A DNA stretch of 64,000 nt from Oscillospiraceae bacterium (GTDB lineage Bacteria > Bacillota > Clostridia > Oscillospirales > JAVBQB01), in NCBI GenBank assembly GCA_031549265.1, contig JAVBQB010000003.1:20400-84399 (forward strand). Reading direction: 5' to 3'. How positions within the stretch are numbered: the stretch's first letter is position 1; every line of letters starts with the position of its first letter. A model generated the notes under the pieces. That model was not told where the DNA came from and ran no database searches. It saw nothing but the letters and a program-made list of their open reading frames with translations. Of this stretch, positions 1 to 64,000 are shown piece by piece. A program made the position numbers and the translations under genes.

Positions 1-1040
1 TCGCCGACTGCCTGAAAAAAATTGAGAGCTCGTCGCGCCATCTGCTCGGAATCATTAACGACATCCTCGATATGTCTAAAATAGAGGCGGAAAAATTCGA
101 GCTGAATTACGACGCGCTGAACCTGTCCGCCCTGCTCGAGAATATACACAACATCCTCGCCAGCCGCGCCGAGGAAAAGAGCCAGACGTTCACCATTTAT
201 GTGGACGACGACGTGCCGGACGCGATGATTACAGACGAGCTTCGCCTGTCGCAGGTCATCACCAACCTGCTCAGCAACGCGATCAAGTTCACTCCCGAGC
301 GCGGAGAAATCAGTTTGCTGATACAGGCCATCGAGAGCGACGATAATCGCGTCGTGCTGAAATTCTCGGTTATCGATACGGGAATCGGTATTAAAGATGA
401 GCTGCTGGCCAAGCTCTTTAACGCGTTTGAGCAGCTTGACCGCGGAGTGTCGCGCAGGTTCGGCGGCACCGGTCTCGGACTCACAATCTGCAAGCGGATA
501 ATTCAGCTGATGGGCGGAGACATTACAGTCGAGAGCATAGTCGGCAAGGGAAGCGTCTTCAGCTTCTCCATCGAGGTGGAAAAGTGCATTCCGCCGGAAA
601 ACACCGCTGCCGCTGCGCATGAGTACGACGACCTGCCTGACTTCAGCGGTTTCAGCATCCTGCTCGCCGAGGATGTGGAGATTAACCGCGAGATCGTTAT
701 CGCGCTGCTGGAGGATACGAATATCTCGATTGACTGCGCGCAAAACGGCGTCGAGGCGATCAACATGTATTCCGCCTGCCCGGACAAATACGCGATGATA
801 TTCATGGACATCCACATGCCCAGCATAGACGGGTATGAGGCAACCCGGCAGATCCGCCTTCTCGACCCGACGCGCGCCAAGACCGTCCCCATCATCGCGA
901 TGACCGCCAACGCCTTCTTCGAAGACATCCAGCAATGTCTGGAGGCCGGAATGAACGATCACATCGCGAAGCCCATCGACATTGACGAGGTTCTTTTCAA
1001 GATGCGCAAGTACATAATCGGTGAGAAGGGCACGGATTGA
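1..1040 (+). CDS. hybrid sensor histidine kinase, N-terminus outside window (HisKA tail + HATPase_c + receiver)
   Basis: Frame 3 is open from base 3. Translation shows LLGIINDILDMSKIEA (HisKA helix), N-box QVITNLLSNAIKFTP, and G-boxes DTGIGI and GGTGLGLTICK. The receiver follows: ILLAEDVEINREI, FMDIHMPSIDG, IAMTANAF, KPID. Stop at 1038-1040. Confidence 0.9.
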   Translation, partial: ADCLKKIESSSRHLLGIINDILDMSKIEAEKFELNYDALNLSALLENIHNILASRAEEKSQTFTIYVDDDVPDAMITDELRLSQVITNLLSNAIKFTPERGEISLLIQAIESDDNRVVLKFSVIDTGIGIKDELLAKLFNAFEQLDRGVSRRFGGTGLGLTICKRIIQLMGGDITVESIVGKGSVFSFSIEVEKCIPPENTAAAAHEYDDLPDFSGFSILLAEDVEINREIVIALLEDTNISIDCAQNGVEAINMYSACPDKYAMIFMDIHMPSIDGYEATRQIRLLDPTRAKTVPIIAMTANAFFEDIQQCLEAGMNDHIAKPIDIDEVLFKMRKYIIGEKGTD

Positions 1041-1133
1041 CAGGTAAGCTCTCCGCGGTGACTCGGGACAATGCGCTTCTGAAAAATTGCCGCCGAACGG
1101 TGTTAAATTTTTCTCACAGCTTCTAAGACAAAT

Positions 1134-1208
1134 AAAAAAACAGCCGCACCCGTTTTCCGACCGGCATTTCGTAATGCCCCGGTCAAACGGCGTGCGGTTC
1201 TTATTTTT
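1134..1208. terminator. bidirectional rho-independent terminator between convergent kinase genes
   Basis: A-run 1134-1140. Outer stem CAGCCGCACCCGTTT (1141-1155) pairs with AAACGGCGTGCGGTT (1185-1199) with one bulge, and there is an inner hairpin GACCGGCATT/AATGCCCCGGTC. CTTATTTTT follows. Confidence 0.6.
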
Positions 1209-1217
1209 GCTGCTTTG

Positions 1218-2693
1218 TCATACATATTTCCGCAGCGACTCCACTACTTTTTCCTCTTCGAGCGGCTTGCTGATGTGCATATTCATACCGGACTCCAGCG
1301 CCATGTCGATATCTTCCCTGAACGCGTTGGCGGTCATGGCTACAATCGGCACTGTCTTTCCGCGCTCGCGCCCGCTCGAACGGATCCGTTTGGTCGCCGT
1401 GTAGCCGTCCATTTTCGGCATCTGCACGTCCATGAAAATGATGTCGTACAAATCCGGGTTCCGCTCAAAGAGACCGACGGCCTCCTCGCCGTCCCACGCT
1501 ACCTCCGTCGTGATGCCGGCCGTTTCCAGCATGCTCTGCAAAACAATCTGATTTATTTCAATATCTTCCACAATCAGCGCGGTTTTGCCCTCATACGACA
1601 GATCTGCGATATCCGGCGGCTCTTCCTCCGGCGGCTCTTCACGGGTGGCGGCGGCGTCCGTCGCGGATTTGCTCACAGCGCACGGCCAGCCGAAAGAGAA
1701 CTCGCTGCCCTTGCCGAACTCGCTCTCGACCGTTATGTTCCCGCCCGCCAGATTGACGATCTTTTGGGCGATAGCGAGGCCGAGTCCCGTGCCGCCGAAC
1801 CGCTTGGTAATGCTGCTGTCGGCTTGCTGGAAGGAGACAAATAATCTCTCCATTTGGTCGGGACTTATCCCGATTCCGTTGTCGCTGACCGAAAAACGAA
1901 GATTCACCGCGCCGGAACCCGCGGGATCGGAGTCGAGCTTCAGTATAATCCGCCCGCCGTCGTCAGTAAACTTGACCGCGTTTGAGAGCAGGTTCATCAG
2001 CACCTGCGTGATGCGGAACCGGTCTGCCAGAACCACGCCGGGGATGTGTTCCCCGATCTCAATACTAAGACTCTGCTTCTTTTTCTCGACTTCGCCCTTA
2101 ATCATCCGCCCGACGTCCTGGAGGAGTCTTTCCGGGCTGAACTCCTCGTTTGAAAGCTCCAGCTTTCCCGATTCGATCTTAGAGATATCAAGCACGTCGT
2201 TAATCAGGGACAGAAGGTGCCTTGACGAGATTTCCACCTGTTCCAGGCATTCCCTGATTTTGCCTGGATCATCCGACGATCTGGCGATCTGCGTCATTCC
2301 AATAATGGCGTTCATCGGCGTGCGGATCTCGTGGCTCATGTTTGACAGGAAGAGGCTTTTTGTCCGGCTCGCTGTTTCGGCGATCTGCCGTTCCTTTTTG
2401 ATCGAATTATACATCGGCACGAAAACAAATAGCATCCCGCACAGAACCACGATAGCGCCCGCGAAAAACAGCACCGTATATTTACCAAAGAAACCTGCGT
2501 TTTCAATTTGCAGCTCGCTAATGTATTGGGTCGGGACGCCGGAGCTGGTCATCTTTTGCTGATATCTTTGGAACATTTCCTCATTGTTCAAAAAACGAGA
2601 GAAGAGAATGATCGCGAAACCAACCGCAAAAAGCGCCAGCATCAATAATACGCTCGGGACAGGCAGTACACGTTTTCCTTTGCGTTTATCCAT
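1218..2693 (-). CDS. hybrid sensor histidine kinase (2 TM, HisKA, HATPase_c, receiver)
   Basis: The ORF runs 1218..2705; I prefer the ATG at 2693 over the in-frame TTG at 2705. Motifs: H-box [20 protein letters not shown]-box [13 protein letters not shown]-boxes DNGIGI and [15 protein letters not shown]: ALIVEDIEIN, FMDVQMPKMDG, VAMTANAF, SKP. Confidence 0.9.
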   Translation of the reverse strand: MDKRKGKRVLPVPSVLLMLALFAVGFAIILFSRFLNNEEMFQRYQQKMTSSGVPTQYISELQIENAGFFGKYTVLFFAGAIVVLCGMLFVFVPMYNSIKKERQIAETASRTKSLFLSNMSHEIRTPMNAIIGMTQIARSSDDPGKIRECLEQVEISSRHLLSLINDVLDISKIESGKLELSNEEFSPERLLQDVGRMIKGEVEKKKQSLSIEIGEHIPGVVLADRFRITQVLMNLLSNAVKFTDDGGRIILKLDSDPAGSGAVNLRFSVSDNGIGISPDQMERLFVSFQQADSSITKRFGGTGLGLAIAQKIVNLAGGNITVESEFGKGSEFSFGWPCAVSKSATDAAATREEPPEEEPPDIADLSYEGKTALIVEDIEINQIVLQSMLETAGITTEVAWDGEEAVGLFERNPDLYDIIFMDVQMPKMDGYTATKRIRSSGRERGKTVPIVAMTANAFREDIDMALESGMNMHISKPLEEEKVVESLRKYV

Positions 2694-3283
2694 CACATCA
2701 CCCAATATTCACTAATTAGCCAATTATACACGCACAAACGGCAGTTATCAAGATCGTGAGGAAATTTTTAGAAATTATTCGATAAAGAACATTTTCCGCC
2801 TGATAATAGCAACAATACACATTATAGACATAACTTTCACCGACTGGGCGCAAAAACACTTTACCGCGCCTATCGGACAAAACTAAAACAATTGCTATTC
2901 AAAACCGATACCGCCGCTCTCAAAAGCTTCGAAAAAGCGCAAATACAGTCGTTTTCCAGCTCCGCAATCCTCGGGAAAATCATGTCACATTGACCGCAAA
3001 TTGCCGGCGCGCTAACAAAAGTTAGTTATTTATGTATCATTTTGGCGTTTATTTTAGCTTTCTCCCGGCGTATAAAAATGTAGCTAAATCGACCGTCCAA
3101 CCGCTCTGCAAGTTAGGCAACGCCGCGCCCAACCATAATGTCCCACTGGTTTTGTAAGCTTCTCCCCAGAATAGCGCGCGCCGGGACAGACGCTCCGGCA
3201 GAACCGTTCCCACGCCGCCCGTCATTTTTGTGTCTTTTATTGCTTTTGCTTGCGGCAGAGGCATTAGAGCCAGAAATAAACGA

Positions 3284-3312
3284 TTGACTCGATACAGGTT
3301 ACTGCGTAGAAT
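3284..3312 (+). promoter_or_regulatory. sigma-70-like promoter for the 3376 kinase gene
   Basis: TTGACT (3284-3289), 17-nt spacer, TAGAAT (3307-3312), about 60 nt upstream of the ATG at 3376. Confidence 0.55.
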
Positions 3313-3375
3313 GAAAATAAATCTTACTAAAAAGGCTGCTCAGATTGAGTTATTTTGAGCTTTGTAAGGTACGTT

Positions 3376-6300
3376 ATGTTTAAAAAGCACTCTCTGAAAA
3401 CGAAAATGTTCTTTATGGCTTCTGCTGTCGCAGTCCTGGCTTTCGTGGTTGTCATCATTACGGTAACTTTTCACAGCTTCGAAACACAGAAGGCCGAGGC
3501 GTTCCTGCTCGCAAGAGAAATGGCCGAGAAATACATGAATGAAATCAAAGCCGAGCTGCAGGGTGCGCGCGTCACTTCGGAGACGCTTTCAACCGTGTTT
3601 GAAACAATGAAGGAGCACGAGCTGACCGACCGCGGGATAATGAACGCCATTCTCAAGGACGCGCTGGCAAGTAAGGAATACATTACGGCGTTCTGCATCG
3701 CCTATGAGCCCGACGCGCTTGACGGAAAGGACAGCTTCTACGCCGGCAAGCTCCCCGAATATGACGAAACCGGAAGGTACGCGCCATACTGGAACAAACT
3801 GAACAAAAACATCTCCGTTCAGCCGCTATACGATATCGACACCGCCGACTGGTACACCGTTCCCAAAGCTACGAAGCGCGAGTACATCACCGATCCTTAT
3901 CCCTATATGGTACAGGGCAAAGAAGTCATGATTACAAGCCTGATTTTCCCGATAATCCACAACGACAAGTTTATCGGCATAATTTCTTCCGACATCACGC
4001 TCGACAAGCTTCAGCAGATGGTCGCCGGGGTCAACACACGCGGAATAGGCGAGTTTACCGAGATTTATTCAAATTCCGGCACCGTCATCGCGCATCCTGA
4101 TCAGCGATATCTGACAAAGGACTTCTCTGAGCTTGTCGTTTATGACGATCTGACCGGCGACCCCGCCGCAGCCTCCGACGCGGCCGGGCGCATCCTGAAA
4201 TACCTCAGTGAATCCAAAGCCGGCGGCGCTGCTGTGTCCGCTAGCGACTTTGAGTCCCTCTCGAAGCTTGCGGACAATCTGCAAAAATTCGCTGCCGATC
4301 CTGACGGTACCGCGCTGGATATAACGCTGTTTACGACGGAAGCGGCGGACATCCTGCTGCGTGACAACCTCGAAGGCCAGCGGACCGCGGACGCGGTTAA
4401 AAGCGCCATCAAAAATGGCGAGGCCTATGTTTCCAACAGCCGTGAGTACTTTACCGTATTCATGCCGATCAAATTCAGCGAGTCAACCAACGCCTGGTCG
4501 GCGGCGGTCAGCTTTCCGATTGAGAAAGTTCTATCAAACGCCTACAGCATACGCGACTTTGTCATTTTCGTTTCGCTTCTCGCGACGCTGCTGCTGGCGG
4601 CATTGCTCTATTGGGTTGCCAGCCGCGTTACGAAGCCTATTCTGGTTCTGGCCAATACCGCCAAGAAGCTGGGCGATGGCGACTTTTGCGTTGACGTGCC
4701 GTTTTCCGCCAATAAGGACGAGATCGGCACCCTGGCGAGCGCGTTCAAGTCGATGGCCGAGAGAATCGACGAGCTGGTCTGTAAGCTGAAGAAGTACACA
4801 CGCGAACTGGAGGAAAAAAACGCTTACCTCAACAGCCTTAACGAACAACTGGTCATATCCTCGCAGCAGGCCGAGCAGTCCAGCCGGGCAAAAAGCGATT
4901 TTCTGTCCAACATGAGCCACGAGATGCGCACGCCGCTCAACGCCATCATCGGAATGACCTCGATCGGCAAAGCCTCTGACCATATTGAAAAAAAGGACAT
5001 TGCATTTTCGAGGATTGAAGACGCTTCGGCGCACCTGCTCGGCGTCATAAATGACGTGCTGGACATGTCCAAGATCGAGGCTAACAAACTCGACCTGTCA
5101 ATCGACGACTTCGATTTCTCCAAGATGCTGCGGCGCGCGGTCAGCTTCATCAGCTTCCGTATTCAGGAACGGCATCAAAAGTTTAAGGCGACTATAGACA
5201 GCGACATTCCGCGCGTGCTCAGGGGCGACGAACAGCGCCTCGCGCAGGTCATAACCAACCTGTTGTCCAACGCCGTCAAGTTCACGCCTGAGGGCGGCTC
5301 GATCTGGCTCGAGGCGCGGCTCATCGCCGAGACGGACACCGGGTGTACCCTCGAATTCCGGATCAGAGACTCGGGCATCGGCATCAGTCCGGAGCAGCAG
5401 GAACGGCTCTTTACCTCCTTCCAGCAGGCGGACAGCAGCACCTCGCGCAATTACGGAGGCACCGGCCTGGGGCTCGCGATATCCAAGCAGATCGTCGGGC
5501 TCATGGGCGGCAATATCGGCGTCGAATCCGAGCTTGGAGTCGGGGCGGTGTTTTACTTCACCGTCAGCATGAAGCGCGGCGGAGACGATCGGAAATACCA
5601 GCTGAACCCACCTTGCGGCTGTGATGCCGTCCGGATCCTCGTTGTGGACGGCGATGCCGAAGCGGTCGACTGCTTCAGGGGTATCTCGGGTGACCTCGGC
5701 ATATCGTGCGACGTGGCCTCCAGCAGCGGCAAGGCGGTTTCGCTGCTCGAGCGGAACATTTTCCACGATATTTATTTTGTCGACTCGCAAGTGGAAGGTA
5801 TCGGCGGCGTCGAACTGATAAAAATCATTAAAAGCAGATGTCCAGAGAAATCGGCGGTCATAATGGTTGCCGCCGACGACTGGAAGCAGATTTCGGACGA
5901 GGCGCGCCGCGCTGGCGCCGACTTCTTTCTCCAAAAACCGCTCTTCCGGCAGGATATCGCGGATTGCATCAACGAGTGCCTCAGCGCGTCGGGCAAGGAG
6001 TCCTCCGCGACCGAAATGCTGGGCGACGATCAAGTCTTTGCGGGCAAAGTCGCGCTGCTGGCCGAGGATGTGGAGATCAACCGCGAAATCGTGATAGCGG
6101 TGCTTGAACCGACTGAGATGGAAATTGACTGCGCCGAAAACGGCGAGCAGGCTCTGCGCATGTTCTCCGAAAATCCCGCAAGGTACGACATCATTCTTAT
6201 GGACATCCAGATGCCGAAAATGGACGGGCTGGAGACCACCCGCCGCATCCGCGCGATGGACGCGCCTAACGCTACGACCATTCCCATTATCGCGATGACC

Positions 6301-6417
6301 GCCAACGTATTCCGCGACGACGTGCAGCGGTGCGTCGACGCGGGCATGAACGATCATCTCGGCAAACCGCTTGACTTTGACCAGGTGCTGGATAAGCTGG
6401 GAAAATACCTGAAATAG
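3376..6417 (+). CDS. hybrid sensor histidine kinase (TM, Cache-like, TM, HAMP, HisKA, HATPase_c, two receiver domains)
   Basis: ATG at 3376 (the ORF opens at TTG 3355). The periplasmic region has Cache-like signatures (WYTVPK, ITDPYPY, FIGIISSDITLDKL). HAMP PILVLANTAKKLGDGDF, H-box FLSNMSHEMRTPLNAIIGM, G-boxes DSGIGI and [12 protein letters not shown]. Internal REC RILVVDGD...YFVDSQ...QKP, then terminal REC LLAEDVEINREI...LMDIQMPKMDG...KPLD. Confidence 0.9.
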   Translation: MFKKHSLKTKMFFMASAVAVLAFVVVIITVTFHSFETQKAEAFLLAREMAEKYMNEIKAELQGARVTSETLSTVFETMKEHELTDRGIMNAILKDALASKEYITAFCIAYEPDALDGKDSFYAGKLPEYDETGRYAPYWNKLNKNISVQPLYDIDTADWYTVPKATKREYITDPYPYMVQGKEVMITSLIFPIIHNDKFIGIISSDITLDKLQQMVAGVNTRGIGEFTEIYSNSGTVIAHPDQRYLTKDFSELVVYDDLTGDPAAASDAAGRILKYLSESKAGGAAVSASDFESLSKLADNLQKFAADPDGTALDITLFTTEAADILLRDNLEGQRTADAVKSAIKNGEAYVSNSREYFTVFMPIKFSESTNAWSAAVSFPIEKVLSNAYSIRDFVIFVSLLATLLLAALLYWVASRVTKPILVLANTAKKLGDGDFCVDVPFSANKDEIGTLASAFKSMAERIDELVCKLKKYTRELEEKNAYLNSLNEQLVISSQQAEQSSRAKSDFLSNMSHEMRTPLNAIIGMTSIGKASDHIEKKDIAFSRIEDASAHLLGVINDVLDMSKIEANKLDLSIDDFDFSKMLRRAVSFISFRIQERHQKFKATIDSDIPRVLRGDEQRLAQVITNLLSNAVKFTPEGGSIWLEARLIAETDTGCTLEFRIRDSGIGISPEQQERLFTSFQQADSSTSRNYGGTGLGLAISKQIVGLMGGNIGVESELGVGAVFYFTVSMKRGGDDRKYQLNPPCGCDAVRILVVDGDAEAVDCFRGISGDLGISCDVASSSGKAVSLLERNIFHDIYFVDSQVEGIGGVELIKIIKSRCPEKSAVIMVAADDWKQISDEARRAGADFFLQKPLFRQDIADCINECLSASGKESSATEMLGDDQVFAGKVALLAEDVEINREIVIAVLEPTEMEIDCAENGEQALRMFSENPARYDIILMDIQMPKMDGLETTRRIRAMDAPNATTIPIIAMTANVFRDDVQRCVDAGMNDHLGKPLDFDQVLDKLGKYLK

Positions 6418-6445
6418 CGCATCGTCCGGCGTTTATACTCAAAAC

Positions 6446-6490
6446 AAAGCTTCAGTCCTCCCTAAAACGGGTATGACTGAAGCTTTTTGC
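6446..6490. terminator. bidirectional terminator hairpin
   Basis: AAAGCTTCAGTC (6446-6457) and GACTGAAGCTTT (6475-6486) form a 12-bp stem with a 17-nt loop. A T-run follows, and AAAACAAA lies on the other side. It sits between convergent genes. Confidence 0.65.
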
Positions 6491-6510
6491 TATTCTGCTG
6501 CGCTGTAATG

Positions 6511-8523
6511 TCAGGTATTAAAGCCCAGCGAGCCCACCGCGTGCGCTATCGCGTTGGCGCCGAGGTAGACCGGGCTCCTCATCATCTCCACCATGCTGCG
6601 GTCCAGCTTGCAGGTGACCGAGATATCACCCTGCGCCCCGCGCCGCCTCGCTTCGTCGACAGCCATCTTTTTAGCCAGCTCCACAGCGTATTCCTCCGCC
6701 TCTTTGCTGGTGGCAAAGGTCTTGTTGCCTTCGCTGTGGTAAACGACAAAGCCCTTGACATGGTGGCGGCTGGAAACGGTGCCTATATCGACCGTGCATG
6801 TCGCGCTGATGTTGCCGAGGATGGCTCCCAGCGCGTTGGCGACGCCGTGGTATTCGGGCACGACCGCCTTAGTACCCAGCATCGCGGCGACTTCGTGAAT
6901 AAAGATATGGATGGGCGCTCCGATGCCGATCAGCGACATATTCGTCTGGAACATCGGCGTGATGAAGTCGTCGCGCCTGCCTGACGCCGCCTGGCGGTAG
7001 CTGTTGTTGATAAGCCGGATGACTTCATCGTCCACGCCGTTTTTCAGGTAGTGCTTTTTGCTGTTCTCAAGCAGCGCGATGACGATGTTCAGATAAATTT
7101 TGCGCCGCACTTCGTCATAAACCCAGTCGCAGAGCTGGTCAACCGTCCGCCAGACATTGACGGCAACGTGCTTCGCCCCGGCTATCGACGCCTCGACCGC
7201 GTAATTGGAAAAATCGCCTTTTATATGCATTATGTCGGTCGGGGTGAGTCCGCAGATCTGGACTATTCCCTCTTTGAGCAGACGCTTCACGTCGAGGTTG
7301 TAAATATCCCTGCCTACCGCTTCGGCGGCGGCGCGGAGAATCAGCGGCCCGTTTCGCAGCGCGCGGCAAAAGCGCTTTTCCTCCGCGGTATATTTTGACG
7401 AGTCCTCAATATCCTTGACCAGAATGAAATGCTCGTGCAGATAACGCGTATGCAGGCGCTCGCCCGCGGCGACGTTTTTCAGATTATCGATCATCTCCGG
7501 ATGGCTCGACGCCGCGACGCACAGCGGCACCACGCGGTAGTCCTCGAGAAACGGTTTGCCGTCGCGGTAGTGGATGGCGCTGTCGCCTCCGAGTCCAAAC
7601 GTACGGACGTACAGCCCGTCAACAAAGGTCTTCCATTTGCCGATGCGCACTCCGTCGGACACCGGGATCGGTTTGCCGTCCTTCATCAGCGCGATATCGG
7701 ACGTTGTTCCGCCCATATCGATTATTATGCTGTCGCTGTCGTCGGTCATGCGCGTGCCGCCGATGACGCTGGCGGCCGGGCCGCAAAGTATGGTTTCGAC
7801 CGGATGGTCGGACGCGAACTCTCGGTTCATCAGGCTGCCGTCGCTGCTGACAATCACGATCGAAGGGTCGATATTGCGGCTGGACAGCGCTGTTTTTATG
7901 GCGGCGAGGAACTCCTCAATGACTGACAGCAGCCTCGCGTTGAGCAGCGTACTGGCGCCGCGCTGCATACAGTTCAGCTTGGAGTACAGCTGCTGGCTGC
8001 ATATAACAGGCATGTCGAACTGCTCGCGGATAATCTCCTTCGCCTTCAGCTCGATCGCGCCCGCGTTTTTCATCGCGTAGAGCTCGATTATGCCGACGCT
8101 GTCCGCGTACTTCAGCTCGTCCTTTATATTCTCGCGGAAAAACTCCCAGTCCGGCTCACGCCTGGCCATGCCCGAAAAATCGGTGAAGCTCTCCTGTATA
8201 TACATCTCGTCGGACTTTGGCAATCCGTATTTCCCGCCTATCTCGTCCACATCGCGGGCGATTCCGCCGAAAAAGATCAGCTTTGAGTTACCGCCCTTGT
8301 CCTCGACGCACGCGTTGGTGGCCAGCGTCGTCGAGAGCGATATGATCTCGGCTTTTTCCAGCAATCCCTCCGGCAATTGATCGAGCGCGCCCATGATGCC
8401 GAGCGACAGGTCATTTTTGGTGGTCAGTGATTTCGCGCTGCCCAGAATCGTCTTGCTTTCTGAATCATACGCGATTGCGTCGGTGTATGTTCCGCCCGTA
8501 TCAATGCCAATGTGTATCCTCAT
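6511..8523 (-). CDS. hydantoinase/oxoprolinase family protein
   Basis: ATG with a GGAGGG RBS. N-terminus MRIHIGIDTGGTYTDAIAY (Hydant_A_N-like). Also GPAASVIGG and IIIDMGGTTSDIAL (hydantoinase A ATP-binding signatures). 670 aa. Confidence 0.8.
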   Translation of the reverse strand: MRIHIGIDTGGTYTDAIAYDSESKTILGSAKSLTTKNDLSLGIMGALDQLPEGLLEKAEIISLSTTLATNACVEDKGGNSKLIFFGGIARDVDEIGGKYGLPKSDEMYIQESFTDFSGMARREPDWEFFRENIKDELKYADSVGIIELYAMKNAGAIELKAKEIIREQFDMPVICSQQLYSKLNCMQRGASTLLNARLLSVIEEFLAAIKTALSSRNIDPSIVIVSSDGSLMNREFASDHPVETILCGPAASVIGGTRMTDDSDSIIIDMGGTTSDIALMKDGKPIPVSDGVRIGKWKTFVDGLYVRTFGLGGDSAIHYRDGKPFLEDYRVVPLCVAASSHPEMIDNLKNVAAGERLHTRYLHEHFILVKDIEDSSKYTAEEKRFCRALRNGPLILRAAAEAVGRDIYNLDVKRLLKEGIVQICGLTPTDIMHIKGDFSNYAVEASIAGAKHVAVNVWRTVDQLCDWVYDEVRRKIYLNIVIALLENSKKHYLKNGVDDEVIRLINNSYRQAASGRRDDFITPMFQTNMSLIGIGAPIHIFIHEVAAMLGTKAVVPEYHGVANALGAILGNISATCTVDIGTVSSRHHVKGFVVYHSEGNKTFATSKEAEEYAVELAKKMAVDEARRRGAQGDISVTCKLDRSMVEMMRSPVYLGANAIAHAVGSLGFNT

Positions 8524-8618
8524 CGGTTACCCTCCGCTTTGTTAATAAATACACAAAGATATTAGCATAAGCAAAGCGGATTTTCAATAGCTAACATGCG
8601 CTGTTAGTACTTTTTTCG

Positions 8619-8654
8619 ATAAAAAAGCCGGTTTCAGTTCTCACTAAAACCGGC
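8619..8654 (-). terminator. rho-independent terminator after the glycosyltransferase fusion gene
   Basis: On the minus strand, GCCGGTTT - 12-nt loop - AAACCGGC is followed by TTTTTT. It starts 6 nt past the stop at 8660. Confidence 0.65.
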
Positions 8655-8659
8655 AGTCT

Positions 8660-10459
8660 TCAAAAACTCGTGCGAATGGCTAAATCCATGCGCTCCTGCA
8701 CCATTGTCTGCCTGATCCGCTCATCCTGACGCTCGTCGAGCGACACCGGGCGGATCGGCTCATGCACCGTCATGCGCATCATCGGCTTGCGCCGGATCAG
8801 CCGGTACAGTCCCTTCGGCTCGGCAAACCGGATAGTGATCGGCACCACAGGCACGTGCGCCTTGGCCGCCAGCCGAAAGGCTCCGCGTTTAAAACCCCGC
8901 AGCGTCGTACCGTACGGCACCAGCTGACCCTCCGGAAAGAAGTGAACCACCTTGCCCTGGCGGAGCTTGAATTCCATCTCGTCAAAAAAGTATGGCATAT
9001 CGGACATCTTTTCGGGAATGGGCACGCCGCCGAGCGCGTGCACCAGCACTCCCGGAAACAGCGTGTTCAGGTTTTGGCCGATCGTCGGGAATACCGCCTT
9101 GCGCGGGAACAGCACGATCCCGACCAGCGCGCTGTCCAGCATGTGCACGTGGTTGCAGACGGTCAGCGCGCCGCGCACCTTCCAGAGATTGGTCGAGCCG
9201 CGGACGCGCACCCCCATGAACAGGCGGGTGTACAGGAACAGGACGGGCACGGCGATTGACGTGAAGATCATGCAGAAGACGCGGCTGAGCCTTCCCTTGA
9301 AATATACGTTGCCGCGCTCCTTGGTCTTGATCGCCGCGTAGACGCGCTCCATCTGGCGCACGCTGCTGTCCAGCGCATAGACATCGGCCAGCTTCGCGTA
9401 AGACGCGCGCGCGGACTCCATCTGATCCCGATTATTGAACCAGTAGTCGATCTGCCGGGCAAGATCGTCGGGGTCGCCCGCCTTGAACAGGCTCTGCTCA
9501 AAAAGGGCGAACTGGGACGTCGCGCTGCGCCTGCTGTCCGAAATGACCGGCACAAGCCCCGCGGCGATAGCCTCCAGACAGCCCAACCCCTCGATTTCAA
9601 TGTCGGACGTGTGGACGTAGAGATCGCAGGCGCGCATCAGCTCGAGCAGTTCTTCACGCGAGTAAAACCCGAACTGCGGCGGATTCGGCAGGTTCCGCGC
9701 GAGCTTCGCAAGCTTTGCCGCGCTCGGCCCCTGCCCCGCGAAGTGCAGCTGGATTCTGCCGCTGTTTTGCGACCGCATCATCGCCCGGATGAGCACATCC
9801 TGCCGTTTTTCGGGCGCCAGCCGGCCGACCATCAGGATATGGAACATCCCGTCATCAAACGGCCTCTTCGGCGGCGCCGGAAAGAAGGACGGATGCACCC
9901 CATTCGAGATTACGTGCAGCCGCATTTTGTAGTTGTGCGCCCGCAGCTCGGTCGCGATCATCCGTGAGGGACAGTGGACATGGTCGAACCGGCGATAGAA
10001 CAAAACCCTGAGCAGGAAATATGTAAAGGTCGCCATGAACGACAGCCGCCCCATCCCCACGTTGTACGTGACGTTTTCGGGCTGCATATGAAATGCGGCA
10101 ACTACCGGAATGCCGAGCTTCTTCGCGATTTTAGCCGCTGTGCTCTCCAGCGGCCAGGCCTGGTAGAGATGAACCGCGTCGCAGCCGGTTATGGCCTCGG
10201 TCAGCGTTTTCCTGTCCGGCTGGGCGAACCGCATCAGGTTCTTCCCGGCTATCCAGGTTATCAGCGGAATCCACATTTCGGGCACGTAGTACATATAGAT
10301 TCCGGTTTCCGGTGAGAATCCGCTTTTTTGAGGATCGCCCAGCGCAACCACGCGCACTGTATGCCCGTGCTCAACCAGCGTTCTCGCAAAGCAGTTCGCG
10401 GAAATTGAGGTTCCGTTATTGTTGGTTTCAAAAATCTGAACTATAAGACAAACAGTCAT
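8660..10459 (-). CDS. fusion protein: GT4-family glycosyltransferase (N) + lysophospholipid/PlsC-type acyltransferase (C)
   Basis: The third in-frame ATG (10459) lies 7 nt after GGAGG. The N-half has a GT-B/GT4 look with an EX7E motif (EIEGLGCLE). A hydrophobic segment (FCMIFTSIAVPVLFLY) follows. The C-half has HX4D (NHVHMLD) and FPEG motifs, plus GAFRLAAKAHVPVVP. Confidence 0.8.
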   Translation of the reverse strand: MTVCLIVQIFETNNNGTSISANCFARTLVEHGHTVRVVALGDPQKSGFSPETGIYMYYVPEMWIPLITWIAGKNLMRFAQPDRKTLTEAITGCDAVHLYQAWPLESTAAKIAKKLGIPVVAAFHMQPENVTYNVGMGRLSFMATFTYFLLRVLFYRRFDHVHCPSRMIATELRAHNYKMRLHVISNGVHPSFFPAPPKRPFDDGMFHILMVGRLAPEKRQDVLIRAMMRSQNSGRIQLHFAGQGPSAAKLAKLARNLPNPPQFGFYSREELLELMRACDLYVHTSDIEIEGLGCLEAIAAGLVPVISDSRRSATSQFALFEQSLFKAGDPDDLARQIDYWFNNRDQMESARASYAKLADVYALDSSVRQMERVYAAIKTKERGNVYFKGRLSRVFCMIFTSIAVPVLFLYTRLFMGVRVRGSTNLWKVRGALTVCNHVHMLDSALVGIVLFPRKAVFPTIGQNLNTLFPGVLVHALGGVPIPEKMSDMPYFFDEMEFKLRQGKVVHFFPEGQLVPYGTTLRGFKRGAFRLAAKAHVPVVPITIRFAEPKGLYRLIRRKPMMRMTVHEPIRPVSLDERQDERIRQTMVQERMDLAIRTSF

Positions 10460-10831
10460 GAGCATCCTCCCCAGCATGCTGTAAACCTATATCGCAGCCA
10501 ACTACTATCGAAGTTCAGACAACTTTTCCGTATCATTTGCTGAATGTCATTATTAACATTTAATACATACTAACTATACCATTCATATAGCACAATAGCA
10601 ACAATAAAAGCAACATACTTATTCCATACGGAATTAACACAGCCCAGCCAGAGACATTGCCGCACAGTCGCTTCGGGTAGTACCGCCTCCGGATTTTCGG
10701 GAAACCCAGAACCGGGCTCCGCGAAAACGGACAATAAAACAGCGGAAAGCATGACGCTCTGTCATACTCTCCGCAGATTTTACGCACTCCGCACCGATAT
10801 ACACAGGTACGAGCCTGTTCAGGAAATCTTA

Positions 10832-10975
10832 TTAGACCGGCTGACCGTGTTTGGTCTCGTAGGCAATAAGGACGACTTCACAGCCGCTTTTTGAGCTCAG
10901 CTCTTTTTCAAGTTTAGTGAGCTTTTCCGATTCGTCCTGCGACAGGTGGGCAAGCTCTCCGCTTCTGCTGCACAT
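10832..10975 (-). CDS. small hypothetical protein (47 aa)
   Basis: ATG at 10975 lies 8 nt after GGAGGT (10984-10989). Protein is MCSRSGELAHLSQDESEKLTKLEKELSSKSGCEVVLIAYETKHGQPV. No family recognised. Confidence 0.35.
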   Translation of the reverse strand: MCSRSGELAHLSQDESEKLTKLEKELSSKSGCEVVLIAYETKHGQPV

Positions 10976-11300
10976 ACGCTTTACCTCCATAGAAATATAG
11001 CGTATTATGCGCAAAATTACGAATATTATCCGCAAACACCCGGAGGATATTTTCCGCTACATCCTTTTCAGCCGATTCCTCAAACAGGGTACCACGCCCG
11101 CAAAACCTCGGATATTTCAGCTTATTCGAAAACAAGTCGTCCGGTGCCTCTCGGCTTGTCCGAAGCACTCAGAGCAGGGTATGATGAATCTAGTCGAAAT
11201 ATCAATACAATTTGTAGTAATTCCACCGCGGTATACTTCCAGGACCCATATTCGTGGCAATCAGTCAGTTTACGCCGCGGAACCGGCCGCGAACAAGCCC

Positions 11301-12407
11301 TCAGGAGCGCGCCGATCCGTCATGGATTACCCTGTTGCGGCCCTGCTCTTTGGCGGCGTAGAGATGGGTATCCACGTATTTGACAAACTCAGAATACGAG
11401 ATCCCCTTGCGGTATTCGCTGACGCCGCAGCTGACGGTCAGCGGCTGGCCGTGCTCCCACTGCGCGCGCGTCATGGCCTCGCGGAACTTTTCAATCGTCG
11501 CCAGCGCCTGGCTAATGCTCTGTTCCTTGAATATGATCAGAAACTCCTCGCCGCCGTACCTGCCGAGCAGGTCGTTCTCGCCGAGGCACTTGCCTATCAC
11601 CCTGGTCAGCATGATCAGCACGTGGTCGCCGCAGAGGTGGCCGTAATCATCGTTGACCTTCTTGAAGTGGTCGATATCCAGCAGGCAGAGCGTCAGCGGG
11701 TGACCATCGTCGTAAGACTTGCGCATCTCCTCGTCGAGGCACGAGGTCAGCATACGGCGGTTATATATCCCCGTAAGCGGGTCGGTGACCGACAGGCGCT
11801 CGAGCTGCTTTACGAGGTCTTCGGCTTTCAGCTTGGCGATCCGGTATCTGGATAGCACAATTACCGCAAGCCCCTCGGTAATAAAGAAGCTGACGGCCAG
11901 ACCTATCATGAGATCAATGTACTGCGAATCGCGGTCGGGATAGGGTACGACAATCGCGGGGTACAGCATCTCCAGAAAAATAAATGTGCAGAACATAACC
12001 GGGATAAGCAGCAGAAGGGCAATGCGAAGTTTGCCGTGCAGCATAATGACGACGACAAAGCCCGCGAGGATCACGTAGGGCAGCGTCGACCCCGTCACGC
12101 CGCCTGTCGAAAACCAGAGAAAGGGGAAAAGTATAAAAACCGCGTAGAAAACGACCAGCAGCGCGGGCCCGTTCCACCTCTTGGTCACAATCGAATACGC
12201 GATGCAGCAGATATCGAGAACAATGTTGAGCAGCGGCACGAGAATTGTGACGAAGTTAAACCCCAGAGACATGTTTCCGACTATGCCGATCAGCGCCATA
12301 AGTATGCCTGAGGCAGAAATGCAGAAAAAAGTGGTCTGCTCAAGCGAGATTTCATTATTTTTTATACTGTTGAATATACTAAATATTCTGTTAACCAGTT
12401 CTCTCAA
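11301..12407 (-). CDS. diguanylate cyclase with multi-TM N-terminal sensor (canonical GGEEF)
   Basis: TTG start at 12407, 8 nt after GGGAG. About six hydrophobic helices, then GGDEF-domain motifs: DPLTGIYNRR, LLDIDHFKKVNDDYGHLCGD, RYGGEEFLIIF, AAKEQGRNRV. Confidence 0.85.
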   Translation of the reverse strand: MRELVNRIFSIFNSIKNNEISLEQTTFFCISASGILMALIGIVGNMSLGFNFVTILVPLLNIVLDICCIAYSIVTKRWNGPALLVVFYAVFILFPFLWFSTGGVTGSTLPYVILAGFVVVIMLHGKLRIALLLLIPVMFCTFIFLEMLYPAIVVPYPDRDSQYIDLMIGLAVSFFITEGLAVIVLSRYRIAKLKAEDLVKQLERLSVTDPLTGIYNRRMLTSCLDEEMRKSYDDGHPLTLCLLDIDHFKKVNDDYGHLCGDHVLIMLTRVIGKCLGENDLLGRYGGEEFLIIFKEQSISQALATIEKFREAMTRAQWEHGQPLTVSCGVSEYRKGISYSEFVKYVDTHLYAAKEQGRNRVIHDGSARS

Positions 12408-12970
12408 ATCGACACTCCCATATAATCACGTAGCCAAACTTAAATGTAATATGACAATGATCAGTTTATCAATAATCGCCGGTTGAGTGAATGCCCCTCC
12501 CTCGGCCAGTGTGTTTTATATCGAATAATTCTTCGGAATAGTGAGCGGCGAACTCCTTACTGCCGCTTCGGTGAGGACAATAATAACATATGAATTTGCT
12601 TATTTCAAGAGTCAACTCCACGCTTAGCCGAATCAACCAAATGATTCATATCTAAAAGGCCAATAATAACAATGCCGCCGCTGTCCATTATTAGTTTTAT
12701 GACGCATTAACCAGAAATGTTGATGCATATTGTAAATTATTGTCCAATTTCACAATTGCGCGTTTTTACGGATTTTTGAATGTGAAACAACGCGGAATAT
12801 TAGTGTACTCGTTTTGTATGCTTTAGGCCGCAATTCTCGACCTAAATCAGAATATGAGTGACATTTCGCATCCGTTGCCATTTTTCCGGATGTGCGGCGG
12901 CATTTTGTCTTTATGGCCGGTTTTATGTAAAATTACGTCCAATTTTGACAATTTTTTTCTGCCCTGACAC

Positions 12971-12999
12971 TTGTATAGTGGCGCTTCAGGTGCTATACT
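12971..12999 (+). promoter_or_regulatory. candidate promoter for the VOC-family gene
   Basis: TTGTAT (12971-12976), 17-nt spacer, TATACT (12994-12999), about 55 nt upstream of the GTG at 13056. Confidence 0.4.
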
Positions 13000-13055
13000 C
13001 GTCTTGCCGGATATGTCCGGCGTCAACAAAAAAACAATATAAAGGAGCGGTTTTC

Positions 13056-13484
13056 GTGTATTTTTCACTGTTTATCAACTTTGAGGGCGAATGTAAAGAG
13101 GCTCTGGATTTTTACGCGAAGGTTTTCAAATCCGAGGCGCAGGGGGTCATGCTCTACAGCGAAATGCCGCCCGATCCGAATTACACTGTCCCGGACGCGG
13201 ACAAAGGCAAAATCATGTATTCCTCAATCAATATTTTCGGCTGTAACGTCATGTTCTGCGACATTCCCAGCGGTATGCCGCTCGTGAAAGGCAGCAACAT
13301 CAGCCCCACACTCAGCACATGCGACAGGGATGAAATTACGCGCATATTCGGTGAGCTCAGCCAGGGCGGCCAGGTTGATATGGAGCTTCAGCAAACCTTC
13401 TGGAGCGGCCTTTACGGCATGGTGACCGACAAGTACGGCATTACCTGGCAGCTTTCCCTCGAAGCGGACCAGGGCTGCAAGTAA
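13056..13484 (+). CDS. VOC/glyoxalase-fold protein, PhnB-like
   Basis: GTG at 13056 is preceded by AAAGGAG (13041-13047). N-terminus VYFSLFINFEGECKEALDFYAKVF and C-terminal FWSGLYGMVTDKYGITWQL are typical of the PhnB / 3-demethylubiquinone methyltransferase-like VOC family. The longer ORF from 12858 has no RBS. Confidence 0.7.
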   Translation: MYFSLFINFEGECKEALDFYAKVFKSEAQGVMLYSEMPPDPNYTVPDADKGKIMYSSINIFGCNVMFCDIPSGMPLVKGSNISPTLSTCDRDEITRIFGELSQGGQVDMELQQTFWSGLYGMVTDKYGITWQLSLEADQGCK

Positions 13485-13543
13485 ACGGAAATCGTCCGTA
13501 CCCGCGAGCTTGGCGGCGCTTTGACCGCACAGGAGGAAACCGC

Positions 13544-14218
13544 ATGGGCGACAACACCGCGCTGTATAAAAAACTGATGCTGGACAAGCTCCGCCGGAGA
13601 CTCATTCTCGCGAAGCCTCCGGGTTATACCCTGCTGGACGGCGCCGGATTTGACGACGCTCGTACGCATGAAAGCTTTGACCTTGTTTTTCAGTTTGTGG
13701 CCGATCTTGACGATCTGGAACGGGCGGTGCGCGGCGCGTCGGATCAAGACCTGATCGCTGACGGCGGCTATCTGTATCTCGCGTATCCAAAAAAAGGAAA
13801 CAAGGCGAAGCTCCGGCACATTAACCGCGACGACATAGCCGACCGCTTCGGACTTGACCACGGCGACGGCTTTGTCACCGGCACCCGCCTTAAATTCTCC
13901 AAAATGGTCAGCCTTGACGAAACCTACACCGTTGCCGGCCTGCGGCACTTCAAGAGCCCGGATTATAAAGCGCCAAAGCCCGCCTGTAGTACCGACGACT
14001 ACGCCGGAAGAATCCCGGAACTGCGCGAGGCTCTGTCGGCCATACCGGAAATACTGGCGCTGTTCGACAGGCTGACGCCCGGCTACCGGAAGGATTGGGC
14101 GCGGTATGTCTACAGCGCAAAAACCGGCGCGACGACCGAAAAGCGGCTGGCGGAGATGGCCTGCATCCTGTCCGAGGGTTACAAATCAAAGGATCTCCAC
14201 AGGCAACGGAAGAAATAA
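13544..14218 (+). CDS. YdeI/OmpD-associated (OmdA) domain protein with DUF3052-like N-terminal half
   Basis: ATG after AGGAGG. The C-terminal TPGYRKDWARYVYSAKTGATTEKRLAEMACIL matches my memory of the YdeI/OmdA family. The N-half (LYLAYPKKGNK...SLDETYTVAGLR) resembles DUF3052. Confidence 0.55.
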   Translation: MGDNTALYKKLMLDKLRRRLILAKPPGYTLLDGAGFDDARTHESFDLVFQFVADLDDLERAVRGASDQDLIADGGYLYLAYPKKGNKAKLRHINRDDIADRFGLDHGDGFVTGTRLKFSKMVSLDETYTVAGLRHFKSPDYKAPKPACSTDDYAGRIPELREALSAIPEILALFDRLTPGYRKDWARYVYSAKTGATTEKRLAEMACILSEGYKSKDLHRQRKK

Positions 14219-14249
14219 CGCTGCTTGCCCTTTTACCGCGCGGCGGAGT

Positions 14250-14300
14250 AACAACGCACGAACACTGACGGGCAACCGGCCGTCCAGTTCGTGCGTTGTT
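14250..14300. terminator. hairpin between convergent genes (probable terminator)
   Basis: Perfect 14-bp stem: AACAACGCACGAAC (14250-14263) and GTTCGTGCGTTGTT (14287-14300). The U-tract is weak (TTTCGCG). Confidence 0.45.
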
Positions 14301-14379
14301 TCGCGTGATTGCGGAGTTTTTTTCTCTGACGCACGGCAGAAGTTCGCGTATTCGGCCGGTCTTTGCGACAGCAGGGTTT

Positions 14380-15501
14380 TTACTTCATCGCGTTTTTCAG
14401 CGCGGCATGGATGCCCTCGTATGTCTGCGGGCCTTGCAGTACGGACGTTATCACACCGTTTTTGTCAATAACGTATGTTATTGGGATAAATGCGATCTGA
14501 TACGCGAGGCTCGCTTCATTATCATTTTCTATCGCGGCGGTGAAGTTATATCCGTTGTCCTTCACAAAGCCGGACACGATATCCAGACTCTCGCCGCCCA
14601 CCCCGATTATGAGGAACTCAACATCGCCGCTAAACTCACCGATCGCCTTTTGAATATCCCCACGCTCGGAGACGCAGGAGGGACACCATGTCGCCCAGAA
14701 ATTGAGGAATATCGGTTTGCCCTTGAAGTCGGACAGCTTCTTGACGCTGCCGTCGGCCTGCGTGAAGCTGAAATCGGGCGCGCGGTTGTCGGCGTTGATC
14801 CCGACCGGGAGGTCGACAGGAGGCTGTACCGCGCTGGTCAGCGCCATGTTGAGCCCGACATCCAGCGTGGACAGCACTCTGTCCCGGGTCAGCGCGCCCT
14901 GGCCGATCAGGACATTTACCAGCGGCTCGCCGATGCCCTTCTTCTTGGCCAGCAGGGAGTTATAGGAGAGCAGCACCATCTGGTCGCGCAGGAACGTCTG
15001 CTTCATCTCGGCGATCTGCTTGTCGCTGAGCAGATAGATGTTCTTTGCAAGCGTGTACGGGTCCTCCCATGTGAAATCGCCCGCGTCCTCGCTATATCCC
15101 AGCGCCCTGAGAACAAAAGTGCAGTATTGCTGGCCGTTGACGTCGGAAACGCCGTATTTATCCGGACTCATCCCCGTCGTCAGCTTGTTTGTGTACAGAT
15201 ACGCGATATATGTGTCCGCCCATTTGGGCACGTCGGTAAACGGGTGCGCGCTCTTTCCCGCGTTGTAATCCGCTATGGCCTGCGCTTCCTTGCCCATCAG
15301 CCTTATAAGCATGACGGCGGCCTCCACCCTGGTCGCGGATCGGTCGAGCTCAAACCCGGTCGTGCCTCCGGCGAAAAGTCCGAGCGTTTTCAGCGTGTTT
15401 GCCTGGCTCGTGTGCTTCGGCGCGTAGGCCGACGCCGGCACGACAAATATCACCGAGACCGCCATTACGAGCGCGAGCAGTACGCAGCATCTTCTGGTCA
15501 T
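14380..15501 (-). CDS. secreted TlpA/ResA-like thiol-disulfide oxidoreductase with SLH-like N-terminal repeats
   Basis: Signal peptide MTRRCCVLLALVMAVSVIFVVPASA. SLH-like segments: LGLFAGGTTGFELDRSATRVEAAVMLIRLMG and FTDVPKWADTYIAYLY. C-terminal thioredoxin fold with FLNFWATWCPSC. Confidence 0.8.
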   Translation of the reverse strand: MTRRCCVLLALVMAVSVIFVVPASAYAPKHTSQANTLKTLGLFAGGTTGFELDRSATRVEAAVMLIRLMGKEAQAIADYNAGKSAHPFTDVPKWADTYIAYLYTNKLTTGMSPDKYGVSDVNGQQYCTFVLRALGYSEDAGDFTWEDPYTLAKNIYLLSDKQIAEMKQTFLRDQMVLLSYNSLLAKKKGIGEPLVNVLIGQGALTRDRVLSTLDVGLNMALTSAVQPPVDLPVGINADNRAPDFSFTQADGSVKKLSDFKGKPIFLNFWATWCPSCVSERGDIQKAIGEFSGDVEFLIIGVGGESLDIVSGFVKDNGYNFTAAIENDNEASLAYQIAFIPITYVIDKNGVITSVLQGPQTYEGIHAALKNAMK

Positions 15502-15545
15502 AAAATATCACTCCAATCTGACTGGCCTGATCACTGATTATATCT

Positions 15546-16406
15546 TCACTTGCCTGATCTTACAGAATTCTTTGCGGAGTTTGTCCAAGGCATCAGTCCG
15601 CGCTTTTTGATCGCGCCGCAGGGGCAGTCGGGCGCGCACTTTCCGCATCTCATACATTCGGAATCATTGACAATTTTAACGTCGAGCAAGCAGGACGACG
15701 CGCACTTGCCGCAGCGGCTGCATTTGTCCCCATCCAGCCGGACGCCGAAGATCGCGACCCGGTTAAACAGCGAATAAATCGCGCCGAGCGGGCAGATAAA
15801 CCTGCAAAACGGACGGAACATCAGCACCGACGCGAGCACCGTCACAGCCAGTATCGCGGCCTTCAACGCGAACAGCCAGCCGAGCGTTGCCTGGAGTCCC
15901 GGGTTCGCGGCCAGCAGCGGCAGTCCTGCCTCCAGCGTTCCCGCTGGGCAGATGTACGCGCAAAACGCGGGCACGCCGACGCCGTTTGTGAAAAGGAACA
16001 TCAGCGGCAGCGCGAGGACGAACACGGCGAGGACTGCGTATTTCAGTTTGGAGAGTTTTCGCGTCAGGCCGCTCTTTCCGAGCTTGGGCGACGGTATTTT
16101 GTAAAGCAGCTCCTGAATAAATCCGAACGGGCACACCCAGCCGCACACGGCCCGGCCCGCCAGCGCGCCCACAAACATCAGAACGCCGACCACGTAAAAC
16201 GAGAATAGGAACTGAATATTGGATACTACCGCCTGCAAAGCGCCGATCGGGCACGAGCCCAGAGCGCCGGGACAGGAATAGCAGTTGAGCCCCGGGACGC
16301 AGACCGCCTTTAGCGGCCCCCGGTAGAGCTTGCCGGATATGAACCCGGTGACGTGAGCGTTCATGACAATCGCCGACACCAGACCCGTTATATATCGCTT
16401 AACCAA
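15546..16406 (-). CDS. membrane 4Fe-4S binding protein, NapH/MauN-like polyferredoxin
   Basis: Hydrophobic helices carry the motifs CYSCPGALGSCP, CGWVCPFG, CAYICPAG and CRFICPLG (CX3CP type). C-terminal ferredoxin motifs CSRCGKCASSC and CMRCGKCAPDCPCG. TTG start at 16406 overlaps the upstream stop; an alternative ATG lies 14 codons in. Confidence 0.8.
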   Translation of the reverse strand: MVKRYITGLVSAIVMNAHVTGFISGKLYRGPLKAVCVPGLNCYSCPGALGSCPIGALQAVVSNIQFLFSFYVVGVLMFVGALAGRAVCGWVCPFGFIQELLYKIPSPKLGKSGLTRKLSKLKYAVLAVFVLALPLMFLFTNGVGVPAFCAYICPAGTLEAGLPLLAANPGLQATLGWLFALKAAILAVTVLASVLMFRPFCRFICPLGAIYSLFNRVAIFGVRLDGDKCSRCGKCASSCLLDVKIVNDSECMRCGKCAPDCPCGAIKKRGLMPWTNSAKNSVRSGK

Positions 16407-16542
16407 TACCGATGCACTCCAGACAGACGGTTATTGACTTCCGTAGCACGTCCGCGGCCTCTCCGCGCAGCACTCCGAACAGAATGAACGCCGCCGAGGC
16501 AATCAGCATCAAAACCGCGGGCAAATTTGATCTCTTAATCAC
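16399..16542 (-). CDS. small membrane CXXC peptide, CD1871A-family-like (47 aa)
   Basis: GTG at 16542 lies about 10 nt after AGGGAG. Protein is VIKRSNLPAVLMLIASAAFILFGVLRGEAADVLRKSITVCLECIGIG: one TM helix plus a terminal CLEC...GIG tail, as I recall for the CD1871A family. It overlaps the next gene by 8 nt. Confidence 0.6.
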   Translation of the reverse strand: MIKRSNLPAVLMLIASAAFILFGVLRGEAADVLRKSITVCLECIGIG

Positions 16543-17077
16543 GTTAATCCGCAGCTCCCTGTCGGTTATTTGGCGACGTTGACGGTTGCGGCTCGCCGGA
16601 AAATTTGTGGCGCTGACCGTGACCGCTTTTGTACTACAGTACAGTTTTTGAGCCCGAAAGTCAAGGTATCCGGCCAATTACGGCAGAGATTGACAAGAGG
16701 CGCATCCCCGGCTTGCCTGATTCCCAACAAATTTTGTGGGAATATGCGGCTTTAGATTCCGCCGCAATATATCGATATTATTATTGGATTGCTAACAATT
16801 GTCCCAGTTTTATTTGTGATTTAATGCCGTTACAGCAATAATTCAATACTTATTTGTCGCCAATCTGGAGCCCGCAAAAAAACTACCCGCTATTATCCGT
16901 ATAGGTAGTATCAATTTGGCAAGACTTGTTGTAAAATCTAAGCTGTGAGATAATGCGCGGTTCGCGGTAACGGACGCCGCCCGGCAGTCAGCCGGTGTTT
17001 TTTTCCGATTGCCCGCGCTCTGTTCTATTTCCGGTGAACCGGAAGTATACTGTTCCCGAAAGAAGTGTGAGTTTTCC

Positions 17078-17674
17078 ATGATTAGAAAGAGTATTCTGGC
17101 GGCCGCGCTGGTGCTGGCGATATCCGCCGCGCTGCTGACCGGCTGTTCGGGCGCCGAACCTTCGATCAACGACGCCATTCCCCCGGTTGAGCACCTGGCT
17201 CCCGACAGCGCGGGCTCCGAGACGATCACCGAGCCCGATTCCCCGCTCGCGCCCGAGCCCTCGCCGAGCGACGAGCTGCGGTCTGTCGCCGTGGAGATAT
17301 GGAACCTCAGCAACGCCGAACGCGCCAAGGCCGGACTCGAACCCTTCCAGTGGAACGAGACGCTCTATCAGGCCGCCTGCGAACGCGCCGGCGAGCTGCC
17401 GGTCAAATTCGGCCACGCACGGCCGGACGGCTCCGAGTTCTGGTCGGTTCTCGTTGAGCACGAGCTCGCCTTTTCATCCGCCGGAGAAAATATCGCGATG
17501 GGGCACGACTCCGCCGCGAAAATAGTCGAAGCCTGGATGAATTCGCCCGGGCACAAGGCCAATATCCTCGGCAACTTCAAGGCGCTCGCCCCCGCCGTGG
17601 TTAAATGCCCGGACGACAGCAAGTACAGGGGCTACGCGTCGGTTCAGCTGTTCTATACTCCCCAGTCTCAGTAA
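17078..17674 (+). CDS. CAP/SCP (PR-1-like) domain lipoprotein
   Basis: ATG at 17078. Lipobox LLTGCSG. CAP-domain signatures VEAWMNSPGHKANILGNF and YASVQLF. Confidence 0.8.
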   Translation: MIRKSILAAALVLAISAALLTGCSGAEPSINDAIPPVEHLAPDSAGSETITEPDSPLAPEPSPSDELRSVAVEIWNLSNAERAKAGLEPFQWNETLYQAACERAGELPVKFGHARPDGSEFWSVLVEHELAFSSAGENIAMGHDSAAKIVEAWMNSPGHKANILGNFKALAPAVVKCPDDSKYRGYASVQLFYTPQSQ

Positions 17675-17679
17675 TTTTT

Positions 17680-17721
17680 GCGGCGGCGCCCGCCGGTACG
17701 GGCCCCGCCGCTGTTTTTTTT
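17680..17721 (+). terminator. rho-independent terminator
   Basis: GCGGCGG ... CCGCCGC stem followed by T8 (17714-17721), immediately after the stop at 17674. Confidence 0.7.
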
Positions 17722-17790
17722 CATATTGCAGTGGTAAGCCAGGCATCCACGTGATAAAATACTACAATTATATTATTTGCGAGGCTGTTT

Positions 17791-19062
17791 ATGAGCGTAC
17801 ATGTTATCGAAGAGGCCAAACGGTGCCTGAGCTGCAAGAATCCCAAATGCGTCCAGGGTTGCCCGGTCGCGACACCTATCCCCGAGGTCATCTCACTCCT
17901 GCTGGAGAGCAAAATCGAGGACGCGGGCAAGCTCCTGTTCGACAACAACCCGCTGTCGCTGGTCTGCTGCCACGTCTGCCCTCAGGAGAGCCAATGCGAG
18001 GGTAAATGTATTCTGGGCAAAAAGGGCAAGTCGGTCAACATCAGCGCGATCGAGGAGTACATCTCCGACTATTACCTTAACATACTGAAGCCGGAGCCCT
18101 CCAAAAAAACAAAGGGGAAGGTGGCCATCGTCGGCTCGGGCCCCGCCGGGATCACTATCGCGTTTATGCTGTCCAAAATGGACTACGACATTACGATTTT
18201 CGAAGGCCATGAGCTGATCGGCGGCGTACTACGCTATGGCATTCCGGAGTTCCGGCTGCCCAAGAGCATTCTCGACCGGCTGATGGAGGCGCTGCTCGCT
18301 TCAGGCGTAAAGATCAGGCCGAACACGTCCATCGGCACCGTGCTGAGCGTTGACGACCTCTTCCGCGACGGCTTTCTCGCCATCTTCCTCGGCACCGGAG
18401 TCTGGCGGCCGCGCAAGCTGAACATCAAGGGTGAGAGCCTGGGTCACGTCCACTTCGCCATCGATTACCTGCGCAACCCCTCCGTGTACCGGCTGGGCAA
18501 GCGGCTCGCCGTCATCGGCGCGGGCAACGTCGCCATGGACGCGGCGCGGACGGCCTTCCGCAACGGCGTGCGCGAGGTATTTATCGTCTACGGCAAGGGA
18601 GAGGAAAACATGGTCGCGAGCCAGCTTGAGCTGGAATACGCCAAGATCGACGGTGTCCGTCTGTTGTGCTATAAAGTCCCGCTCGAGATTGTCGACGACG
18701 GGATCATTCTGGCCGACTCCGAGGTTTATACCAGAGAAGACGGGTCGCTAGGCAACCGCGCGGTTCCCGGCACGGAGGAACTGTTCCCGGCCGATTCGGT
18801 TATCGTCGCGATCAGCCAGGGCCCCCGGTCGGTGATCGTTGACAGCACCAAGGGCATCGAAATCAAGGACAGCGGACTTGTTGCGACCGACGAATCCGGC
18901 CGAACCACGCGCGACGGTGTCTTCGCCTCGGGCGATGTCGTCACCGGCGCGAAAACGGTGGTCAGCGCGGTCAACGTGTCGCGTAAGGTCGCCGAAGCGA
19001 TCGACCGTTATATTACCGAGAAATATGGCGACAATGCCCAAAAAGGGCAAAATATCACTTGA
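17791..19062 (+). CDS. NAD(P)H-dependent oxidoreductase, glutamate synthase small-subunit (GltD)-like
   Basis: N-terminal Fe-S Cys motifs CLSCKNPKCVQGCP and CHVCPQESQCEGKC. Two Rossmann GxGxxG motifs (VAIVGSGPAG, LAVIGAGNVAMD). C-terminal FASGDVVTG. Confidence 0.8.
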   Translation: MSVHVIEEAKRCLSCKNPKCVQGCPVATPIPEVISLLLESKIEDAGKLLFDNNPLSLVCCHVCPQESQCEGKCILGKKGKSVNISAIEEYISDYYLNILKPEPSKKTKGKVAIVGSGPAGITIAFMLSKMDYDITIFEGHELIGGVLRYGIPEFRLPKSILDRLMEALLASGVKIRPNTSIGTVLSVDDLFRDGFLAIFLGTGVWRPRKLNIKGESLGHVHFAIDYLRNPSVYRLGKRLAVIGAGNVAMDAARTAFRNGVREVFIVYGKGEENMVASQLELEYAKIDGVRLLCYKVPLEIVDDGIILADSEVYTREDGSLGNRAVPGTEELFPADSVIVAISQGPRSVIVDSTKGIEIKDSGLVATDESGRTTRDGVFASGDVVTGAKTVVSAVNVSRKVAEAIDRYITEKYGDNAQKGQNIT

Positions 19063-19141
19063 TATTTGCGGGGTTTGGAGATATTATTATACCTATGGAC
19101 AGTACCGTGTCGAACCGAATACTAACGAGAGAGGGTTTATT

Positions 19142-19450
19142 ATGAAAAAGAAATTTGCCCACCTGCTGATCGGCGGATGCTTTGACCCCGCGGCTCACAA
19201 GGCTTGCTTTTCGAACGCGTCGATGGAAACGCACGTATTCACCGTCAAGGACGTCGACGAGGCGAAGGCCTGCGTGCTGAAATGTCTGGACGAGGGCTTC
19301 GGCGCCATTGATCTCTGCGGCGGATTCGGCCCCGACCTCACCCGCGAGCTTATCGAACTGACCAAGGGCAAAATCGCTTTCGGATACGTCGTCCGTTTCC
19401 CCGAACAGGAAGCTCAGTACATGGACTTCTTCTCCGACTTCGGCAGTTAA
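19142..19450 (+). CDS. small conserved hypothetical protein (102 aa; possibly DUF6506-like)
   Basis: ATG at 19142 in an AT-rich context. Protein is MKKKFAHLLIGGCFDP...GAIDLCGGFGPDL... The family name is from memory only. Confidence 0.5.
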   Translation: MKKKFAHLLIGGCFDPAAHKACFSNASMETHVFTVKDVDEAKACVLKCLDEGFGAIDLCGGFGPDLTRELIELTKGKIAFGYVVRFPEQEAQYMDFFSDFGS

Positions 19451-19471
19451 ACATAACGAAAACTTGCGTAA

Positions 19472-19515
19472 ACAAGGCGCGCCGGCCAGATCCGGCGCGC
19501 CTTGTATTTTTGTTT
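19472..19515. terminator. bidirectional terminator
   Basis: Perfect 14-bp stem: ACAAGGCGCGCCGG (19472-19485) and CCGGCGCGCCTTGT (19492-19505), followed by ATTTTTGTTT. It lies between convergent genes. Confidence 0.8.
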
Positions 19516-19595
19516 GAGCAAGCTGTGTGGCCGATGCGCTGAAACGAGGGAATCGGTTCGCGTTGGCGGCTGGGCTGCTTGTTCAGCCCATATCT

Positions 19596-22500
19596 TTACT
19601 TTATATATTTTGTCAGCCTGTCCATTAAGTCGCCGACGTCAATCGGCTTACCGATGTGGTCGTTCATGCCGGATTCCAGGCACCGCTCTATATCCTCTTT
19701 AAATACGTTCGCGGTCATTGCGACAATGGCGATGGTCGAGGCTTCGGGCACATCCAGCGCGCGGATCTGGCGCGTGGCCTCCAGCCCGTCGACTTCGGGC
19801 ATCTGGACGTCCATCAGTATCATGCAATACTTCGAGGGGTTGGCGCTGAACAGCTCTACCGCTTCCCTGCCGTTCACCGCGCAGTCGATGGCAAGCTCGG
19901 TCTCCTCCAGGATGGTCATGGCGATTTCGCGGTTGATGTCCACATCCTCGGCGAGGATAACGCTCTTGCCGGGGAAACGCGGCGTGCCCACTTCCAGCTC
20001 TTCGGACATATCCTCCAGCTTTTCCAGCTCATGCTCGCCGAAATACCTGTTAATGCAGTCCATAATCATTGACGGGAGCAACGGTTTCGCAATGAAGCCG
20101 GAGATTCCGGCTTTTTGCGCTTCTTCGGCGATTTCCGACCACTGCGCTCCAGAGATAAGTACCATAACGGTCTCGTCCGGCACGATTTTCTTAAGTGTTG
20201 CGGCAAGTTCGATGCCATCCATGCCGGGTAGCATCCAGTCAATCAAAATCATGTCGAACGGCCGCGCGGCATCGCCGACCATCTTGATCGCCTCTTCGCC
20301 GCTAGCCGCGAGCTTACAGTCAACGTGGAGCTCGCCCATAATCTTCGCGATATAGTCGAGCGTTTCAAGTGAATCGTCAACCGCCAGCACGTTGATCGAG
20401 TCGCTCGCCAGCACGTCCTTGAAGATGTCCAGCATTGGCTCGCTGCCCTTTTTGGCCTTGAACGTGAACGAGAATTTCGCGCCCTTGCCGAGCTCCGACT
20501 CAATCCAGATTTTGCCGCCCATCAGCTCGACGATGCGTTTGGAAATCGCGAGGCCGAGCCCCGTCCCGCCGAACTTGCGCGCAATGCTGCCGTCGGCCTG
20601 CTCGAAAGAGTTGAACAGCTTTGCCTGCTGCTCCTTGGATATGCCGATTCCAGTGTCCACAACCTCCACCTGGATGGTGAATACGTCGTCTTCCTCGTCC
20701 AGCACCTTTACATAAAGGCCGATCGAGCCGTGTTCGGGCGTGAACTTGACGGAATTTGTCAGCAGGTTGGTCACGATCTGCGCGAGTCGCTGCTCGTCTC
20801 CGTGAATATTGGTGGACAGCGCAGGATCGACGAAGAGGGACAGCTTCTGCGACTTTTCCTCCACCCTGAAGTTGACGACGTTCAGGACGTTCATCAGCAT
20901 CTTGTCAAAGTTGAATTCATTGAACGACAGCTCGAATTTATTAGCCTCGATCTTGGACATGTCCAGAATATCGTTGATGACTCCAAGCAAATGGTTGGAG
21001 GCGTTGCCGATCTTCTCGAGGCAGTATTCCTTTTTGGCCGGGTCGGCGGTTCCGATGGCTATGTTAGTCATGCCGATGATCGCGTTCATGGGCGTGCGCA
21101 TCTCGTGGCTCATGCGCGAGAGGAATTCGCCCTTGGCGCGGCTGCCCTGTTCGGCGAGCTCCTTGGCCGCTATCAGCTCGGTTTGAAGCTGCCGGATCTC
21201 GGTGACGTCGGTGCAGATAGCGCCGATATCTCCGGTCGGCGTGGTAAAGACGGTCATCGCGTTACGGCGGATATCTCCGCCCTTGCGTATTACGTCGATT
21301 TCAAATTCGCTGACGCCTTTTTCCAGCACCTCGGGCAAGTGCTCGTTCATTAAGACATTCATCGACTCGTCGCTGAAAAAGATCTGGATGCCCTGGTTTT
21401 GAACTTCCTCGTCAGTATAGCCGCTGGATTTCCTGATCGCGGGGTTTACATAATTTATTTTGCCCTCGGTCGAAAGATAGGCGATAAAATGCGGGCACGA
21501 TTCGACGATGGCGATCAGGCGCTGCACCTGTATTTCAATATTTCCGCGCTTGATTACTCCCGACAGGACACTGGAGACAAACTCCGCGAGCGTGATTTCG
21601 CTCTCCGTCCATTCGGTATCGGCGTCCGGCTTCCAGCAGATGAGCGCCCCCCATATTATGTCGTCTACGAAGATGGGGAAGTATATGCTCGAGGATGTGC
21701 ACAGATCGTTATACGACAGAGTGTTCGCAATCCACTCCGATTCGTTGGTCATGTATTCCTTGGTATCGGTGACGGCGGCGTCCAGCGCACGCAGCGTGTC
21801 CGGCGTCAGCGCGACTTTGCGGTCGCAGTCGTCGCGTACCCTGGTTCCGGGGCTGGTCCACTCGTTGACGAACTCAAATTCGAGCTCGTCTCTGTTGAGC
21901 TGTACCATCGACATGCGGGAAGCGCCGATGAAAACGCCGACTTCCTCCAGCGCCTCGTCGATCATTTCGCTGACCGGTTTTCCCGATATGAATATCTGGC
22001 TTATTCTGGTCATCAGCGCCTGCTGCTTCAGACGCTTTTTCAGCTTGTTTTCGGCTTCCTTGATATCGGTAATGTCCACCGAGTGCTGGAGGTGCATCTT
22101 TTCTCCGGTATGCCAGTCGATGAGCCGGTCGGTGTTGCGGTAATAGCGGCCTGTGACCGAGTTGAGCTCCTCCCAGACGACGACGGCCGACGGATCCTCC
22201 TCCAGCTTTTTGCACGGGCAGAATTCGCACCGCTCGGTGAATCCGTCCTGCAGCACCTGCCAGCATATCGTATCCTCGCCGACGTCGCCTATCTCGAAGT
22301 GCCGCTTCATTTTGTCGTTAATAAAAAGGATTTTGTCGTCTCTTGGGTCAGAAACGTATAGATAGGCGTCCAATCCGTTGAGGATGTTCTCGATTACGCG
22401 CATCGATTCCTTAATCCGCTTCTCGGCGTTGTAGCTGCTCACCAGGCGCGTCAGCATATCGCCGATCGCCTGCCGGAGCAAATGAAATTCGAGGTGCTTT

Positions 22501-23498
22501 TCCTCGCGGTCGACATTCGCGATCATATCGTCGCTGATATTCTCGATGTCGGCGTTCAGCCTGCGCATCGGGGCGAGGAATTTGCTGTTGAGCAGCAGGA
22601 ACAGCAGTACGAGGAACAAAAGCAGAGTGACGGTAAGTACCGACGTGGATATCACGATGAAGTTCCAGCCGTTTGAATAAAGCACCCTCGGCTGGTCAAA
22701 CTGAAGGATGACGCCGCGGTCGTTGCCGAGATTGCGCAGCTCGGTATTTAAGGTGACGTCGTTCGAGTCCTTTATTTCGTATGTCTCATAGTCTGAAATC
22801 GTCTCGGGATCGACTTCGACTATCTTGAAGTGCGACGTTTCGAGCTGTGTGAGCTCCCTGATCTGCTTTTCGCCGTATTTAACGATGAACGTGAACGTTC
22901 CGGACGGTTTTGAATCCTCCAGATTGGTTAGTATGGGCATTACGCAGAGCAGGTAGGACTGATCCTTTATGACGATAAACCCGAGGTCGCAGTCCGGCCC
23001 TTTTTCGGTATAGCCGGGCTCTCTTTTCAACTGGGTTTCGATTACCCCGGCAGCGAGCTCCGTGATCCTCTCGCTGACGCCGTCCGGAAAAGCTTCCCTT
23101 TCCTCCGCATTTCCATTGAATTTTGATGTTTTGAATAAGTCATTGCCGTTTAAATCTTTAATTACGCAATAGTCAACCTTATAGACCGCGAGCATGGTTC
23201 CGTCGGCCAGGTTGACGTCGGAAAACGTCGGGTTATTTCCGAGGGCGTAGTTATAGTTTTCGTCCCAGCTGGACCATGTCCGCGTGTTGGCGTAGAGGTT
23301 CTCCATTGTTTGATAGAGCGCGCCGTGCACCACCTTGCTTTGATTGCGCATATGGTCCCGCTCGGCCTGCTCCAGCATTCCGGACATAGTAAAAAGGAAT
23401 ATGCCCACAAAAACGGCGATGCAAACAACTATCGACGCCCCGATTGTGGTCAGCATAAACGATCGCAGGGACCCCGGCTGCTTTTTGCTGCTCATCAT
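19596..23498 (-). CDS. large hybrid sensor histidine kinase (CHASE4-like, TM, PAS with Cys cluster, GAF, PAS, HisKA, HATPase_c, two receivers)
   Basis: ATG ATG at 23498 lies 7 nt after GAGGTG. The extracytoplasmic WSSWDENYNYALGNNPTF is CHASE4-like. PAS with CWQVLQDGFTERCEFCPC, then a GAF-like region (IYFPIFVDDIIWGALICW). H-box [20 protein letters not shown]-boxes DTGIGI and [15 protein letters not shown]1 LAVDDS...LIDWMLPGMDG; REC2 LAEDVDINREI...LMDVQMPEVDG. Confidence 0.9.
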   Translation of the reverse strand: MMSSKKQPGSLRSFMLTTIGASIVVCIAVFVGIFLFTMSGMLEQAERDHMRNQSKVVHGALYQTMENLYANTRTWSSWDENYNYALGNNPTFSDVNLADGTMLAVYKVDYCVIKDLNGNDLFKTSKFNGNAEEREAFPDGVSERITELAAGVIETQLKREPGYTEKGPDCDLGFIVIKDQSYLLCVMPILTNLEDSKPSGTFTFIVKYGEKQIRELTQLETSHFKIVEVDPETISDYETYEIKDSNDVTLNTELRNLGNDRGVILQFDQPRVLYSNGWNFIVISTSVLTVTLLLFLVLLFLLLNSKFLAPMRRLNADIENISDDMIANVDREEKHLEFHLLRQAIGDMLTRLVSSYNAEKRIKESMRVIENILNGLDAYLYVSDPRDDKILFINDKMKRHFEIGDVGEDTICWQVLQDGFTERCEFCPCKKLEEDPSAVVVWEELNSVTGRYYRNTDRLIDWHTGEKMHLQHSVDITDIKEAENKLKKRLKQQALMTRISQIFISGKPVSEMIDEALEEVGVFIGASRMSMVQLNRDELEFEFVNEWTSPGTRVRDDCDRKVALTPDTLRALDAAVTDTKEYMTNESEWIANTLSYNDLCTSSSIYFPIFVDDIIWGALICWKPDADTEWTESEITLAEFVSSVLSGVIKRGNIEIQVQRLIAIVESCPHFIAYLSTEGKINYVNPAIRKSSGYTDEEVQNQGIQIFFSDESMNVLMNEHLPEVLEKGVSEFEIDVIRKGGDIRRNAMTVFTTPTGDIGAICTDVTEIRQLQTELIAAKELAEQGSRAKGEFLSRMSHEMRTPMNAIIGMTNIAIGTADPAKKEYCLEKIGNASNHLLGVINDILDMSKIEANKFELSFNEFNFDKMLMNVLNVVNFRVEEKSQKLSLFVDPALSTNIHGDEQRLAQIVTNLLTNSVKFTPEHGSIGLYVKVLDEEDDVFTIQVEVVDTGIGISKEQQAKLFNSFEQADGSIARKFGGTGLGLAISKRIVELMGGKIWIESELGKGAKFSFTFKAKKGSEPMLDIFKDVLASDSINVLAVDDSLETLDYIAKIMGELHVDCKLAASGEEAIKMVGDAARPFDMILIDWMLPGMDGIELAATLKKIVPDETVMVLISGAQWSEIAEEAQKAGISGFIAKPLLPSMIMDCINRYFGEHELEKLEDMSEELEVGTPRFPGKSVILAEDVDINREIAMTILEETELAIDCAVNGREAVELFSANPSKYCMILMDVQMPEVDGLEATRQIRALDVPEASTIAIVAMTANVFKEDIERCLESGMNDHIGKPIDVGDLMDRLTKYIK

Positions 23499-23546
23499 TA
23501 AATACACCTCTATGCCCGCGTTTACAACACTGCAGATATACATTGT

Positions 23547-23575
23547 ATTATACATGATCCGCTTTTGCTTTGCAA
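23547..23575 (-). promoter_or_regulatory. sigma-70-like promoter for the 23498 kinase gene
   Basis: On the minus strand: TTGCAA (23575-23570), 17-nt spacer, TATAAT (23552-23547). Confidence 0.55.
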
Positions 23576-23658
23576 TATAGTTAGGTTTACTTCAACCAGA
23601 GCCACCCACAAGGGGTTCACCTGCCGTATTTGTTGTCGCGTCATGACAATTGACTATA

Positions 23659-23687
23659 TTGACATTTATTCGTTATGATATTATAAT
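23659..23687 (+). promoter_or_regulatory. consensus sigma-70 promoter for the pseudo-kinase/cheR/MCP operon
   Basis: TTGACA (23659-23664), exactly 17 nt, TATAAT (23682-23687), 64 nt upstream of the ATG at 23751. Confidence 0.65.
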
Positions 23688-23750
23688 TCAGCCATCCTTG
23701 CAGTAAAAATTTTACCAAAATCAACCGCGCTTGCTGAGGAGCGATTACAT

Positions 23751-25304
23751 ATGGAGAATTGGGCGGAACACTTAAAAGGCGTTGAGAAAGCGGTCGGGCT
23801 ACCCTTTGAGAGTATACTTGACAACGTGCTTCTCACCTGCCCCGCGTGCTATTTGATACTGAACGGCGATACCGTGGTCTTTCACACGTCTTATGTGGAG
23901 GATCTGATCGGGCTGACAGCCGGTATGGATATCAAGGACATTTTTATCGACAAAAACCAATACCTGTCGCATCCTCCCGCGGATAATCCGAGGGATTACA
24001 AAAACTGGTTCTGCGCCTCGATCAAAACCACCTACGGCGACGTCAAGGAGGTGCATGTCGGCAGATACGCGCTCAAATCCGGCGTCCCCGGCCTTTCGCA
24101 GGTTTGGATCAAAGACGTGTCGGACATGATTCAGGCCGAGTCGGCGCTCTGCGCTTCCCGCGATATCGCCTTTGAGGCGCAGCTGCACCAGAACCATTAC
24201 CTGCGCGAAAACAGGCGTAATCTCTCGATCGCATACAGCAATATTCTCGGGCTGACCCAACTTATCCGGTCGACGTTTCTGACCGACCAGCAGCTTGAGT
24301 ATATCAAGGAAATCGAAAACCTTTCCACCGGGGCGCTCTCCGCGCTGGACGACGGCTCGTCCACCGACCTCGATAGCCAGTTTGCTTTCCCGAGGGAAGA
24401 ATTCGACCTGAACGTCATGATCGAAAAAGTAATTTCCGAGGTGCACAGCCGGCTGAAAAAGCGCGGGCTGGCGTTCGAGCTCATCTGCGAGAGCGGTTTG
24501 CCGTCCAAGGTCGTCAGCAACGAGAGCATGCTTTCCCAGGTGCTGATCCGCGTATTGCGCAACGCCATCGGCTTCACCAGCAAGGGCAAGGTGACGCTCA
24601 GCGTTTCGCTGCATGACAGGCTGGACGACGTACTGACCATCCTTTTCACCGTCGCGGACACCGGAACCGGCATGTCCGGCGAGACCGTTTCGGCCCTGTT
24701 TTCAAAGGCGGCCGATTCCGACGCCGATCCTTCGAAAACCAAAACCTCGGCTGTCGGCATCAACATCTGCAAGACCCTGGTCAACCTGCTCGGCGGACGG
24801 ATGTGGTGCAAGAGCGAGCCCGGCACCGGAACCACGATGTACATCACGGCGCAGGTCAAGACTTCCGACCCGGCGGATGCTTTGCCCCCGCCCGCGGACG
24901 AAGATCCGGTCGGTTCCGACAGGCCGAACTCCGATATCAAAATTCTGATAATCGACGACAATCTGGTTACGCTCACCGTCGCCTATGAGGTTTTGCAGCG
25001 GCGCGGATTTCACGTCGTCACCGCTCCGAACGCGCTGGAGGCCATCGACATGCTGAGGGAAACCCGGGACTTCAACGCCATTCTGATGGATCTTTACATG
25101 CCGGATATGGACGGAATAACCGCCACCAAGATTATCCGCGAGATGAACCATTATACAAGAATCCCGATTATCGCGCTCTCGTCGTCCACCCTGCCGGATG
25201 ACAAGGAGCTCTGCCTTCAGATGGGGCTTGACGACTACCTGACAAAGCCGATAGATGTGGACACAACTGTCAGGACTATTGTCAAATGGGTAAACTGGAG
25301 GTAG
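23751..25304 (+). CDS. histidine-kinase-like protein with degenerate H-box and ATP lid, plus intact C-terminal receiver
   Basis: ATG lies 9 nt after GAGGAG. N-terminal PAS-like region. The H-box position reads YLRENRRNLSIAYSNILGLTQL, with Arg where my manual alignment places the phospho-His. N-box VLRNAIGFT and G1 DTGTGM are present; G2 is degenerate (SAVGINIC). REC is intact: ILIIDDN, LMDLYMPDMDG, IALSSS, TKPID. Confidence 0.8.
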   Translation: MENWAEHLKGVEKAVGLPFESILDNVLLTCPACYLILNGDTVVFHTSYVEDLIGLTAGMDIKDIFIDKNQYLSHPPADNPRDYKNWFCASIKTTYGDVKEVHVGRYALKSGVPGLSQVWIKDVSDMIQAESALCASRDIAFEAQLHQNHYLRENRRNLSIAYSNILGLTQLIRSTFLTDQQLEYIKEIENLSTGALSALDDGSSTDLDSQFAFPREEFDLNVMIEKVISEVHSRLKKRGLAFELICESGLPSKVVSNESMLSQVLIRVLRNAIGFTSKGKVTLSVSLHDRLDDVLTILFTVADTGTGMSGETVSALFSKAADSDADPSKTKTSAVGINICKTLVNLLGGRMWCKSEPGTGTTMYITAQVKTSDPADALPPPADEDPVGSDRPNSDIKILIIDDNLVTLTVAYEVLQRRGFHVVTAPNALEAIDMLRETRDFNAILMDLYMPDMDGITATKIIREMNHYTRIPIIALSSSTLPDDKELCLQMGLDDYLTKPIDVDTTVRTIVKWVNWR

Positions 25305-25313
25305 TCCTGACAA

Positions 25314-26129
25314 GTGGAAAAAATCAGTAACGCGGAGTTTATGCGGCTTGTCAGATTTATGCGGGACGGTTATGGCATCAATCTGGAACAGCAGTATACT
25401 CTTGTTGAGACCCGGATCGGCCAGCTCGCCAGAATCAAGGGTTTTTCCACTTTTAACCAGTATCTGGATTATGTCGAGAGCGACAGGAGCGGCGGCAACG
25501 TTCAGACCCTCATTACGAGACTCACCACCAACTACACCTATTTCATGCGCGAATCCGAGCATTATGAATACCTGAAATCGGCTGTTCTGCCCGAGCTGAG
25601 GAACAGTCTTGTTTTGCGTGACCTCAGAATATGGAGCGCGGGCTGCTCCAGCGGCGAAGAGGCCTATACAATGGCAATGGAGCTGGACGAGTTCTTCGGC
25701 CCGCAGAAAAAGGACTGGGACACGACGATTCTCGCGACCGACATCTCGCCCGTGGTTCTGATGCAGGCGCGCGAGGGAATCTATCCCGCTGAGCGCCTTT
25801 CCAGACTGCCGGACGATATGAAGTCCAAATATTTTGACCAGCTCGACCGCGGGCACTATAAGATACGGGACTTTATCCAGCGCGAGGTGATTTTCAACAC
25901 GTTTAACCTGATGGAAAAAAAGTTTCCCTTCAAGAAAAAGTTCCATATAATTTTTTGCAGAAACGTAATGATATACTTTGAGACAAAAGTTTGCAACGAG
26001 CTGATCAACCGCTTTTACGACCACCTGGAAAACGGCGGCCATCTCATAGTCGGCACTTCGGAAACGGTTGACCGGAGAGCGACCCGCTTCAAATTCGTTA
26101 AGCCGTCCATCTACCGGAAATCCGATTAG
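25314..26129 (+). CDS. cheR: chemotaxis protein-glutamate O-methyltransferase CheR
   Basis: GTG at 25314. CheR N-domain (EFMRLVRFMRDGYGINL) and SAM-MTase core (IWSAGCSSGEEAYTMAMEL, ILATDIS, IFCRNVMIYF). Confidence 0.9.
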   Translation: MEKISNAEFMRLVRFMRDGYGINLEQQYTLVETRIGQLARIKGFSTFNQYLDYVESDRSGGNVQTLITRLTTNYTYFMRESEHYEYLKSAVLPELRNSLVLRDLRIWSAGCSSGEEAYTMAMELDEFFGPQKKDWDTTILATDISPVVLMQAREGIYPAERLSRLPDDMKSKYFDQLDRGHYKIRDFIQREVIFNTFNLMEKKFPFKKKFHIIFCRNVMIYFETKVCNELINRFYDHLENGGHLIVGTSETVDRRATRFKFVKPSIYRKSD

Positions 26130-26204
26130 CGCTGTGCTGCCGCCGCATTGCGCGCTACCCGGTTACAGGCGTACCTCGTTTATTATTATGTTGGGGAGAG
26201 CTAT

Positions 26205-28343
26205 ATGAGAAACTTGAAAATCGGCGCTAAGATCATCCTCGGTTTTTCAATCGTCGTGCTGCTTATGATGATTATCACGGTTACCGTTTTGGTTACGGGA
26301 CTTGCGACCCAGAGCTCGGTGCACTCTATTAACCTCAAAAACGAGTTCCAGACGTATGCCAACGACCTGAAGTCCGATTTTTACGAATCGCGCATTTATT
26401 CGAATATTCTCTACAACATATACAAAGAGGACGCTTACGCCTCGTTCCTGGAAAAGACAAAATCCGCAGACGCTCATATTGACAGACTGCTCGATCTCGC
26501 CGCCGCCAACGAAGACGAGCTCGGCGCGTTCACTCCGGGCATCAGCGAATTTAACACCAAGTTCGACACCTGGAAAGGCATGGTTGAGAACATCCACAGC
26601 AGCTATGTCCGGCAGGAAGGCTTGAAAACCAAGGCCACAAGCCTCGCCGACGTCATTCTCGAATCCATTTCACAGGTCGTCACCAACCAGGCCGCGTCCG
26701 GCGCTTCGGGTTCGACTGTCGCGCGGGCAGCGGGCACGGTCGTCGTCATCCGCTCGCTGGAGTCCGATGTTTCGCACATCTTTGACACCCGCGACATTTC
26801 CGACGCTTCGGCCAAGCTTGAAACGCTCACGGCGCTGATTGCCCAGATAGACAAATCCGCAAATGCCGCCGCCAACCCCGAGCGTTACCATCAGCTTTCG
26901 GCTGACATGTCCGCGTATTACGACGAGGTATCCGCCTTTGTCAGCGAAGTGGATGCCAACAAAAAGCTGATTTCCGAGACGACGGCGCTTGGCTTGCAGT
27001 CCCTTGAAATTATAGTAGGCGGCATCTCGGCGGCGGCCGACCAGTTCGCTGAGACGGTTCGGGCGACCGCCGGAACCGCGCAGTTCTCCATCGTCCTTGT
27101 CGTCATTGTCGCCATTATCTCGCTGCTGCTGTCGGTCATTCTCGCGCTCATCATCGTGAGGGCGATTACCGCTCCGATTGAGTTGGTGCGCAAAACGCTG
27201 GTCACCATCGTCGACACCGGCAGCACCAAAATTGATCCCGCGGCCGCGGCTGAGATCAGCAGGGTCGCCAAAAACCGCGACGAGGCAGGGCAGTGCTCGC
27301 ACGCGCTCGAAAACCTCGTTTTGTATCTCCAGTCAGTCAGCGGCAACCTGACTCGGATCTCCAAGGGCGACCTGACCATGGATATTAAGCTCCAGTCAAG
27401 TGACGACGAGATGGGCGCTGCCATGAAGCAGATGGTCGAATCTCTCAGCCAGACTTTCGGTCACATCAACCAGATTTCCGTAGAAGTCGCCGATAACGCC
27501 AGCAGCGTGTCCGAATCGTCGTTCAGCCTGGCGCAGGGCGCTACCGAGCAGACATCCGCCGTCGCAGCGCTGAGTAATTCCATAACTCAGGTCGCGGGAA
27601 AGACCGACGAAAACGCCGAAATGGCAGTGAGCGCCGCCAAGCTGGGCGATACGATCAAGCACAGCGCCGAAATCGGAACCGCTCAGATGGAACAGATGAT
27701 GGACGCCGTCGCGCAGATCAACGAGGCCAGCGCGTCGATTAACAGAGTCATCAAGGTCATCGACGACATAGCGTTCCAGACCAACATTCTGGCGCTGAAC
27801 GCCGCCGTCGAGGCCGCGCGCGCCGGTCAGCACGGCAAGGGCTTCGCTGTCGTCGCCGAGGAGGTGCGCAGCCTGGCCGCCAAGAGCGCCGCCGCCGCCA
27901 AGGACACGAGCAGCCTCATTGAGAACTCCATTGCCAAAGCCGAGCTCGGCGCGAGGATCGCTCAGGAGACGTCCAGCTCCCTTTCCGAAATCGTTTCCGG
28001 CATAAACGAAAGCAGCCAGCTCGTAAACATCATCGCTACGTCGTCAAAGGAACAGACTGACGCCATCAACGAGATCAACCGTGGCATCCAGCAGGTCGGC
28101 CAGGTGGTGCACCTCATCAGCGAGGGCGCGGAGCTTTCGTCCAGCGCGTCGTCAATCATGAAAAGCCAGTCCGACACACTGCACAGCTACGTGTCGAGCT
28201 ACAGGATCAAGGACGGCATCCAGAGCGTCCCGCGCCGTCCGGCATCAGACGACTCTGGCCGCGAACAGCCAAAGTTCGCGCTGCCCCCTCAGAGCGGCGA
28301 TCACAGCCACGACTTCGACGACGGCTCATTTGGCAAGTATTGA
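26205..28343 (+). CDS. methyl-accepting chemotaxis protein
   Basis: ATG at 26205 after GGGGAGAG. TM - helical ligand-binding region - TM - HAMP. Highly conserved signalling hairpin [37 protein letters not shown]. The C-terminal tail ends in SFGKY. Confidence 0.9.
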
Positions 28344-28513
28344 CCTTTCACCGGCTCCAGCCGTCCGGAGACGCGAGCTTAATATCCGATATATGAGAAT
28401 GTAATTTATCCGCTGTGACTGCCGACGAATCCGCGTCTGTCCTCGCGGGCAACGGCGGAATTTGAGCGCCGCGGCAACTGGATATAATTAGATCCCAAAC
28501 CAATTGAACGAAA

Positions 28514-28553
28514 AGCGAGACGGCAGTCATTCCGCCGTCTCGCTGATATTTTT
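28514..28553. terminator. bidirectional terminator between convergent MCP genes
   Basis: Perfect 11-bp stem: AGCGAGACGGC (28514-28524) and GCCGTCTCGCT (28534-28544). T-runs lie on both sides (plus GATATTTTT, minus TTTTCGTT). Confidence 0.75.
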
Positions 28554-28560
28554 GCCTAAA

Positions 28561-30717
28561 TCAGTATTTCCCGTATCCGTTTTCGTCATACGGCGCTTCC
28601 GCCAGAGTCAGCTGCTGGGTCGGCGCCGGGCGCTGCGCGTGTGCCGACGGAGCCATCTCGGAACGCGAGTTGAGGTTGCCTTTCAGCTTGAACTGGCCGA
28701 TGACGTTTGCCAGCAGTACAGCCTGCGCCGAGAGGTCGCGCGACGCTGACGCGGACTCCTCCGCCGTCGCCGCGTTGGCCTGAACAACGTCCGAAACCTG
28801 CTCGATGCCGGACTCGATCTGCCTGATCGCGCTCGCCTGGCCGGAGCTCAGGTTGGATATTTCCATCACAATCTGGCTGGACTCGTTAATGCCGTCCACG
28901 ATTTTCTTGAGGCTGGCCGCCGTGTCTTTGGCGATGCGCGTGCCCAGCTCGGATTTTTCCATCGAGTTGGATATCAGCAGGCCGGTGTCTCTCGCGGCGT
29001 CGGCCGACTTGGCCGCAAGGCTGCGCACCTCCTCGGCGACGACGGCAAAGCCTTTGCCGAATTGCCCCGCACGGCTGGCCTCCACCGCGGCGTTAAGCGC
29101 CAGAATATTGGTCTGGAACGCCAGATCGTCGATTACTTTGATTACTTTGCTGATCGACGCGCTGGCCTCGTTGATCTCCAGCACGGATTTCATCATGTCG
29201 TCCATATGGCGGGAGCCCGTTTCGGCAATGGCCATGATTGACTGCGCGAGAGAGCTTGCCTTATTCGCCATTTCGGCGTTCTGCGCGGTGTGCGACGAGA
29301 CTTCGCCGATGTTGGACGACAGCTCCTCGACAGCGGCCGCCTGGCTGGTCGCGCCCTCGGCCAGATGCTGGCTGTCCTGCGCCACCTGCTCCGATCCGCC
29401 GGAAACCATGCGGCTTGCCTGATTGATCTCAGCGAAAACTTCGTTCAATTTGTCCACCAGAGTGACCAGGCTGTGTCCGACGACGTCCTTCTCCGACAGC
29501 GGCACCGGGTTAACCGAGAGGTCGCGGCTGGCGATGGAATTGAGTATCGCGGCCTGATTGGACATCGTGCCGACAACCTCGCCCATCGTGACGGCCAGCT
29601 CGCCGATCTCGTCCTTTGTATCAATGTTCACCGCAATATCGAGATCGCCAACAGCCAGCTTTTTGGCCGCCTGCGCCATCTGCCCCAGCGGCTTCGAAAT
29701 GCCTCTCGATACGATTATCGCGAATATCACGCCAATGGCTATCGCCGCGATCGCGATGATCAGTATAATAATAAACGACACCGTCGACGACTGCTTTGCT
29801 GTGTCGATTGACTTGAACGCGGCGTTGTCAAGCTGCTCCAGAAGGCCGGTCAGCACCGACATGAGTTTGGTTCTGGCGCTGTCCGCCGACGCGGTATCGG
29901 CATGGATCTGCTGGATCAGCGCGTAGAAGGTATCCATATTTTGCAGGTAAGCGAGCAAATCTCCGTGCGCTTCGGTCAGCATATCGCGGGTGCTGCCGGC
30001 CGATTCCTCAATCCGCTCGGAAACGCGCTTTTCAAATTCGATCCATTTCTCGCGGATTTCGCCAACGCCAGTGACGTCGCCCTTGTTAAGCAGCGGAACA
30101 ACCTGCCTGCGCAGGCTGGACAGCTCCATCTCAAGATCAGCAGCGGCAGCGGTCGCGATTCCGATACGTATAGCCTCTCCGACAGAGCCTCCGCTCACTT
30201 CCCCACCGGCGAGGGCTTCAAGCCGCTTTGCCTCTACTCCGTACATTTCGTGGAACGAGTCCGTCATTTTCGCGCCCTTAGCGGCGTTGTCGGCGTATAT
30301 CGCAGTTTGCTGCTCGCGGCCGGACTGAACGCTGTCAATCGCGGAATCATATGTATCGAGCGCGGATTGGATTTCACTGATTTCGTCCGAGTACTCCTTG
30401 AGGATGGAATTTTCGTTCACCAGCCTGCTCAGCGCGCTTGCCTCGGCTTTCGCCTTGTCGATCTCACCGGCAAACTCCGTGTACATCTGATCGCTCTCGA
30501 CATTGGAAAGTACCGACGCGGCTGCCCGCGCGTTATTAAAGTTGTCGAGCATAGTGTTTGACTGGACATTGAATTTGACGACGGCTTCGATGTCGTTTAC
30601 GTTGCCGATATTGCCGAGGCTGGATACCGCCACCACGACGGTGACAATAAGCAGAGCCAGGATGACAATGGCGAATCCCAAAAAGATCTTTGTCCTCACC
30701 CGCAAGTTTTTTAACAA
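28561..30717 (-). CDS. methyl-accepting chemotaxis protein
   Basis: TTG at 30717 after a G-rich RBS. Same architecture as the 26205 MCP. Signalling hairpin [37 protein letters not shown]. The tail ends in GYGKY. Confidence 0.9.
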   Translation of the reverse strand: MLKNLRVRTKIFLGFAIVILALLIVTVVVAVSSLGNIGNVNDIEAVVKFNVQSNTMLDNFNNARAAASVLSNVESDQMYTEFAGEIDKAKAEASALSRLVNENSILKEYSDEISEIQSALDTYDSAIDSVQSGREQQTAIYADNAAKGAKMTDSFHEMYGVEAKRLEALAGGEVSGGSVGEAIRIGIATAAAADLEMELSSLRRQVVPLLNKGDVTGVGEIREKWIEFEKRVSERIEESAGSTRDMLTEAHGDLLAYLQNMDTFYALIQQIHADTASADSARTKLMSVLTGLLEQLDNAAFKSIDTAKQSSTVSFIIILIIAIAAIAIGVIFAIIVSRGISKPLGQMAQAAKKLAVGDLDIAVNIDTKDEIGELAVTMGEVVGTMSNQAAILNSIASRDLSVNPVPLSEKDVVGHSLVTLVDKLNEVFAEINQASRMVSGGSEQVAQDSQHLAEGATSQAAAVEELSSNIGEVSSHTAQNAEMANKASSLAQSIMAIAETGSRHMDDMMKSVLEINEASASISKVIKVIDDLAFQTNILALNAAVEASRAGQFGKGFAVVAEEVRSLAAKSADAARDTGLLISNSMEKSELGTRIAKDTAASLKKIVDGINESSQIVMEISNLSSGQASAIRQIESGIEQVSDVVQANAATAEESASASRDLSAQAVLLANVIGQFKLKGNLNSRSEMAPSAHAQRPAPTQQLTLAEAPYDENGYGKY

Positions 30718-30889
30718 AACCGTTCCCCCCGTTTGAATAATTTGAACAAAGCAACCGGTGCTTAAAATTTCATTGCGTATGGTAACAATTTTATATTAAA
30801 TAAAATGTCGTGTCAACGCCGGATGCCATAATTTGGTGAAAAATGTTCGAAAATATGCTCTTTTTGCGAAAGACTGGTGAATTTCGATC

Positions 30890-30918
30890 TTGCGCGCCGG
30901 TTTGGAAAGAGATATAAT
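30890..30918 (+). promoter_or_regulatory. candidate promoter for the zinc-ribbon gene
   Basis: TTGCGC (30890-30895), 17-nt spacer, TATAAT (30913-30918), about 115 nt upstream of the ATG at 31033. Confidence 0.45.
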
Positions 30919-31032
30919 CCGTATAGGCAGACAAGACGCTTGCCAGGCGCATTCCTTTGCGCCGCAATACATAAAGCGGGCGTGACCCGGTCGGAAAGCC
31001 GGCGCGCTATTAATCCAGCTGCGGAGGTATAC

Positions 31033-31506
31033 ATGGCGAACAACTTTATGAACAGCATCAACGGCTTTATGAACGACGTCAAGGGCTTCATCAAAAACGA
31101 CCCCTATGACAGCGATATCAGGCAGATCGAATCGGAACTGGCCGGTCTGAAAGCGCAGGAAAGGGAGATATTTACGGAGATCGGCAGACTCGCGGTTGAA
31201 AAATACGGGCGGGATCAGTTCGGCGAGCACTCCGACAATCTTCAAATCACGCAGGATAACATAACCGCCGCCGAGGCAAAACTCCAGGCCGCGATCGCCG
31301 CCAAGGCGGAAGCCGAACGCGCCGCCGCCGAGGCCGCTCAAACGCCTGTCTGCCCGTCCTGCGGTTACCGCAACGCTCCGAACGCCGCTTTCTGCACCGA
31401 GTGCGGCGCCGGACTCGCCGCCCCCGCGAAAATCTTTTGCGTCGAATGCGGTACCGAAGCAAACCCAGGCGCGCGCTTCTGCGGCAAGTGCGGAAGTAAA
31501 CTTTAA
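31033..31506 (+). CDS. coiled-coil protein with C-terminal double zinc ribbon
   Basis: ATG at 31033 after GGAGGT. C-terminus has CPSCGYRNAPNAAFCTECG and CVECGTEANPGARFCGKCG (two CxxC...CxxC ribbons). Confidence 0.75.
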   Translation: MANNFMNSINGFMNDVKGFIKNDPYDSDIRQIESELAGLKAQEREIFTEIGRLAVEKYGRDQFGEHSDNLQITQDNITAAEAKLQAAIAAKAEAERAAAEAAQTPVCPSCGYRNAPNAAFCTECGAGLAAPAKIFCVECGTEANPGARFCGKCGSKL

Positions 31507-31701
31507 GGCTAATTCAAGTCGTTTTTTGCGATTTGTAAGAACGTTGGCGCGTTATTTGTATCGTGGACTCTCAATACGAGATAGCCGCCGTTTTGAGGCG
31601 GGATTTTCGCGAGCCTCGTGACTCCCATGCCCCCGGCTGCGCAACCGATGACAAAGTTAAGGCTGGCGTGCGGATAACTACCGTACGTCAGCCTTGATTG
31701 T

Positions 31702-32265
31702 TCAGTTCTGCTCCCGCAGCGGGGTCAGTCTGCCTTGCCTGACCGCGTCCGCGAACGTTATGGTTCCTCCCGCGATGTCATGGAGCACCGGCGAATACTG
31801 CTCGATCTGCGAAAGGATGACATCGACAGTCAAATCCAGCCGCACGAGGCTGTCGACGATGTTCTCCTTCTCGAAAATCAGCATTGTATACCGGCAGTAC
31901 ATCAGCCGCTCGTCCGGGTAATATCCGTGGCAGCCCAGCACCGAGAACATGTTGACGCTTTCAAACGCGCCGGCAAGCTGGAGCATGTCCGCAGGATCGG
32001 CGTCCAGGCGCGATGTAGTCATTATCTGGAGCAGGTGGTTGACCCGCTCACCGTCGTCATCCGGGCTGAGGAAGCTGATCTGTATAGCGTGCTTACGGCC
32101 GCCGTCGTCCGTATGAAATATGCAGCACGAGTCAAACGGAGCCGCGCCGCTCTCGCTGTCTAAAAACGCCGCTTCCAGCCGTTTTTTGATCCCGTTCGTG
32201 AAGTCCAGGAGGTATTTGCGCTCAAATGCCGACACCAAATCACCCGCAATCAAGTAAGAAATCAA
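31702..32265 (-). CDS. hypothetical protein (187 aa)
   Basis: Long ORF with host-like codon usage. The only start is TTG at 32265, with a weak RBS. No family recognised (a faint YbjN/chaperone-like impression only). Confidence 0.5.
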   Translation of the reverse strand: MISYLIAGDLVSAFERKYLLDFTNGIKKRLEAAFLDSESGAAPFDSCCIFHTDDGGRKHAIQISFLSPDDDGERVNHLLQIMTTSRLDADPADMLQLAGAFESVNMFSVLGCHGYYPDERLMYCRYTMLIFEKENIVDSLVRLDLTVDVILSQIEQYSPVLHDIAGGTITFADAVRQGRLTPLREQN

Positions 32266-32713
32266 GCGGACACCCGGATAATTTTCCCAGATTCGCTCTG
32301 ATTTTTAATATCATAACACACGGCGGCGTCCGCGTCAATTATGTGTACCTTCGAAACTCGGCCGGAAAAATGACCGTTTTTTTATGTTTTTTGTCCGTAT
32401 AATAATTCCCGTTAGTCAAAGAATAATGCCTGAAAACAAAAAGAAATGGAGCCATGACATGTCAAAAGACATCGACAAGATCGACAATTCCGACCGCATT
32501 GAGCAGCTGACCAACATGACGCTGAATTACCCTCAGGCCAAAGCCTCACTCTGCCGAATGAAGGAAATGCACAAAAACAGGCAGAACAAAAATACAAAGA
32601 TTATGCCCTAACGGCCGCCGCGCCCTGTCCGCACTCACCGGACGGGGCGCGGTTGCGTTTGCGGGGAAACGGAGAGTTTGCTTTGCGGTTGACAGTATGC
32701 TATTATTGGGGTT

Positions 32714-33154
32714 ATGGTATTTGTACGCAGGAGAGGAGGAGTTAGTCTGGAAACCCTTAAAGACTATGAAAGCGGGCTGAGATCGCTGGTGTACAGCGCT
32801 CATGGCGTCGAATATTTACCCATTGAAAGCTTCAAAAAGGCGAAAAAAGTTACAGATGCATGTGTTATTTTTGAGGGAGATTACGGCGGACAGATATATT
32901 TAACTTGTCCTATGAAATATGTACGCTGCTCCGAAGTAGAACTACTCGGTCTTCTGGTTTATATTGACAAAATGCAATGGAATATAGAAGATGGCCGACG
33001 AGTTTTTTATGAGATACTTCCGATTGGTTCTGTCGTAGCTGGCGGTATGGGTGGCGGCATTGTTGCCGACGGGTTATGGCTGCATAAAAGAATATCTGCA
33101 CCAGAAATTAGAGATTACATTATTGATATAGTTTGCAATGCTCACACCAAATAA
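32714..33154 (+). CDS. hypothetical protein in an AT-rich islet (146 aa)
   Basis: The ORF spans a visibly AT-rich stretch. A strong purine-rich RBS-like run (AGGAGAGGAGGAG, about 32729-32741) lies inside the annotated 5' end, so the start is uncertain. No family recognised. Confidence 0.5.
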   Translation: MVFVRRRGGVSLETLKDYESGLRSLVYSAHGVEYLPIESFKKAKKVTDACVIFEGDYGGQIYLTCPMKYVRCSEVELLGLLVYIDKMQWNIEDGRRVFYEILPIGSVVAGGMGGGIVADGLWLHKRISAPEIRDYIIDIVCNAHTK

Positions 33155-33168
33155 CCGCTACATACGCG

Positions 33169-33195
33169 ACAGCCGGACGAGATTCGTCCGGCTGT
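33169..33195. terminator. hairpin between convergent genes
   Basis: Perfect 12-bp stem ACAGCCGGACGA / TCGTCCGGCTGT with a 3-nt loop. The U-tract is weak. Confidence 0.5.
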
Positions 33196-33253
33196 TCTAC
33201 TTCGTCTGAAAGGCCACCCTTCAGGCGTATTCTTTTTTCCTCCGCCATATCTC

Positions 33254-35689
33254 TTACGTCATTTTCACGGCGGCTTTGATGTCGGGGGCTTTGACGGTGT
33301 CTTTGATTACGTTGGTGATGAACTGCGCGGCTTCGGCGCGGGTGGAGGCGCCTGCGGGATTCAGACTGCCGCCGCTGCCCTGAACCAGTCCCCGGCCTAC
33401 CAGTGCAAGCATCGCCTCGGCGGCGTATTCGGATATGTCCGCCGCGTCGTTGAACTCACTGAGAGCCATGCCGCCCTCGGGCGTTTCGATCAGATAATAG
33501 CTCTTCATCAGATTGTATGTGACCGTGAACATGTCCTCGCGGGTTATCGGCGCGTTCGGCAGGAAGCTTTCGCCGTCGCCGCCGGCAACGATGCCCATGG
33601 CTCTGGCTTTGTTAACGGCAGTCTCCGCCCAGACGGGGATATCGGCCTGATCCGCCGCCGGTTCAGGCATCCACTGCCCTTTGACGCTCACGTCAAACGC
33701 TCTCATCAGCATCGTCACAAATTGCGCTCTCGTAACCGGGCTCTGCGGGTCGAACCTGTTGCCGCCGACGCCGTTCATTATCCCGCGCGCACCGACGTAG
33801 CCCGCCGCGTCCTCCATCCAGCCGCCGGTGACGTCGTCAAACTCGACTTTGTTGTAGATAACGTCATAATGGCCGCCGTGATTGACAAACGCGGTCGCTA
33901 CGCCGCCGTCATACGTGCTGAGCGCGACCAGCTTCGGCTCGCCGCTCTCCAGCTTTTCGTAAACAACAAGGCAATCCGGATCTTCGATATCTGCGGGCGC
34001 GAACGGAACGGTCAGCGTAACCGGCGCCGTGTACAGCAGCCAGTTTACGGGCTTGCCATCGCTGATGACGTCCAGCTTGACGCTGCCCCTTTCCAGACGG
34101 AAGGTGATATCCGTATCGGGGCTGAATGTGAACGTCTCGCCTCCGACAGTCACGGACGTGAGGTCGGGGGAAGTTCGGTCGGTCGCCGCCATCGCAAGCT
34201 CAAGCAGCGTGCGTCCCGACACCGTGAAGCTGCCGAGGCCATCGACGTTGACGGTGAGCGTTTTATCGGCGTTTTTGGCAAACCACCCGACAGGCAGCGT
34301 CACCGACGCGAGGTCGGAGGCCGGATATGTCAGGGCGGCGCTGACGGAGTCTCCGAAGAGCGCGTCCAGGCTGGCCACAGTCAGGTTTCTGGCCAACGGA
34401 GACGTGGGCGCAACTGGCGCGGCTGCTGGTGCGGCCGGAGTGATTGGCGCGCTGACTATGGTCGGACTAGACGGCGCGCCTGCCTGATTAATGGTGATCT
34501 TGTTCGAAACAGCGCCCAGCAGGCCGAACTCTACCTCAATTACGCGCGGGGCACTGCCGGGATTCGGAGCTATCAGAAATTCGATCTCGTCCGGTGCGCG
34601 GCCACGCTCGTCCGCCTCAAACGGATAGTTTCCGTGACGCGCCGGACTCAGGATCGCGACGCGCGGATCGCTGTCGAACGCTCCCAGTGTGACCTGATTT
34701 TTGCCCGGAGCCGAACCGTCGCCCGGCTGCGCGTTAAACGAGAGGACGTCCTGCGTTTCCGCGTTCAGCGCCGCTCCGTCCACCGTTACCGAGGTGAACT
34801 GCACGTCCCTCTGGTACGGCTTGCCCGCCTCGCCGGGGAGTAAGTCGTCTATAAATGAACCCGCGCTGCTGAGCTTCACGGTTTTCCTGCCGCCCGCCTT
34901 GGGGACAGCTCCCGTGTCACCGGCAACCGCGGCGGAGAGGGCGGGATTGGCGGACTGCGCGACTGATATTGTTGTCTCCGCACCGCCCAGACCGAACTTA
35001 AGGTCGATTACGCGTCCGGCTCCCGGATTATATGGGATGACGGCCGTGATATCGCCGTCGGCAGACCCGTCGATCGCCCCGTTGTACGGATGACCCGGTA
35101 CCGGGTACGTGATAGCGACCGCGCTGTCGCTCAACGTTACGCCCTGTACGGGTCTCGCCGCCAAGCCCGCGCCCGTCACGGCGGATAAGAGGCTGACGTC
35201 GGCGGAGGTTATGACGTCGGGGTTCGCGCCCAAATAGAGATTGCCACCGAGGAGCGTCAGGCTTATTTCCCCTCCGGCGTAGGTCATGTTAATCGCCGAT
35301 CCCGTGGAACAGCTCAGTCTCGGCGCGCCTTTCTGGTAGCGCGTTCCAATTCCAGTCTTGCCTCCGGAATCCTCTAACGTGACCGCTATCTCGCGATAAT
35401 CGCCCGTATTTTCCGGCACCTCGACCGTCAGTGAGAGGCTTCCATCAGTGTCCACGGCGACTGACGGCCAGATAATAAAATTACTGCCTGAAGTGATTAC
35501 GACGGGCCCCGCCGAGAAACCCATTCCCATAAATGTCACCGACCCGCCGCCGGTTGGGACGGGATTATCCTCTTTGCCATCGTAAGACTCCCCGGCCTGA
35601 GCGCCCGGCGGCGCTGTCGCCGCGAGGCCTAATATGAAGCAGAGCGCCAGCAGAAACGCCGCCGCCCGCGAGCCCGTTCTTCTCGTCAT
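33254..35689 (-). CDS. S-layer-homology (SLH) domain cell-wall protein with repeated Ig/BACON-like modules
   Basis: ATG after GGAGGA. Signal peptide with AAFLLALCFILGLAATAPPGAQA. Internal repeats end in ...NPGAGRVIDLKFGLGG..TISVAQ and ...NPGSAPRVIEVEFGLLG..ITINQ. Three C-terminal SLH repeats: FDDVTGGWMEDAAGYV..., ...WAETAVNKARAMGIVAG..., FNDAADISEYAAEAMLALVGRGLVQG... Confidence 0.85.
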   Translation of the reverse strand: MTRRTGSRAAAFLLALCFILGLAATAPPGAQAGESYDGKEDNPVPTGGGSVTFMGMGFSAGPVVITSGSNFIIWPSVAVDTDGSLSLTVEVPENTGDYREIAVTLEDSGGKTGIGTRYQKGAPRLSCSTGSAINMTYAGGEISLTLLGGNLYLGANPDVITSADVSLLSAVTGAGLAARPVQGVTLSDSAVAITYPVPGHPYNGAIDGSADGDITAVIPYNPGAGRVIDLKFGLGGAETTISVAQSANPALSAAVAGDTGAVPKAGGRKTVKLSSAGSFIDDLLPGEAGKPYQRDVQFTSVTVDGAALNAETQDVLSFNAQPGDGSAPGKNQVTLGAFDSDPRVAILSPARHGNYPFEADERGRAPDEIEFLIAPNPGSAPRVIEVEFGLLGAVSNKITINQAGAPSSPTIVSAPITPAAPAAAPVAPTSPLARNLTVASLDALFGDSVSAALTYPASDLASVTLPVGWFAKNADKTLTVNVDGLGSFTVSGRTLLELAMAATDRTSPDLTSVTVGGETFTFSPDTDITFRLERGSVKLDVISDGKPVNWLLYTAPVTLTVPFAPADIEDPDCLVVYEKLESGEPKLVALSTYDGGVATAFVNHGGHYDVIYNKVEFDDVTGGWMEDAAGYVGARGIMNGVGGNRFDPQSPVTRAQFVTMLMRAFDVSVKGQWMPEPAADQADIPVWAETAVNKARAMGIVAGGDGESFLPNAPITREDMFTVTYNLMKSYYLIETPEGGMALSEFNDAADISEYAAEAMLALVGRGLVQGSGGSLNPAGASTRAEAAQFITNVIKDTVKAPDIKAAVKMT

Positions 35690-35823
35690 TGGTCATCCTC
35701 CGTTAATCGTATGTATTCTGATATAATAGCATAAAATAGCCTGAAATGGAACAAAAAACCCGCTCGCGCGGCGTATAAAGACTGATTGCCATCGCGAGTG
35801 TGCTCCGTTTTGGTATAAATGCC

Positions 35824-35865
35824 AATAAAAACGCAATCCCCGCCGATTTGTCAGCAGGGATTGCG
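35824..35865 (-). terminator. rho-independent terminator after the CofE-like gene
   Basis: On the minus strand, CGCAATCCC - 16-nt loop - GGGATTGCG is followed by TTTTTATT. Confidence 0.65.
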
Positions 35866-35925
35866 CGAATTATGTCAGTGTACAGTCAGAACCGCAGCCG
35901 TCCGGAAAATCCGATTCGGAAACGG

Positions 35926-37113
35926 TTAATGTGAAAAGTTGTCGAAATAACCCTGAATCAGTATCATCGGCGTGCCTTTGTCGCCGCTGCCGGAGGTCAG
36001 GTCGCACAGCGATCCGATCAGGTCGGTGATCTTGCGCGGAGTCGTGCCCTGCGCCAGCATCGAGCCGACCAGGCTGCCCTCCTTGGCGCGGATTTCGCCC
36101 TTGATCGCCGAGGTCAGCTCCTCGCCACGCAGATCGGCAAAGCTGTTGTCGGCCAGGTATTTGAGCTTCAGCTCGTTTGGCGTTCCCTCCAGCCCCGAGG
36201 TGTAGGCAGGAGAGACAACTGGGTCGGCCAGTTCCCAAACCTTGGCTACCGAGTCCTTGAAAGCGCCGTCGCCGTAAATCATGACTTCGATCTGCTTGCC
36301 GGTTTGCTTTTTAAGCTCCGCGGCAAGTCTTTCGACAAAAGGCTGTCCGTCTCTGGGAAAGAGCTTAACCCGCTCGTCGGTCGCCTTATTGGAGCCGAGC
36401 AGGCCGAATTCTGGATTGAACCCGCTGCCGTCCACGCTCGCGGTCAGGATCTGATCCAGCCCGACTACGCTGGCGGCTCCGGCGGCCTTCATGCGCCGTT
36501 TGGTGCGCGCGCGTTCGTGGATATCGCAGACCAGCACGTGCGGGCAGCGTTTTACCACCTCGGCGGCGCTGTTAGTGAAAACGAACGCGACCTCCGCTCC
36601 CTGGGCGGTGACCAGCTTCTCATAGAACTCCACGTAGTCGATGCCGGTGAACGGATGCAGCGTATTGCCGAAGGACTTTCTGTACTCTGCGATGTCAAAC
36701 GTATCGGTCATGTTCTTGCCCGAGCTCTCGAGCGCATCTTCGTCAAACAGCGCGTTACCGACCTCGTCGCGCGGGAAGCTCAGCGCGATCAGGACTTTTT
36801 TCGCGCCGCGTGCAATGCCGGAAAGCATGGTGGCAAACCGGTTGCGGGAGAGGATGGGGAAAGCGACCGCAAGCTCGCCGCCCGGAAATTTCTTCTTAAT
36901 GTCGGCGGCTATCTGGTCGATATTCGCGTAGTTTCCCTGCGCGCGCGCCACAACCGCCTCTGTTATCGCCACCACATCGCGGTCGTTAAACTCAAACTGC
37001 TCCTGCTTCGCGCAGTCCAGCAGACATTCAACCGCCATCTGGCATAAATCATCGCCTTGAACAATGACAGGCATGCGTACGCCCCTGACGACTGTTCCAA
37101 CTGTTCTTCCCAT
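35926..37113 (-). CDS. CofE / F420-0:gamma-glutamyl ligase-like family protein (COG1478-like)
   Basis: 395-aa ORF. The N-terminal pattern MPVIVQGDDL...DRDVVAITEAVVARAQGN and the later GLLGSN and VMIYGDGAFKD resemble the CofE fold as I remember it. Not verified. Confidence 0.45.
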   Translation of the reverse strand: MGRTVGTVVRGVRMPVIVQGDDLCQMAVECLLDCAKQEQFEFNDRDVVAITEAVVARAQGNYANIDQIAADIKKKFPGGELAVAFPILSRNRFATMLSGIARGAKKVLIALSFPRDEVGNALFDEDALESSGKNMTDTFDIAEYRKSFGNTLHPFTGIDYVEFYEKLVTAQGAEVAFVFTNSAAEVVKRCPHVLVCDIHERARTKRRMKAAGAASVVGLDQILTASVDGSGFNPEFGLLGSNKATDERVKLFPRDGQPFVERLAAELKKQTGKQIEVMIYGDGAFKDSVAKVWELADPVVSPAYTSGLEGTPNELKLKYLADNSFADLRGEELTSAIKGEIRAKEGSLVGSMLAQGTTPRKITDLIGSLCDLTSGSGDKGTPMILIQGYFDNFSH

Positions 37114-37463
37114 TAGGGTTCAGCTCCTTTAGAAGATGTGCGCCGAATTTTTCGGGGCAGGCAAAAGCGCCACTGGATATTATACCGTATCCTGCGAGGT
37201 CTTTCAACTGTTTTTTCTATATTGCGACTGCGGGTATCGCCGCCTGTCCGGGAACCCGGAAAGCGCGTTTGGAAGGCGGGCGCGCACGCCGGAATACCGG
37301 CTTATGGTATACGCTCGGTTATATAACCTATTATCAATACATATTTTAGCCAGGGTATCCGATTTCCTGATAACAATTTGTTATATCAAGAAACAATATT
37401 AGTCCGAGACATTCGCGCACATTGTTGGTATAATGTTTTCATTCATAACCGCGAGGTGAGCAC

Positions 37464-38897
37464 ATGGACTCTGCCAACATGTTAAATATCAAATATATCC
37501 GGACAAATGACCCGATCCCGCTGCTTGTCGCGCCGCCGCGCCCGGTCAGCGTCTCCACCCGGGACGTGCTTTTCTGCCGGATTGTCGGCATTGACTGCGC
37601 CGACGCCGAATACGTCGAGGGCATTCGCGAAATCGACCGCATCCTGACAAAGTCCGGCGCCGCACCCTACCTGCGGCTGTCAACGCTTGCGGCGGTTGAC
37701 CCCGGATGGGACTTTGCTGATTTTTCCGCCGCCGTCGACCTGGCTTTGCGTCCCGGCGGGAGCGCGGTGAGTCCGGGGCTTCGGCTGCCGTTCAGCTTCG
37801 GCGACGGCATTATGGATGCGGCGCTGCATGCCGCTTACGGGCAGGTCGTTTCGGCGTACTGCGGCGAATCCGGCGTGTCGCCGTCGATGGCCAAAAACTT
37901 CGCCGTCAAGCTGCTCTTTTGGATAAAAACGTATTTGCCGCGCCTATATTCCGGCGGGTTCCCGGAGATGTTTCCCAAGGTTCTCTTTACCGGCGGCATC
38001 AAGAAGCACGACAGTTTGTTCCTCTGCCTGCTGACGCGGATCGGCTGTGACGTTGTCTATATGAGCTCTGACAGTGATTTCCCGGCGGGTTACACCGGTC
38101 TTACCGACGTTTCGGAGCTGGTCGCGGTGGGTGCCCGCAGGAAGCTGAGCCTGCCCATCCCCGAAATGCCGCGGCAGACTCCCGCCGCGCCGGTAGCCTC
38201 CGCCCAAGCTCCGCCGCTCACTCTGCCCGTCCTTGGCGTGATGACAAGCGCCGCAGGTCAGGATCACATGCCGCCGCCCAGCCAAAGCGCATCCGCCACG
38301 GCAACCCGCCCGGCAGATTTACCCGGCAATGAGCTTACCTTTGAGCAGCTGGCCAACCTAGCCCCGTCGGTTGTCATGATTAAAGTCTTCGACAAGGACG
38401 GCGAGTGCTTCAAGTCCGGCTCGGGCGTGGTCATCAGCGAAAAGGGGTACATATTGACCAACTGCCATGTCATCGGCGGCGGACAGTCGTTTACGGTGCG
38501 GTTTGAGAACGATGCCAACGAATATCAAACCAGCGCGGTGGTGAAATATCACACCGACTTTGACCTCGCGCTCATCAGGGTTGACCGCGCCTGCCCGCCC
38601 ATCCGGGTGCTGGATGGCGGTTCGCTGGCGCGCGGCCAGAAGGTGGTCGCCATCGGCAGTCCGCTCGGGCTTTTCAACACCGTTTCCGACGGGATTATTT
38701 CGGGATTCCGCCAGTTTGAGCGCGTCTCGATGATCCAGTTCACCGCGCCAACCTCGAAGGGAAGCTCCGGCGGCGCGCTGCTCGACATGTACGGCAGGCT
38801 GATCGGCATAATCACGGCGGGCTTCGACGACGGTCAAAACCTGAATCTGGCCGTCGATCACACGACCATCCAAGCCTTCGCTTGCAACTTCCTCTGA
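37464..38897 (+). CDS. fusion: YceG-like (PF14266-type) N-terminal domain + trypsin-like serine protease (S1C)
   Basis: ATG after GAGGTGA, with an extended -10 TGGTATAAT at 37426-37434. The N-half includes KVLFTGGIKKHDSLFLCLLTRIGCDVVYMSS. The C-half carries the catalytic triad context: TNCHVIGG, DFDLALIRV, TSKGSSGGALLD. Confidence 0.7.
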   Translation: MDSANMLNIKYIRTNDPIPLLVAPPRPVSVSTRDVLFCRIVGIDCADAEYVEGIREIDRILTKSGAAPYLRLSTLAAVDPGWDFADFSAAVDLALRPGGSAVSPGLRLPFSFGDGIMDAALHAAYGQVVSAYCGESGVSPSMAKNFAVKLLFWIKTYLPRLYSGGFPEMFPKVLFTGGIKKHDSLFLCLLTRIGCDVVYMSSDSDFPAGYTGLTDVSELVAVGARRKLSLPIPEMPRQTPAAPVASAQAPPLTLPVLGVMTSAAGQDHMPPPSQSASATATRPADLPGNELTFEQLANLAPSVVMIKVFDKDGECFKSGSGVVISEKGYILTNCHVIGGGQSFTVRFENDANEYQTSAVVKYHTDFDLALIRVDRACPPIRVLDGGSLARGQKVVAIGSPLGLFNTVSDGIISGFRQFERVSMIQFTAPTSKGSSGGALLDMYGRLIGIITAGFDDGQNLNLAVDHTTIQAFACNFL

Positions 38898-39000
38898 GTC
38901 CCGCCGTCTGGCTTTATCCGGAGCGGACCCCGGTTGACAGCGTGATCCATATGTGATAATATCCGCGAAAACCGCCGATAATGAGAGGAGAACCCTTGAG

Positions 39001-39417
39001 TTGACTTACCTTCTGGAGTATCTGGGCGATATTATCCGGCGAATGTTTCACGTGAGCATTCCGCCGGAGTTTCAGCCCAAAATTATCGCCGCCGTTATCC
39101 CGGCACTGGCCGCCATTGTTCTCTGGTCCTTTCTCGGCAAGCGCCGCCGCAGTTTGCTTTACGTCATTCTGATCGGCGCGGGCTTCTGCCTCTTTCTCTG
39201 GATAGCGAAGGACAATCCGCAGAGGTTCAGCGACTTCATAGTCGAGCTGGGCGCGGCGGGCTTCATGTTTCTGCTTTCGCTGCTGTACAATGTCAGCTGG
39301 GCAAAGCGCATTCTCGTGTCGCTGCTGGCTACGGTCGGACTCTACATAGTAACAAAGCTCGCCATCTACGGGATCGACCTCGCGCTCGGCGTCAGGAGTA
39401 CGCTGTCCATTTTCTGA
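39001..39417 (+). CDS. small integral membrane protein (about 4 TM)
   Basis: TTG at 39001 lies 8 nt after GAGAGGAGAA (the ORF opens at 38953). Hydrophobic helices IIAAVIPALAAIVLW, LLYVILIGAGFCLFLW, LGAAGFMFLLSLLY, LVSLLATVGLYIV. Confidence 0.55.
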   Translation: MTYLLEYLGDIIRRMFHVSIPPEFQPKIIAAVIPALAAIVLWSFLGKRRRSLLYVILIGAGFCLFLWIAKDNPQRFSDFIVELGAAGFMFLLSLLYNVSWAKRILVSLLATVGLYIVTKLAIYGIDLALGVRSTLSIF

Positions 39418-39450
39418 GCGGCATTCGCCCGACTGCCGGTGCTAAATAAT

Positions 39451-39487
39451 AACCAGGATGGGGTTTTACGCCTCATCCTGGTTTTTT
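39451..39487. terminator. bidirectional terminator (3' end of the minus-strand signalling operon)
   Basis: AACCAGGATGGGG and CCTCATCCTGGTT form a stem of about 12 bp with a 7-nt loop. TTTTTT follows on plus and TTATTATTT on minus. Confidence 0.7.
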
Positions 39488-39514
39488 GCGGCCATATACG
39501 CGCCGATGCGCCGT

Positions 39515-41044
39515 TTATCTTGCTATCTCGACTCTGTTGCCGCCCTTGGATTTCGCGACAAGCAGCGATTCGCTCGCGAGCTTGATAAGGTCGTCCAGCG
39601 ACTGGCTTTTGGTGCTCATTCTGGCAATGCCGACGCTCACCGAGCATCTGAGCGGGGTGCCCCTGTAATCGTATACGCTGTAGCTGACCTCGTTTTTGAT
39701 CCGTCTCGCGAGGTCCAGCGCGTCTTCCTTCCTGTTGTCGAGCATCATCACGAATTCCTTGCCGCCGAACCTCGCGAGCGGGTATTTCGGGTCGGCGATG
39801 GACTTGATCGAGTCGGCCACCGATTTCATAATGAAGTCTCCGGCTTTGTATCCGAAATTGCTGTTGATCGCCCTCAGCCTGTCGACGTCGACTATTATAA
39901 CGGTCTGCTCGCCGCCGGCTTCGATCGACTCGGCGAACTCGTGCGCCTTGTCGTAGAACGCGTCCCGGCTGTATGTGCCGGTTGCGCGATCGATTGAGGC
40001 GATCGATTGAAGCTCCTCGCTCAGTGCGCGGACTTCAGTCTCGTCGCGGATCAGTATTGACCAGCCCTCGAAGGTGGCGCGCTCTCTTATCCTGCGAATC
40101 GTGCATTTGTAGTATCTGGTCTGGTCGCCGATTGTCACCGGGAAGCTTGTGACCGTCTCTTTCGCGATAAACCGGCGCATGTCGTTCAGCTCGGCGGGCC
40201 AGCCCTTGATCGACTGCAGCTTCTGGAGCGCCTTTTGGTTCATTATCCACGGGAACATTCGGTCAAATGCCCGGTTGCAGCGCAGCATCCTCTGCTCGTC
40301 GTCCACCAGGATCACGGCGTCGGTGACCGCCTCCAGCGCCTGCTCGGTGGTGTGGGACAGGCCCATAAACGGGTTAACGCGCAGCAGGCAGATGAAAAAC
40401 AGAATGATTGACGGAAAGGACGAGAAGATCGGGTAAAACAGATTGCCCGCCTTTAAGCCCCCGTAATAGGCTATAACGCAGCAGAGCGGAATGAACGTCG
40501 CGATCACCATCATTATCACATAGCGGCGGCGGCTCCTGCTCGTTCTGAAGAATCCGATCAGCGTGACCGCGAACGAGGCTAGAAAGCCGGCAATAATGAT
40601 CCCGTAATAAACGTAGGCCCACAGGCCGGGCGTCACCGCGACGGAGCTGACCCCCGTTTCGGCGCTGAACGCTACGTCGGTGTAGAATATCCCCTGCGGG
40701 CCGCTGAGCCACAGGACAATCACCGGCACAACGGGAACCGCGAGCAGTATTGCTCTTGCCGCTCTCGGCAGCTTTAGATCAAAAAACTCGACCACGATCA
40801 GCACCGCCATGACCGAAACGTAAGCTCCGCCGAGCCCCTGAATCTTGAGGCCGACAACGACGCCGTCAAGCGCGGAGGCGGTCAGCTCGATGAGATAACC
40901 GAGCAACAGAACGAAAAGCGAAAGTACAAACGCGATAAAAACGGTAATCTTTTTATTGGCGCAGATGTGGATTGTATAAAACCCGACCGCCAGCATAACG
41001 AGAAGCTCAATGACAGTCAGGGCGATTATCGATTCATTCAGCAT
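39515..41044 (-). CDS. 7TM-PAS-GGDEF protein with degenerate active site (GGKEF)
   Basis: ATG at 41044 overlaps the upstream stop by 11 nt. About seven N-terminal TM helices, then a PAS-like region. GGDEF domain: DRATGTYSRDAF, IIVDVDRLRAINSNFGYKAGD, RFGGKEFVMML, AKSKGGNRV. Lys sits at the third position of the GG(D/E)EF motif, and there is no RxxD I-site. Confidence 0.85.
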   Translation of the reverse strand: MLNESIIALTVIELLVMLAVGFYTIHICANKKITVFIAFVLSLFVLLLGYLIELTASALDGVVVGLKIQGLGGAYVSVMAVLIVVEFFDLKLPRAARAILLAVPVVPVIVLWLSGPQGIFYTDVAFSAETGVSSVAVTPGLWAYVYYGIIIAGFLASFAVTLIGFFRTSRSRRRYVIMMVIATFIPLCCVIAYYGGLKAGNLFYPIFSSFPSIILFFICLLRVNPFMGLSHTTEQALEAVTDAVILVDDEQRMLRCNRAFDRMFPWIMNQKALQKLQSIKGWPAELNDMRRFIAKETVTSFPVTIGDQTRYYKCTIRRIRERATFEGWSILIRDETEVRALSEELQSIASIDRATGTYSRDAFYDKAHEFAESIEAGGEQTVIIVDVDRLRAINSNFGYKAGDFIMKSVADSIKSIADPKYPLARFGGKEFVMMLDNRKEDALDLARRIKNEVSYSVYDYRGTPLRCSVSVGIARMSTKSQSLDDLIKLASESLLVAKSKGGNRVEIAR

Positions 41045-43457
41045 CCGAACTCTCCAAATCAGTTTGAATTACTTTATCAATGGGCAGGTACTTGAGCAGC
41101 AGGTCGTGCAGCCTCGGAATATTGATCGGCTTGGACAGATAATCGGTCATCCCCGCCGAAAAGTAGGTCTCGCTGACGCCGGAGACGACGTTTGCGGTCA
41201 TCGCGATTATCGGAACCGCCGCGAGCGCGCCGCCTATTGCCCGGATCTCGCGCGTGGCGTCCGCTCCGTCCAGCTCGGGCATCATGTAATCCATCAGGAT
41301 CATGTCGTAACTGTTGACTTTCACTTTTTCGATCGCTTCAAACCCGTCGGCAACTGATGTTACGGATATTCCGTACTGCCTGAGCAGCCCTTCCCCCACC
41401 AGCAGGTTGACGGGATTGTCGTCCACAAGCAGCACCGAGACGTCACGGGTCTTGAACGCGCCCGGCTTGACGTTGCGCCTGTTTTTATGCTCGAGCATAT
41501 CCCTGTGGTCGGATTCTATGAACAGCGACGCCAGCTCCATCAGCATGACCGGTTTGTTCAGCACGCCGTGCGCCGCCCGCAGGCTCACCGACCGCTCGTG
41601 TATCCCCTTCATGAAAATAAACCGCGTACGGTCCGCGCGGACGTCGTTTACTATGTCTATCGAGTCGTAGCCGAAGAAAACGTGGGTATACCCGCCCACC
41701 TCAATTTTCGCCTTAAAACTGCCGGGAGTCGCGCAGATATCGCTGGTGATACACAGCTTGTCAAACATCCAGCGCAGCGAGTCGGCCTCAAACCTGTTCG
41801 GGACGCAGCAGAGCGCGCTGAACTCCGCGCTGTTCAGCCTCCGCCAGGCCGAGTCCGGCTCGGAGCCTTCGCATATGATGTAGAACTGGAATTCGGAGCC
41901 CCTGCCGTATTCGCTGGTGGCGGTTATCTCGCCGCCCATCAGCTCGACCAGCCTCCGGCATATAGCGAGGCCGAGGCCGGTTCCGACTATGTTGCGGTTC
42001 ATGCGGGTATTGATCTGCTCAAACACGCCGAACATTTTGCCGATGTCTCCGTTTTTGATGCCGATTCCGGTGTCTTTGACCGTGAAATTGATCCGCCAGA
42101 AGTCGTTGGCCAGCCTGTCCGCGGATATGTGTAGCGAGACCTCGCCCTCTCTAGTGAACTTGACCGCGTTGTTAAGCAGGTTGAGCAGAATCTGCTTCAG
42201 CCGCACCTCGTCGGTGTTCAGCGTCAGTGGCACTCCGGGCGATACGTATGTAGTAAACGCCAGGTTCTGGGCGGCGGCCTTTATGCTGATGATGTTCGCC
42301 GCCGCGATAATGACCGAGGAGAATACGAAGCGCTCGTTTATGATCTGCATCCTGTTGGCGTCGATTTTGGAAAAGTCCAGTATGTCGTCTATGATCTGGA
42401 GCAGTGATCCCGCAGCGTTTTTGATCGAGAGCGTATAGGTCGTCTGCTCGTCGTCGAGGTCGGTCAGAAACATGAGCTCGGTCATGCCGAAGATCGCGTT
42501 CATCGGGGTTCTGATCTCGTGGCTCATGTTGGCGAGAAAGTCGCTCTTGGCCCGCGCCGCAACCTCGGCCTCGTTCTTGGCCTCGATAATGGGCGTAATG
42601 TCCACCCATTCGAAAAACCTCTCGATCCGGCTCTCCCCCATCAGTGAGGAGCGCAGCAGTATCCACTCCGGGCGGCCGTCCACAGTCAGCGCGTACTCGC
42701 GCTCGACATAGCCGGAACTGTGCAGCGTTTCGTGCAGAAGGTCGACCATCTCAGCGCTTTTGAAAAGGTCGAGGAACGGCCGGCCTTTTACCATCCGCCT
42801 GTCCATGATATCCAGGTGGGCGGCGAGCGACGCGCTGATGTATCGGATTTTGGCCTGGGCGTCTACTATGGCCATGAAGCTCGGGGTGGTGTCCATGATT
42901 ATCTCGAACGTTTTGCCGTGGATTTCTGATTTTTTCAACCTGCGGCCACTGACAGATATAATCGCGTACAGAATTATGTTGATTATATTAAAAATACAGA
43001 TCCGTACAAGATGGTCGGCGACCGAAAACTCCGCGCCCAGCAGCGAATACCCGAAAAAAAGAATCGGAGTCACGAATACGAGATTCGCGAGTGCACAGTG
43101 GATAACAAATCCGGTAGTGTTGAAATATATTGCGTTGATCGCCGAAGCCACGATGAGCGAGGCAAAGAATATCTGGTCTCCCCCGAGCAAGACGGCAGAC
43201 ACCGTCGCGCACAGCACTATGGAAAAAGAGCAAATCAGCGACGTCACCGTGGTGGAAACATACCTGCTGAACAGCGACAACTGAATGGCGATTATCGACA
43301 CGACACCAAAGGCCAGACGTATCGACCAGCTATTGCTGCCGAGCCTGTAAAAGTCGAACAGCAGCCCGACAACGACAAGCAGCGTCACCATTCCCGCGGC
43401 AAAAACGCGCACGAATGTATTTATCCGTTTTTCCTGAGTTTTTGTTGTCGAATTCAT
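41034..43457 (-). CDS. hybrid sensor histidine kinase (multi-TM, PAS, HisKA, HATPase_c, degenerate REC-like spacer, receiver)
   Basis: ATG at 43457 after AGGAAAG (the ORF opens at 43532). H-box [20 protein letters not shown]-box LLNLLNNAVKFT, G-boxes DTGIGI and [11 protein letters not shown]. Terminal REC VLLVDDNPVN...LMDYMMPELDG...IAMTANV...SKPI. Confidence 0.9.
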   Translation of the reverse strand: MNSTTKTQEKRINTFVRVFAAGMVTLLVVVGLLFDFYRLGSNSWSIRLAFGVVSIIAIQLSLFSRYVSTTVTSLICSFSIVLCATVSAVLLGGDQIFFASLIVASAINAIYFNTTGFVIHCALANLVFVTPILFFGYSLLGAEFSVADHLVRICIFNIINIILYAIISVSGRRLKKSEIHGKTFEIIMDTTPSFMAIVDAQAKIRYISASLAAHLDIMDRRMVKGRPFLDLFKSAEMVDLLHETLHSSGYVEREYALTVDGRPEWILLRSSLMGESRIERFFEWVDITPIIEAKNEAEVAARAKSDFLANMSHEIRTPMNAIFGMTELMFLTDLDDEQTTYTLSIKNAAGSLLQIIDDILDFSKIDANRMQIINERFVFSSVIIAAANIISIKAAAQNLAFTTYVSPGVPLTLNTDEVRLKQILLNLLNNAVKFTREGEVSLHISADRLANDFWRINFTVKDTGIGIKNGDIGKMFGVFEQINTRMNRNIVGTGLGLAICRRLVELMGGEITATSEYGRGSEFQFYIICEGSEPDSAWRRLNSAEFSALCCVPNRFEADSLRWMFDKLCITSDICATPGSFKAKIEVGGYTHVFFGYDSIDIVNDVRADRTRFIFMKGIHERSVSLRAAHGVLNKPVMLMELASLFIESDHRDMLEHKNRRNVKPGAFKTRDVSVLLVDDNPVNLLVGEGLLRQYGISVTSVADGFEAIEKVKVNSYDMILMDYMMPELDGADATREIRAIGGALAAVPIIAMTANVVSGVSETYFSAGMTDYLSKPINIPRLHDLLLKYLPIDKVIQTDLESSDAE

Positions 43458-43547
43458 AGGCCGCTTTCCTTTGATGCTGTGTTTGAAAATTATAGATACC
43501 ACGGCGGTGTTTGGGCTATACGCAGCTTCCACACCGGAAACATTATT

Positions 43548-44507
43548 TTATCGTCTGACCGCTCCGGCAAAAATTCCGCCGGGTGCCGGGATAAGGCCGG
43601 CCGGGCAGACGAAATTCACGGCACCGGGCACAATTTCGCAGGACAGCTTCCGGTCAAAATAAACTTCGCCGTCAAGCGAATAACAGAACGGAGACTTCGA
43701 CGTGATATCGATCTTTCTTGCCTGAATGTGGTTAACTTTGTCGGAGACGCTGTCGTAACTCCCCCGCGTGTAATGGTACGCCACCGGAATTACCTTGTAC
43801 CGGTTCCTCAGCGCGATCATGTAAATCTCCAGCCGGCCGTCGTCGGGGCGCGCCTCGACAGCGGGAACCATCTTTCGCCCGTATGTCGCGATATTCGCTA
43901 TATTCATTGAAAAGTACCTGCCGGAATAGTTCTCGCCGTCAATTACAACGTTCATCGCCTCCTGCGGAAACCCGCCGGACAGCGCGCAGTGGATGCCCGC
44001 CACCTTGAAGCCGATATCAGATGCGATGCCCGTCTTTTCACTGATCTTGTCGCCGTGATATTTGGCCGAGGCCTCCGCCCCGATAAGGCAGTTGGCGATC
44101 CCGTATTTATTGCCGCAGCTGAACGCGTCCAGATAAATCGTGTCCGCCATAACGAGATTGCGCAGCGAGGAAAACAGATGCACGTTTTTCTCGCCGAAGC
44201 AGTTGATGAACGAATTCAGCCTGCCGCGCGGATAATAGGCGATCTGGACGTTGGGCATGTGCATACATCCGTTTACAACCTCGTTCAGCGTTCCGGAGCC
44301 GCCCACCGCGTAAACGCGCACAATGTCCCGCGCATCTGCCATATATTTGCGGATGTAGCTGACGGCGTCTCTGGAAAACTTGGTGACGTAAATATCGAAC
44401 TGCATGTCGGAGTACAGTTTGAACAGCCCGTGAATCGAGGTGACGATCTCTTCGATATTGCCCTTGACCAGCTCGGCCACGGGATTGATAATAAACAAAT
44501 GTTTCAT
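43548..44507 (-). CDS. diacylglycerol/lipid kinase family protein (YegS/BmrU-like) with divergent catalytic motifs
   Basis: ATG after GGGGTGAG, 12 nt after the upstream stop. MKHLFIINPVA..., AVGGSGTLNEVVNG (GGSGT instead of GGDGT), YYPRGRLNSF (instead of P-x-GTGNDF), and C-terminal SLDGEVY. Confidence 0.75.
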   Translation of the reverse strand: MKHLFIINPVAELVKGNIEEIVTSIHGLFKLYSDMQFDIYVTKFSRDAVSYIRKYMADARDIVRVYAVGGSGTLNEVVNGCMHMPNVQIAYYPRGRLNSFINCFGEKNVHLFSSLRNLVMADTIYLDAFSCGNKYGIANCLIGAEASAKYHGDKISEKTGIASDIGFKVAGIHCALSGGFPQEAMNVVIDGENYSGRYFSMNIANIATYGRKMVPAVEARPDDGRLEIYMIALRNRYKVIPVAYHYTRGSYDSVSDKVNHIQARKIDITSKSPFCYSLDGEVYFDRKLSCEIVPGAVNFVCPAGLIPAPGGIFAGAVRR

Positions 44508-44519
44508 TGACTCACCCCG

Positions 44520-47057
44520 TCAGAGCCGGTTGATTTCGTCTTGCAGCCCGCGCCGCAGAGCCTCGATCCGGTCGAGCGCGGTTTCGCAGTCAAACGCCGA
44601 CAAGCTGTCCGTAACCGCGTCAACAGCCGCGTCGAGCTTTTCCCCGAACCGGACGCCCGAAAACCTGCCCATCAGCTCGATCGCCGCCTCCGGGTCGAAA
44701 TCCGCCGTGACCCGCGCGAGTTCGGGCAGCGCCTCCAGCAGCCCGGTCAGACGCGCCCGCGACATATTCTTCGCCTCCAGCACCACAGCGAGCCGCTTTT
44801 GCAGCCACAGCGCCTTTTCCCGGAAGTCCGGATACGTCTCCCGGCAAAACTGCATATTGCCAGACTTCGAGCTGTGCTCCAGCTCCTCGGCGGAGGCGGC
44901 GAGCGTTCTGCTGCCGAGTGTCTTCAGCGTGCTTTTCAGACTGTGAACCTCGACGGTAAACGGCTTGGCGTCGTCCGTGTTTTCGATATACCTGTCCAGC
45001 TTTTCGACCGAGGTTGCGATGAACCGGGGCGCGGCCGAGATCAACCCTTCCAGAACCTCGGCGAATCCGCCGGAATTCTTGAACGCTTTTTCGAGGTCAA
45101 TTTCCCCGATATCCTCAATCGCGCCGGCAAAGACCGGATCAAGTCCGTGGCGGCGGGCGGGAGCTTCGGCTTGCCGCGCGTCACAGGGCTCACCGACGCT
45201 TTCTGGCGGTTCGCCGCCTGCCGACACGGGGTTTTCCGAGCGCGCGCTGCCGGTAAATGGCGGCGTTACCGCGAAGGGGCTGGCGGGCAATTCGCCGTGG
45301 ACGCCGCTTGCCTTACCGCTAGCTTTTATATTTATGACCCCCGTTTCCATATTCGAGCCGATATTTGCGTTGAAATTCTTGGATGACAGCCAGAGCGAGA
45401 GCGTTTTCGCTATGTGGACCAGAATGTACTCCTCGCGGGCTGCGATAAAGCCCTCGTCGCCGGAGCTTTCGAGGACTATGAACCCCTTGAGCCTCGGCTC
45501 AAAATGGAGCGGAAGGAAATAGCCGGTCTGCGTTTGCTCCATCAGAAAGTCGATTCCCCTTTCGGTGACCAGGTAGCGGTTCAGGCACAGAATTTCCTTC
45601 CCTGACAGCATGGCCTCGATCTCCGCTCCGGACTGTATAAACTGCCGCGCAAGGCTGCCCGGCTCACGGAATCCGTAGTTTTTTTCATAGCAGGAGATCA
45701 GCTCCGCGCTTCCGTCGGTGAAATGGGCGATCGACGTGCGCAGTAAGTTGAACCGCTTGGTAAACATGATTGCGATGCTGTTGAACGCGTCCTCCACGCT
45801 GTTTGCGTCCTGCAGCAGCAGCGCCATTTCCGACTGGATGGCGAACTGCACCTGAAGGCTCTTCTGTGCCATATTGCTCACCCTAAGCTGCTCGACAATC
45901 CTGTGCAGCGACCTGGACAGCACACCAATTGTCTTATCATTTTTGACCGAGACCTCGAAATTGGCGTTCAGGTTGCCGCTCGCTATCTCGTCAGCGGTGT
46001 TTATAAGTACATCGATGGGGTGCAGCAGCCTTCTCGTGACAAAATACGCAAAGAGCGAGGTCAGGGCGATAACAGCCGCAAAGACGACGATCAGCGTAAC
46101 GACGATAGGCCGCACACCCGCGTATGCGGCATCAATTTGCAGCGCGATGAACACGATAATTCCCGACTGGCTGGGCATGTAATACCCGTAACTTCTGCCG
46201 GGCAGCATGTCTGACTTCAGATTGCTGAGAAAGAGCGGCCTCATTTCCGAAAACGCGCGGTTGATTTCATCCAGATTAGTAAAATTCATACTGTGCAGGC
46301 AGGCGTCGATGAATTCCGGGCTGGTGGCCGACAGAATCCGGCAGTCCGGCGAAAACAGGGCGGCAACCGCGTCTCCCAGCCCCTCCACATCGAGAGTCAT
46401 TTCATCCAGGCGCACATCGGCGCCGGCGCATCCGATTATTCGTCCGTCCCTCGTGACCGGAGCGACGATTGTCAGCGAATAGCGGTAGTCGGCGGAGTCG
46501 CGCGTGCTGCCGATCCTCACCCTCGGCGCTATGATATCGAAGTATATCTTGCCGGTTTCTTTCGCGCTGTTGTAATACGGGTAGAGCATCCGGTTGTCGA
46601 TCTCGTCCTCCAAAATGTCCGCCTCGACCGCGATCTTGCCGCCGAGGTCGACATATGACCTGATAAACCTGCCGGACGGCGCGCCGGGATAATCCTCCCC
46701 GTGCCTTTCATCCCTGCCATCGAACGCGCCGGGATCAAAGGCCAGCCAGACCTTGTGTATATCGTCGTTTTCGAACATCGAGCGTATCGCCTTGTCGCAC
46801 CTGCCGCGCGCGAAAGCGTCGTCCGGGTCCACGCTCTCGATCGCGAAGACGGTGGAAAGCAGCGTCAGCTTAACGCCCTTAACGATCCCGTCATACTTTT
46901 GCGCATACGTCTGCGCGACGCTTTGCAGCTTCTGCCTGGTCTCGTTTTCGACGTTTTTATGCACTGTGTCCAGCAGATAAAAGAACACCACAAACGTGAT
47001 CGCGAAAATAGGCAGCAGTATCGCTAAATGAAACTTCCGCGCGATCAAACTTTTCAT
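44520..47057 (-). CDS. transmembrane sensor-Hpt protein: TM, dCache-like, TM, HAMP, GAF-like, Pro-rich linker, Hpt; no kinase core
   Basis: ATG after GGAGGT. Cache-like VTRDGRIIGCAGADVRLDEM. HAMP LLHPIDVLINTADEIASGNLNANF. GAF-like GYFLPLHFEPRLKGFIVLESS. Hpt motif VEVHSLKSTLKTLGSRTLAASAEELE, with His705 encoded at 44943-44945. I see no H-box, N-box or G-box anywhere in the 845 aa. Confidence 0.85.
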   Translation of the reverse strand: MKSLIARKFHLAILLPIFAITFVVFFYLLDTVHKNVENETRQKLQSVAQTYAQKYDGIVKGVKLTLLSTVFAIESVDPDDAFARGRCDKAIRSMFENDDIHKVWLAFDPGAFDGRDERHGEDYPGAPSGRFIRSYVDLGGKIAVEADILEDEIDNRMLYPYYNSAKETGKIYFDIIAPRVRIGSTRDSADYRYSLTIVAPVTRDGRIIGCAGADVRLDEMTLDVEGLGDAVAALFSPDCRILSATSPEFIDACLHSMNFTNLDEINRAFSEMRPLFLSNLKSDMLPGRSYGYYMPSQSGIIVFIALQIDAAYAGVRPIVVTLIVVFAAVIALTSLFAYFVTRRLLHPIDVLINTADEIASGNLNANFEVSVKNDKTIGVLSRSLHRIVEQLRVSNMAQKSLQVQFAIQSEMALLLQDANSVEDAFNSIAIMFTKRFNLLRTSIAHFTDGSAELISCYEKNYGFREPGSLARQFIQSGAEIEAMLSGKEILCLNRYLVTERGIDFLMEQTQTGYFLPLHFEPRLKGFIVLESSGDEGFIAAREEYILVHIAKTLSLWLSSKNFNANIGSNMETGVINIKASGKASGVHGELPASPFAVTPPFTGSARSENPVSAGGEPPESVGEPCDARQAEAPARRHGLDPVFAGAIEDIGEIDLEKAFKNSGGFAEVLEGLISAAPRFIATSVEKLDRYIENTDDAKPFTVEVHSLKSTLKTLGSRTLAASAEELEHSSKSGNMQFCRETYPDFREKALWLQKRLAVVLEAKNMSRARLTGLLEALPELARVTADFDPEAAIELMGRFSGVRFGEKLDAAVDAVTDSLSAFDCETALDRIEALRRGLQDEINRL

Positions 47058-47130
47058 TTGACCTCCACTCGTTGCGCCTCAACCGGTTGTTTGGGGCACT
47101 CTGAAAAAAATGCCCCTTATCAGCGCGCAC

Positions 47131-50100
47131 TCATTCGCCCGCCCGCTTTGCCAAGCCTCCGGCTCTGTCATAATCGAATTCAGACATCGCCTCTTGTATC
47201 TCCAGCAGGAGTCCGTTCTTTTTTGCGCCGAAATCATATCCGGCGAGCCCGCTGATTATCTCCTCGGCTTTGTCAATAGAGTAGTTCTCCAGCTCCGAGG
47301 TCAGATCAGCCAGCGCCGATTTGAAAAACTCCGGATCACCCTGTTTTTTCTCGCGGCGTTCACCGGCTCCCGGCGCACTCACGGCAAAAACGCTGAGCTG
47401 GCTGCCCAGCTCTGTAAGCCGCTCTAGGAACACCGGCAGCCTCGCGATGGCCTCATCCAGCCGGTCAGCCTTGGATGTCTCCTCGATCTCGCGCGCCGCC
47501 GCGGCCAGGGCCACTGCCCCGAGGTTATCCAGCGCGCCCTTTATGCCGTGGATTTCGGTGATAAAGTTCTTTTTATCACGGGCTTCGGCAGCGTCGCTGA
47601 GCCTCTGGATGACCGACGGGATTATCTTGGCCAGCATTTTCAGCGACTCGCAGTAAATGTCTGTCTGGTTTTCTATGCGGCGCAGGCCGAGCTCCGCGTC
47701 CAGCTCCGGAATTATTGACAGCCTGTCCAGCAGCGATTCGAATTCCGGGTCGGCGGGCTCGGCAAGTGACTGGCCGCCCGCTTTGACCGAGGTAATCTTT
47801 TCAGGCGGCAGCCATTTCTGAAGTATCCTGACAAGCTCCCTTTTGTCGATGGGCTTTTTGAGGAAGTCGTTCATTCCGGCTTCGAGCAGCATCATTTTCG
47901 CTTCCTCGAAAGCGTTTGCGGTCAGCGCGACAATTACGGTGTCCTCCTTCGCGTAGCCCCGCTCGCGCAGTATCTTCACGGCCTCGGCGCCGTCCATCTT
48001 CGGCATCATGTGATCCATAAACACGATGTCGTAATGCTTGGCCTCGATCATGCTGATGGCCTCGGCGCCGCTGCTCGCCGTCTCGCACTCGATGTCACAC
48101 AGGCGGAGCAGGCCGGACGATACGTTCAGGTTGATTTCGTTGTCGTCCACAACCAGGATATTGGCGTCCGGCGCCGAGACAAACGCGAAGTCGTCGTCCG
48201 CCAGGGAGAAAATGGATTCGTCGCCGGGCATATACGGCGCGGATACGTGAAAAGCGGAGCCCTTGCCGTATTCGCTCTCCACCCACAGGCTGCCGCCCAT
48301 GCATTTGATGATGTTGCGGCTGATCGCGAGGCCGAGCCCTGTGCCCTGAATATTCTTGTTGGCGTGCTGGTCGAGCTGTTGAAACGCGTCGAACAGCTTG
48401 CCGATGTCCTCTTCCTTGATTCCTATGCCGGTGTCGTAAACGTCGAACAGCAGCAGGCCATTGTGTTCGGACACCTCCATTACGACATGGCCCTCAGAGG
48501 TGAACTTCACGGCGTTGCTGAGCAGGTTGACCAGTACCTGGCGCAGGCGGGTCTCGTCGCCGTAAATGCAGGTCGGCAGCTCGGTTTTTTCGATCAGCTT
48601 GAACTCGACGTTCTTCTGGTTGACCGAATACTCGATGAATGAGCGGAGATTGTCCAGCAGGTCGCGCAGTCTGAAGTCGGAGCACACCAGCTCAAACTTG
48701 CCGGACTCGATTTTCGATATGTCGAGTATGTCGTTGATCAGCGTCAGCAGCGACTCTGCCGAGACCTTTATGTCGTAGGCGTACCGGCGCTGCCGCGTCG
48801 TCAGGTTCTCGACCAGCAGCAGCTCGGACATGCCGATTATGGCGTTCATGGGCGTCCGTATCTCGTGGGACATGTTGGCGAGGAACAGCGACTTCGCCTT
48901 GGCGGCGTGCTCGGCGCGCACTGTCATCTGCATCAGCTCGGCCGTCCGCTCGTCGACGCACCGCGACAGGTTTTTCTCCAGCTGGTCGCGCTCGAGGCCC
49001 AGCTGCCGCCTGTTGAGCAGGTTGGACAGCATGCCGCCGATATTGCCGAAAAGCTCCTCGTCGGTATGGGTAAAGCGCCGTCCGCCGTCGAGATCGATCA
49101 TCGCGAGGTATCCGCAGTAGCTGTCAAACTCGGTCAGCGGAACGAGGCATGCTTTTGCCGTTTCGGCGTTCAGCTCCAGCTCCGCGATCTGAGCCGGGCT
49201 CAGCTCGAGAATCCTGGTGTGGCTTGTCTCGATCGCCGAGGTCAGCCGGTCGACCAGGCGCGTATGCTTCATCGGCAGGAATTCGCGGGTCGCGGCCTTT
49301 TGCCAGAAGGCGACCAGCGACGGCTGTTCGTGCGAAATATGCACGATAAATACGATCGAAAACCCGAGCAGCTGGCCGGTGCTCTCCGCCGCCGCCTGAA
49401 ACGCGTCGTCCAGGTCGAGCTTGCTCTGAATTGTGCTGAGCACGCTGTTATAAACCATCAGCTCGCTGGAAATCTGGCGCTCAATCTCAAGAGAATCATT
49501 GAGCTGCACCACCATTCGCTTGATCGCGCCTGCGAGCATCCCGATCTCGCCCTGCTTTTCGGAAGCAAAATCGAACTCGCCGATATCCACGCCGCCCTCG
49601 GTCGCGATCCTGTCCGCCGCCTCGGCAATCCGCTTTACCGGGTCGGTTATCCTCCGCGCCGTGATGAAATTCGCGATTATCAGCGTCAGGCATCCGAAAA
49701 TGAAGATGAGAACAGTTATCATCGCGAGGTTCAGCCCCGGAGAGTAGAGCACCATGTCGTCCAGAATATTGCAGAACGACCAGTATGTGTTCAGAGCCGG
49801 GATTTTTACCGGATAGAGGCTGACAATAAAGGTATTGGTTTTGGTTTTGTAGTTGCCGACCTGGAACAGCCGCTCGTGGTTTTCAACAGCCTTTACAACC
49901 CCGGCAGGGCTTACAAATCCGATATCGCTTACTTTCTTGTCATAAAACTGGGCGTCGTTGGCAAAGGCGACGTAGCCGTCCTCCTGGAACAGAATATATT
50001 TCCCGCCGATCGTGTTAAGGGTGCTTATCATTTCACATTGGGTGGAAAAAGAAATGTCAACGCCAACGCAGCCGATGATTTTCCCGTCGCGGGTAATCGG

Positions 50101-50685
50101 GGCGGCGATGGAGTTAACATACTTTTTTGCGCGGCTGTCTTTATAGTCGTGGAATTCCGGGCGCAGGACCGCCATCTTGCCGGTCGTCAGCGGCAGGTAG
50201 TACCACTTGGTATCCGGCTTGTCGAGCTTGCTTTCGTCGACGTCATAGACCTCGGCCGGCTGCCCGTCCTTCATAATATACGATTTGTTGAACCTGCCGG
50301 ACATGCTGTTGCGCTGAATTCCGGCAAAATCGGCATCGCGCCCGTCGAACGCGTCCGGCTCGAAAGCGATCCACACGTTGTACGAATGGTCGACCGAGCG
50401 CAGCATACCGCTGACGATGTCCTCTACCTTCGCGCGGGAGGAAGCTTCGTCGTGCGGGTATGCGGAGATGATCTCGGAGACCTGATTCAGTGTATTGCAG
50501 GCGTTTGAGAGCACGCCGCTGAAATGCTCCGCCACTTTTTCGGCGGAGTATTCGAGCTGCCTGCGAACCGAGTCTCCGGCGAACGTGACTACCATATAAC
50601 AGAGGGAGGCCAGCATAATAATGAAAAAAATCACAGTCGGAACCAGCGTTCCCAGAAATACTTTGCTGAGAATTGTATTTTTCAT
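47131..50685 (-). CDS. unorthodox hybrid sensor kinase: TM, dCache-like, TM, HAMP, GAF, HisKA, HATPase_c, receiver, Hpt
   Basis: ATG at 50685 after GTGAGGA (the ORF opens at TTG 50706). Cache-like [42 protein letters not shown]-box [20 protein letters not shown]-boxes DTGIGI and [25 protein letters not shown]...[11 protein letters not shown]...KKPID. Hpt [27 protein letters not shown]. Confidence 0.9.
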
Positions 50686-50762
50686 ATCATCCTCACCACA
50701 GGTCAAGCCCCGACCGCCGACGGCGGAAAGTCAGCCGCTTGAGTCTCCGGCCGGCAAAGGTA

Positions 50763-51902
50763 TCAATAGAATCCTTTGGCCAGCATTTCAAATTGCTTTT
50801 CGACTGTCAGAAAAACCTCCACAAGACTCGGGTCAAACGAGTATCCCGAGTCCTTTTCGATCAGCTTAACCGACATTTCGTGGCTGATCTCGCCCTTATA
50901 CGGCCGGTGTGACCGGAGCGCGTCGTACACGTCGGCTATGGCGAGCACCCGCGCCATAAACGGGATGTCCTCGCCGGCAAGCCCGTCAGGATAGCCCTCG
51001 CCCGACCATTTCTCGTGGTGGCTGCGCGCCATTGTCAGCGCGTGCTTCAGGAAGATATTGTCATGCGCGAAGCGGATTGCCTCCGATATGGAATCCGCGC
51101 CGAACAGCGTGTGCGCCGGCATCGCCTCAAGTTCCTGCGGCGACAGCATGGACTTGATTATCGAATCGGCTCCCTGGTTTGTGTGGGTCTTTATGCTGTC
51201 AAATTCGTCCGAGGTCAGCTTGCCGGGTTTGAGCAGGATGTGGTCGGGGATCGCAATTTTTCCGACGTCGTGCAGCTTGGACGACAAGACGATGGCGGGA
51301 ATGTCCTCGACTTCGATCCCCTCCGCCTTGTTCGCGTTAAACAGCGCGTCCAGCAATATTTCAACGTACTGCGAGACTCTGATTGTGTGCCCTCCGGTAT
51401 AGCCGTCCCGCTTCTGGATAAGGTCCGAAACCGTATGTATGATGGCGAACTGGAGCTGGAGTATGTTCTGCGTCTTTTCGTCGACCAGCGATTGCAGATT
51501 GTTCGCGTACCCCGCGAGCTCTTTTTTCTGGCTCAGCATGGTCAGATGGATTTCCACCCGCTTTTTGAGCAGCTCGGGATGGATTGGCTTCACGATGTAG
51601 TCGACCGCGCCGATTGACAGGCCGTCGACCTCAGTCTCCACCTCGTTTGCCGCCGTGAGGAAAATGATGGGTATTTCGGCCAGGTTGCCGTCGCTTTTCA
51701 GAGTTTTCGCGAGCTGGAACCCGTCCACATCCGGCATATTGACGTCAAGCAGAATGAGGTCGGGAAGCTCGCTGAGCTTGCCCAGCACTTTCAGCGCCAT
51801 CGCTCCCGAAGGCACCGGAACCACGGTATACGATTTTTCCAGCACCTTTTTTGCGAGAGTAAGATTAATTACGTTATCATCAACGATCATTATCCTGCTC
51901 AT
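50763..51902 (-). CDS. response regulator with HD-GYP c-di-GMP phosphodiesterase domain (RpfG-like)
   Basis: ATG after GAGGTG. REC IMIVDDNVINL...LLDVNMPDVDG...VKPI. HD-GYP motifs GGHTIRVSQY, HDVGKIAIPD, HHEKWSGEGYPDGL. Confidence 0.9.
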   Translation of the reverse strand: MSRIMIVDDNVINLTLAKKVLEKSYTVVPVPSGAMALKVLGKLSELPDLILLDVNMPDVDGFQLAKTLKSDGNLAEIPIIFLTAANEVETEVDGLSIGAVDYIVKPIHPELLKKRVEIHLTMLSQKKELAGYANNLQSLVDEKTQNILQLQFAIIHTVSDLIQKRDGYTGGHTIRVSQYVEILLDALFNANKAEGIEVEDIPAIVLSSKLHDVGKIAIPDHILLKPGKLTSDEFDSIKTHTNQGADSIIKSMLSPQELEAMPAHTLFGADSISEAIRFAHDNIFLKHALTMARSHHEKWSGEGYPDGLAGEDIPFMARVLAIADVYDALRSHRPYKGEISHEMSVKLIEKDSGYSFDPSLVEVFLTVEKQFEMLAKGFY

Positions 51903-52092
51903 GCGGAAAACACCTCTGGTTTCGTCTTTTATTATGTTATGGGTAGCAATATATACAGCAATAGTATATTAGCATACAAGAATTTAAAAATCCATCATTT
52001 TTCACACGAATTTCATCAGAATACGACATAATATTGAGCCGCTTTCGAACCATTCGATTATTGTGTACTATTTTCGTAGATGTTGCTCAATC

Positions 52093-52121
52093 TTGATTAT
52101 TTTGACTTGTTCATTTATAAT
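52093..52121 (+). promoter_or_regulatory. candidate promoter for the surface-protein genes
   Basis: TTGATT (52093-52098), 17-nt spacer, TATAAT (52116-52121), 138 nt upstream of the ATG at 52259. Confidence 0.5.
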
Positions 52122-52258
52122 ATATAAGACTTTTCAATTTGATCCGGACGCACTGTCCCGAATACGGGTTCGCGTCATCAGCTTTTTGTCAGCACGGCAG
52201 CGTTTTTTGCGCGAATCTGCGCCACCGTGCCCGATTATATTTACTTTTGGAGCTTGAA

Positions 52259-53032
52259 ATGAAAAAATTCTTTAGCGTATTGCCTGTGCTTCTTTGTTTT
52301 ATCTTGCTTGCGGGCTGCTTCGGCCCTCCGTCCGACCCGCCTCCTACCAAACCACCGGCGCTTGACGAGGTTTCTGCATCGCCTGACGCCGAAGCCCCGG
52401 CCTCCCCGGACGCCGATGTCTCCTCCGCCTCTCCCGCAGATGAGGAAAAACCCTCTCCGGAGGACGCGAGCCCGTCCCCCGCGGATACCGGCAACGCTCC
52501 GTCAACAGCAGACACCGGCGACAAAACAGGCGCAGATACCGGGGATACTCCGACCGTGTCCGACCCGCCTCCGGAAAGTTCCGCTCCGAACGAATCCGCC
52601 CCTCCCGCGGACTCTCCCTCGCCCGCTCCGACTCATTACACGTTTACCGTGCCGGACGGATGGGTATCCGCCAATATCGAAAACGGAAAATCGCTGACGA
52701 ATCCCTCGATTCCGGGCGCTGAAATCAGGATTACCAGATACGGGGGCGAGGGTGATCAATTCAACTCCAGCAACTTCAAAAACTGCCTCAGCAGGCATCC
52801 CGAAATATCCGACAAAAGGGTCGCTGGGTTTTTCACCTATAGAATGGACGGCGTGGCGTTCAACAGCTTTAATTTCACCGGCGACATCCAGGGCCGCGAG
52901 ATCGGCGGCAGTTCCTTTTGGATTAGGCTGGGCGACGATCTTCTGATCTGCGACGGAATTGCGCCGGTCAAAAACCAGGATTTGGTCGGCGACGCCGTCT
53001 CCGCCATTCTGTATTCCAGCAAGTTCCAATGA
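52259..53032 (+). CDS. lipoprotein with Pro/Ser/Asp/Ala-rich low-complexity linker
   Basis: ATG at 52259. Lipobox FILLAGCFG. About 110 aa of P/S/A/D-rich sequence, then a globular C-terminal domain with no recognised family. Confidence 0.7.
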   Translation: MKKFFSVLPVLLCFILLAGCFGPPSDPPPTKPPALDEVSASPDAEAPASPDADVSSASPADEEKPSPEDASPSPADTGNAPSTADTGDKTGADTGDTPTVSDPPPESSAPNESAPPADSPSPAPTHYTFTVPDGWVSANIENGKSLTNPSIPGAEIRITRYGGEGDQFNSSNFKNCLSRHPEISDKRVAGFFTYRMDGVAFNSFNFTGDIQGREIGGSSFWIRLGDDLLICDGIAPVKNQDLVGDAVSAILYSSKFQ

Positions 53033-53076
53033 GCGCGAAGCTGAATGGGTAAAAACTAAATACTTGGGGTGGGTTA

Positions 53077-54744
53077 ATGAAAAAGCTATCGTCCTTTGTT
53101 CTGGCCTTCGCGATGCTGGCGGCGCTCTTGCCGACGGGCACCAGAGCGCTCGCCGCCGATACCGTCTGGCAGTCCTCCAAGAGCGTGTCCTTCCCCGGAG
53201 GCAGCAGAACGGTCACCGCCGTGTACATAAACACTAGCGACAAGACGCTGATGGTCGACGCCGTGTTCGCCGGCGGCCAGATCGGCAGCACCGCCAGCCT
53301 CAGCGCGATGGCCGAGACAAAGAACACCGGCGGCCGCCAGGTTGTCGCCGCCATAAACGGCACTTTTTTCGACGCCTATGTTAAAAGCGGGCCCAAGCTG
53401 CCCTTTGGCACCATTGAGTCCGGCGGCAGGCTGGTCTACGCCAACGACGCTCCGACCTTCGCCTTCAGCTCGGCAGCAGGGCCGATGATCTCTTACGCCT
53501 GCCCCAAGATCACCGGCAGAGTCTACAACACCGGCAACGACGGCCAGAAAACGCTGGAATGGAAGAACGAAACGGTCAACAGCCTCTACAGTAAGGATCA
53601 GGGACACGCGGTTTTCACGACGGCATACGGCAAGACCACCGGCCCGCACAACATGACCTCGTATGTGGTCAGAAACGGCGTTATAACCGAGAAAATACAG
53701 GGCGAGGCTCCGATATACGCGGACGGTTACACCATCGTAACCAACTACGCGTGGAACATCAGCGACATCTACAAGGTCGGCTGCAGGATAGATATGGAGA
53801 TCAAAAGCTACGACCGCGGCGGCAATCCGCTCGGCGACGACTGGGACAGCGCCGAAACCATGCTGGGCGTCGGCCCGACGCTGGTGCGCGGCGGGAATAT
53901 TATCGCCGACCCGGCCGCCGAGGGCTTTTCCGAGGGCAAAATCGCGACTGGAGCCGGACAGCGCAGCTTCATCGGGTATACAAAGGACAAAATTCTCGTT
54001 ATGGGCACGGTTCCGAACGTTACGATCAAACAGCTGGCGCAGGTCGCCCAGAGTATGGGACTGACCGACGCTATGAACCTCGACGGCGGCGCTTCATCCG
54101 GCCTTTACTACAACGGCAAGTACGTGACCAGCCCGGGCAGGGATCTCAGCAACTGCCTGGTCGTCACAAGGGGCGCGGCACCGGCTCCTCCTCCCGACAA
54201 CGGCGCGGTTCCGTCCTCCTGGGCAAAAGCTGAGATCGACGCCGCCATTGCCCGCGGACTTGTCCCCGCCGAGCTTCAGTCCCGCTATAGGGACAATATT
54301 ACGCGGCTGGACTTTTGCCACTTGCTCGGACAGGCTATCGAGGTGAAAACCAGCCGTTCGCTGCGGGAGCTTTCGGACTCATACGCTTCCCCGCAGGCTC
54401 CGCTCACTTTCTCCGACACGATGGACGAAAGCGTCGGTTATCTCAGCCGGATGGCGATTGTATCGGGCTATCCCGATGGGCGTTTTGGTCCTAGCGACCA
54501 AATTGAGCGCCAGCAAGCCGCGAAGATACTGGCCGTCACCGCCGCCGCCGTCAATGGATCTTCAACCAGCGGTTTTGCGCCCGCTTTCGCGGATAACTCG
54601 AATATCGCGGCCTGGGCGCTGCCGTTCGTCGGCTACGTCTCAAGCTCCGGCATCATGAAGGGCCTGGACGGCAACCGCTTCGACCCGACCGGCAAATACA
54701 CCCGCGAGCAGTCGGTCATTACCGTGCTGAGGCTGCTCGGCTGA
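53077..54744 (+). CDS. phosphodiester glycosidase (NAGPA/DUF2233) family protein with C-terminal SLH repeats
   Basis: Signal peptide MKKLSSFVLAFAMLAALLPTGTRALA. NAGPA-type core ending in AMNLDGGASSGLYYNGKY. SLH repeats FSDTMDESVGYLSRMAIVSGYPDGRFGP and FADNSNIAAWALPFVGYVSSSGIMKGLDGNRFDP. Confidence 0.8.
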   Translation: MKKLSSFVLAFAMLAALLPTGTRALAADTVWQSSKSVSFPGGSRTVTAVYINTSDKTLMVDAVFAGGQIGSTASLSAMAETKNTGGRQVVAAINGTFFDAYVKSGPKLPFGTIESGGRLVYANDAPTFAFSSAAGPMISYACPKITGRVYNTGNDGQKTLEWKNETVNSLYSKDQGHAVFTTAYGKTTGPHNMTSYVVRNGVITEKIQGEAPIYADGYTIVTNYAWNISDIYKVGCRIDMEIKSYDRGGNPLGDDWDSAETMLGVGPTLVRGGNIIADPAAEGFSEGKIATGAGQRSFIGYTKDKILVMGTVPNVTIKQLAQVAQSMGLTDAMNLDGGASSGLYYNGKYVTSPGRDLSNCLVVTRGAAPAPPPDNGAVPSSWAKAEIDAAIARGLVPAELQSRYRDNITRLDFCHLLGQAIEVKTSRSLRELSDSYASPQAPLTFSDTMDESVGYLSRMAIVSGYPDGRFGPSDQIERQQAAKILAVTAAAVNGSSTSGFAPAFADNSNIAAWALPFVGYVSSSGIMKGLDGNRFDPTGKYTREQSVITVLRLLG

Positions 54745-54801
54745 CCGCCGTGACTTCCGAATGCAGCTCCCCTTCGCCAGCCATCCGGCATTAACGCTAT
54801 T

Positions 54802-54860
54802 CTCCGCCGATTAGTCTGTACGGACGTCATGTCCGGTTGACTGCCGGCGGAGTTTTTTTT
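54802..54860 (+). terminator. rho-independent terminator
   Basis: CTCCGCCG (54802-54809) pairs with CGGCGGAG (54845-54852), with an internal hairpin, followed by T8 (54853-54860). Confidence 0.65.
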
Positions 54861-55124
54861 GCCGACTAACCGTCCGGGCAGTCTCGGTTTGCCATGCGTT
54901 ATAGGTGCCGCAACGCCGTTATTGCCGTGACTTCGCCGCTCTGCCGTGATAAGCGGCTGCCGCACTGCCCGTACACGTATGGCTCGTCAGTGACCACAGG
55001 GCGGCGGTGTGCGCTTGGGTGCCCCATCACGGGCACTCACCAGTCATAAACACACGCGACCCGCGCGGCAGCGCTGCATTAGCGCCCGCCTCCGGTCATC
55101 GGCCTATCCCCCCCTGCGCGACTT

Positions 55125-55164
55125 AAAAAGGAGCCCCGGCCTTTCGGCTCGGAGCTCCTTTTTT
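55125..55164. terminator. bidirectional terminator
   Basis: AAAAA - GGAGCCCCGGCC - TTTC - GGCTCGGAGCTCC - TTTTTT. The stem is about 12 bp with one mismatch and one bulge. It lies 30 nt past the minus-strand stop at 55196. Confidence 0.7.
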
Positions 55165-55195
55165 GAGAGGCAACAATTATTTCATTTAGTTAGAA

Positions 55196-57247
55196 TCAGT
55201 CTTCTTTTTTCTTGCCGCGGATGACGAGGCCCGATCCGCCGATCAGCATGCCCGCGATTCCAATGATGGCCATCGGCAGTCCGCCGGCCTTGGGCAGCTT
55301 GGGTTCGTCGATTACTTCGAATGCCGGTGCGGCGAGGGGAGGTGCAGCTTCGGCTATTTCGACAGTCTCTTCAACCGGGGTTTCTTCCACGTAAGCGAGG
55401 GGAGGTGCGGGTTCGCTGACAACTTCGGTCACAGGCTCCGCCGCGGGTACTTCGTTGGGGGTTGTGGTGGTCGTTGTGGTTGTGGTGGTTCTGGGGATCG
55501 ATCTGTCGCGGTTGGTTGTGGTCGTTGTGGTTGTGGTGGTTGTGGTCGTGGTGTTCTGGCGGTTGGTGAAGGTTACAGTCACGGTGGCGTCGGTCTGAGC
55601 CGTGATGTTGGCAATATAGGCTCCGAGGTTGTTAGGCGCAACGTTGACTGCGTCGCCGGTTCCTACCTGTACTGTGGCTCCGATCAGGGTGTAGCCGGTG
55701 ATGGCGTTTTCGCTGATCTGATATGCGCCGGAGTCAACGTCGTTCACACCGAGTTTGAAGCTGTTCGGAGCAAAGGACACGAGAGCGTCGAGCGCTGCGG
55801 TGTTGTCAATTCTGACGCCGTCGCTGTTCTGCCAAACTTTGTTTATGATAACTCTGGCTTTGGCGGGGTCTTCCTTCGGGTTTTCCTTGTTGGTTACTAC
55901 TACTTCGATAAGGGGCGCGCCGGATGTGGGTATTATGACCGTGAATTCGCCGTTAGTCAGGGGCAGGGGTTCGCCGTTGATCGTCGCCGAGATGATGGTG
56001 TAGCCCGCTACAGCGTTTTCTTTGAATGTGTAGGCGCCGGGATCCATGTCGTGGGCTATGCCCGCTGTGAGGACGATCGGGGTGCCGGATTCAATTACCT
56101 GAGTGAAAGTGGGGACAGCGGTGTTCGAGCTTTCATTGCCGCTTGCGTTCTGCCACTGTTTGTAGATTATGAGCTGGGCTTTGACGGGTTCATCGGGAAT
56201 ATCTTTCTTGTTAACCACTGTTACTACGATAGCGAGGTCGGCATCGCCCTGCTCGGGTACGGTTACGGTGAAGGTGCCGTCGTTGTTCGGTTTAACTGCC
56301 GCACCGTTGGCCGCCACGCTCTCGATGGAGTAGCCTGCTGTTGCGCTTTCGGTAAAGGTGTATTCGCCTGCGGTGATCTCAATCGCATCGGCTCCGGCTG
56401 TCAGGATTACATTGTTAGCTTCGTCGGTGAAGGTGGGAGCGTCATGCGTGATCTCATCGGGCCACTCTTTTACTATTTTGATGGTGGTCTTGGCTTCGGG
56501 CTCTTCGGGAATATCTTTCTTATTAACCACTGTTACTACGATTGCGAGGTCGGCATTGCCCTGCTCGGGTACGGTTACGGTGAAGGTGCCGTCGTTGTTC
56601 AGTTTAACCGCCGCACCGTTGGCCGCCACGCTCTCGATGGAGTAGCCTGCTGTTGCGCTTTCGGTAAAGGTGTATTCGCCTGCGGTGATTTCTGCCGGAG
56701 CAGCTCCTGCTGTCAGGGTTACTTTGTTAGCTGCGTCGGTGAATGTAGGAGCGTCATGCGTGATCTCGTCAGGCCACTCTTTTACTATTTTGATGGTCGT
56801 CTTGTATTCGGGCTCCACTACTTCGCCCCGGAATGTGATGTTGCTTATGTCTTTACTCGAATCCAATCCGATAAAGGCATATTGGCCTTTTGTCATACCG
56901 CCTTCAAATTCATACCTCAGATAGGATTGACCGGTCATACCAGGTTGTTTACCAGCGTGAAGCGCTATCCAGTCGATTCTGACATCGCCCACGACCGTTA
57001 CCTTGACTGTCGTCTTGCTAATCAGTTCAATATACAGTGCGTTCGTTTCTCCAAAAACGCTAAAAGAGGTGCTGCCCATTTCCGGTTTGTACTGTACCTG
57101 GCCGGCCCATACATTATCTGCGACAGCTACGCCGTCTACTGTTCTGTCGGTCGGGTCTGCCGCGAATGCGCCGATTCCTGTGAGTCCGAGTCCCGCGATA
57201 AAGATGAGTGCGAGTGCGAGTGATAAAAACCTGTTAGTCTTTTTCAT
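55196..57247 (-). CDS. sortase-anchored surface protein with four Cna-B/prealbumin-like repeats, poly-Thr stalk and LPKAG sorting signal
   Basis: ATG at 57247 after GAGGAG. Signal peptide MKKTNRFLSLALALIFIAGLGLTGIGAFA. Repeated KxxIKIVKxW...AGxYTFxExAxxGY modules. Two poly-Thr tracts. C-terminal LPKAGG, a hydrophobic helix and RGKKKED. Confidence 0.85.
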   Translation of the reverse strand: MKKTNRFLSLALALIFIAGLGLTGIGAFAADPTDRTVDGVAVADNVWAGQVQYKPEMGSTSFSVFGETNALYIELISKTTVKVTVVGDVRIDWIALHAGKQPGMTGQSYLRYEFEGGMTKGQYAFIGLDSSKDISNITFRGEVVEPEYKTTIKIVKEWPDEITHDAPTFTDAANKVTLTAGAAPAEITAGEYTFTESATAGYSIESVAANGAAVKLNNDGTFTVTVPEQGNADLAIVVTVVNKKDIPEEPEAKTTIKIVKEWPDEITHDAPTFTDEANNVILTAGADAIEITAGEYTFTESATAGYSIESVAANGAAVKPNNDGTFTVTVPEQGDADLAIVVTVVNKKDIPDEPVKAQLIIYKQWQNASGNESSNTAVPTFTQVIESGTPIVLTAGIAHDMDPGAYTFKENAVAGYTIISATINGEPLPLTNGEFTVIIPTSGAPLIEVVVTNKENPKEDPAKARVIINKVWQNSDGVRIDNTAALDALVSFAPNSFKLGVNDVDSGAYQISENAITGYTLIGATVQVGTGDAVNVAPNNLGAYIANITAQTDATVTVTFTNRQNTTTTTTTTTTTTTNRDRSIPRTTTTTTTTTTPNEVPAAEPVTEVVSEPAPPLAYVEETPVEETVEIAEAAPPLAAPAFEVIDEPKLPKAGGLPMAIIGIAGMLIGGSGLVIRGKKKED
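55455..55556 (-). repeat. coding microsatellite-like ACC/ACA/ACG run (two poly-Thr tracts)
   Basis: The plus strand reads GGTTGTGGTGGTCGTTGTGGTTGTGGTGGT ... GGTTGTGGTCGTTGTGGTTGTGGTGGTTGTGGTCGTGGT, encoding T12 and T10 runs separated by NRDRSIPR. Confidence 0.8.
56180..56803 (-). repeat. tandem direct repeat, 2 x 312 bp, near-identical (two Cna-B-like modules)
   Basis: Residues 155-258 and 259-362 differ at only a few positions (KTTIKIVKEWPDEITHDAPTFTD...VVTVVNKKDIP). Long identical DNA runs are visible, e.g. GGTACGGTTACGGTGAAGGTGCCGTCGTTGTTC and CACGCTCTCGATGGAGTAGCCTGCTGTTGCGCTTTCGGTAAAGGTGTATTCGCCTGCGGTGAT in both copies. Confidence 0.85.
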
Positions 57248-57809
57248 GATATTTGCTCCTCTCAATATTGTGTATTATTGTTCTATTTCGTGCCGACTTT
57301 TTCCGCGGCGTTAATCATGGCTTGATTCTAACACGCCAATATTGCTGTGTATACGACCCGTTGGCATAGTTTCACTGTTTTGGGCGGGTAGTATTTTTTT
57401 GTCCTCAGAATTTTGCAATTGATCCCGGCTCGCCCTCTCCCCCGCATTGCCGTATCATCCGGCAAAGTGCCTTCGGCGCGCCCATCTCCGTCACAAATTC
57501 CGCAACACGTTCTCCCGCATTAGTTTTGTATTCAGTACCTTGCCCGTCTGATGCCGCTGCACCCCTCGCCCTCCGCCGGATTGCATGGTAATCGGCCCGA
57601 ATCAGACACAAATCTCGTATACTACCCTCTGTAGAATTAATTCACTGTGCTTTTCATTAATTCCGGGGCATTTTCAATTTGCCCGCGTAAACCTTTATTG
57701 TTTTGTCTAAAATTAATTGACAGCCAGGTTAAAGCAAGCTCCGGAATATTGATTCGATCTAAAACATGTAACCGAAATGCGTTCGACCATTACTAATCGC
57801 AGGTGTATT

Positions 57810-57853
57810 CGCGGGTAGGGTAGGGGTGGGTAGGTACCCCTACCCTACCCGCG
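57810..57853. other. perfect 18-bp inverted repeat whose left arm is a G-quadruplex motif
   Basis: CGCGGGTAGGGTAGGGGT (57810-57827), loop GGGTAGGT, ACCCCTACCCTACCCGCG (57836-57853). The plus strand carries GGG-TA-GGG-TA-GGGG-T-GGG. No U-tract follows. Confidence 0.7.
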
Positions 57854-58048
57854 CGTACCCACTGCGGCACAGACGTATCGGCGTTTTTACCCTCTTGGCT
57901 CCGTCTGGACACCGCTGCAATCAGCCAGCGCCGCCGCATCTTGAAATATCTCCTGTGACGCGTTTTCCGCTTATCAAGCGGCGGCATGATTCTCTCAAGT
58001 CATAATTTCGGGTCGGGTCACTGGGGCCCTCGGCCGATTCCAGGCATA

Positions 58049-58087
58049 GAAAAAGCCCCGGAACCTTATGGTTCTGAGGCTTTATTC
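58049..58087. terminator. hairpin terminator (probably for the minus-strand small ORF)
   Basis: AAAGCCCCGGAACC - TTAT - GGTTCTGAGGCTTT, with one mismatch and one G-U pair. The minus-strand reading is followed by CTTTTTCT. Confidence 0.5.
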
Positions 58088-58222
58088 TGGCACGCTAGTT
58101 TGACCCAAATACGAACGTGGTAATAGTGCCAAACGGCTTTGTACTGGTTATACCATTTAACAGATAACTGTCAAAGGCGGCGGCTGGCTTATGTCAGCCG
58201 CCTCATTATTATCCTTGCTAAA

Positions 58223-58489
58223 TTAGTCGCTTTGAAGCTGTGCGGTCTCCATTCGTTTTGCCATGCTTTCACGTTCACCTGCTGTCGCTTTTCTTTTGAG
58301 TTCGGCGTTTGCCTGTTCTGACATCTCAAACTCACGCCGGTATTTTTTGAGTTGCGCCTCAAGGCTCTCCGTGCTCGGAAAGAACTTATGCAGCAGGACG
58401 ATAGTTTTGTCGCGCTTTTTGCCTGCGTTGAGTGGGTTAATACCGTCAAGCACAGCTCGTATTTGCTCGGCCTGCTTTGTGAGATGCAC
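58223..58489 (-). CDS. hypothetical coiled-coil protein (88 aa), possibly a gene remnant
   Basis: GTG start with a weak RBS. Charged, coiled-coil-like C-terminus (EAQLKKYRREFEMSEQANAELKRKATAGERESMAKRMETAQLQ). Lower-G+C context. No family recognised. Confidence 0.35.
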   Translation of the reverse strand: MHLTKQAEQIRAVLDGINPLNAGKKRDKTIVLLHKFFPSTESLEAQLKKYRREFEMSEQANAELKRKATAGERESMAKRMETAQLQSD

Positions 58490-58682
58490 TGACTGCCTGA
58501 ATACTCTTGTCGCTATTCTATAATGCTAAATGCGTCGAATGAACGCCGTGAATCGATGTATAATTGACTGTTTTCATATTAAATAATACTGAACTCTAAA
58601 TATGCCACAATAGGAATTTTTCTATAAAAAACTTGCTCCCTGCCGCATTGAGAGGACACAAAACATATTTTCAAAATGCCTC

Positions 58683-58736
58683 TTGACAAGTTAGATCACT
58701 CGTGCTAACATATGGTTAGTACGAGTGATCTAACTT
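58683..58736 (+). promoter_or_regulatory. promoter overlapped by a 49-bp near-perfect palindrome (probable TetR operator)
   Basis: TTGACA (58683-58688), 17-nt spacer, TAACAT (58706-58711). Arms AAGTTAGATCACTCGTGCTAAC (58688-58709) and GTTAGTACGAGTGATCTAACTT (58715-58736) match 21 of 22 positions, with a 5-nt spacer. They sit directly upstream of the MATE-TetR operon. Confidence 0.65.
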
Positions 58737-58754
58737 GATTTGGAGGAACTCAAT

Positions 58755-60164
58755 ATGGACGAGAGAATAGATACAGCCCCAAATCCACTGGCAACCGGAA
58801 ACGTTTGGCGGCAGCTCATACGCTTTGCAATTCCGTCAATGATAAGCCTTTTGGTGGGGGCGATTTACAATATCACTGACCAGATTTTTATAGGGCAAAT
58901 TGTCGGGATGTATGGAAACGCGGCAACCAACGTCGCCTTGCCGCTGGTCACGCTGGTGCAGGCCGTGGCCGTTTTAATCGCCTTTGGCGCGGCGGCAAAC
59001 TTTAGCTTGAGTATCGGCGCGAAGAAGCAAAAGGACGGCGCGCGCTTTGCGGGCAACGCCGTCAGCCTGTCCATTATCAGCGGCATTGTCATCATGGTGC
59101 TCACCCTTATATTTCTAAACCCGCTTATGTACGCGTTTGGCGCAACCGAAAACACCATGCCGCTGGCTCTCAACTATACCGGCATCACAGCACTTGGTTT
59201 CCCGTTCCTGCTTTTTGCGGTCGCCTGCACCGATATGATTCGCGCGGACGGCAGCCCCACCTACGCCATGATAGCCTCTATTGCAGGCGCAGTTGTAAAC
59301 GTGGGACTGGATGCGCTGTTTATGTACGGCTTCGGCTGGGGCATCACCGGCGCTGCCGTCGCCACTGTCATTGGACAAATTCTTTCTGCCGGACTGATTG
59401 CCCGCTATTTTACACGGTTCAAGAACGTGAAGCTCACGCGAGATGACTTTAAGCCGCGCCGGGCAATCGCTGTTCCCATTGCAAAGCTTGGCACACCCGG
59501 ATTCTTTGGCAGCTTCACCTCCATGGCGATGCAGGTTACTATGAACAATACGATGAATTACTATGGCGCGCTTTCGGTTTACGGCAGCGACATCCCCTTT
59601 GCCGTCATGGCGGTTGTCTCCCGTATCGGTATAGTGGTCTACGCCATCAACGCGGGATTTTCCATTGGATCGAATCCAATGATCGGCTATAACATCGGCG
59701 CAAAAAACCATTTGCGCGTCAGGGAAATCTTTTTAAAAACCGCACTGGCGATCAGCATTTCATCGGTTGCTTTTACCACGATTTTCACGATTTTCCCAAC
59801 ACAGATTGTCGGAATTTTCGGCAGCGGCAGCCCGGAATACTTTGAGTTCGCGGCAAAGTATATGCGCATCTTCATCGCGCTTATGCCCATAAGCGGGCTT
59901 GCGGCGCTGTGCTCCTTCTTTATCACAACGATGGGCAAACCTGTGCAGGGTCTCATTTTGTCCCTCTCCCGGCAGGGTATTCCGCTGATTATTCTGGCTT
60001 TAATTTTGCCTATCTTTTTCGGCATCGAAGGCATTTTGTGGGCGGGGCCGATTGGAGACTTGATCGCCATGATCCTCGCGGCAATATTTATCATCCCCGT
60101 CCTTCGGAACCTCGGTAAACAGAAAGAAAAAACACCTAAAATAACAAAGGAATGCATCGTATGA
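58755..60164 (+). CDS. MATE family efflux transporter
   Basis: ATG at 58755 after GGAGGA. N-terminal VWRQLIRFAIPSMISLLVGAIYNITDQIFIGQ is typical of MATE/NorM-type proteins. 12 predicted TM helices. Confidence 0.85.
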   Translation: MDERIDTAPNPLATGNVWRQLIRFAIPSMISLLVGAIYNITDQIFIGQIVGMYGNAATNVALPLVTLVQAVAVLIAFGAAANFSLSIGAKKQKDGARFAGNAVSLSIISGIVIMVLTLIFLNPLMYAFGATENTMPLALNYTGITALGFPFLLFAVACTDMIRADGSPTYAMIASIAGAVVNVGLDALFMYGFGWGITGAAVATVIGQILSAGLIARYFTRFKNVKLTRDDFKPRRAIAVPIAKLGTPGFFGSFTSMAMQVTMNNTMNYYGALSVYGSDIPFAVMAVVSRIGIVVYAINAGFSIGSNPMIGYNIGAKNHLRVREIFLKTALAISISSVAFTTIFTIFPTQIVGIFGSGSPEYFEFAAKYMRIFIALMPISGLAALCSFFITTMGKPVQGLILSLSRQGIPLIILALILPIFFGIEGILWAGPIGDLIAMILAAIFIIPVLRNLGKQKEKTPKITKECIV

Positions 60165-60781
60165 GCAGAGGCAGCAAACAGACATCAAAGGAAGATATTC
60201 TTGCGGCGGCTCGAAAGCTGCTCACGCAGGAGGGCAGCGCGGGCGCCTCCATGCGCGACATCGCGGCCGAGCTTAATATCGGCGTAGGGAACCTGACCTA
60301 TTACTACAAGACGAAAATTGAGCTGATGGAAGCCGTGGTGCTCGACCTGCACCAAAATGCCGAGCTGCGGCCCGCTCCCACCGACCTCGCGGGCCTTGAC
60401 GAGTTGTTTCGCATCGCTGAAAGCAAGCACGCCGAAAGCACCTATTACTTTAGAAATTACGCAAAGTTTGCGAAGGTAAGCGGTCAAATTAGAGAAATAC
60501 AGACAACCCTTTGGCAAAAGCACCGTGAAAACTGGGTGGTCATCTTGGAAAACCTGCGCGCTGCCGATCTGACTGCGCCGGAGGGCTACGCTGGACAGTA
60601 CGAGCTGTTCATTGACAGCGTGATGTTTATGATGCTTTACCGCGACAGCCGCGACGAGGTGGACGGGTATATGGGCTTTACCGCCCCTTCCCTCACCGAC
60701 TGCCTGTGGAGCCTGTTTTATCCCGTTTTGACCGAAAATGGCAAGAAAATTTACTTGGATACGATCAAAAAAACTTTGTAG
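60161..60781 (+). CDS. TetR/AcrR family transcriptional regulator
   Basis: The ATG overlaps the MATE stop (ATGA). HTH region ILAAARKLLTQEGSAGASMRDIAAELNIGVGNLTYYYKTK. Confidence 0.85.
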   Translation: MSRGSKQTSKEDILAAARKLLTQEGSAGASMRDIAAELNIGVGNLTYYYKTKIELMEAVVLDLHQNAELRPAPTDLAGLDELFRIAESKHAESTYYFRNYAKFAKVSGQIREIQTTLWQKHRENWVVILENLRAADLTAPEGYAGQYELFIDSVMFMMLYRDSRDEVDGYMGFTAPSLTDCLWSLFYPVLTENGKKIYLDTIKKTL

Positions 60782-60886
60782 AAGGGGCGGCAGCCATGTT
60801 TTATTACTATCTTTGCGCTGCCGTCACGCTTCGGTTTTTCCGTGGAGGCATGTTTGAAGGCACGGGACACATAGTGCGAAGCGCTG

Positions 60887-61138
60887 GTGAATGCTCAATA
60901 TGCAATGTCGCGCAGCCTTTCGCCGATTTTGCCGGCAACTGGTAGGCTGCTGTGGAAATCTGATGCTTATTTGATTGCACTCGCCGCCATCATGACCGGC
61001 GTTCAGCTATTCGACGGAATCATCTGGATTAAAATAAGCTGGTTTAAGACGCTGGGGCCCATTTTTACTGCGATCGGAAACGTTGCTGCGCTTGCACTTT
61101 TCCTGGTAAATTTAGTTCTAAAGGAGAGATCACAATGA
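60887..61138 (+). CDS. small hydrophobic ORF, start uncertain (possibly part of a frameshifted gene starting at 60796)
   Basis: The stop overlaps the next ATG (ATGA at 61135-61138). Two hydrophobic helices (AYLIALAAIMTGVQLF, GPIFTAIGNVAALALFLVNLVL). No convincing RBS for 60887 or 60905. Confidence 0.3.
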   Translation: MNAQYAMSRSLSPILPATGRLLWKSDAYLIALAAIMTGVQLFDGIIWIKISWFKTLGPIFTAIGNVAALALFLVNLVLKERSQ

Positions 61139-62133
61139 AAATCATTACTGTTGAAGAGCATTTTATTAATCCCGCATTGCAGCAGGCTATCATGCCGGAA
61201 ATCGAGCGTCTCGCGCCCAGCCATTTGAAGGCGTTTTCACCAGAGCAGGGATTTCACAGCAACATGGATTTTGCCGCCATAACAGACATCGGAGAGGGCA
61301 GAATAGCCAACATGGACGGCGCGGGACTCGACATGCAGGTGCTCTCCTGTAACGGCCCCAGCGCGGAGCTGCTTCTGTCCGACGAAGCGATACCTCTTGT
61401 CCGTCAGGTTAACGACCAGCTTGCCGCAGCTGTTGCGGTGCATCCCGACCGCTTTGCGGGGTTTGCGGCGCTGCCCATGTCGCAGCCGGCAGCAGCAGTC
61501 ACAGAACTCAGGCGCTGCATGAGCGAACTGCATTTCAAAGGTGCGGTTATTAACGGCACTGTACACGAACGATTTCTCGACGAGCCGGATTTCGAGCCTG
61601 TTTTGGCGGCGGCGGCCGAACTGGACGCGCCGCTGTACCTGCACCCGAGCATTATAAACCGCAACGTGCGCGACGCTTATTATACCTTCGCCGACCCCGC
61701 TTTCACCTCGCGTTTTGCTTCCGCCGGCTACGGCTGGCATGTGGAGACAGGCATTCAGGCGGTGCGGCTGATTCTCTCGGGTGTGTTTGACCGCTACCCC
61801 AACCTGCAAATTATTCTCGGACATTGGGGCGAGATGATCCCCTACATGATGGACAGAATCAACCACAGCTTCTCCGGCACAGCCACGCCCACGAAGCACG
61901 ATTTTGAATATTACATTCGAAACAATGTCTATGTCACGCCCAGCGGGCTTTTCAATATGCCGCAGTTTACAAACACGCTGGAGATGGTGGGAGCCGACCG
62001 GATTCTCTACTCGGTTGACTATCCGTATTACAAAAACGAAGGCGCAAGGGAATTTCTCGAGAACGCGCCCATATCGCAAGATGATAAGGAAAAAATCGGC
62101 CATCTCAACGCCGAAAAACTGCTTAAAATTTAA
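61135..62133 (+). CDS. amidohydrolase-2 (ACMSD / gamma-resorcylate decarboxylase-like) family protein
   Basis: MKIITVEEHFINP..., HPDRFAGFAALPMSQPAAAVTELRRCMSELHFKGAVINGT, and LYLHPS resemble non-oxidative hydroxy-aromatic acid decarboxylases of PF04909. Confidence 0.75.
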   Translation: MKIITVEEHFINPALQQAIMPEIERLAPSHLKAFSPEQGFHSNMDFAAITDIGEGRIANMDGAGLDMQVLSCNGPSAELLLSDEAIPLVRQVNDQLAAAVAVHPDRFAGFAALPMSQPAAAVTELRRCMSELHFKGAVINGTVHERFLDEPDFEPVLAAAAELDAPLYLHPSIINRNVRDAYYTFADPAFTSRFASAGYGWHVETGIQAVRLILSGVFDRYPNLQIILGHWGEMIPYMMDRINHSFSGTATPTKHDFEYYIRNNVYVTPSGLFNMPQFTNTLEMVGADRILYSVDYPYYKNEGAREFLENAPISQDDKEKIGHLNAEKLLKI

Positions 62134-62146
62134 AGGAGCGATTATT

Positions 62147-62419
62147 ATGTTAAACGCACAACAAAAAAGACAAAACAGCGTCGAACTCAAAGAAAACTTC
62201 CGCATTCTGGGCTTTGCGCCTGAGCGCATTCAGGCCGATTTGGGGCTCAGCGAAAAAGAGCTTCAGGTTACGCTCGATGTCGGCCCACGCGAAAACGCCA
62301 CCAACGTTTGGCGGCTGCGCGACTACATGGAGGACAAAATCAAGGAACAGGGCAAGACGCCCCATCCCTACACAATCCTGACAAACAACATCTATTTCCC
62401 ATATACAAAGACTTGGTAA
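62147..62419 (+). CDS. small conserved protein (90 aa; DUF2316-like from memory)
   Basis: ATG at 62147 after AAAGGAG. Protein is MLNAQQKRQNSVELKENFRILGF...NVWRLRDYMEDKI... Confidence 0.5.
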   Translation: MLNAQQKRQNSVELKENFRILGFAPERIQADLGLSEKELQVTLDVGPRENATNVWRLRDYMEDKIKEQGKTPHPYTILTNNIYFPYTKTW

Positions 62420-62495
62420 GTAAATGTTTATCGCCGCGTTTTTTAGTTTCGATTAAGGTTACTGTGTTATACTTCTTTCAAGATCAGGAAAGAAG

Positions 62496-63167
62496 GTGCG
62501 TACCTTGATTTCTTCCCGCGTACAAACGTCAGATATGTATACTCCGCAAATGGAGGATTATAATGCGTTTTACGGCGATGCGTCCGTCTTGTTCGCATGC
62601 GCTCAAAGTAAGATAACACAGCTGATACAGCTTTTCAGGGCGGAGCAGATTAACCTGAACCACAGTGATCCGATAGAACACTTTAAGTCGCGGATTAAAC
62701 GCGCAGACCATATGATGGAAAAACTTCTCCGGCGAAAGCTGCCCGTAACCCTGGACGCCGCATTACATCAAATCTACGACGCGGTCGGCTTCCGCATTGT
62801 ATGCACCTTCATAAACGATGTATATCTGGTTCGCGATTGGCTCGCGAGTCAATCAGAGATTAAAGTTATCGAAGAAAAGGATTACATTAAAAAGCCAAAA
62901 GAAAACGGCTACAGAAGCTGCCATCTGATTATAGAAATTGACGCAGAAAACGCTAATGTCTATGCGGAAATTCAAATACGAACGCTGGCAATGGATTGCT
63001 GGGCAGCAATGGAGCATCAGTTAAAATACAAACACGATATACCTCATCAGGAGATGTTTGTGCACGAGCTAAAACGGTTTGCCGATGAAATAGCCTCCAC
63101 CGATTTAAATTTGGAGGCCATACGGGAAATGATAGAAGGTGACAAGAATGAGACTGTTGTTGGCTGA
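62496..63167 (+). CDS. small alarmone synthetase (RelP/RelQ-type GTP pyrophosphokinase)
   Basis: GTG at 62496 after AGGAAAG (alternative ATG at 62535). RelA/SpoT synthetase motifs DAVGFRIVCTF, YIKKPKENGYRSCHLIIE, EIQIRTLAMDCWAAMEHQLKYK. Confidence 0.85.
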   Translation: MRTLISSRVQTSDMYTPQMEDYNAFYGDASVLFACAQSKITQLIQLFRAEQINLNHSDPIEHFKSRIKRADHMMEKLLRRKLPVTLDAALHQIYDAVGFRIVCTFINDVYLVRDWLASQSEIKVIEEKDYIKKPKENGYRSCHLIIEIDAENANVYAEIQIRTLAMDCWAAMEHQLKYKHDIPHQEMFVHELKRFADEIASTDLNLEAIREMIEGDKNETVVG

Positions 63168-63822
63168 GGATGAAAAAGAGCTTTCTAACGCTCTTGTCGC
63201 GATATTAAAGCACAGCCATTACTCCGTTGATGCCGTCTATGACGGGCAAGACGCGCTGGATTACGGCCTTTCGGAGAACTATGACGGTATCATTCTTGAC
63301 ATCATGATGCCTAAAAAGAACGGTCTGGAAGTACTTTCCGAGCTAAGAAAGCAGAACATAACCGTGCCTGTATTAATGCTCACGGCAAAAGCGGAGATCG
63401 ACGATCGGGTTTTGGGTCTGGATACCGGAGCGGACGATTATCTGACAAAGCCTTTCGCTATGAAAGAGCTGCTCGCCAGAGTGCGCGCAATGACGAGGCG
63501 AAAGGAAGAGTTTAGCCCTAATACCATGCAATACGGCAATGTCAGCTTGAACCGTGAGAACTTTGAAATGTCTACAGAAAGCGCTTCACTTCGGCTGAAC
63601 AATAAAGAATTTCAGATGCTGGAGATGCTGATGAGTAATCCGAAACGCCTGATATCCGCGGAGAGCTTTATGGAGCGCATTTGGGGATATGATACGGAAT
63701 CGGAAATCAATGTGGTTTGGGTGTATATATCTTTTTTAAGAAAAAAACTGGTTTCTCTTTCCGCCAACGTTGAAATAAAGGTAGTAAGAGGCGCGGGTTA
63801 TTGTTTGGAGGAATGCAAATGA
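63148..63822 (+). CDS. OmpR-family response regulator
   Basis: ATG at 63148 after AGAAGGTG, overlapping the synthetase gene by 20 nt. REC MRLLLAEDEKEL...ILDIMMPKKNG...MLTAK...TKPF. Winged helix EFQMLEMLMSNPKRLIS...VRGAGYCL. Confidence 0.9.
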   Translation: MRLLLAEDEKELSNALVAILKHSHYSVDAVYDGQDALDYGLSENYDGIILDIMMPKKNGLEVLSELRKQNITVPVLMLTAKAEIDDRVLGLDTGADDYLTKPFAMKELLARVRAMTRRKEEFSPNTMQYGNVSLNRENFEMSTESASLRLNNKEFQMLEMLMSNPKRLISAESFMERIWGYDTESEINVVWVYISFLRKKLVSLSANVEIKVVRGAGYCLEECK

Positions 63823-64000
63823 TTCGCAAACTTCAACAAAAGTTCGTCCTCATTACAATGGTCTCCCTTTTTCTGGTTTTGCTTGTCGTAGTCGGCACAA
63901 TTAACGGTTTCTACGCGTATCAAGCCGCAGGCCGTGCCGACGGCGCATTAAACCTGCTGGCGGAGTATAATGGCAATTTTCCGGACTATGCCGAGAAAAA
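63819..64000 (+). CDS. sensor histidine kinase, N-terminal fragment (continues beyond window)
   Basis: The ATG overlaps the regulator stop (ATGA). It begins with the TM helix FVLITMVSLFLVLLVVVGTINGF. The kinase identity is inferred from its position after the OmpR-type regulator. Confidence 0.6.
   Translation, partial: MIRKLQQKFVLITMVSLFLVLLVVVGTINGFYAYQAAGRADGALNLLAEYNGNFPDYAEK

Follow-up and report, generated by a model that had tools for sequence, protein, structure and literature searches.

Several described systems come close to the gene cluster that is analysed here. In Xanthomonas, the multi-TM hybrid kinase RpfC, which lacks a large periplasmic domain, signals via its own Hpt domain to the REC-HD-GYP regulator RpfG for c-di-GMP degradation, and a lipid-metabolism-type protein is encoded alongside. 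RpfF binds the receiver of RpfC. In this DSF system for fatty-acid sensing, RpfC is described as the membrane receptor that perceives a fatty acid (PMC5391125). Moreover, tripartite kinases such as ArcB, BarA and TorS carry HisKA, HATPase, REC and Hpt domains in one chain. In Staphylococcus aureus, the polytopic membrane protein GdpS binds DgkB via its GGDEF domain and holds it at the membrane, a non-catalytic role for which the GGEEF motif is not needed (PMC11962490). The window, which is the whole stretch of 64,000 nucleotides that was analysed, contains six minus-strand ORFs (50763-51902, 47131-50706, 44520-47057, 43548-44507, 41034-43532 and 39515-41044, designated g1 to g6 in this order) that can be compared with these systems. 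The features of the locus are as follows.

51903..52138, minus strand: presumed promoter and 5' UTR, AT-rich, 236 nt, 5' of g1
50763..51902, minus strand: g1, response regulator REC-HD-GYP, 379 aa (Pfam REC 88.8 bits, HD_5 92.4 bits)
47131..50685, minus strand: g2, complete tripartite sensor kinase, 1184 aa from the ATG at 50685 (Pfam, TM scan)
47093..47116, minus strand: stable hairpin in the g2-g3 spacer (-15.3 kcal/mol, z -3.95, without U tract)
44520..47057, minus strand: g3, membrane sensor-Hpt protein without kinase core, 845 aa (Pfam, family alignment, AlphaFold)
43548..44507, minus strand: g4, soluble protein with DgkB/YegS fold, 319 aa (Pfam DAGK_cat 44.0 bits, YegS_C 53.6 bits)
41034..43457, minus strand: g5, hybrid histidine kinase, 807 aa from the ATG at 43457 (Pfam, TM scan)
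39515..41044, minus strand: g6, 7TM-PAS-GGDEF protein, 509 aa (Pfam HisKA_7TM 65.5 bits, GGDEF 84.9 bits)
39451..39487, minus strand: intrinsic terminator ending the g1-g6 unit (hairpin CCAGGAUG...CAUCCUGG, -19 kcal/mol, z -3.7, then UUAUUAUUU)

The six-gene unit consists of a conserved four-gene cassette (g1, g3, g4 and g5) and two additions (g2 and g6). On balance, we lean towards the view that the six genes form one signalling unit on a horizontally shared cassette, in which a relay runs from g5 via g3 to g1 and g4 has a non-catalytic part. When the spacings are reckoned from the ATGs at 50685 and 43457, each of which is preceded by an RBS, the gaps of 77, 73, 12 and 90 nt and the subsequent 11-nt overlap given in the preliminary description are reproduced exactly. 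The terminator that had been placed downstream of g6 was confirmed by folding, although a simple terminator scan missed it. The hairpin in the g2-g3 spacer, which had been suggested to subdivide the unit, is real; it lacks a U tail and is not a canonical intrinsic terminator. A U-tailed intrinsic terminator was not found anywhere inside the run of six genes. The GC3 is uniform (0.72-0.76) over the six genes and their neighbours. The RBSs, short gaps, single overlap, terminal terminator and uniform GC3 are consistent with co-transcription as a single unit. The region upstream of g1 faces a divergent ORF (52139-53032). A consensus scan of this region gave no sigma-70-type match on the minus strand, and no Rfam family was detected upstream of g1, which speaks against a c-di-GMP riboswitch at this position.

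The regulator g1 combines the features of HD-GYP response regulators of the RpfG and PA4781 type, namely a receiver with its phospho-acceptor (Asp53) and the HD (His211-Asp212), HHE and GYP motifs; HDVGK, HHEKWSGEGYP and the other metal ligands are all in place. The closest solved relatives are PA4781 (4r8z, E 8.6e-39) and PmGH (4mcw), with which g1 aligns across REC and HD-GYP, the ligand residues being aligned and every metal-ligand motif being kept. Unlike both, it contains about 30 inserted residues in which an HTxxGADSI segment is repeated. The identity between g1 and the response regulators of DAGK-linked cassettes elsewhere is 36-46%.

The kinase g2 shows the full HisKA-HATPase-REC-Hpt order of ArcB, BarA and TorS with intact His, Asp and His residues in one chain. 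It consists of two TM helices with a dCache/PDC domain, HAMP, a GAF-like domain (weak in Pfam), HisKA (His607), HATPase, REC (Asp891) and an Hpt domain (His1046; PF01627, 28.6 bits, which passes), followed by a C-terminal helical extension. None of the NCBIfam equivalog cut-offs was reached, the best partial matches being TorS, BarA and ArcB (344-366 bits), and g2 is therefore not an orthologue of any named tripartite kinase. The sensory front end and the Hpt domain are also retained in g3; in contrast to the tripartite kinases, the transmitter and receiver are wholly absent. Two TM helices with a dCache domain are followed in g3 by HAMP, a GAF fold (~421-568), a disordered linker (~562-635), the Hpt domain (His705) and a helical extension (~770-845). 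Pfam detects dCache, HAMP and Hpt, of which the latter remains below the cut-off as a single sequence (PF01627, 20.5 versus 24.6 bits). The Hpt histidine (IEVHGxKGAL) is invariant in 28 members of the g3 family and lies in an HxxKG context. In the AlphaFold model, the Hpt region is helical and an alpha/beta domain matches GAF structures. Furthermore, g2 and g3 are collinear in their N-terminal (residues 1-463, 26% identity, E 3e-34) and C-terminal parts (967-1175, 27% identity, E 4e-11), and the kinase core and the receiver of g2 map onto the disordered linker of g3. Judged by these alignments and the model, g2 appears to be an intact, complete tripartite paralogue of g3, and g3 the front end of a tripartite kinase whose kinase core and receiver were lost. 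The literature searched yielded no characterised bacterial protein with the architecture of g3; predicted transmembrane Hpt proteins were described there in plants only.

The second kinase, g5, has about 5-6 TM helices, PAS, HisKA (His313), HATPase, an interdomain region of ~140 aa and REC (Asp723), and is devoid of an Hpt domain. With the kinases encoded downstream of g4 homologues in other phyla, it shares 39-43% identity over nearly the full length. The stop of g5 is overlapped by 11 nt by g6, which also exceeds the TIGR00254 cut-off for GGDEF domains (94.8 versus 37.4 bits; PF00990 at the score listed). Alignment to DosC, PA0861 (5xgb) and 3ign places Lys429 at the D/E position of the signature motif (GGKEF) and DPKY where the RxxD I-site would be, and the GGDEF domain is predicted to be inactive. 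No close homologue of g6 was found in 5.8 billion proteins, the only relative being a shortened 7TM ORF that occupies this position in another cassette (L088:9653-10378). In the favoured reading, g6 is a lineage-specific addition.

The domain calls of the preliminary description all hold on Pfam and extra checks, including the GGKEF motif and the GAF fold in g3, and so does the inventory of two kinase cores, three intact receivers and two Hpt domains. A residue check showed that the catalytic His and Asp residues, the N and G boxes and the HD-GYP ligands are intact. The HD-GYP domain is predicted to be the sole plainly competent catalytic output, a DNA-binding regulator is absent from the Pfam domains, and two enzymes do look degraded, i.e. 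g4 (GGSGT for GGDGT) and g6. The idea of two membrane sensors has to be revised because the relay contains three (g2, g3 and g5). As regards gene order, the six-gene arrangement does not recur in other genomes, but the core of g1, g3, g4 and g5 does.

The lipid-kinase-like g4 passes the gathering cut-offs of PF00781 (44.0 versus 23.6 bits) and PF19279 (53.6 versus 27 bits) and matches the profile of soluble lipid kinases (E 4e-15). Its AF2 model (pLDDT 93) has the two-domain fold of DgkB, YegS from E. coli and BmrU (DAGK_cat and YegS_C); the best Foldseek match is DgkB 2qv7 (E 7e-24, TM 0.74-0.77), and the comparison with 2qv7/2qvl gave TM values of 0.74-0.83. However, g4 stays below the cut-off of TIGR00147, the YegS/Rv2252/BmrU family of lipid kinases (72.1 versus 118.65 bits). 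It also differs from the canonical enzymes in the loss of two aspartates, having GGSGT (Ser71) for GGDGT and GRLNSF (Ser99) for GTxNDF, and both are missing throughout the kinase-linked subclade. The GGDG motif binds ATP (PMC10331486). In the subclade, the place of the aspartate in this motif is taken by S, N, T, G, V, M or P, and such variety speaks against one particular new catalytic residue. The polar replacements (S, N and T) might support an altered chemistry. Besides the ATP-motif aspartate, ~30 further positions that canonical enzymes conserve have been lost, GTxNDF and the glycine loop among them; G12, D71, N75, T96, G97, D99, R134, H153, K154 and the GGG loop have all disappeared from the clade. 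The C-terminal-domain motifs DDG and (I/L)DGE are mostly kept in the clade, and g4 has both DDG and DGE. The clade has conserved residues of its own (W44, R46, Y55, S114, E145, Y184 and Y228), which indicates selection for a new function. The loss of the GGDGT aspartate is suggestive of inactivity rather than proof of it, and g4 is presumed to be a pseudo-kinase partner of g5. A precedent for a structural role only is provided by AGK, a DAGK-fold subunit of a membrane-protein complex, the human TIM22 translocase (7cgp_B, fold match to g4 with E 1e-17). The role of AGK in TIM22 is independent of its kinase activity. Unlike g4, AGK is eukaryotic, keeps GGDGT and is unrelated to phosphorelays.

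The cassette is carried by ~45 of 185,579 species representatives from Spirochaetota, Synergistota, Bacillota and Betaproteobacteria. The recurrent order REC-HD-GYP, sensor-Hpt, DAGK-like protein and TM-hybrid kinase was found in Treponema, Spirochaetaceae, Synergistaceae, Eubacteriales/Defluviitaleaceae and Zoogloeaceae/Betaproteobacteria. In the reciprocal search from the sensor-Hpt protein, full-length relatives of g3 occurred in only ~32 species representatives, and all of these loci whose flanks are long enough contain the cassette. At protein identities of 25-45%, the core order persists across the four phyla. A census of those unique DAGK-like proteins for which 1 kb or more of downstream sequence was available revealed that the Asp-less type is directly followed by the hybrid kinase in 43 of 44 cases (upstream in the remaining one) and that the type with GGDG[I/V] is kinase-linked in 9 of 9; for canonical GGDGT proteins, which usually stand alone, this holds in 1 of 62. 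Among the partners of the hybrid kinase, the lipid-kinase-like protein, which the preliminary description had treated as peripheral, is the one conserved most tightly. In a neighbour-joining tree, all linked DAGK-like proteins form one clade, of which the Asp-less proteins are a subclade. The placement of the Hpt domain is complementary: 36 loci have an Hpt-less kinase and a sensor-Hpt gene, 10 have an Hpt-fused kinase and no sensor-Hpt gene, three have neither and none has both. The sister cassettes comprise three genes (REC-HD-GYP, DAGK and TM-HisKA-HATPase-REC-Hpt), and their kinase and regulator have the architecture of RpfC/RpfG with the Hpt on the kinase. Moreover, the sister clade contains fusions of the types 7TMR-DISM-HisKA-HATPase-REC-DAGK (P0216), dCache-HisKA-HATPase-REC-DAGK (P0202), REC-GGDEF-DAGK (P0170) and sensor-DHp-like-DAGK (P0155, P0167). 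All fusions but two fall in this GGDG-retaining sister clade and not in the Asp-less clade. In the favoured reading, g4 descended from a signalling-dedicated DgkB-type clade that elsewhere is fused right behind receivers. The regulator is not always of the HD-GYP type, since clostridial cassettes have an unknown helical domain with REC instead, and no HD-GYP gene is nearby in 14 of the 36 four-gene loci. A counterpart of g2 was found in none of the other cassettes. The carriers are gut bacteria, and the source was the gut of higher termites for every cassette genome with a checkable origin; no cultured organism carrying the cassette was found, and the literature searched contained no description of it. 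The occurrence in four phyla with this common source suggests that a whole sensory pathway has spread horizontally and responds to something habitat-specific.

In the relay that we favour, g5, whose inputs would be the 5-6-helix membrane domain and PAS only, autophosphorylates at His313, and Asp723 in its own receiver then takes over the phosphoryl group. Since g5 lacks an Hpt domain, the next acceptor would be His705 of g3. The latter protein keeps the extracellular dCache, HAMP and GAF domains, and because the Hpt domain is carried on this sensory protein, the phosphotransfer step itself would be ligand-gated. Transfer from g3 to Asp53 of g1 would then switch the HD-GYP c-di-GMP phosphodiesterase. 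Compared with RpfC/RpfG, the kinase ends in REC, the Hpt domain resides on a separate dCache-HAMP-GAF protein (g3) or on g2, and the accessory protein has the DgkB fold and not the crotonase fold. No crotonase-type domain or DSF synthase was noted in g1-g6 (Pfam) or in those neighbouring ORFs that were scanned. A second, self-contained sensor-to-Hpt route into g1 could be provided by g2, and alternative Hpt routes into g1 are plausible. The DgkB-fold protein is most likely non-catalytic and associated with the kinase, either reporting a membrane lipid to g5 or being positioned by its receiver, and g6 may act as a nucleotide sensor or membrane docking site. The window encodes at least five further Hpt-less hybrid kinases that could use the Hpt domains of g2 and g3 too, so that the relay may be less insulated than in this scheme.

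One objection is that g4 might still be an enzyme, i.e. a lipid kinase under receiver control that has a variant nucleotide site, whose activity on the membrane is switched by phosphorylation of the g5 receiver and which would constitute a second catalytic output beside HD-GYP. The intact fold, the retained acidic motifs, the clear purifying selection on the g4 family and the place of the DAGK domain in the sister clade, where it sits C-terminal to REC like an output domain (P0216, P0202, P0170), would fit. However, no member of the subclade retains the ATP-motif aspartate, for which varying residues are substituted, the ~30 further canonical positions are gone and the family score stays below its cut-off. 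We consider this unlikely. Alternatively, g4 may be recruited to the membrane by the dead GGDEF domain of g6 and thus partner g6 instead of g5, the relay genes being mere neighbours. The analogy is GdpS-DgkB, as the window encodes both a DgkB-fold protein and a 7TM protein whose GGDEF domain is dead; furthermore, a REC-GGDEF-DAGK fusion exists, g6 is membrane-bound and overlaps g5, and a g6-like 7TM gene occupies this position in the cassette closest to the present one (L088). However, DgkB is active, essential and encoded elsewhere in the S. aureus genome, while g4 looks inactive and has a kinase as its constant partner: among ~50 other cassettes none has a GGDEF gene, and the kinase is almost always there. 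Moreover, g6 has no close homologues, and the GdpS-DgkB interaction is limited to Staphylococcaceae according to the GdpS study (PMC11962490). A pairing of g4 with g6 as the primary arrangement seems quite improbable, and it would be at most a lineage add-on.

It could also be argued that independent signalling genes came together by chance or mere synteny and share no pathway. The window is crowded with genes for sensor kinases and chemoreceptors, g2 is peculiar to this cluster, g6 has one partial relative, and the stable hairpin and the 90-nt gap could split transcription. Nevertheless, the conserved core order in four phyla with frequent start/stop overlaps, the linkage of 43/44 versus 1/62, the Hpt complementarity of 36:10:3:0 and the domain fusions make such an origin extremely improbable.

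If borne out, three features would be novel for the two-component and c-di-GMP fields. The first is a lipid-kinase fold as the fixed partner of one hybrid histidine-kinase family; a DgkB-type fold beside a kinase or behind receivers suggests that phosphorelays are linked to membrane lipids, a connection of which the literature searched contains no description. The second is a sensor with an Hpt domain only, which would let an extracellular signal act on the phosphotransfer step and not on the kinase, and the third is a cassette that spread across phyla within one habitat. After GdpS-DgkB, the locus would be a second, independent hint at a functional connection between GGDEF domains and DgkB-type proteins. 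A bolder and distinctly doubtful proposal is that the Asp-less DgkB-fold protein is a relay component tying His-Asp phosphotransfer straight to membrane lipid, for which one could invoke the loss of the ATP site, the kept acceptor-side DDG and DGE motifs, the new clade residues and the sister fusions. In its strong form, g4 could take the phosphoryl group from the kinase receiver or Hpt~P and pass it to or exchange it with lipid, and would have given up ATP because of this source. In the milder form, g4 could bind a diacylglycerol-like lipid and gate the transfer from receiver to Hpt, with c-di-GMP turnover tracking the lipid state. In both forms, the DAGK domain would have to be counted among the receiver-coupled modules. 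A point against the favoured reading is the arrangement of the two genes concerned: in cassettes elsewhere, overlaps of 4 or 11 nt between the DAGK-like gene and the kinase gene are frequent, whereas g4 and g5 are 90 nt apart, and a TATAAT-like box sits in this gap.

The six adjoining minus-strand open reading frames at 39515-51902 of the window (g1 to g6 in the order of transcription) had been regarded as a single signalling unit. The preliminary description was right about this unit, which is more structured than it had been read to be, with a conserved cross-phylum cassette within it. The gaps of 77, 73, 12 and 90 nt and the 11-nt overlap reported between the genes were reproduced with ATG start codons preceded by ribosome-binding sites at 50685 for the tripartite kinase gene g2 and at 43457 for the hybrid kinase gene g5. 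These codons were favoured over a TTG at 50706 (g2) and a GTG at 43532 (g5), which were dropped. The proposed terminator at the end of the unit was recovered as a hairpin (-19 kcal/mol) with a U-rich run behind it, and a single transcript for g1 to g6 is consistent with the sequence. A hairpin without a U tract in the g2-g3 spacer (47093-47116; -15.3 kcal/mol, z -3.95) is very stable and may act in transcript processing or stability or as a weak attenuator. A terminator-like site inside the g2 coding sequence (47395-47412) was attributed to chance, the scan having returned 25 sites where 16 were expected. An Rfam scan of the whole window yielded no elements, and the idea that the g1 leader contains a c-di-GMP riboswitch was therefore rejected. 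GC3 is even across g1 to g6 and the neighbouring genes, which, as far as composition can tell, rules out a recent horizontal gain of g2 or g6.

All domain assignments made earlier were upheld by Pfam, those of the Hpt and GAF domains of g3 with support beyond a single-sequence search.

Domain architectures of the products of g1 to g6 (39515-51902, minus strand)
g1, regulator: REC-HD-GYP (Pfam)
g2, tripartite kinase: dCache/PDC-HAMP-(GAF)-HisKA-HATPase-REC-Hpt (Pfam)
g3, sensor-Hpt protein without kinase core: dCache-HAMP-Hpt (Pfam)
g4, DAGK-like protein: DAGK_cat-YegS_C (Pfam)
g5, multi-TM hybrid kinase: PAS-HisKA-HATPase-REC behind about 5-6 membrane helices (Pfam and hydropathy scan)
g6, 7TM-PAS-GGDEF protein: HisKA_7TM-PAS-GGDEF (Pfam)

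As a single sequence, the Hpt domain of g3 reached 20.5 bits and thus stayed below the Pfam cut-off of 24.6; its His705 (context VEVHSLKS), within the motif IE(V/I)HGxKGAL, is invariant among all Hpt-bearing relatives. The GAF region of g3 has no Pfam match. AlphaFold models residues ~421-568, in the cytoplasmic half, as an alpha/beta domain, for which the top PDB matches are all GAF domains (TM up to 0.74). The catalytic residues are intact in both kinases, the three receivers and the HD-GYP domain. The GGDEF domain of g6 is degenerate, as had been claimed, with Lys429 at the D/E position of GG[D/E]EF, and it lacks an RxxD site; g4 carries GGSGT where the canonical signature is GGDGT. The HD-GYP domain of g1 contains an insertion (51090-51190, residues ~238-273) with a second copy of HTxxGADSI (KTHTNQGADSII, PAHTLFGADSIS). 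Because this segment is duplicated, the HMMER match of g1 to PA4781, the nearest solved structure, is split into two overlapping pieces. Both g2 and g3 end in a helical extension of ~80 residues past the Hpt bundle, which is conserved throughout the sensor-Hpt family.

Post-Hpt helical extension (consensus ...FDxxxA...LExxEYxxA...)
44520-44750, minus strand: g3, residues ~770-845
47131-47360, minus strand: C-terminus of g2

With nine relatives (24-31% identity) among the 5.8 billion proteins searched, g3 is a rare sensor-Hpt protein. One genome per GTDB species and the JGI metagenomes were scanned with an alignment of DAGK-like proteins, and GTDB was also scanned with the sensor-Hpt family, for which an alignment was used because a scan of the species genomes with the single g3 protein had given no match. 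The loci were annotated with family HMMs made in this analysis. In a census of those unique DAGK-like proteins whose genes are followed by 1 kb or more of sequence, a multi-TM hybrid kinase was encoded immediately downstream of 43 of the 44 proteins in which the GGDGT aspartate is replaced (hereafter Asp-less) and upstream of one. All nine GGDG[I/V] proteins were linked to such a kinase, as was one of the 62 canonical GGDGT proteins. In a rough neighbour-joining distance tree, the kinase-linked proteins form one clade separate from 97 canonical proteins; the Asp-less proteins are a subclade, with g4 near its base. The reverse search from the sensor-Hpt family uncovered full-length relatives in ~32 species, and each locus with enough flanking DNA adjoins an Asp-less protein and a kinase. 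We are highly confident that g1, g3, g4 and g5 represent a functional unit; that the cluster has come together by chance is contradicted by the linkage census and can be considered extremely improbable.

Of 185,579 species representatives, ~45 from the Spirochaetota, Synergistota, Bacillota and Betaproteobacteria possess this cassette. The genes for the REC-HD-GYP, sensor-Hpt, DAGK-like and hybrid kinase proteins follow each other in this order in metagenome bins of Treponema, and the latter two mostly overlap by 4 or 11 nt. This order is shared by a betaproteobacterial contig with a second sensor gene without Hpt, which in Betaproteobacteria/Zoogloeaceae sits between the sensor-Hpt and DAGK-like genes. 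A Defluviitaleaceae bin encodes, in this sequence, a sensor-Hpt, a receiver, a DAGK-like and a hybrid kinase protein. The regulator of the clostridial cassettes is not a REC-HD-GYP protein; it consists of a helical N-terminal domain of ~200 aa, which has no Pfam match, followed by REC. This domain holds a (F/I)DxEDYxxA motif similar to the C-terminal extension of the sensor-Hpt proteins.

Variant genes of the cassette in other loci
L006:9986-11794, L024:2699-4357, L026:6299-7993, L028:6305-7993, L029:6215-7993: second sensor gene (dCache-HAMP-GAF-like, ~560-600 aa, without Hpt), Betaproteobacteria/Zoogloeaceae
L003:11018-11980, L012:6937-7986, L022:998-1969: clostridial helical-REC regulators

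The neighbourhood check found the full six-gene order in no other genome. The other cassettes contain no counterpart of g2, and the homologue search found no close relative of g6, its sole relative being a truncated 7TM reading frame that occupies the corresponding place in L088, the closest cassette. The unit in the window is the conserved cassette with an added tripartite kinase and an added degenerate GGDEF protein. The sample codes Emb289, Th196, Lab288, Nt197, Cu122 and Co191 denote guts of higher termites (PMC7024585), and the names of most other cassette bins resemble these codes in style, the termite origin being established for the checked codes only. The cassette is cross-phylum and habitat-restricted, the habitat being the termite gut for the sources checked. 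A three-gene sister cassette is preceded, at a distance of 4-9 kb, by three consecutive serine-recombinase genes (L090:448-5339), which hints that some cassettes reside on or beside mobile elements.

The cassette exists in two forms. The four-gene form has a hybrid kinase without Hpt and a separate sensor-Hpt gene, and the three-gene form comprises REC-HD-GYP, DAGK(-like) and a multi-TM kinase with an Hpt domain fused at its end. Among the loci with complete information, 36 combine a kinase without Hpt with a sensor-Hpt gene, 10 have a fused Hpt and no sensor-Hpt gene, three have neither and none has both. The fused Hpt and the sensor-Hpt gene are thus strictly complementary; no other indirect evidence speaks as strongly for the Hpt domain of g3 serving the kinase g5. 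Moreover, g2 and g3 are collinear at both ends (g2 1-463 with g3 1-459; g2 967-1175 with g3 611-827), and the transmitter and receiver of g2 map to a predicted disordered linker of g3. The sensor-Hpt family therefore has the appearance of a tripartite sensor kinase from which the kinase core and receiver have been lost, and g2, judged from the alignment, is the intact paralogue still present in the window. The window also encodes at least five further hybrid histidine kinases without Hpt (HisKA/HATPase and one or two REC domains). As no Hpt domains were seen in the window besides those of g2 and g3, these kinases could be additional clients of the two proteins.

Hpt-less hybrid kinases in the window
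72-1040
1218-2705
3355-6417
19596-23555
23751-25304

The confident model of g4 (pLDDT 93) has DgkB, sphingosine kinase 1, YegS and BmrU as top structural matches, and a profile search against PDB sequences retrieved DgkB with an E value of 4e-15. With 72 bits, g4 fails the cut-off of 118.65 of the curated NCBI YegS/BmrU family. GGDG is the ATP-binding signature of the superfamily (PMC10331486); the residue roles assigned to g4 follow that study and general knowledge of the superfamily. What the canonical stand-alone proteins have and the kinase-linked Asp-less clade has lost are the GGDGT and GTxNDF aspartates, the glycine in the NPxAG loop at the N-terminus, N75, R134, H153, K154 and a glycine-rich loop around residue 210. 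The DDG of the C-terminal domain is kept and DGE mostly so, and W44, R46, Y55, S114, E145, Y184, Y228 and others have become near-invariant. The residue pattern is, on its face, that of a pseudoenzyme under selection for another role. That g4 has remained an enzyme, with a changed nucleotide site, and is itself a receiver-controlled output is unlikely: the aspartate is replaced by S, N, T, G, V, M or P, a variety that fits a lost function better than a newly gained catalytic residue. A non-catalytic role of g4 is somewhat favoured.

When 1.84 billion cluster representatives were searched with a profile, 756 relatives were obtained at E 1e-30 or better; the best 150 of them include 42 Asp-less, 66 GGDG[non-T] and 37 canonical proteins. 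Several relatives are fusion proteins.

DAGK fusions among the relatives retrieved
P0216: 7TMR-DISM-HisKA-HATPase-REC-DAGK
P0202: dCache-HisKA-HATPase-REC-DAGK
P0170: REC-GGDEF-DAGK
P0155, P0167, P0149, P0152, P0231: membrane sensor and DHp-like helix (His replaced by Arg/Asn) directly before DAGK

In the P0155-type proteins, which retain GGDG and resemble 'sensor DAG kinases', the lipid-kinase domain appears to replace the histidine-kinase ATPase domain. All but two of the fusions belong to the GGDG-retaining sister clade. The fusions show that this lipid-kinase branch is a signalling module downstream of receivers and sensors, and they independently support its physical link to hybrid kinases.

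We infer the following relay and gene roles. The kinase g5 would sense a signal via its membrane/PAS module and autophosphorylate on His313, and the phosphoryl group would probably pass from Asp723 of g5 via His705 of g3 to Asp53 of g1, thereby controlling c-di-GMP hydrolysis. Since g3 possesses dCache, HAMP and GAF domains but no kinase, an extracellular ligand would gate the transfer step, and g2 would provide a second complete route into g1. The DAGK fusions suggest that g4 binds g5, most likely at the receiver side. Without phosphorylating anything itself, g4 may report a diacylglycerol-like lipid, or the kinase may position g4 at the membrane. The protein g6, with its inactive GGDEF domain, may be a sensor of GTP or c-di-GMP or a membrane dock for g4. 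A pairing of g4 with g6, which would be compatible with the other readings, has a published precedent: the Staphylococcus aureus membrane protein GdpS recruits DgkB via its GGDEF domain, for which catalysis is not required (PMC11962490). However, nearly all other cassettes lack g6, so that such docking would be only a local addition, and we consider this pairing quite improbable.

The closest system in logic is RpfC/RpfG, in which a multi-TM hybrid kinase with Hpt acts on a REC-HD-GYP regulator, and the three-gene sister cassettes have the same architecture. Three features set the unit in the window apart: a separate sensor bears the Hpt domain, the accessory protein is of the DgkB fold and additional genes are present. 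The tripartite kinase g2 is of the ArcB/BarA/TorS type and an orthologue of no named member. A search of the freely accessible literature found no description of a histidine kinase with a DAG-kinase-like partner or of a bacterial membrane sensor-Hpt protein. The unit would gain in significance if the g4 relic indeed couples the relay to membrane lipids. Elsewhere in the window, SLH-domain proteins encoded at 33254-35689 and 53077-54744 flank the operon region and, combined with the top matches of the operon proteins, assign the source to the Bacillota. The reading frame at 8660-10477 encodes a GT4 glycosyltransferase fused to a PlsC-type acyltransferase domain, possibly an enzyme of glycolipid synthesis.

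Follow-up and report, generated by a model that had tools for sequence, protein, structure and literature searches.

Can a membrane sensor without a kinase core be a working part of a phosphorelay, or is such a gene the remnant of a hybrid kinase? This question is raised by a gene at 44520-47057 on the minus strand of the DNA analyzed here (64,000 nt in total, hereafter the window). The initial annotation had read its product as a TM-Cache-TM-HAMP-GAF protein that passes through a Pro-rich linker into an Hpt domain. We found the layout to be as described, and the protein is a real, conserved membrane sensor that lacks a kinase and ends in an Hpt domain. Most likely, it acts midway in a phosphorelay of four steps that controls the breakdown of c-di-GMP.

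Gene and domain organization

The reading frame is intact and starts with ATG. Both expression signals claimed earlier, the ribosome-binding site and a 12-nt spacing to the downstream gene (start at 44507), were confirmed. A promoter and terminator scan over 39000-52600 gave only near-background and intragenic sites and left the transcription units undefined. The domains were assigned as follows, with conservation and domain counts (His705, HAMP, Hpt, GAF) taken over 23 family members.

47061-47066, minus strand: GGAGGT ribosome-binding site, 3 nt 5' of the ATG.

44520-47057, minus strand: sensor-Hpt protein, 845 aa, consisting of TM1, dCache, TM2, HAMP, GAF-like domain, linker, Hpt, and helical tail. 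The assignment uses the open reading frame, Pfam, an AF2 model, and the family alignment.

46968-47030, minus strand: TM1, about residues 10-30, recognized from a hydrophobic segment at about residues 4-30.

46122-46955, minus strand: extracytoplasmic dCache domain, about residues 35-312. Between the two TM segments, it is predicted to form a double PDC fold that is carried by a long N-terminal stalk helix. In Foldseek, the AF2 model matched dCache ligand-binding domains with TM-scores of 0.74-0.79, and M. mazei HK1S-Z2/Z3, TlpQ, PctD, and TlpC were among the matching structures. In Pfam, dCache_1 reached 24 bits in the window protein, which is under the cut-off of 45, and PDC_1 matched 15 of the 23 members. 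The domain contains invariant columns, and the strongest conservation of the entire family is its motif EPxAFDGRD...YPGAPSGRFIRSY at residues 108-135.

46038-46112, minus strand: TM2, about residues 316-340, recognized from a hydrophobic segment at about residues 308-340.

45882-46043, minus strand: HAMP domain, residues 339-392, directly after TM2. The Pfam match has 27 bits at a cut-off of 25, and HAMP is kept in 23/23 family members.

45354-45797, minus strand: GAF-like alpha/beta domain, residues 421-568, the weakest call of the layout. The topology predicted by AF2 is compatible with a GAF fold. Pfam GAF had no match in the window protein, and GAF or GAF_2 matched 3-4 of the 23 members. 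When the family profile was compared with PDB sequences, the best matches of this region were GAF domains, weak at E = 0.003-0.03.

45150-45353, minus strand: Pro-rich linker, residues 569-636, predicted to be disordered (AF2 pLDDT < 50 over 561-636). Across the family, the linker between GAF and Hpt is poorly conserved and has a length of 22 to 90 aa. With a pTM of 0.39, the full-length AF2 model does not fix the inter-domain geometry, including GAF-Hpt docking.

44763-45137, minus strand: Hpt domain, residues 641-765, predicted to form a four-helix bundle. As the best 50 Foldseek matches of the full-length model were all dCache, a separate C-terminal model was required for this domain. The model of residues 637-845 has a pLDDT of 91 and matched 3myf with a TM-score of 0.85-0.87 and an rmsd of 1.9-2.0 Å; plant AHPs, BarA, HptB, ShpA, and Ypd1 were other matches of the Hpt region. 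In the profile comparison with PDB sequences, the best matches were likewise Hpt domains (3myf, 7c1i). Pfam Hpt scored 20.5 bits at residues 686-740 of the window protein, under the gathering threshold of 24.6, and was matched at E < 0.01 in 16 of 23 members (best 4.5e-7). The model, the Foldseek matches, and the profile matches to Hpt chains support the Hpt fold claimed at the outset as genuine.

44943-44945, minus strand: His705, the predicted phospho-acceptor (VEVHSLKSTLKTLG), located where the initial annotation had placed it. This residue is invariant in all 23 members and aligns with the His of 3myf and 7c1i. At least 90% of the members have K708 and G715, and the motif H-x-x-K-[GS]-x(5)-G is conserved though overall identity is only 19-29%.

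44523-44762, minus strand: conserved C-terminal helical tail, residues 766-845, following the Hpt. It is also present in the neighboring kinase and in many hybrid kinases.

Absence of a kinase core

Pfam detected no HisKA, HATPase_c, or Response_reg in the window protein at E ≤ 0.1 and no kinase core in 23/23 family members. NCBIfam returned only matches of the HAMP region to unrelated kinase models and no family name. When the family profile was compared by hhalign with a profile built from the kinase cores encoded in the window, the probability was 0.2%. A cryptic kinase core was rejected on these three grounds, and the proposed absence of a kinase core and receiver is borne out. Relative to the adjacent hybrid kinase, the protein lacks the entire HisKA-HATPase-REC block, about 375 aa, and the disordered linker is found in place of this block. 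Hence, H1 and D1 must come from another protein.

Family and conserved cassette

A search of a genome collection gave 222 relatives, and no locus matched at high identity. Proteins of the same architecture, with 775-852 aa, are encoded at about 32 distinct loci in Spirochaetota, Bacillota, Synergistota, and Betaproteobacteria. A core of three genes is constant: the sensor-Hpt gene, a DAGK/YegS-like gene, and a gene for a polytopic-membrane PAS hybrid kinase without Hpt, which abut or overlap (about 32 loci). In the window, the following genes surround the sensor-Hpt gene.

50763-51902, minus strand: REC-HD-GYP response regulator with intact HD and GYP motifs (Pfam), the predicted D2 and output. 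It lies upstream of the sensor-Hpt gene in most loci.

47131-50706, minus strand: paralogous full hybrid kinase, dCache-HAMP-GAF-HisKA-HATPase-REC-Hpt, 1191 aa (Pfam, alignment, tree), which is extra in this copy of the cassette.

43548-44507, minus strand: DAGK/YegS-like protein (Pfam, NCBIfam), a constant cassette partner in which GGDGT has become GGSGT. The aspartate of this motif is always replaced in the cassette proteins, and the homolog is probably non-catalytic.

41034-43532, minus strand: hybrid kinase with about six TM segments, PAS, HisKA, HATPase, and REC but no Hpt (Pfam, topology), the predicted H1 and D1. Its likely start is Met26 at 43457.

39515-41044, minus strand: 7TM-PAS-GGDEF diguanylate cyclase (Pfam), specific to the operon of the window; its overlap with the kinase stop is 11 nt.

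An Hpt was found in none of the cassette kinases, and all of them have a polytopic N-terminus that leaves no space for a periplasmic domain. The response regulator varies more. Among spirochaetes and Betaproteobacteria, most loci have REC-HD-GYP directly upstream of the sensor-Hpt gene. In Eubacteriales and Defluviitaleaceae, an X-REC protein is found instead, and some loci (L014, L028) have no response regulator adjoining the cassette. The sensor-Hpt protein itself also has variants. Hpt-less dCache-HAMP-GAF paralogs are encoded in the same operon in seven betaproteobacterial loci, an Hpt-less sensor paralog stands in for the Hpt form in L030, and 2TM-HAMP-GAF-Hpt proteins without dCache occur. 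As forms without Hpt and forms without dCache both exist, the sensor and Hpt modules can act separately.

Proposed phosphorelay

The Hpt-less hybrid kinase, the sensor-Hpt protein, and REC-HD-GYP together supply exactly the elements H1-D1-H2-D2, and their operon linkage suggests, though it does not establish, that they are partners in phosphotransfer. We therefore favor, with a probability of roughly 60%, that the H2 subunit of a conserved multi-protein phosphorelay is the membrane-embedded sensor-Hpt protein, which probably also serves the relay as its extracytoplasmic sensor. From this arrangement, we infer how phosphate flows, where the signal enters, and that the cassette proteins form a physical complex. 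The hybrid kinase at 41034-43532 would autophosphorylate (H1), and its own receiver (D1) would take over the phosphoryl group, which would be transferred to His705 (H2) and then to the receiver of the REC-HD-GYP protein at 50763-51902 (D2). Phosphorylation of D2 would set the hydrolysis of c-di-GMP. The signal may enter when the dCache-HAMP-GAF part binds an extracytoplasmic ligand. This part most likely works in trans, either on the partner kinase or on the assembly of the complex, with the Hpt on a flexible tether beside the receiver of the partner kinase. The degenerate lipid-kinase-like protein would be the third constant subunit of the relay.

The initial annotation had listed the adjacent kinase at 47131-50706 among the candidate phosphate donors to His705. 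Its homology to the sensor-Hpt protein holds; the 1191-aa kinase is an extra gene, however, and the conserved partner is the kinase at 41034-43532. As the window contains this full kinase with its own Hpt and at least five Hpt-less hybrid kinases besides the cassette kinase, His705 could also serve other donors.

Alternative readings

The transfer step itself had earlier been proposed to be ligand-gated. Accordingly, a dCache ligand would shift HAMP and GAF and directly expose or occlude His705, which sets the checkpoint at H2 and leaves autophosphorylation unaffected. A complete dCache-HAMP-GAF input and an Hpt do share one polypeptide throughout the family, residues near the Hpt are conserved, and intramolecular docking of GAF and Hpt could occur. 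The poorly conserved linker argues against it: being disordered, it provides no continuous helix to carry HAMP signals and is a poor conduit for a HAMP-type conformational change. In addition, the Hpt-less paralogs reveal a further output of the sensor module, and Hpt forms without dCache exist. Linker and separable modules thus favor an RcsD-like role, i.e., a membrane co-sensor with a tethered H2, and direct gating is possible but rather unlikely. We consider equally doubtful a more elaborate arrangement in which a single membrane complex comprises the sensor-Hpt protein, the pseudo-lipid-kinase, and the polytopic hybrid kinase. There, the dCache ligand would control the access of the tethered Hpt to the kinase receiver, for example by GAF-Hpt docking, so that H2 access and not autophosphorylation is regulated, and the pseudo-lipid-kinase would add an input from membrane lipids.

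The N-terminal sensor might also only anchor or localize the protein and receive no signal, the Hpt being a shuttle shared by the genome's many hybrid kinases that lack one. The 64-kb window indeed contains only two Hpt domains and at least six Hpt-less hybrid kinases, and the short forms without dCache would suit an anchor. However, neither a family conservation that peaks in the extracytoplasmic motif at residues 108-135 nor a HAMP that is never lost is expected of a mere anchor, which makes this role quite improbable.

A phosphate sink or negative regulator would be a further role, in which the Hpt drains REC-HD-GYP or other receivers back to the receiver or phosphatase of a hybrid kinase and the pathway is off until a signal arrives. 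Hpt transfer is reversible in known relays, RcsC and RcsD jointly forming a phosphatase route for RcsB (PMC5651002), and many receiver-bearing hybrid kinases are encoded in the window. Nevertheless, one of each relay element per cassette fits forward flow equally well, and these data contain no specific indication of reverse flow. We consider such a role very improbable.

Finally, the gene could be decayed and functionless, i.e., a copy of the neighbor recently truncated by an in-frame deletion of HisKA-HATPase-REC. Both ends of the sensor-Hpt protein are homologous to the adjacent kinase, with 26% identity over residues 1-459 (E = 3e-34) and again 26% over residues 617-827 (E = 1e-8); the input architecture proposed to be common to the two proteins is thus seen as homology in residues 1-459. 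This reading can practically be discarded, as the identity to the neighbor is no higher than that to family members of other phyla, in the tree the distance of the sensor-Hpt protein to the neighbor exceeds that to other sensor-Hpt proteins, and frame and ribosome-binding site are intact. The deep nodes of this tree, which would tell loss of the core by a kinase from gain of an Hpt by a sensor, have less than 50% support. The architecture recurs in at least four phyla and its His is invariant, which argues, in line with the initial annotation, that the gene is expressed as such and is no truncated pseudogene.

Comparison with known systems

The initial annotation knew of no characterized example, but RcsD (YojN) of the enterobacterial Rcs phosphorelay is a characterized precedent (PMC5651002, PMC7418988). 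The receiver of RcsC, a separate hybrid kinase, donates phosphate to RcsD, which hands it on to a response regulator; RcsD presumably derives from a duplicated kinase ancestor, and the Rcs signal enters through its periplasmic and cytoplasmic contacts with IgaA (PMC5651002, PMC7418988). The periplasmic and PAS-like regions of RcsD carry the signal, and RcsC can dispense with its periplasmic domain (PMC7418988). Like RcsD, the sensor-Hpt protein is a two-pass membrane protein with a periplasmic domain, a C-terminal Hpt, and no autokinase. As in Rcs, it is accompanied by an Hpt-less hybrid kinase (about 30 loci) and, in most loci, by an adjoining REC-HD-GYP or X-REC protein. By analogy, it is most likely an uncharacterized variant of the RcsD-type role in E. 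coli.

The two proteins differ in several respects. RcsD retains a truncated PAS, an inactive HATPase, and an ABL domain, whereas the sensor-Hpt protein has HAMP and a GAF-like domain with no trace of a kinase core, and NCBIfam gave no match to the RcsD model. The input is a dCache ligand-binding fold in the sensor-Hpt protein and an IgaA-binding domain in RcsD. The output is a REC-HD-GYP enzyme in the cassette and a DNA-binding regulator in Rcs. A DAGK-like third protein is found where Rcs has IgaA and RcsF. Finally, the sensor-Hpt family is spread over Spirochaetota, Bacillota, Synergistota, and Betaproteobacteria, and RcsD occurs in Enterobacterales. A literature search for this cassette, or for bacterial membrane or sensor Hpt proteins beyond RcsD, returned only papers on plant TM-HPt proteins and general reviews.

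Unorthodox hybrid kinases of the ArcB, BarA, and TorS type, among which we count the neighbor at 47131-50706, are homologous to the sensor-Hpt protein at the sensor end and at the Hpt-plus-tail end. The same Hpt-plus-tail module ends many dCache-HAMP hybrid kinases of about 1000 aa. The soluble Hpt shuttles (LuxU, HptB, ShpA, Ypd1, plant AHPs) have the same four-helix bundle and conserved His and are the best structural matches of residues 641-765. They are cytoplasmic proteins of about 110-150 aa without an input domain, whereas the Hpt considered here makes up the C-terminal quarter of a two-pass membrane receptor of 845 aa and is followed by an extra helical tail of 80 aa.

PhyT of the alphaproteobacterial general stress response is membrane-bound. 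PhyT is reported to be a bifunctional, kinase-derived phosphotransferase that, as proposed for the sensor-Hpt protein, relays phosphate instead of autophosphorylating (PMC5898713). It uses a DHp-type histidine (dimerization domain without ATPase) in place of an Hpt bundle, is unrelated to the sensor-Hpt protein in sequence, and is not known to have a dCache, HAMP, or GAF input.

Implications

For annotation, sensor-Hpt genes should be named "membrane phosphotransfer proteins" and not "HAMP domain-containing protein" or truncated kinases. The cassette further suggests that two-component systems have an unrecognized accessory protein in the lipid-kinase homolog, which is conserved and probably non-catalytic.

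Regulation of phosphorelays is usually placed at the kinase. To our knowledge, signal entry by way of a membrane Hpt protein that lacks a kinase has been well studied only for RcsD, which is restricted to Enterobacterales. In the sensor-Hpt family, RcsD-type logic would have evolved or been retained independently, with a dCache ligand-binding input and without a pseudo-kinase remnant. The cassette is compact, horizontally spread, and ends in a c-di-GMP phosphodiesterase, and the sensor-Hpt protein may offer a simpler system for asking whether the H2 step can control a relay. If the membrane complex with ligand-controlled access to H2 proves true, the cassette would encode a sensory device of three proteins that controls c-di-GMP and has no characterized counterpart.

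Domain composition of the sensor-Hpt protein

The gene at 44520-47057(-) is an uninterrupted ORF with an ATG start and a product of 845 aa. GGAGGT lies 3 nt 5' of this ATG, and, as initially annotated, 12 nt separate the stop codon from the gene that follows, which begins with ATG. A hairpin (GGGGCA - 12 nt - TGCCCC, 47093-47116(-)) is located just past the stop of the upstream kinase, 36 nt before the ATG; it lacks a following T-run and was not flagged by a terminator scan.

The initial annotation described the product as a kinase-less dCache-HAMP-GAF sensor ending in an Hpt domain. The full-length AF2 model (mean pLDDT 72.8, pTM 0.39; inter-domain geometry unreliable) is divided as follows:

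N-terminus: TM/stalk helix
Residues 83-312: first alpha/beta region
Residues 316-417: TM2 plus HAMP
Residues 421-568: second alpha/beta domain
Residues 561-636: disordered stretch
Residues 641-844: all-helical C-terminus

HAMP and dCache: The HAMP match (residues 339-392) exceeds the curated Pfam cut-off, and matches to NCBIfam are confined to this region. The dCache_1 match is under the Pfam cut-off. Foldseek groups residues 83-312 with dCache ligand-binding domains (target-normalised TM-scores of 0.74-0.79), M. mazei HK1S-Z2/Z3 being among the best structural matches. These two parts of the annotated input hold.

GAF: This is the weakest domain assignment. Pfam gives no GAF match in the protein itself and detects GAF or GAF_2 in 3-4 of 23 family members. 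The top PDB matches of the family profile in this region are all GAF domains, although weak (E=0.003-0.03).

Hpt: The Pfam match (residues 686-740) reaches 20.5 bits, under the threshold of 24.6. A separate AF2 model of residues 637-845 has a pLDDT of 91, and with Foldseek its first four helices superpose on 3myf (TM 0.85-0.87, rmsd ~2 A); plant AHPs, BarA, HptB, ShpA, and Ypd1 are the other solved Hpt matches. Hpt chains also rank first for the sequence profile of the C-terminal region, with the histidine aligned. The protein is thus predicted to carry a bona fide Hpt fold, and the predicted phospho-acceptor His705 is encoded at 44943-44945(-), as had been assigned.

C-terminal tail: A conserved helical extension of ~80 aa (residues 766-845, 44523-44762(-)) follows the Hpt bundle. 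Foldseek found no convincing structural match to it outside the Hpt part. The Hpt-plus-tail unit is also found at the end of the neighbouring kinase and of many hybrid kinases, and as stand-alone proteins of 200-300 aa.

Kinase core: HisKA, HATPase_c, and Response_reg are absent at E<=0.1 (Pfam), and the family profile matches a profile built on five kinase cores encoded in the window with a probability of 0.2%. By these profile comparisons, a cryptic kinase is predicted to be absent, and the description as a kinase-less sensor with an Hpt domain is borne out.

Distribution and conservation of the family

A word-indexed search returned 7-9 relatives of 775-810 aa, which carry JGI and NCBI labels as "HAMP/HPt" proteins; some family members had thus already been annotated automatically. 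When 1.84 billion cluster representatives were searched exhaustively with a profile, 562 proteins reached E<=1e-30. The best 150 of these were classed with probes built from the window's own proteins: ~43 combine the sensor with Hpt and lack the kinase core, 21 are GAF plus Hpt, and 44 are hybrid kinases of ~1000 aa (dCache-HAMP-core-Hpt). In GTDB, scanned at one genome for each species, 222 relatives were found. The full sensor-Hpt protein (775-852 aa) is encoded at ~32 distinct loci in Treponema and other Spirochaetota, Eubacteriales, Defluviitaleaceae, Synergistaceae, and Zoogloeaceae and other Betaproteobacteria.

Across 23 aligned members (19-29% identity to the query), only 13 columns are invariant, His705 among them; conservation of G706, K708, and G715 is 90% or higher. 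HisKA, HATPase_c, and REC were found by Pfam in none of the 23. The most conserved stretch is extracytoplasmic (EPxAFDGRD...YPGAPSGR(F/Y)xRSY, residues 108-135, 46653-46736(-)). The neighbouring kinase also has it, as do sensor domains of Methanosarcinales kinases; AF2 confidence is low at residues 116-128 within it.

The adjacent paralogous kinase (1191 aa) shares 26% identity with the protein, no more than family members of other phyla do, and in a distance tree its sensor region has other sensor-Hpt proteins closer to it than this neighbour. A truncated kinase pseudogene, which the initial annotation had argued against, is therefore refuted: the family is conserved, and the protein has no special closeness to the neighbour.

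The sensor-Hpt cassette

At related loci, a DAGK/YegS-like gene comes after the sensor-Hpt gene, and a hybrid kinase gene (790-830 aa) comes next; the genes abut or share 4-nt overlaps. The cassette hybrid kinases are HisKA-HATPase-REC proteins, never with Hpt. In most spirochaete and betaproteobacterial loci, the gene directly upstream encodes a REC-HD-GYP regulator. Eubacteriales and Defluviitaleaceae instead have, after the sensor-Hpt gene, a protein that ends in REC and whose N-terminal 200 aa are of unknown type. The window keeps the same gene order on the minus strand, with two additions:

50763-51902(-): REC-HD-GYP regulator, HD and GYP motifs intact
47131-50706(-): full paralogous kinase, an addition inserted after the regulator
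44520-47057(-): sensor-Hpt protein
43548-44507(-): DAGK-like protein
41034-43532(-): Hpt-less hybrid kinase
39515-41044(-): 7TM-PAS-GGDEF protein, an addition; its start overlaps the hybrid kinase stop by 11 nt

In this copy, the operon has a c-di-GMP phosphodiesterase (REC-HD-GYP) at one end and a 7TM-PAS-GGDEF cyclase at the other. The cassette lacks the cyclase at other loci, although one (L005) has a GAF-GGDEF gene nearby.

The N-terminus of the cassette kinase is polytopic and hydrophobic over ~170 aa (~6 TM segments in the window's copy) and is followed by PAS, leaving no room for a periplasmic domain. The sole extracytoplasmic domain of the cassette is on the sensor-Hpt protein.

The Asp of the GGDGT motif is catalytically important in the DAGK/YegS superfamily. 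The window's protein has GGSGT where DgkB and other solved members show GGDGT, and in 32 of 32 distinct cassette orthologues (loci L001-L043), this residue varies among S, N, T, G, V, and M, never D, with strongly conserved flanks. As the catalytic Asp is always replaced, the sequences suggest that this protein may serve the relay as an accessory, either a pseudoenzyme that has been conserved or a kinase that has been altered.

The cassette genomes L008-L043 are nearly all uncultured MAGs, and their isolate names, taken by themselves, hint at an arthropod-gut metagenome series. The carriers span four phyla, which suggests that the cassette has spread horizontally among inhabitants of a single habitat.

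The window (GC content 54.9%) also encodes two proteins with SLH domains and two methyl-accepting chemotaxis proteins (33254-35689(-), 53077-54744(+), 26148-28343(+), and 28561-30717(-)), and the best match of its cassette kinase comes from a Eubacteriales MAG (L008). These features suggest a bacterium that is motile, has an S-layer, and may belong to the Bacillota.

Comparison with known systems

No description of the architecture or the cassette in bacteria was found in the literature searched. The initial annotation knew of no characterised example, but RcsD is a precedent: it lacks kinase activity, and its periplasmic and PAS-like regions take the IgaA signal, while RcsC can do without its periplasmic domain in Rcs genetics (PMC5651002, PMC7418988). 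With signal entry through a kinase-less Hpt protein, RcsD is the closest functional analogue. In contrast to RcsD, the present protein has neither a degenerate HATPase nor an ABL region, and it differs in input fold, output, and accessory protein; NCBIfam gives no RcsD match. It is outside the RcsD family. Unorthodox hybrid kinases share both of its ends, but their defining kinase core is missing here. Soluble Hpt shuttles share the Hpt fold, but the protein is six times larger. It is a genuine kinase-less sensor-Hpt protein and falls among the membrane phosphotransfer proteins, a class already known.

Proposed role in the phosphorelay

From the domain content of its genes, the cassette has exactly one of each successive His/Asp step (H1, D1, H2, D2). 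Given this stoichiometry and the gene linkage, the sensor-Hpt protein is the obvious candidate for H2 and would link the hybrid kinase to the REC-HD-GYP regulator, with c-di-GMP hydrolysis as the likely output.

Three features bear on how the sensor module acts. The linker between GAF and Hpt is disordered in the AF2 model, and its length in family members is anywhere between 22 and 90 aa, the window's copy being the longest. At seven betaproteobacterial loci, the same operon encodes a second paralogue that ends right after GAF (552-602 aa), and at L030, such a form (4675-6408) is the only sensor beside the DAGK-like gene and the kinase. The sequences of these paralogues indicate that the dCache-HAMP-GAF module has an Hpt-independent output. 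Finally, forms of ~500 aa have the same N-terminal motif and two TM segments with a very short loop, followed by HAMP-GAF-Hpt, so that dCache is in effect cleanly removed.

L029, L031, L033, L036-L039: Hpt-less dCache-HAMP-GAF paralogue between the sensor-Hpt and DAGK-like genes
P0029, P0035, P0036, P0039, P0045, P0050, P0053, P0060: family proteins of ~500 aa without dCache

Taken together, these features favour a model (probability about 0.6) in which dCache-HAMP-GAF would work in trans, either on the partner kinase or on assembly of the complex, and the Hpt would be tethered beside the receiver of that kinase. Such a mode agrees with the outcome of Rcs genetics. Direct ligand gating of His705, raised in the initial annotation and achieved, e.g., by regulated GAF-Hpt docking, is the less likely mode and rather improbable. 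A disordered tether cannot carry helical rearrangements of the kind HAMP passes to kinase DHp helices, the Hpt-less paralogues have no need of the Hpt for their output, and Hpt forms occur without dCache.

Many hybrid kinases in the window have receivers but no Hpt:

72-1040(+)
1218-2705(-)
3355-6417(+)
19596-23555(-)
23751-25304(+)
41034-43532(-), the cassette kinase

By profile search, the entire 64 kb hold just two Hpt domains, those of the sensor-Hpt protein and of 47131-50706(-). Hence, the Hpt of the sensor-Hpt protein could serve several kinases.
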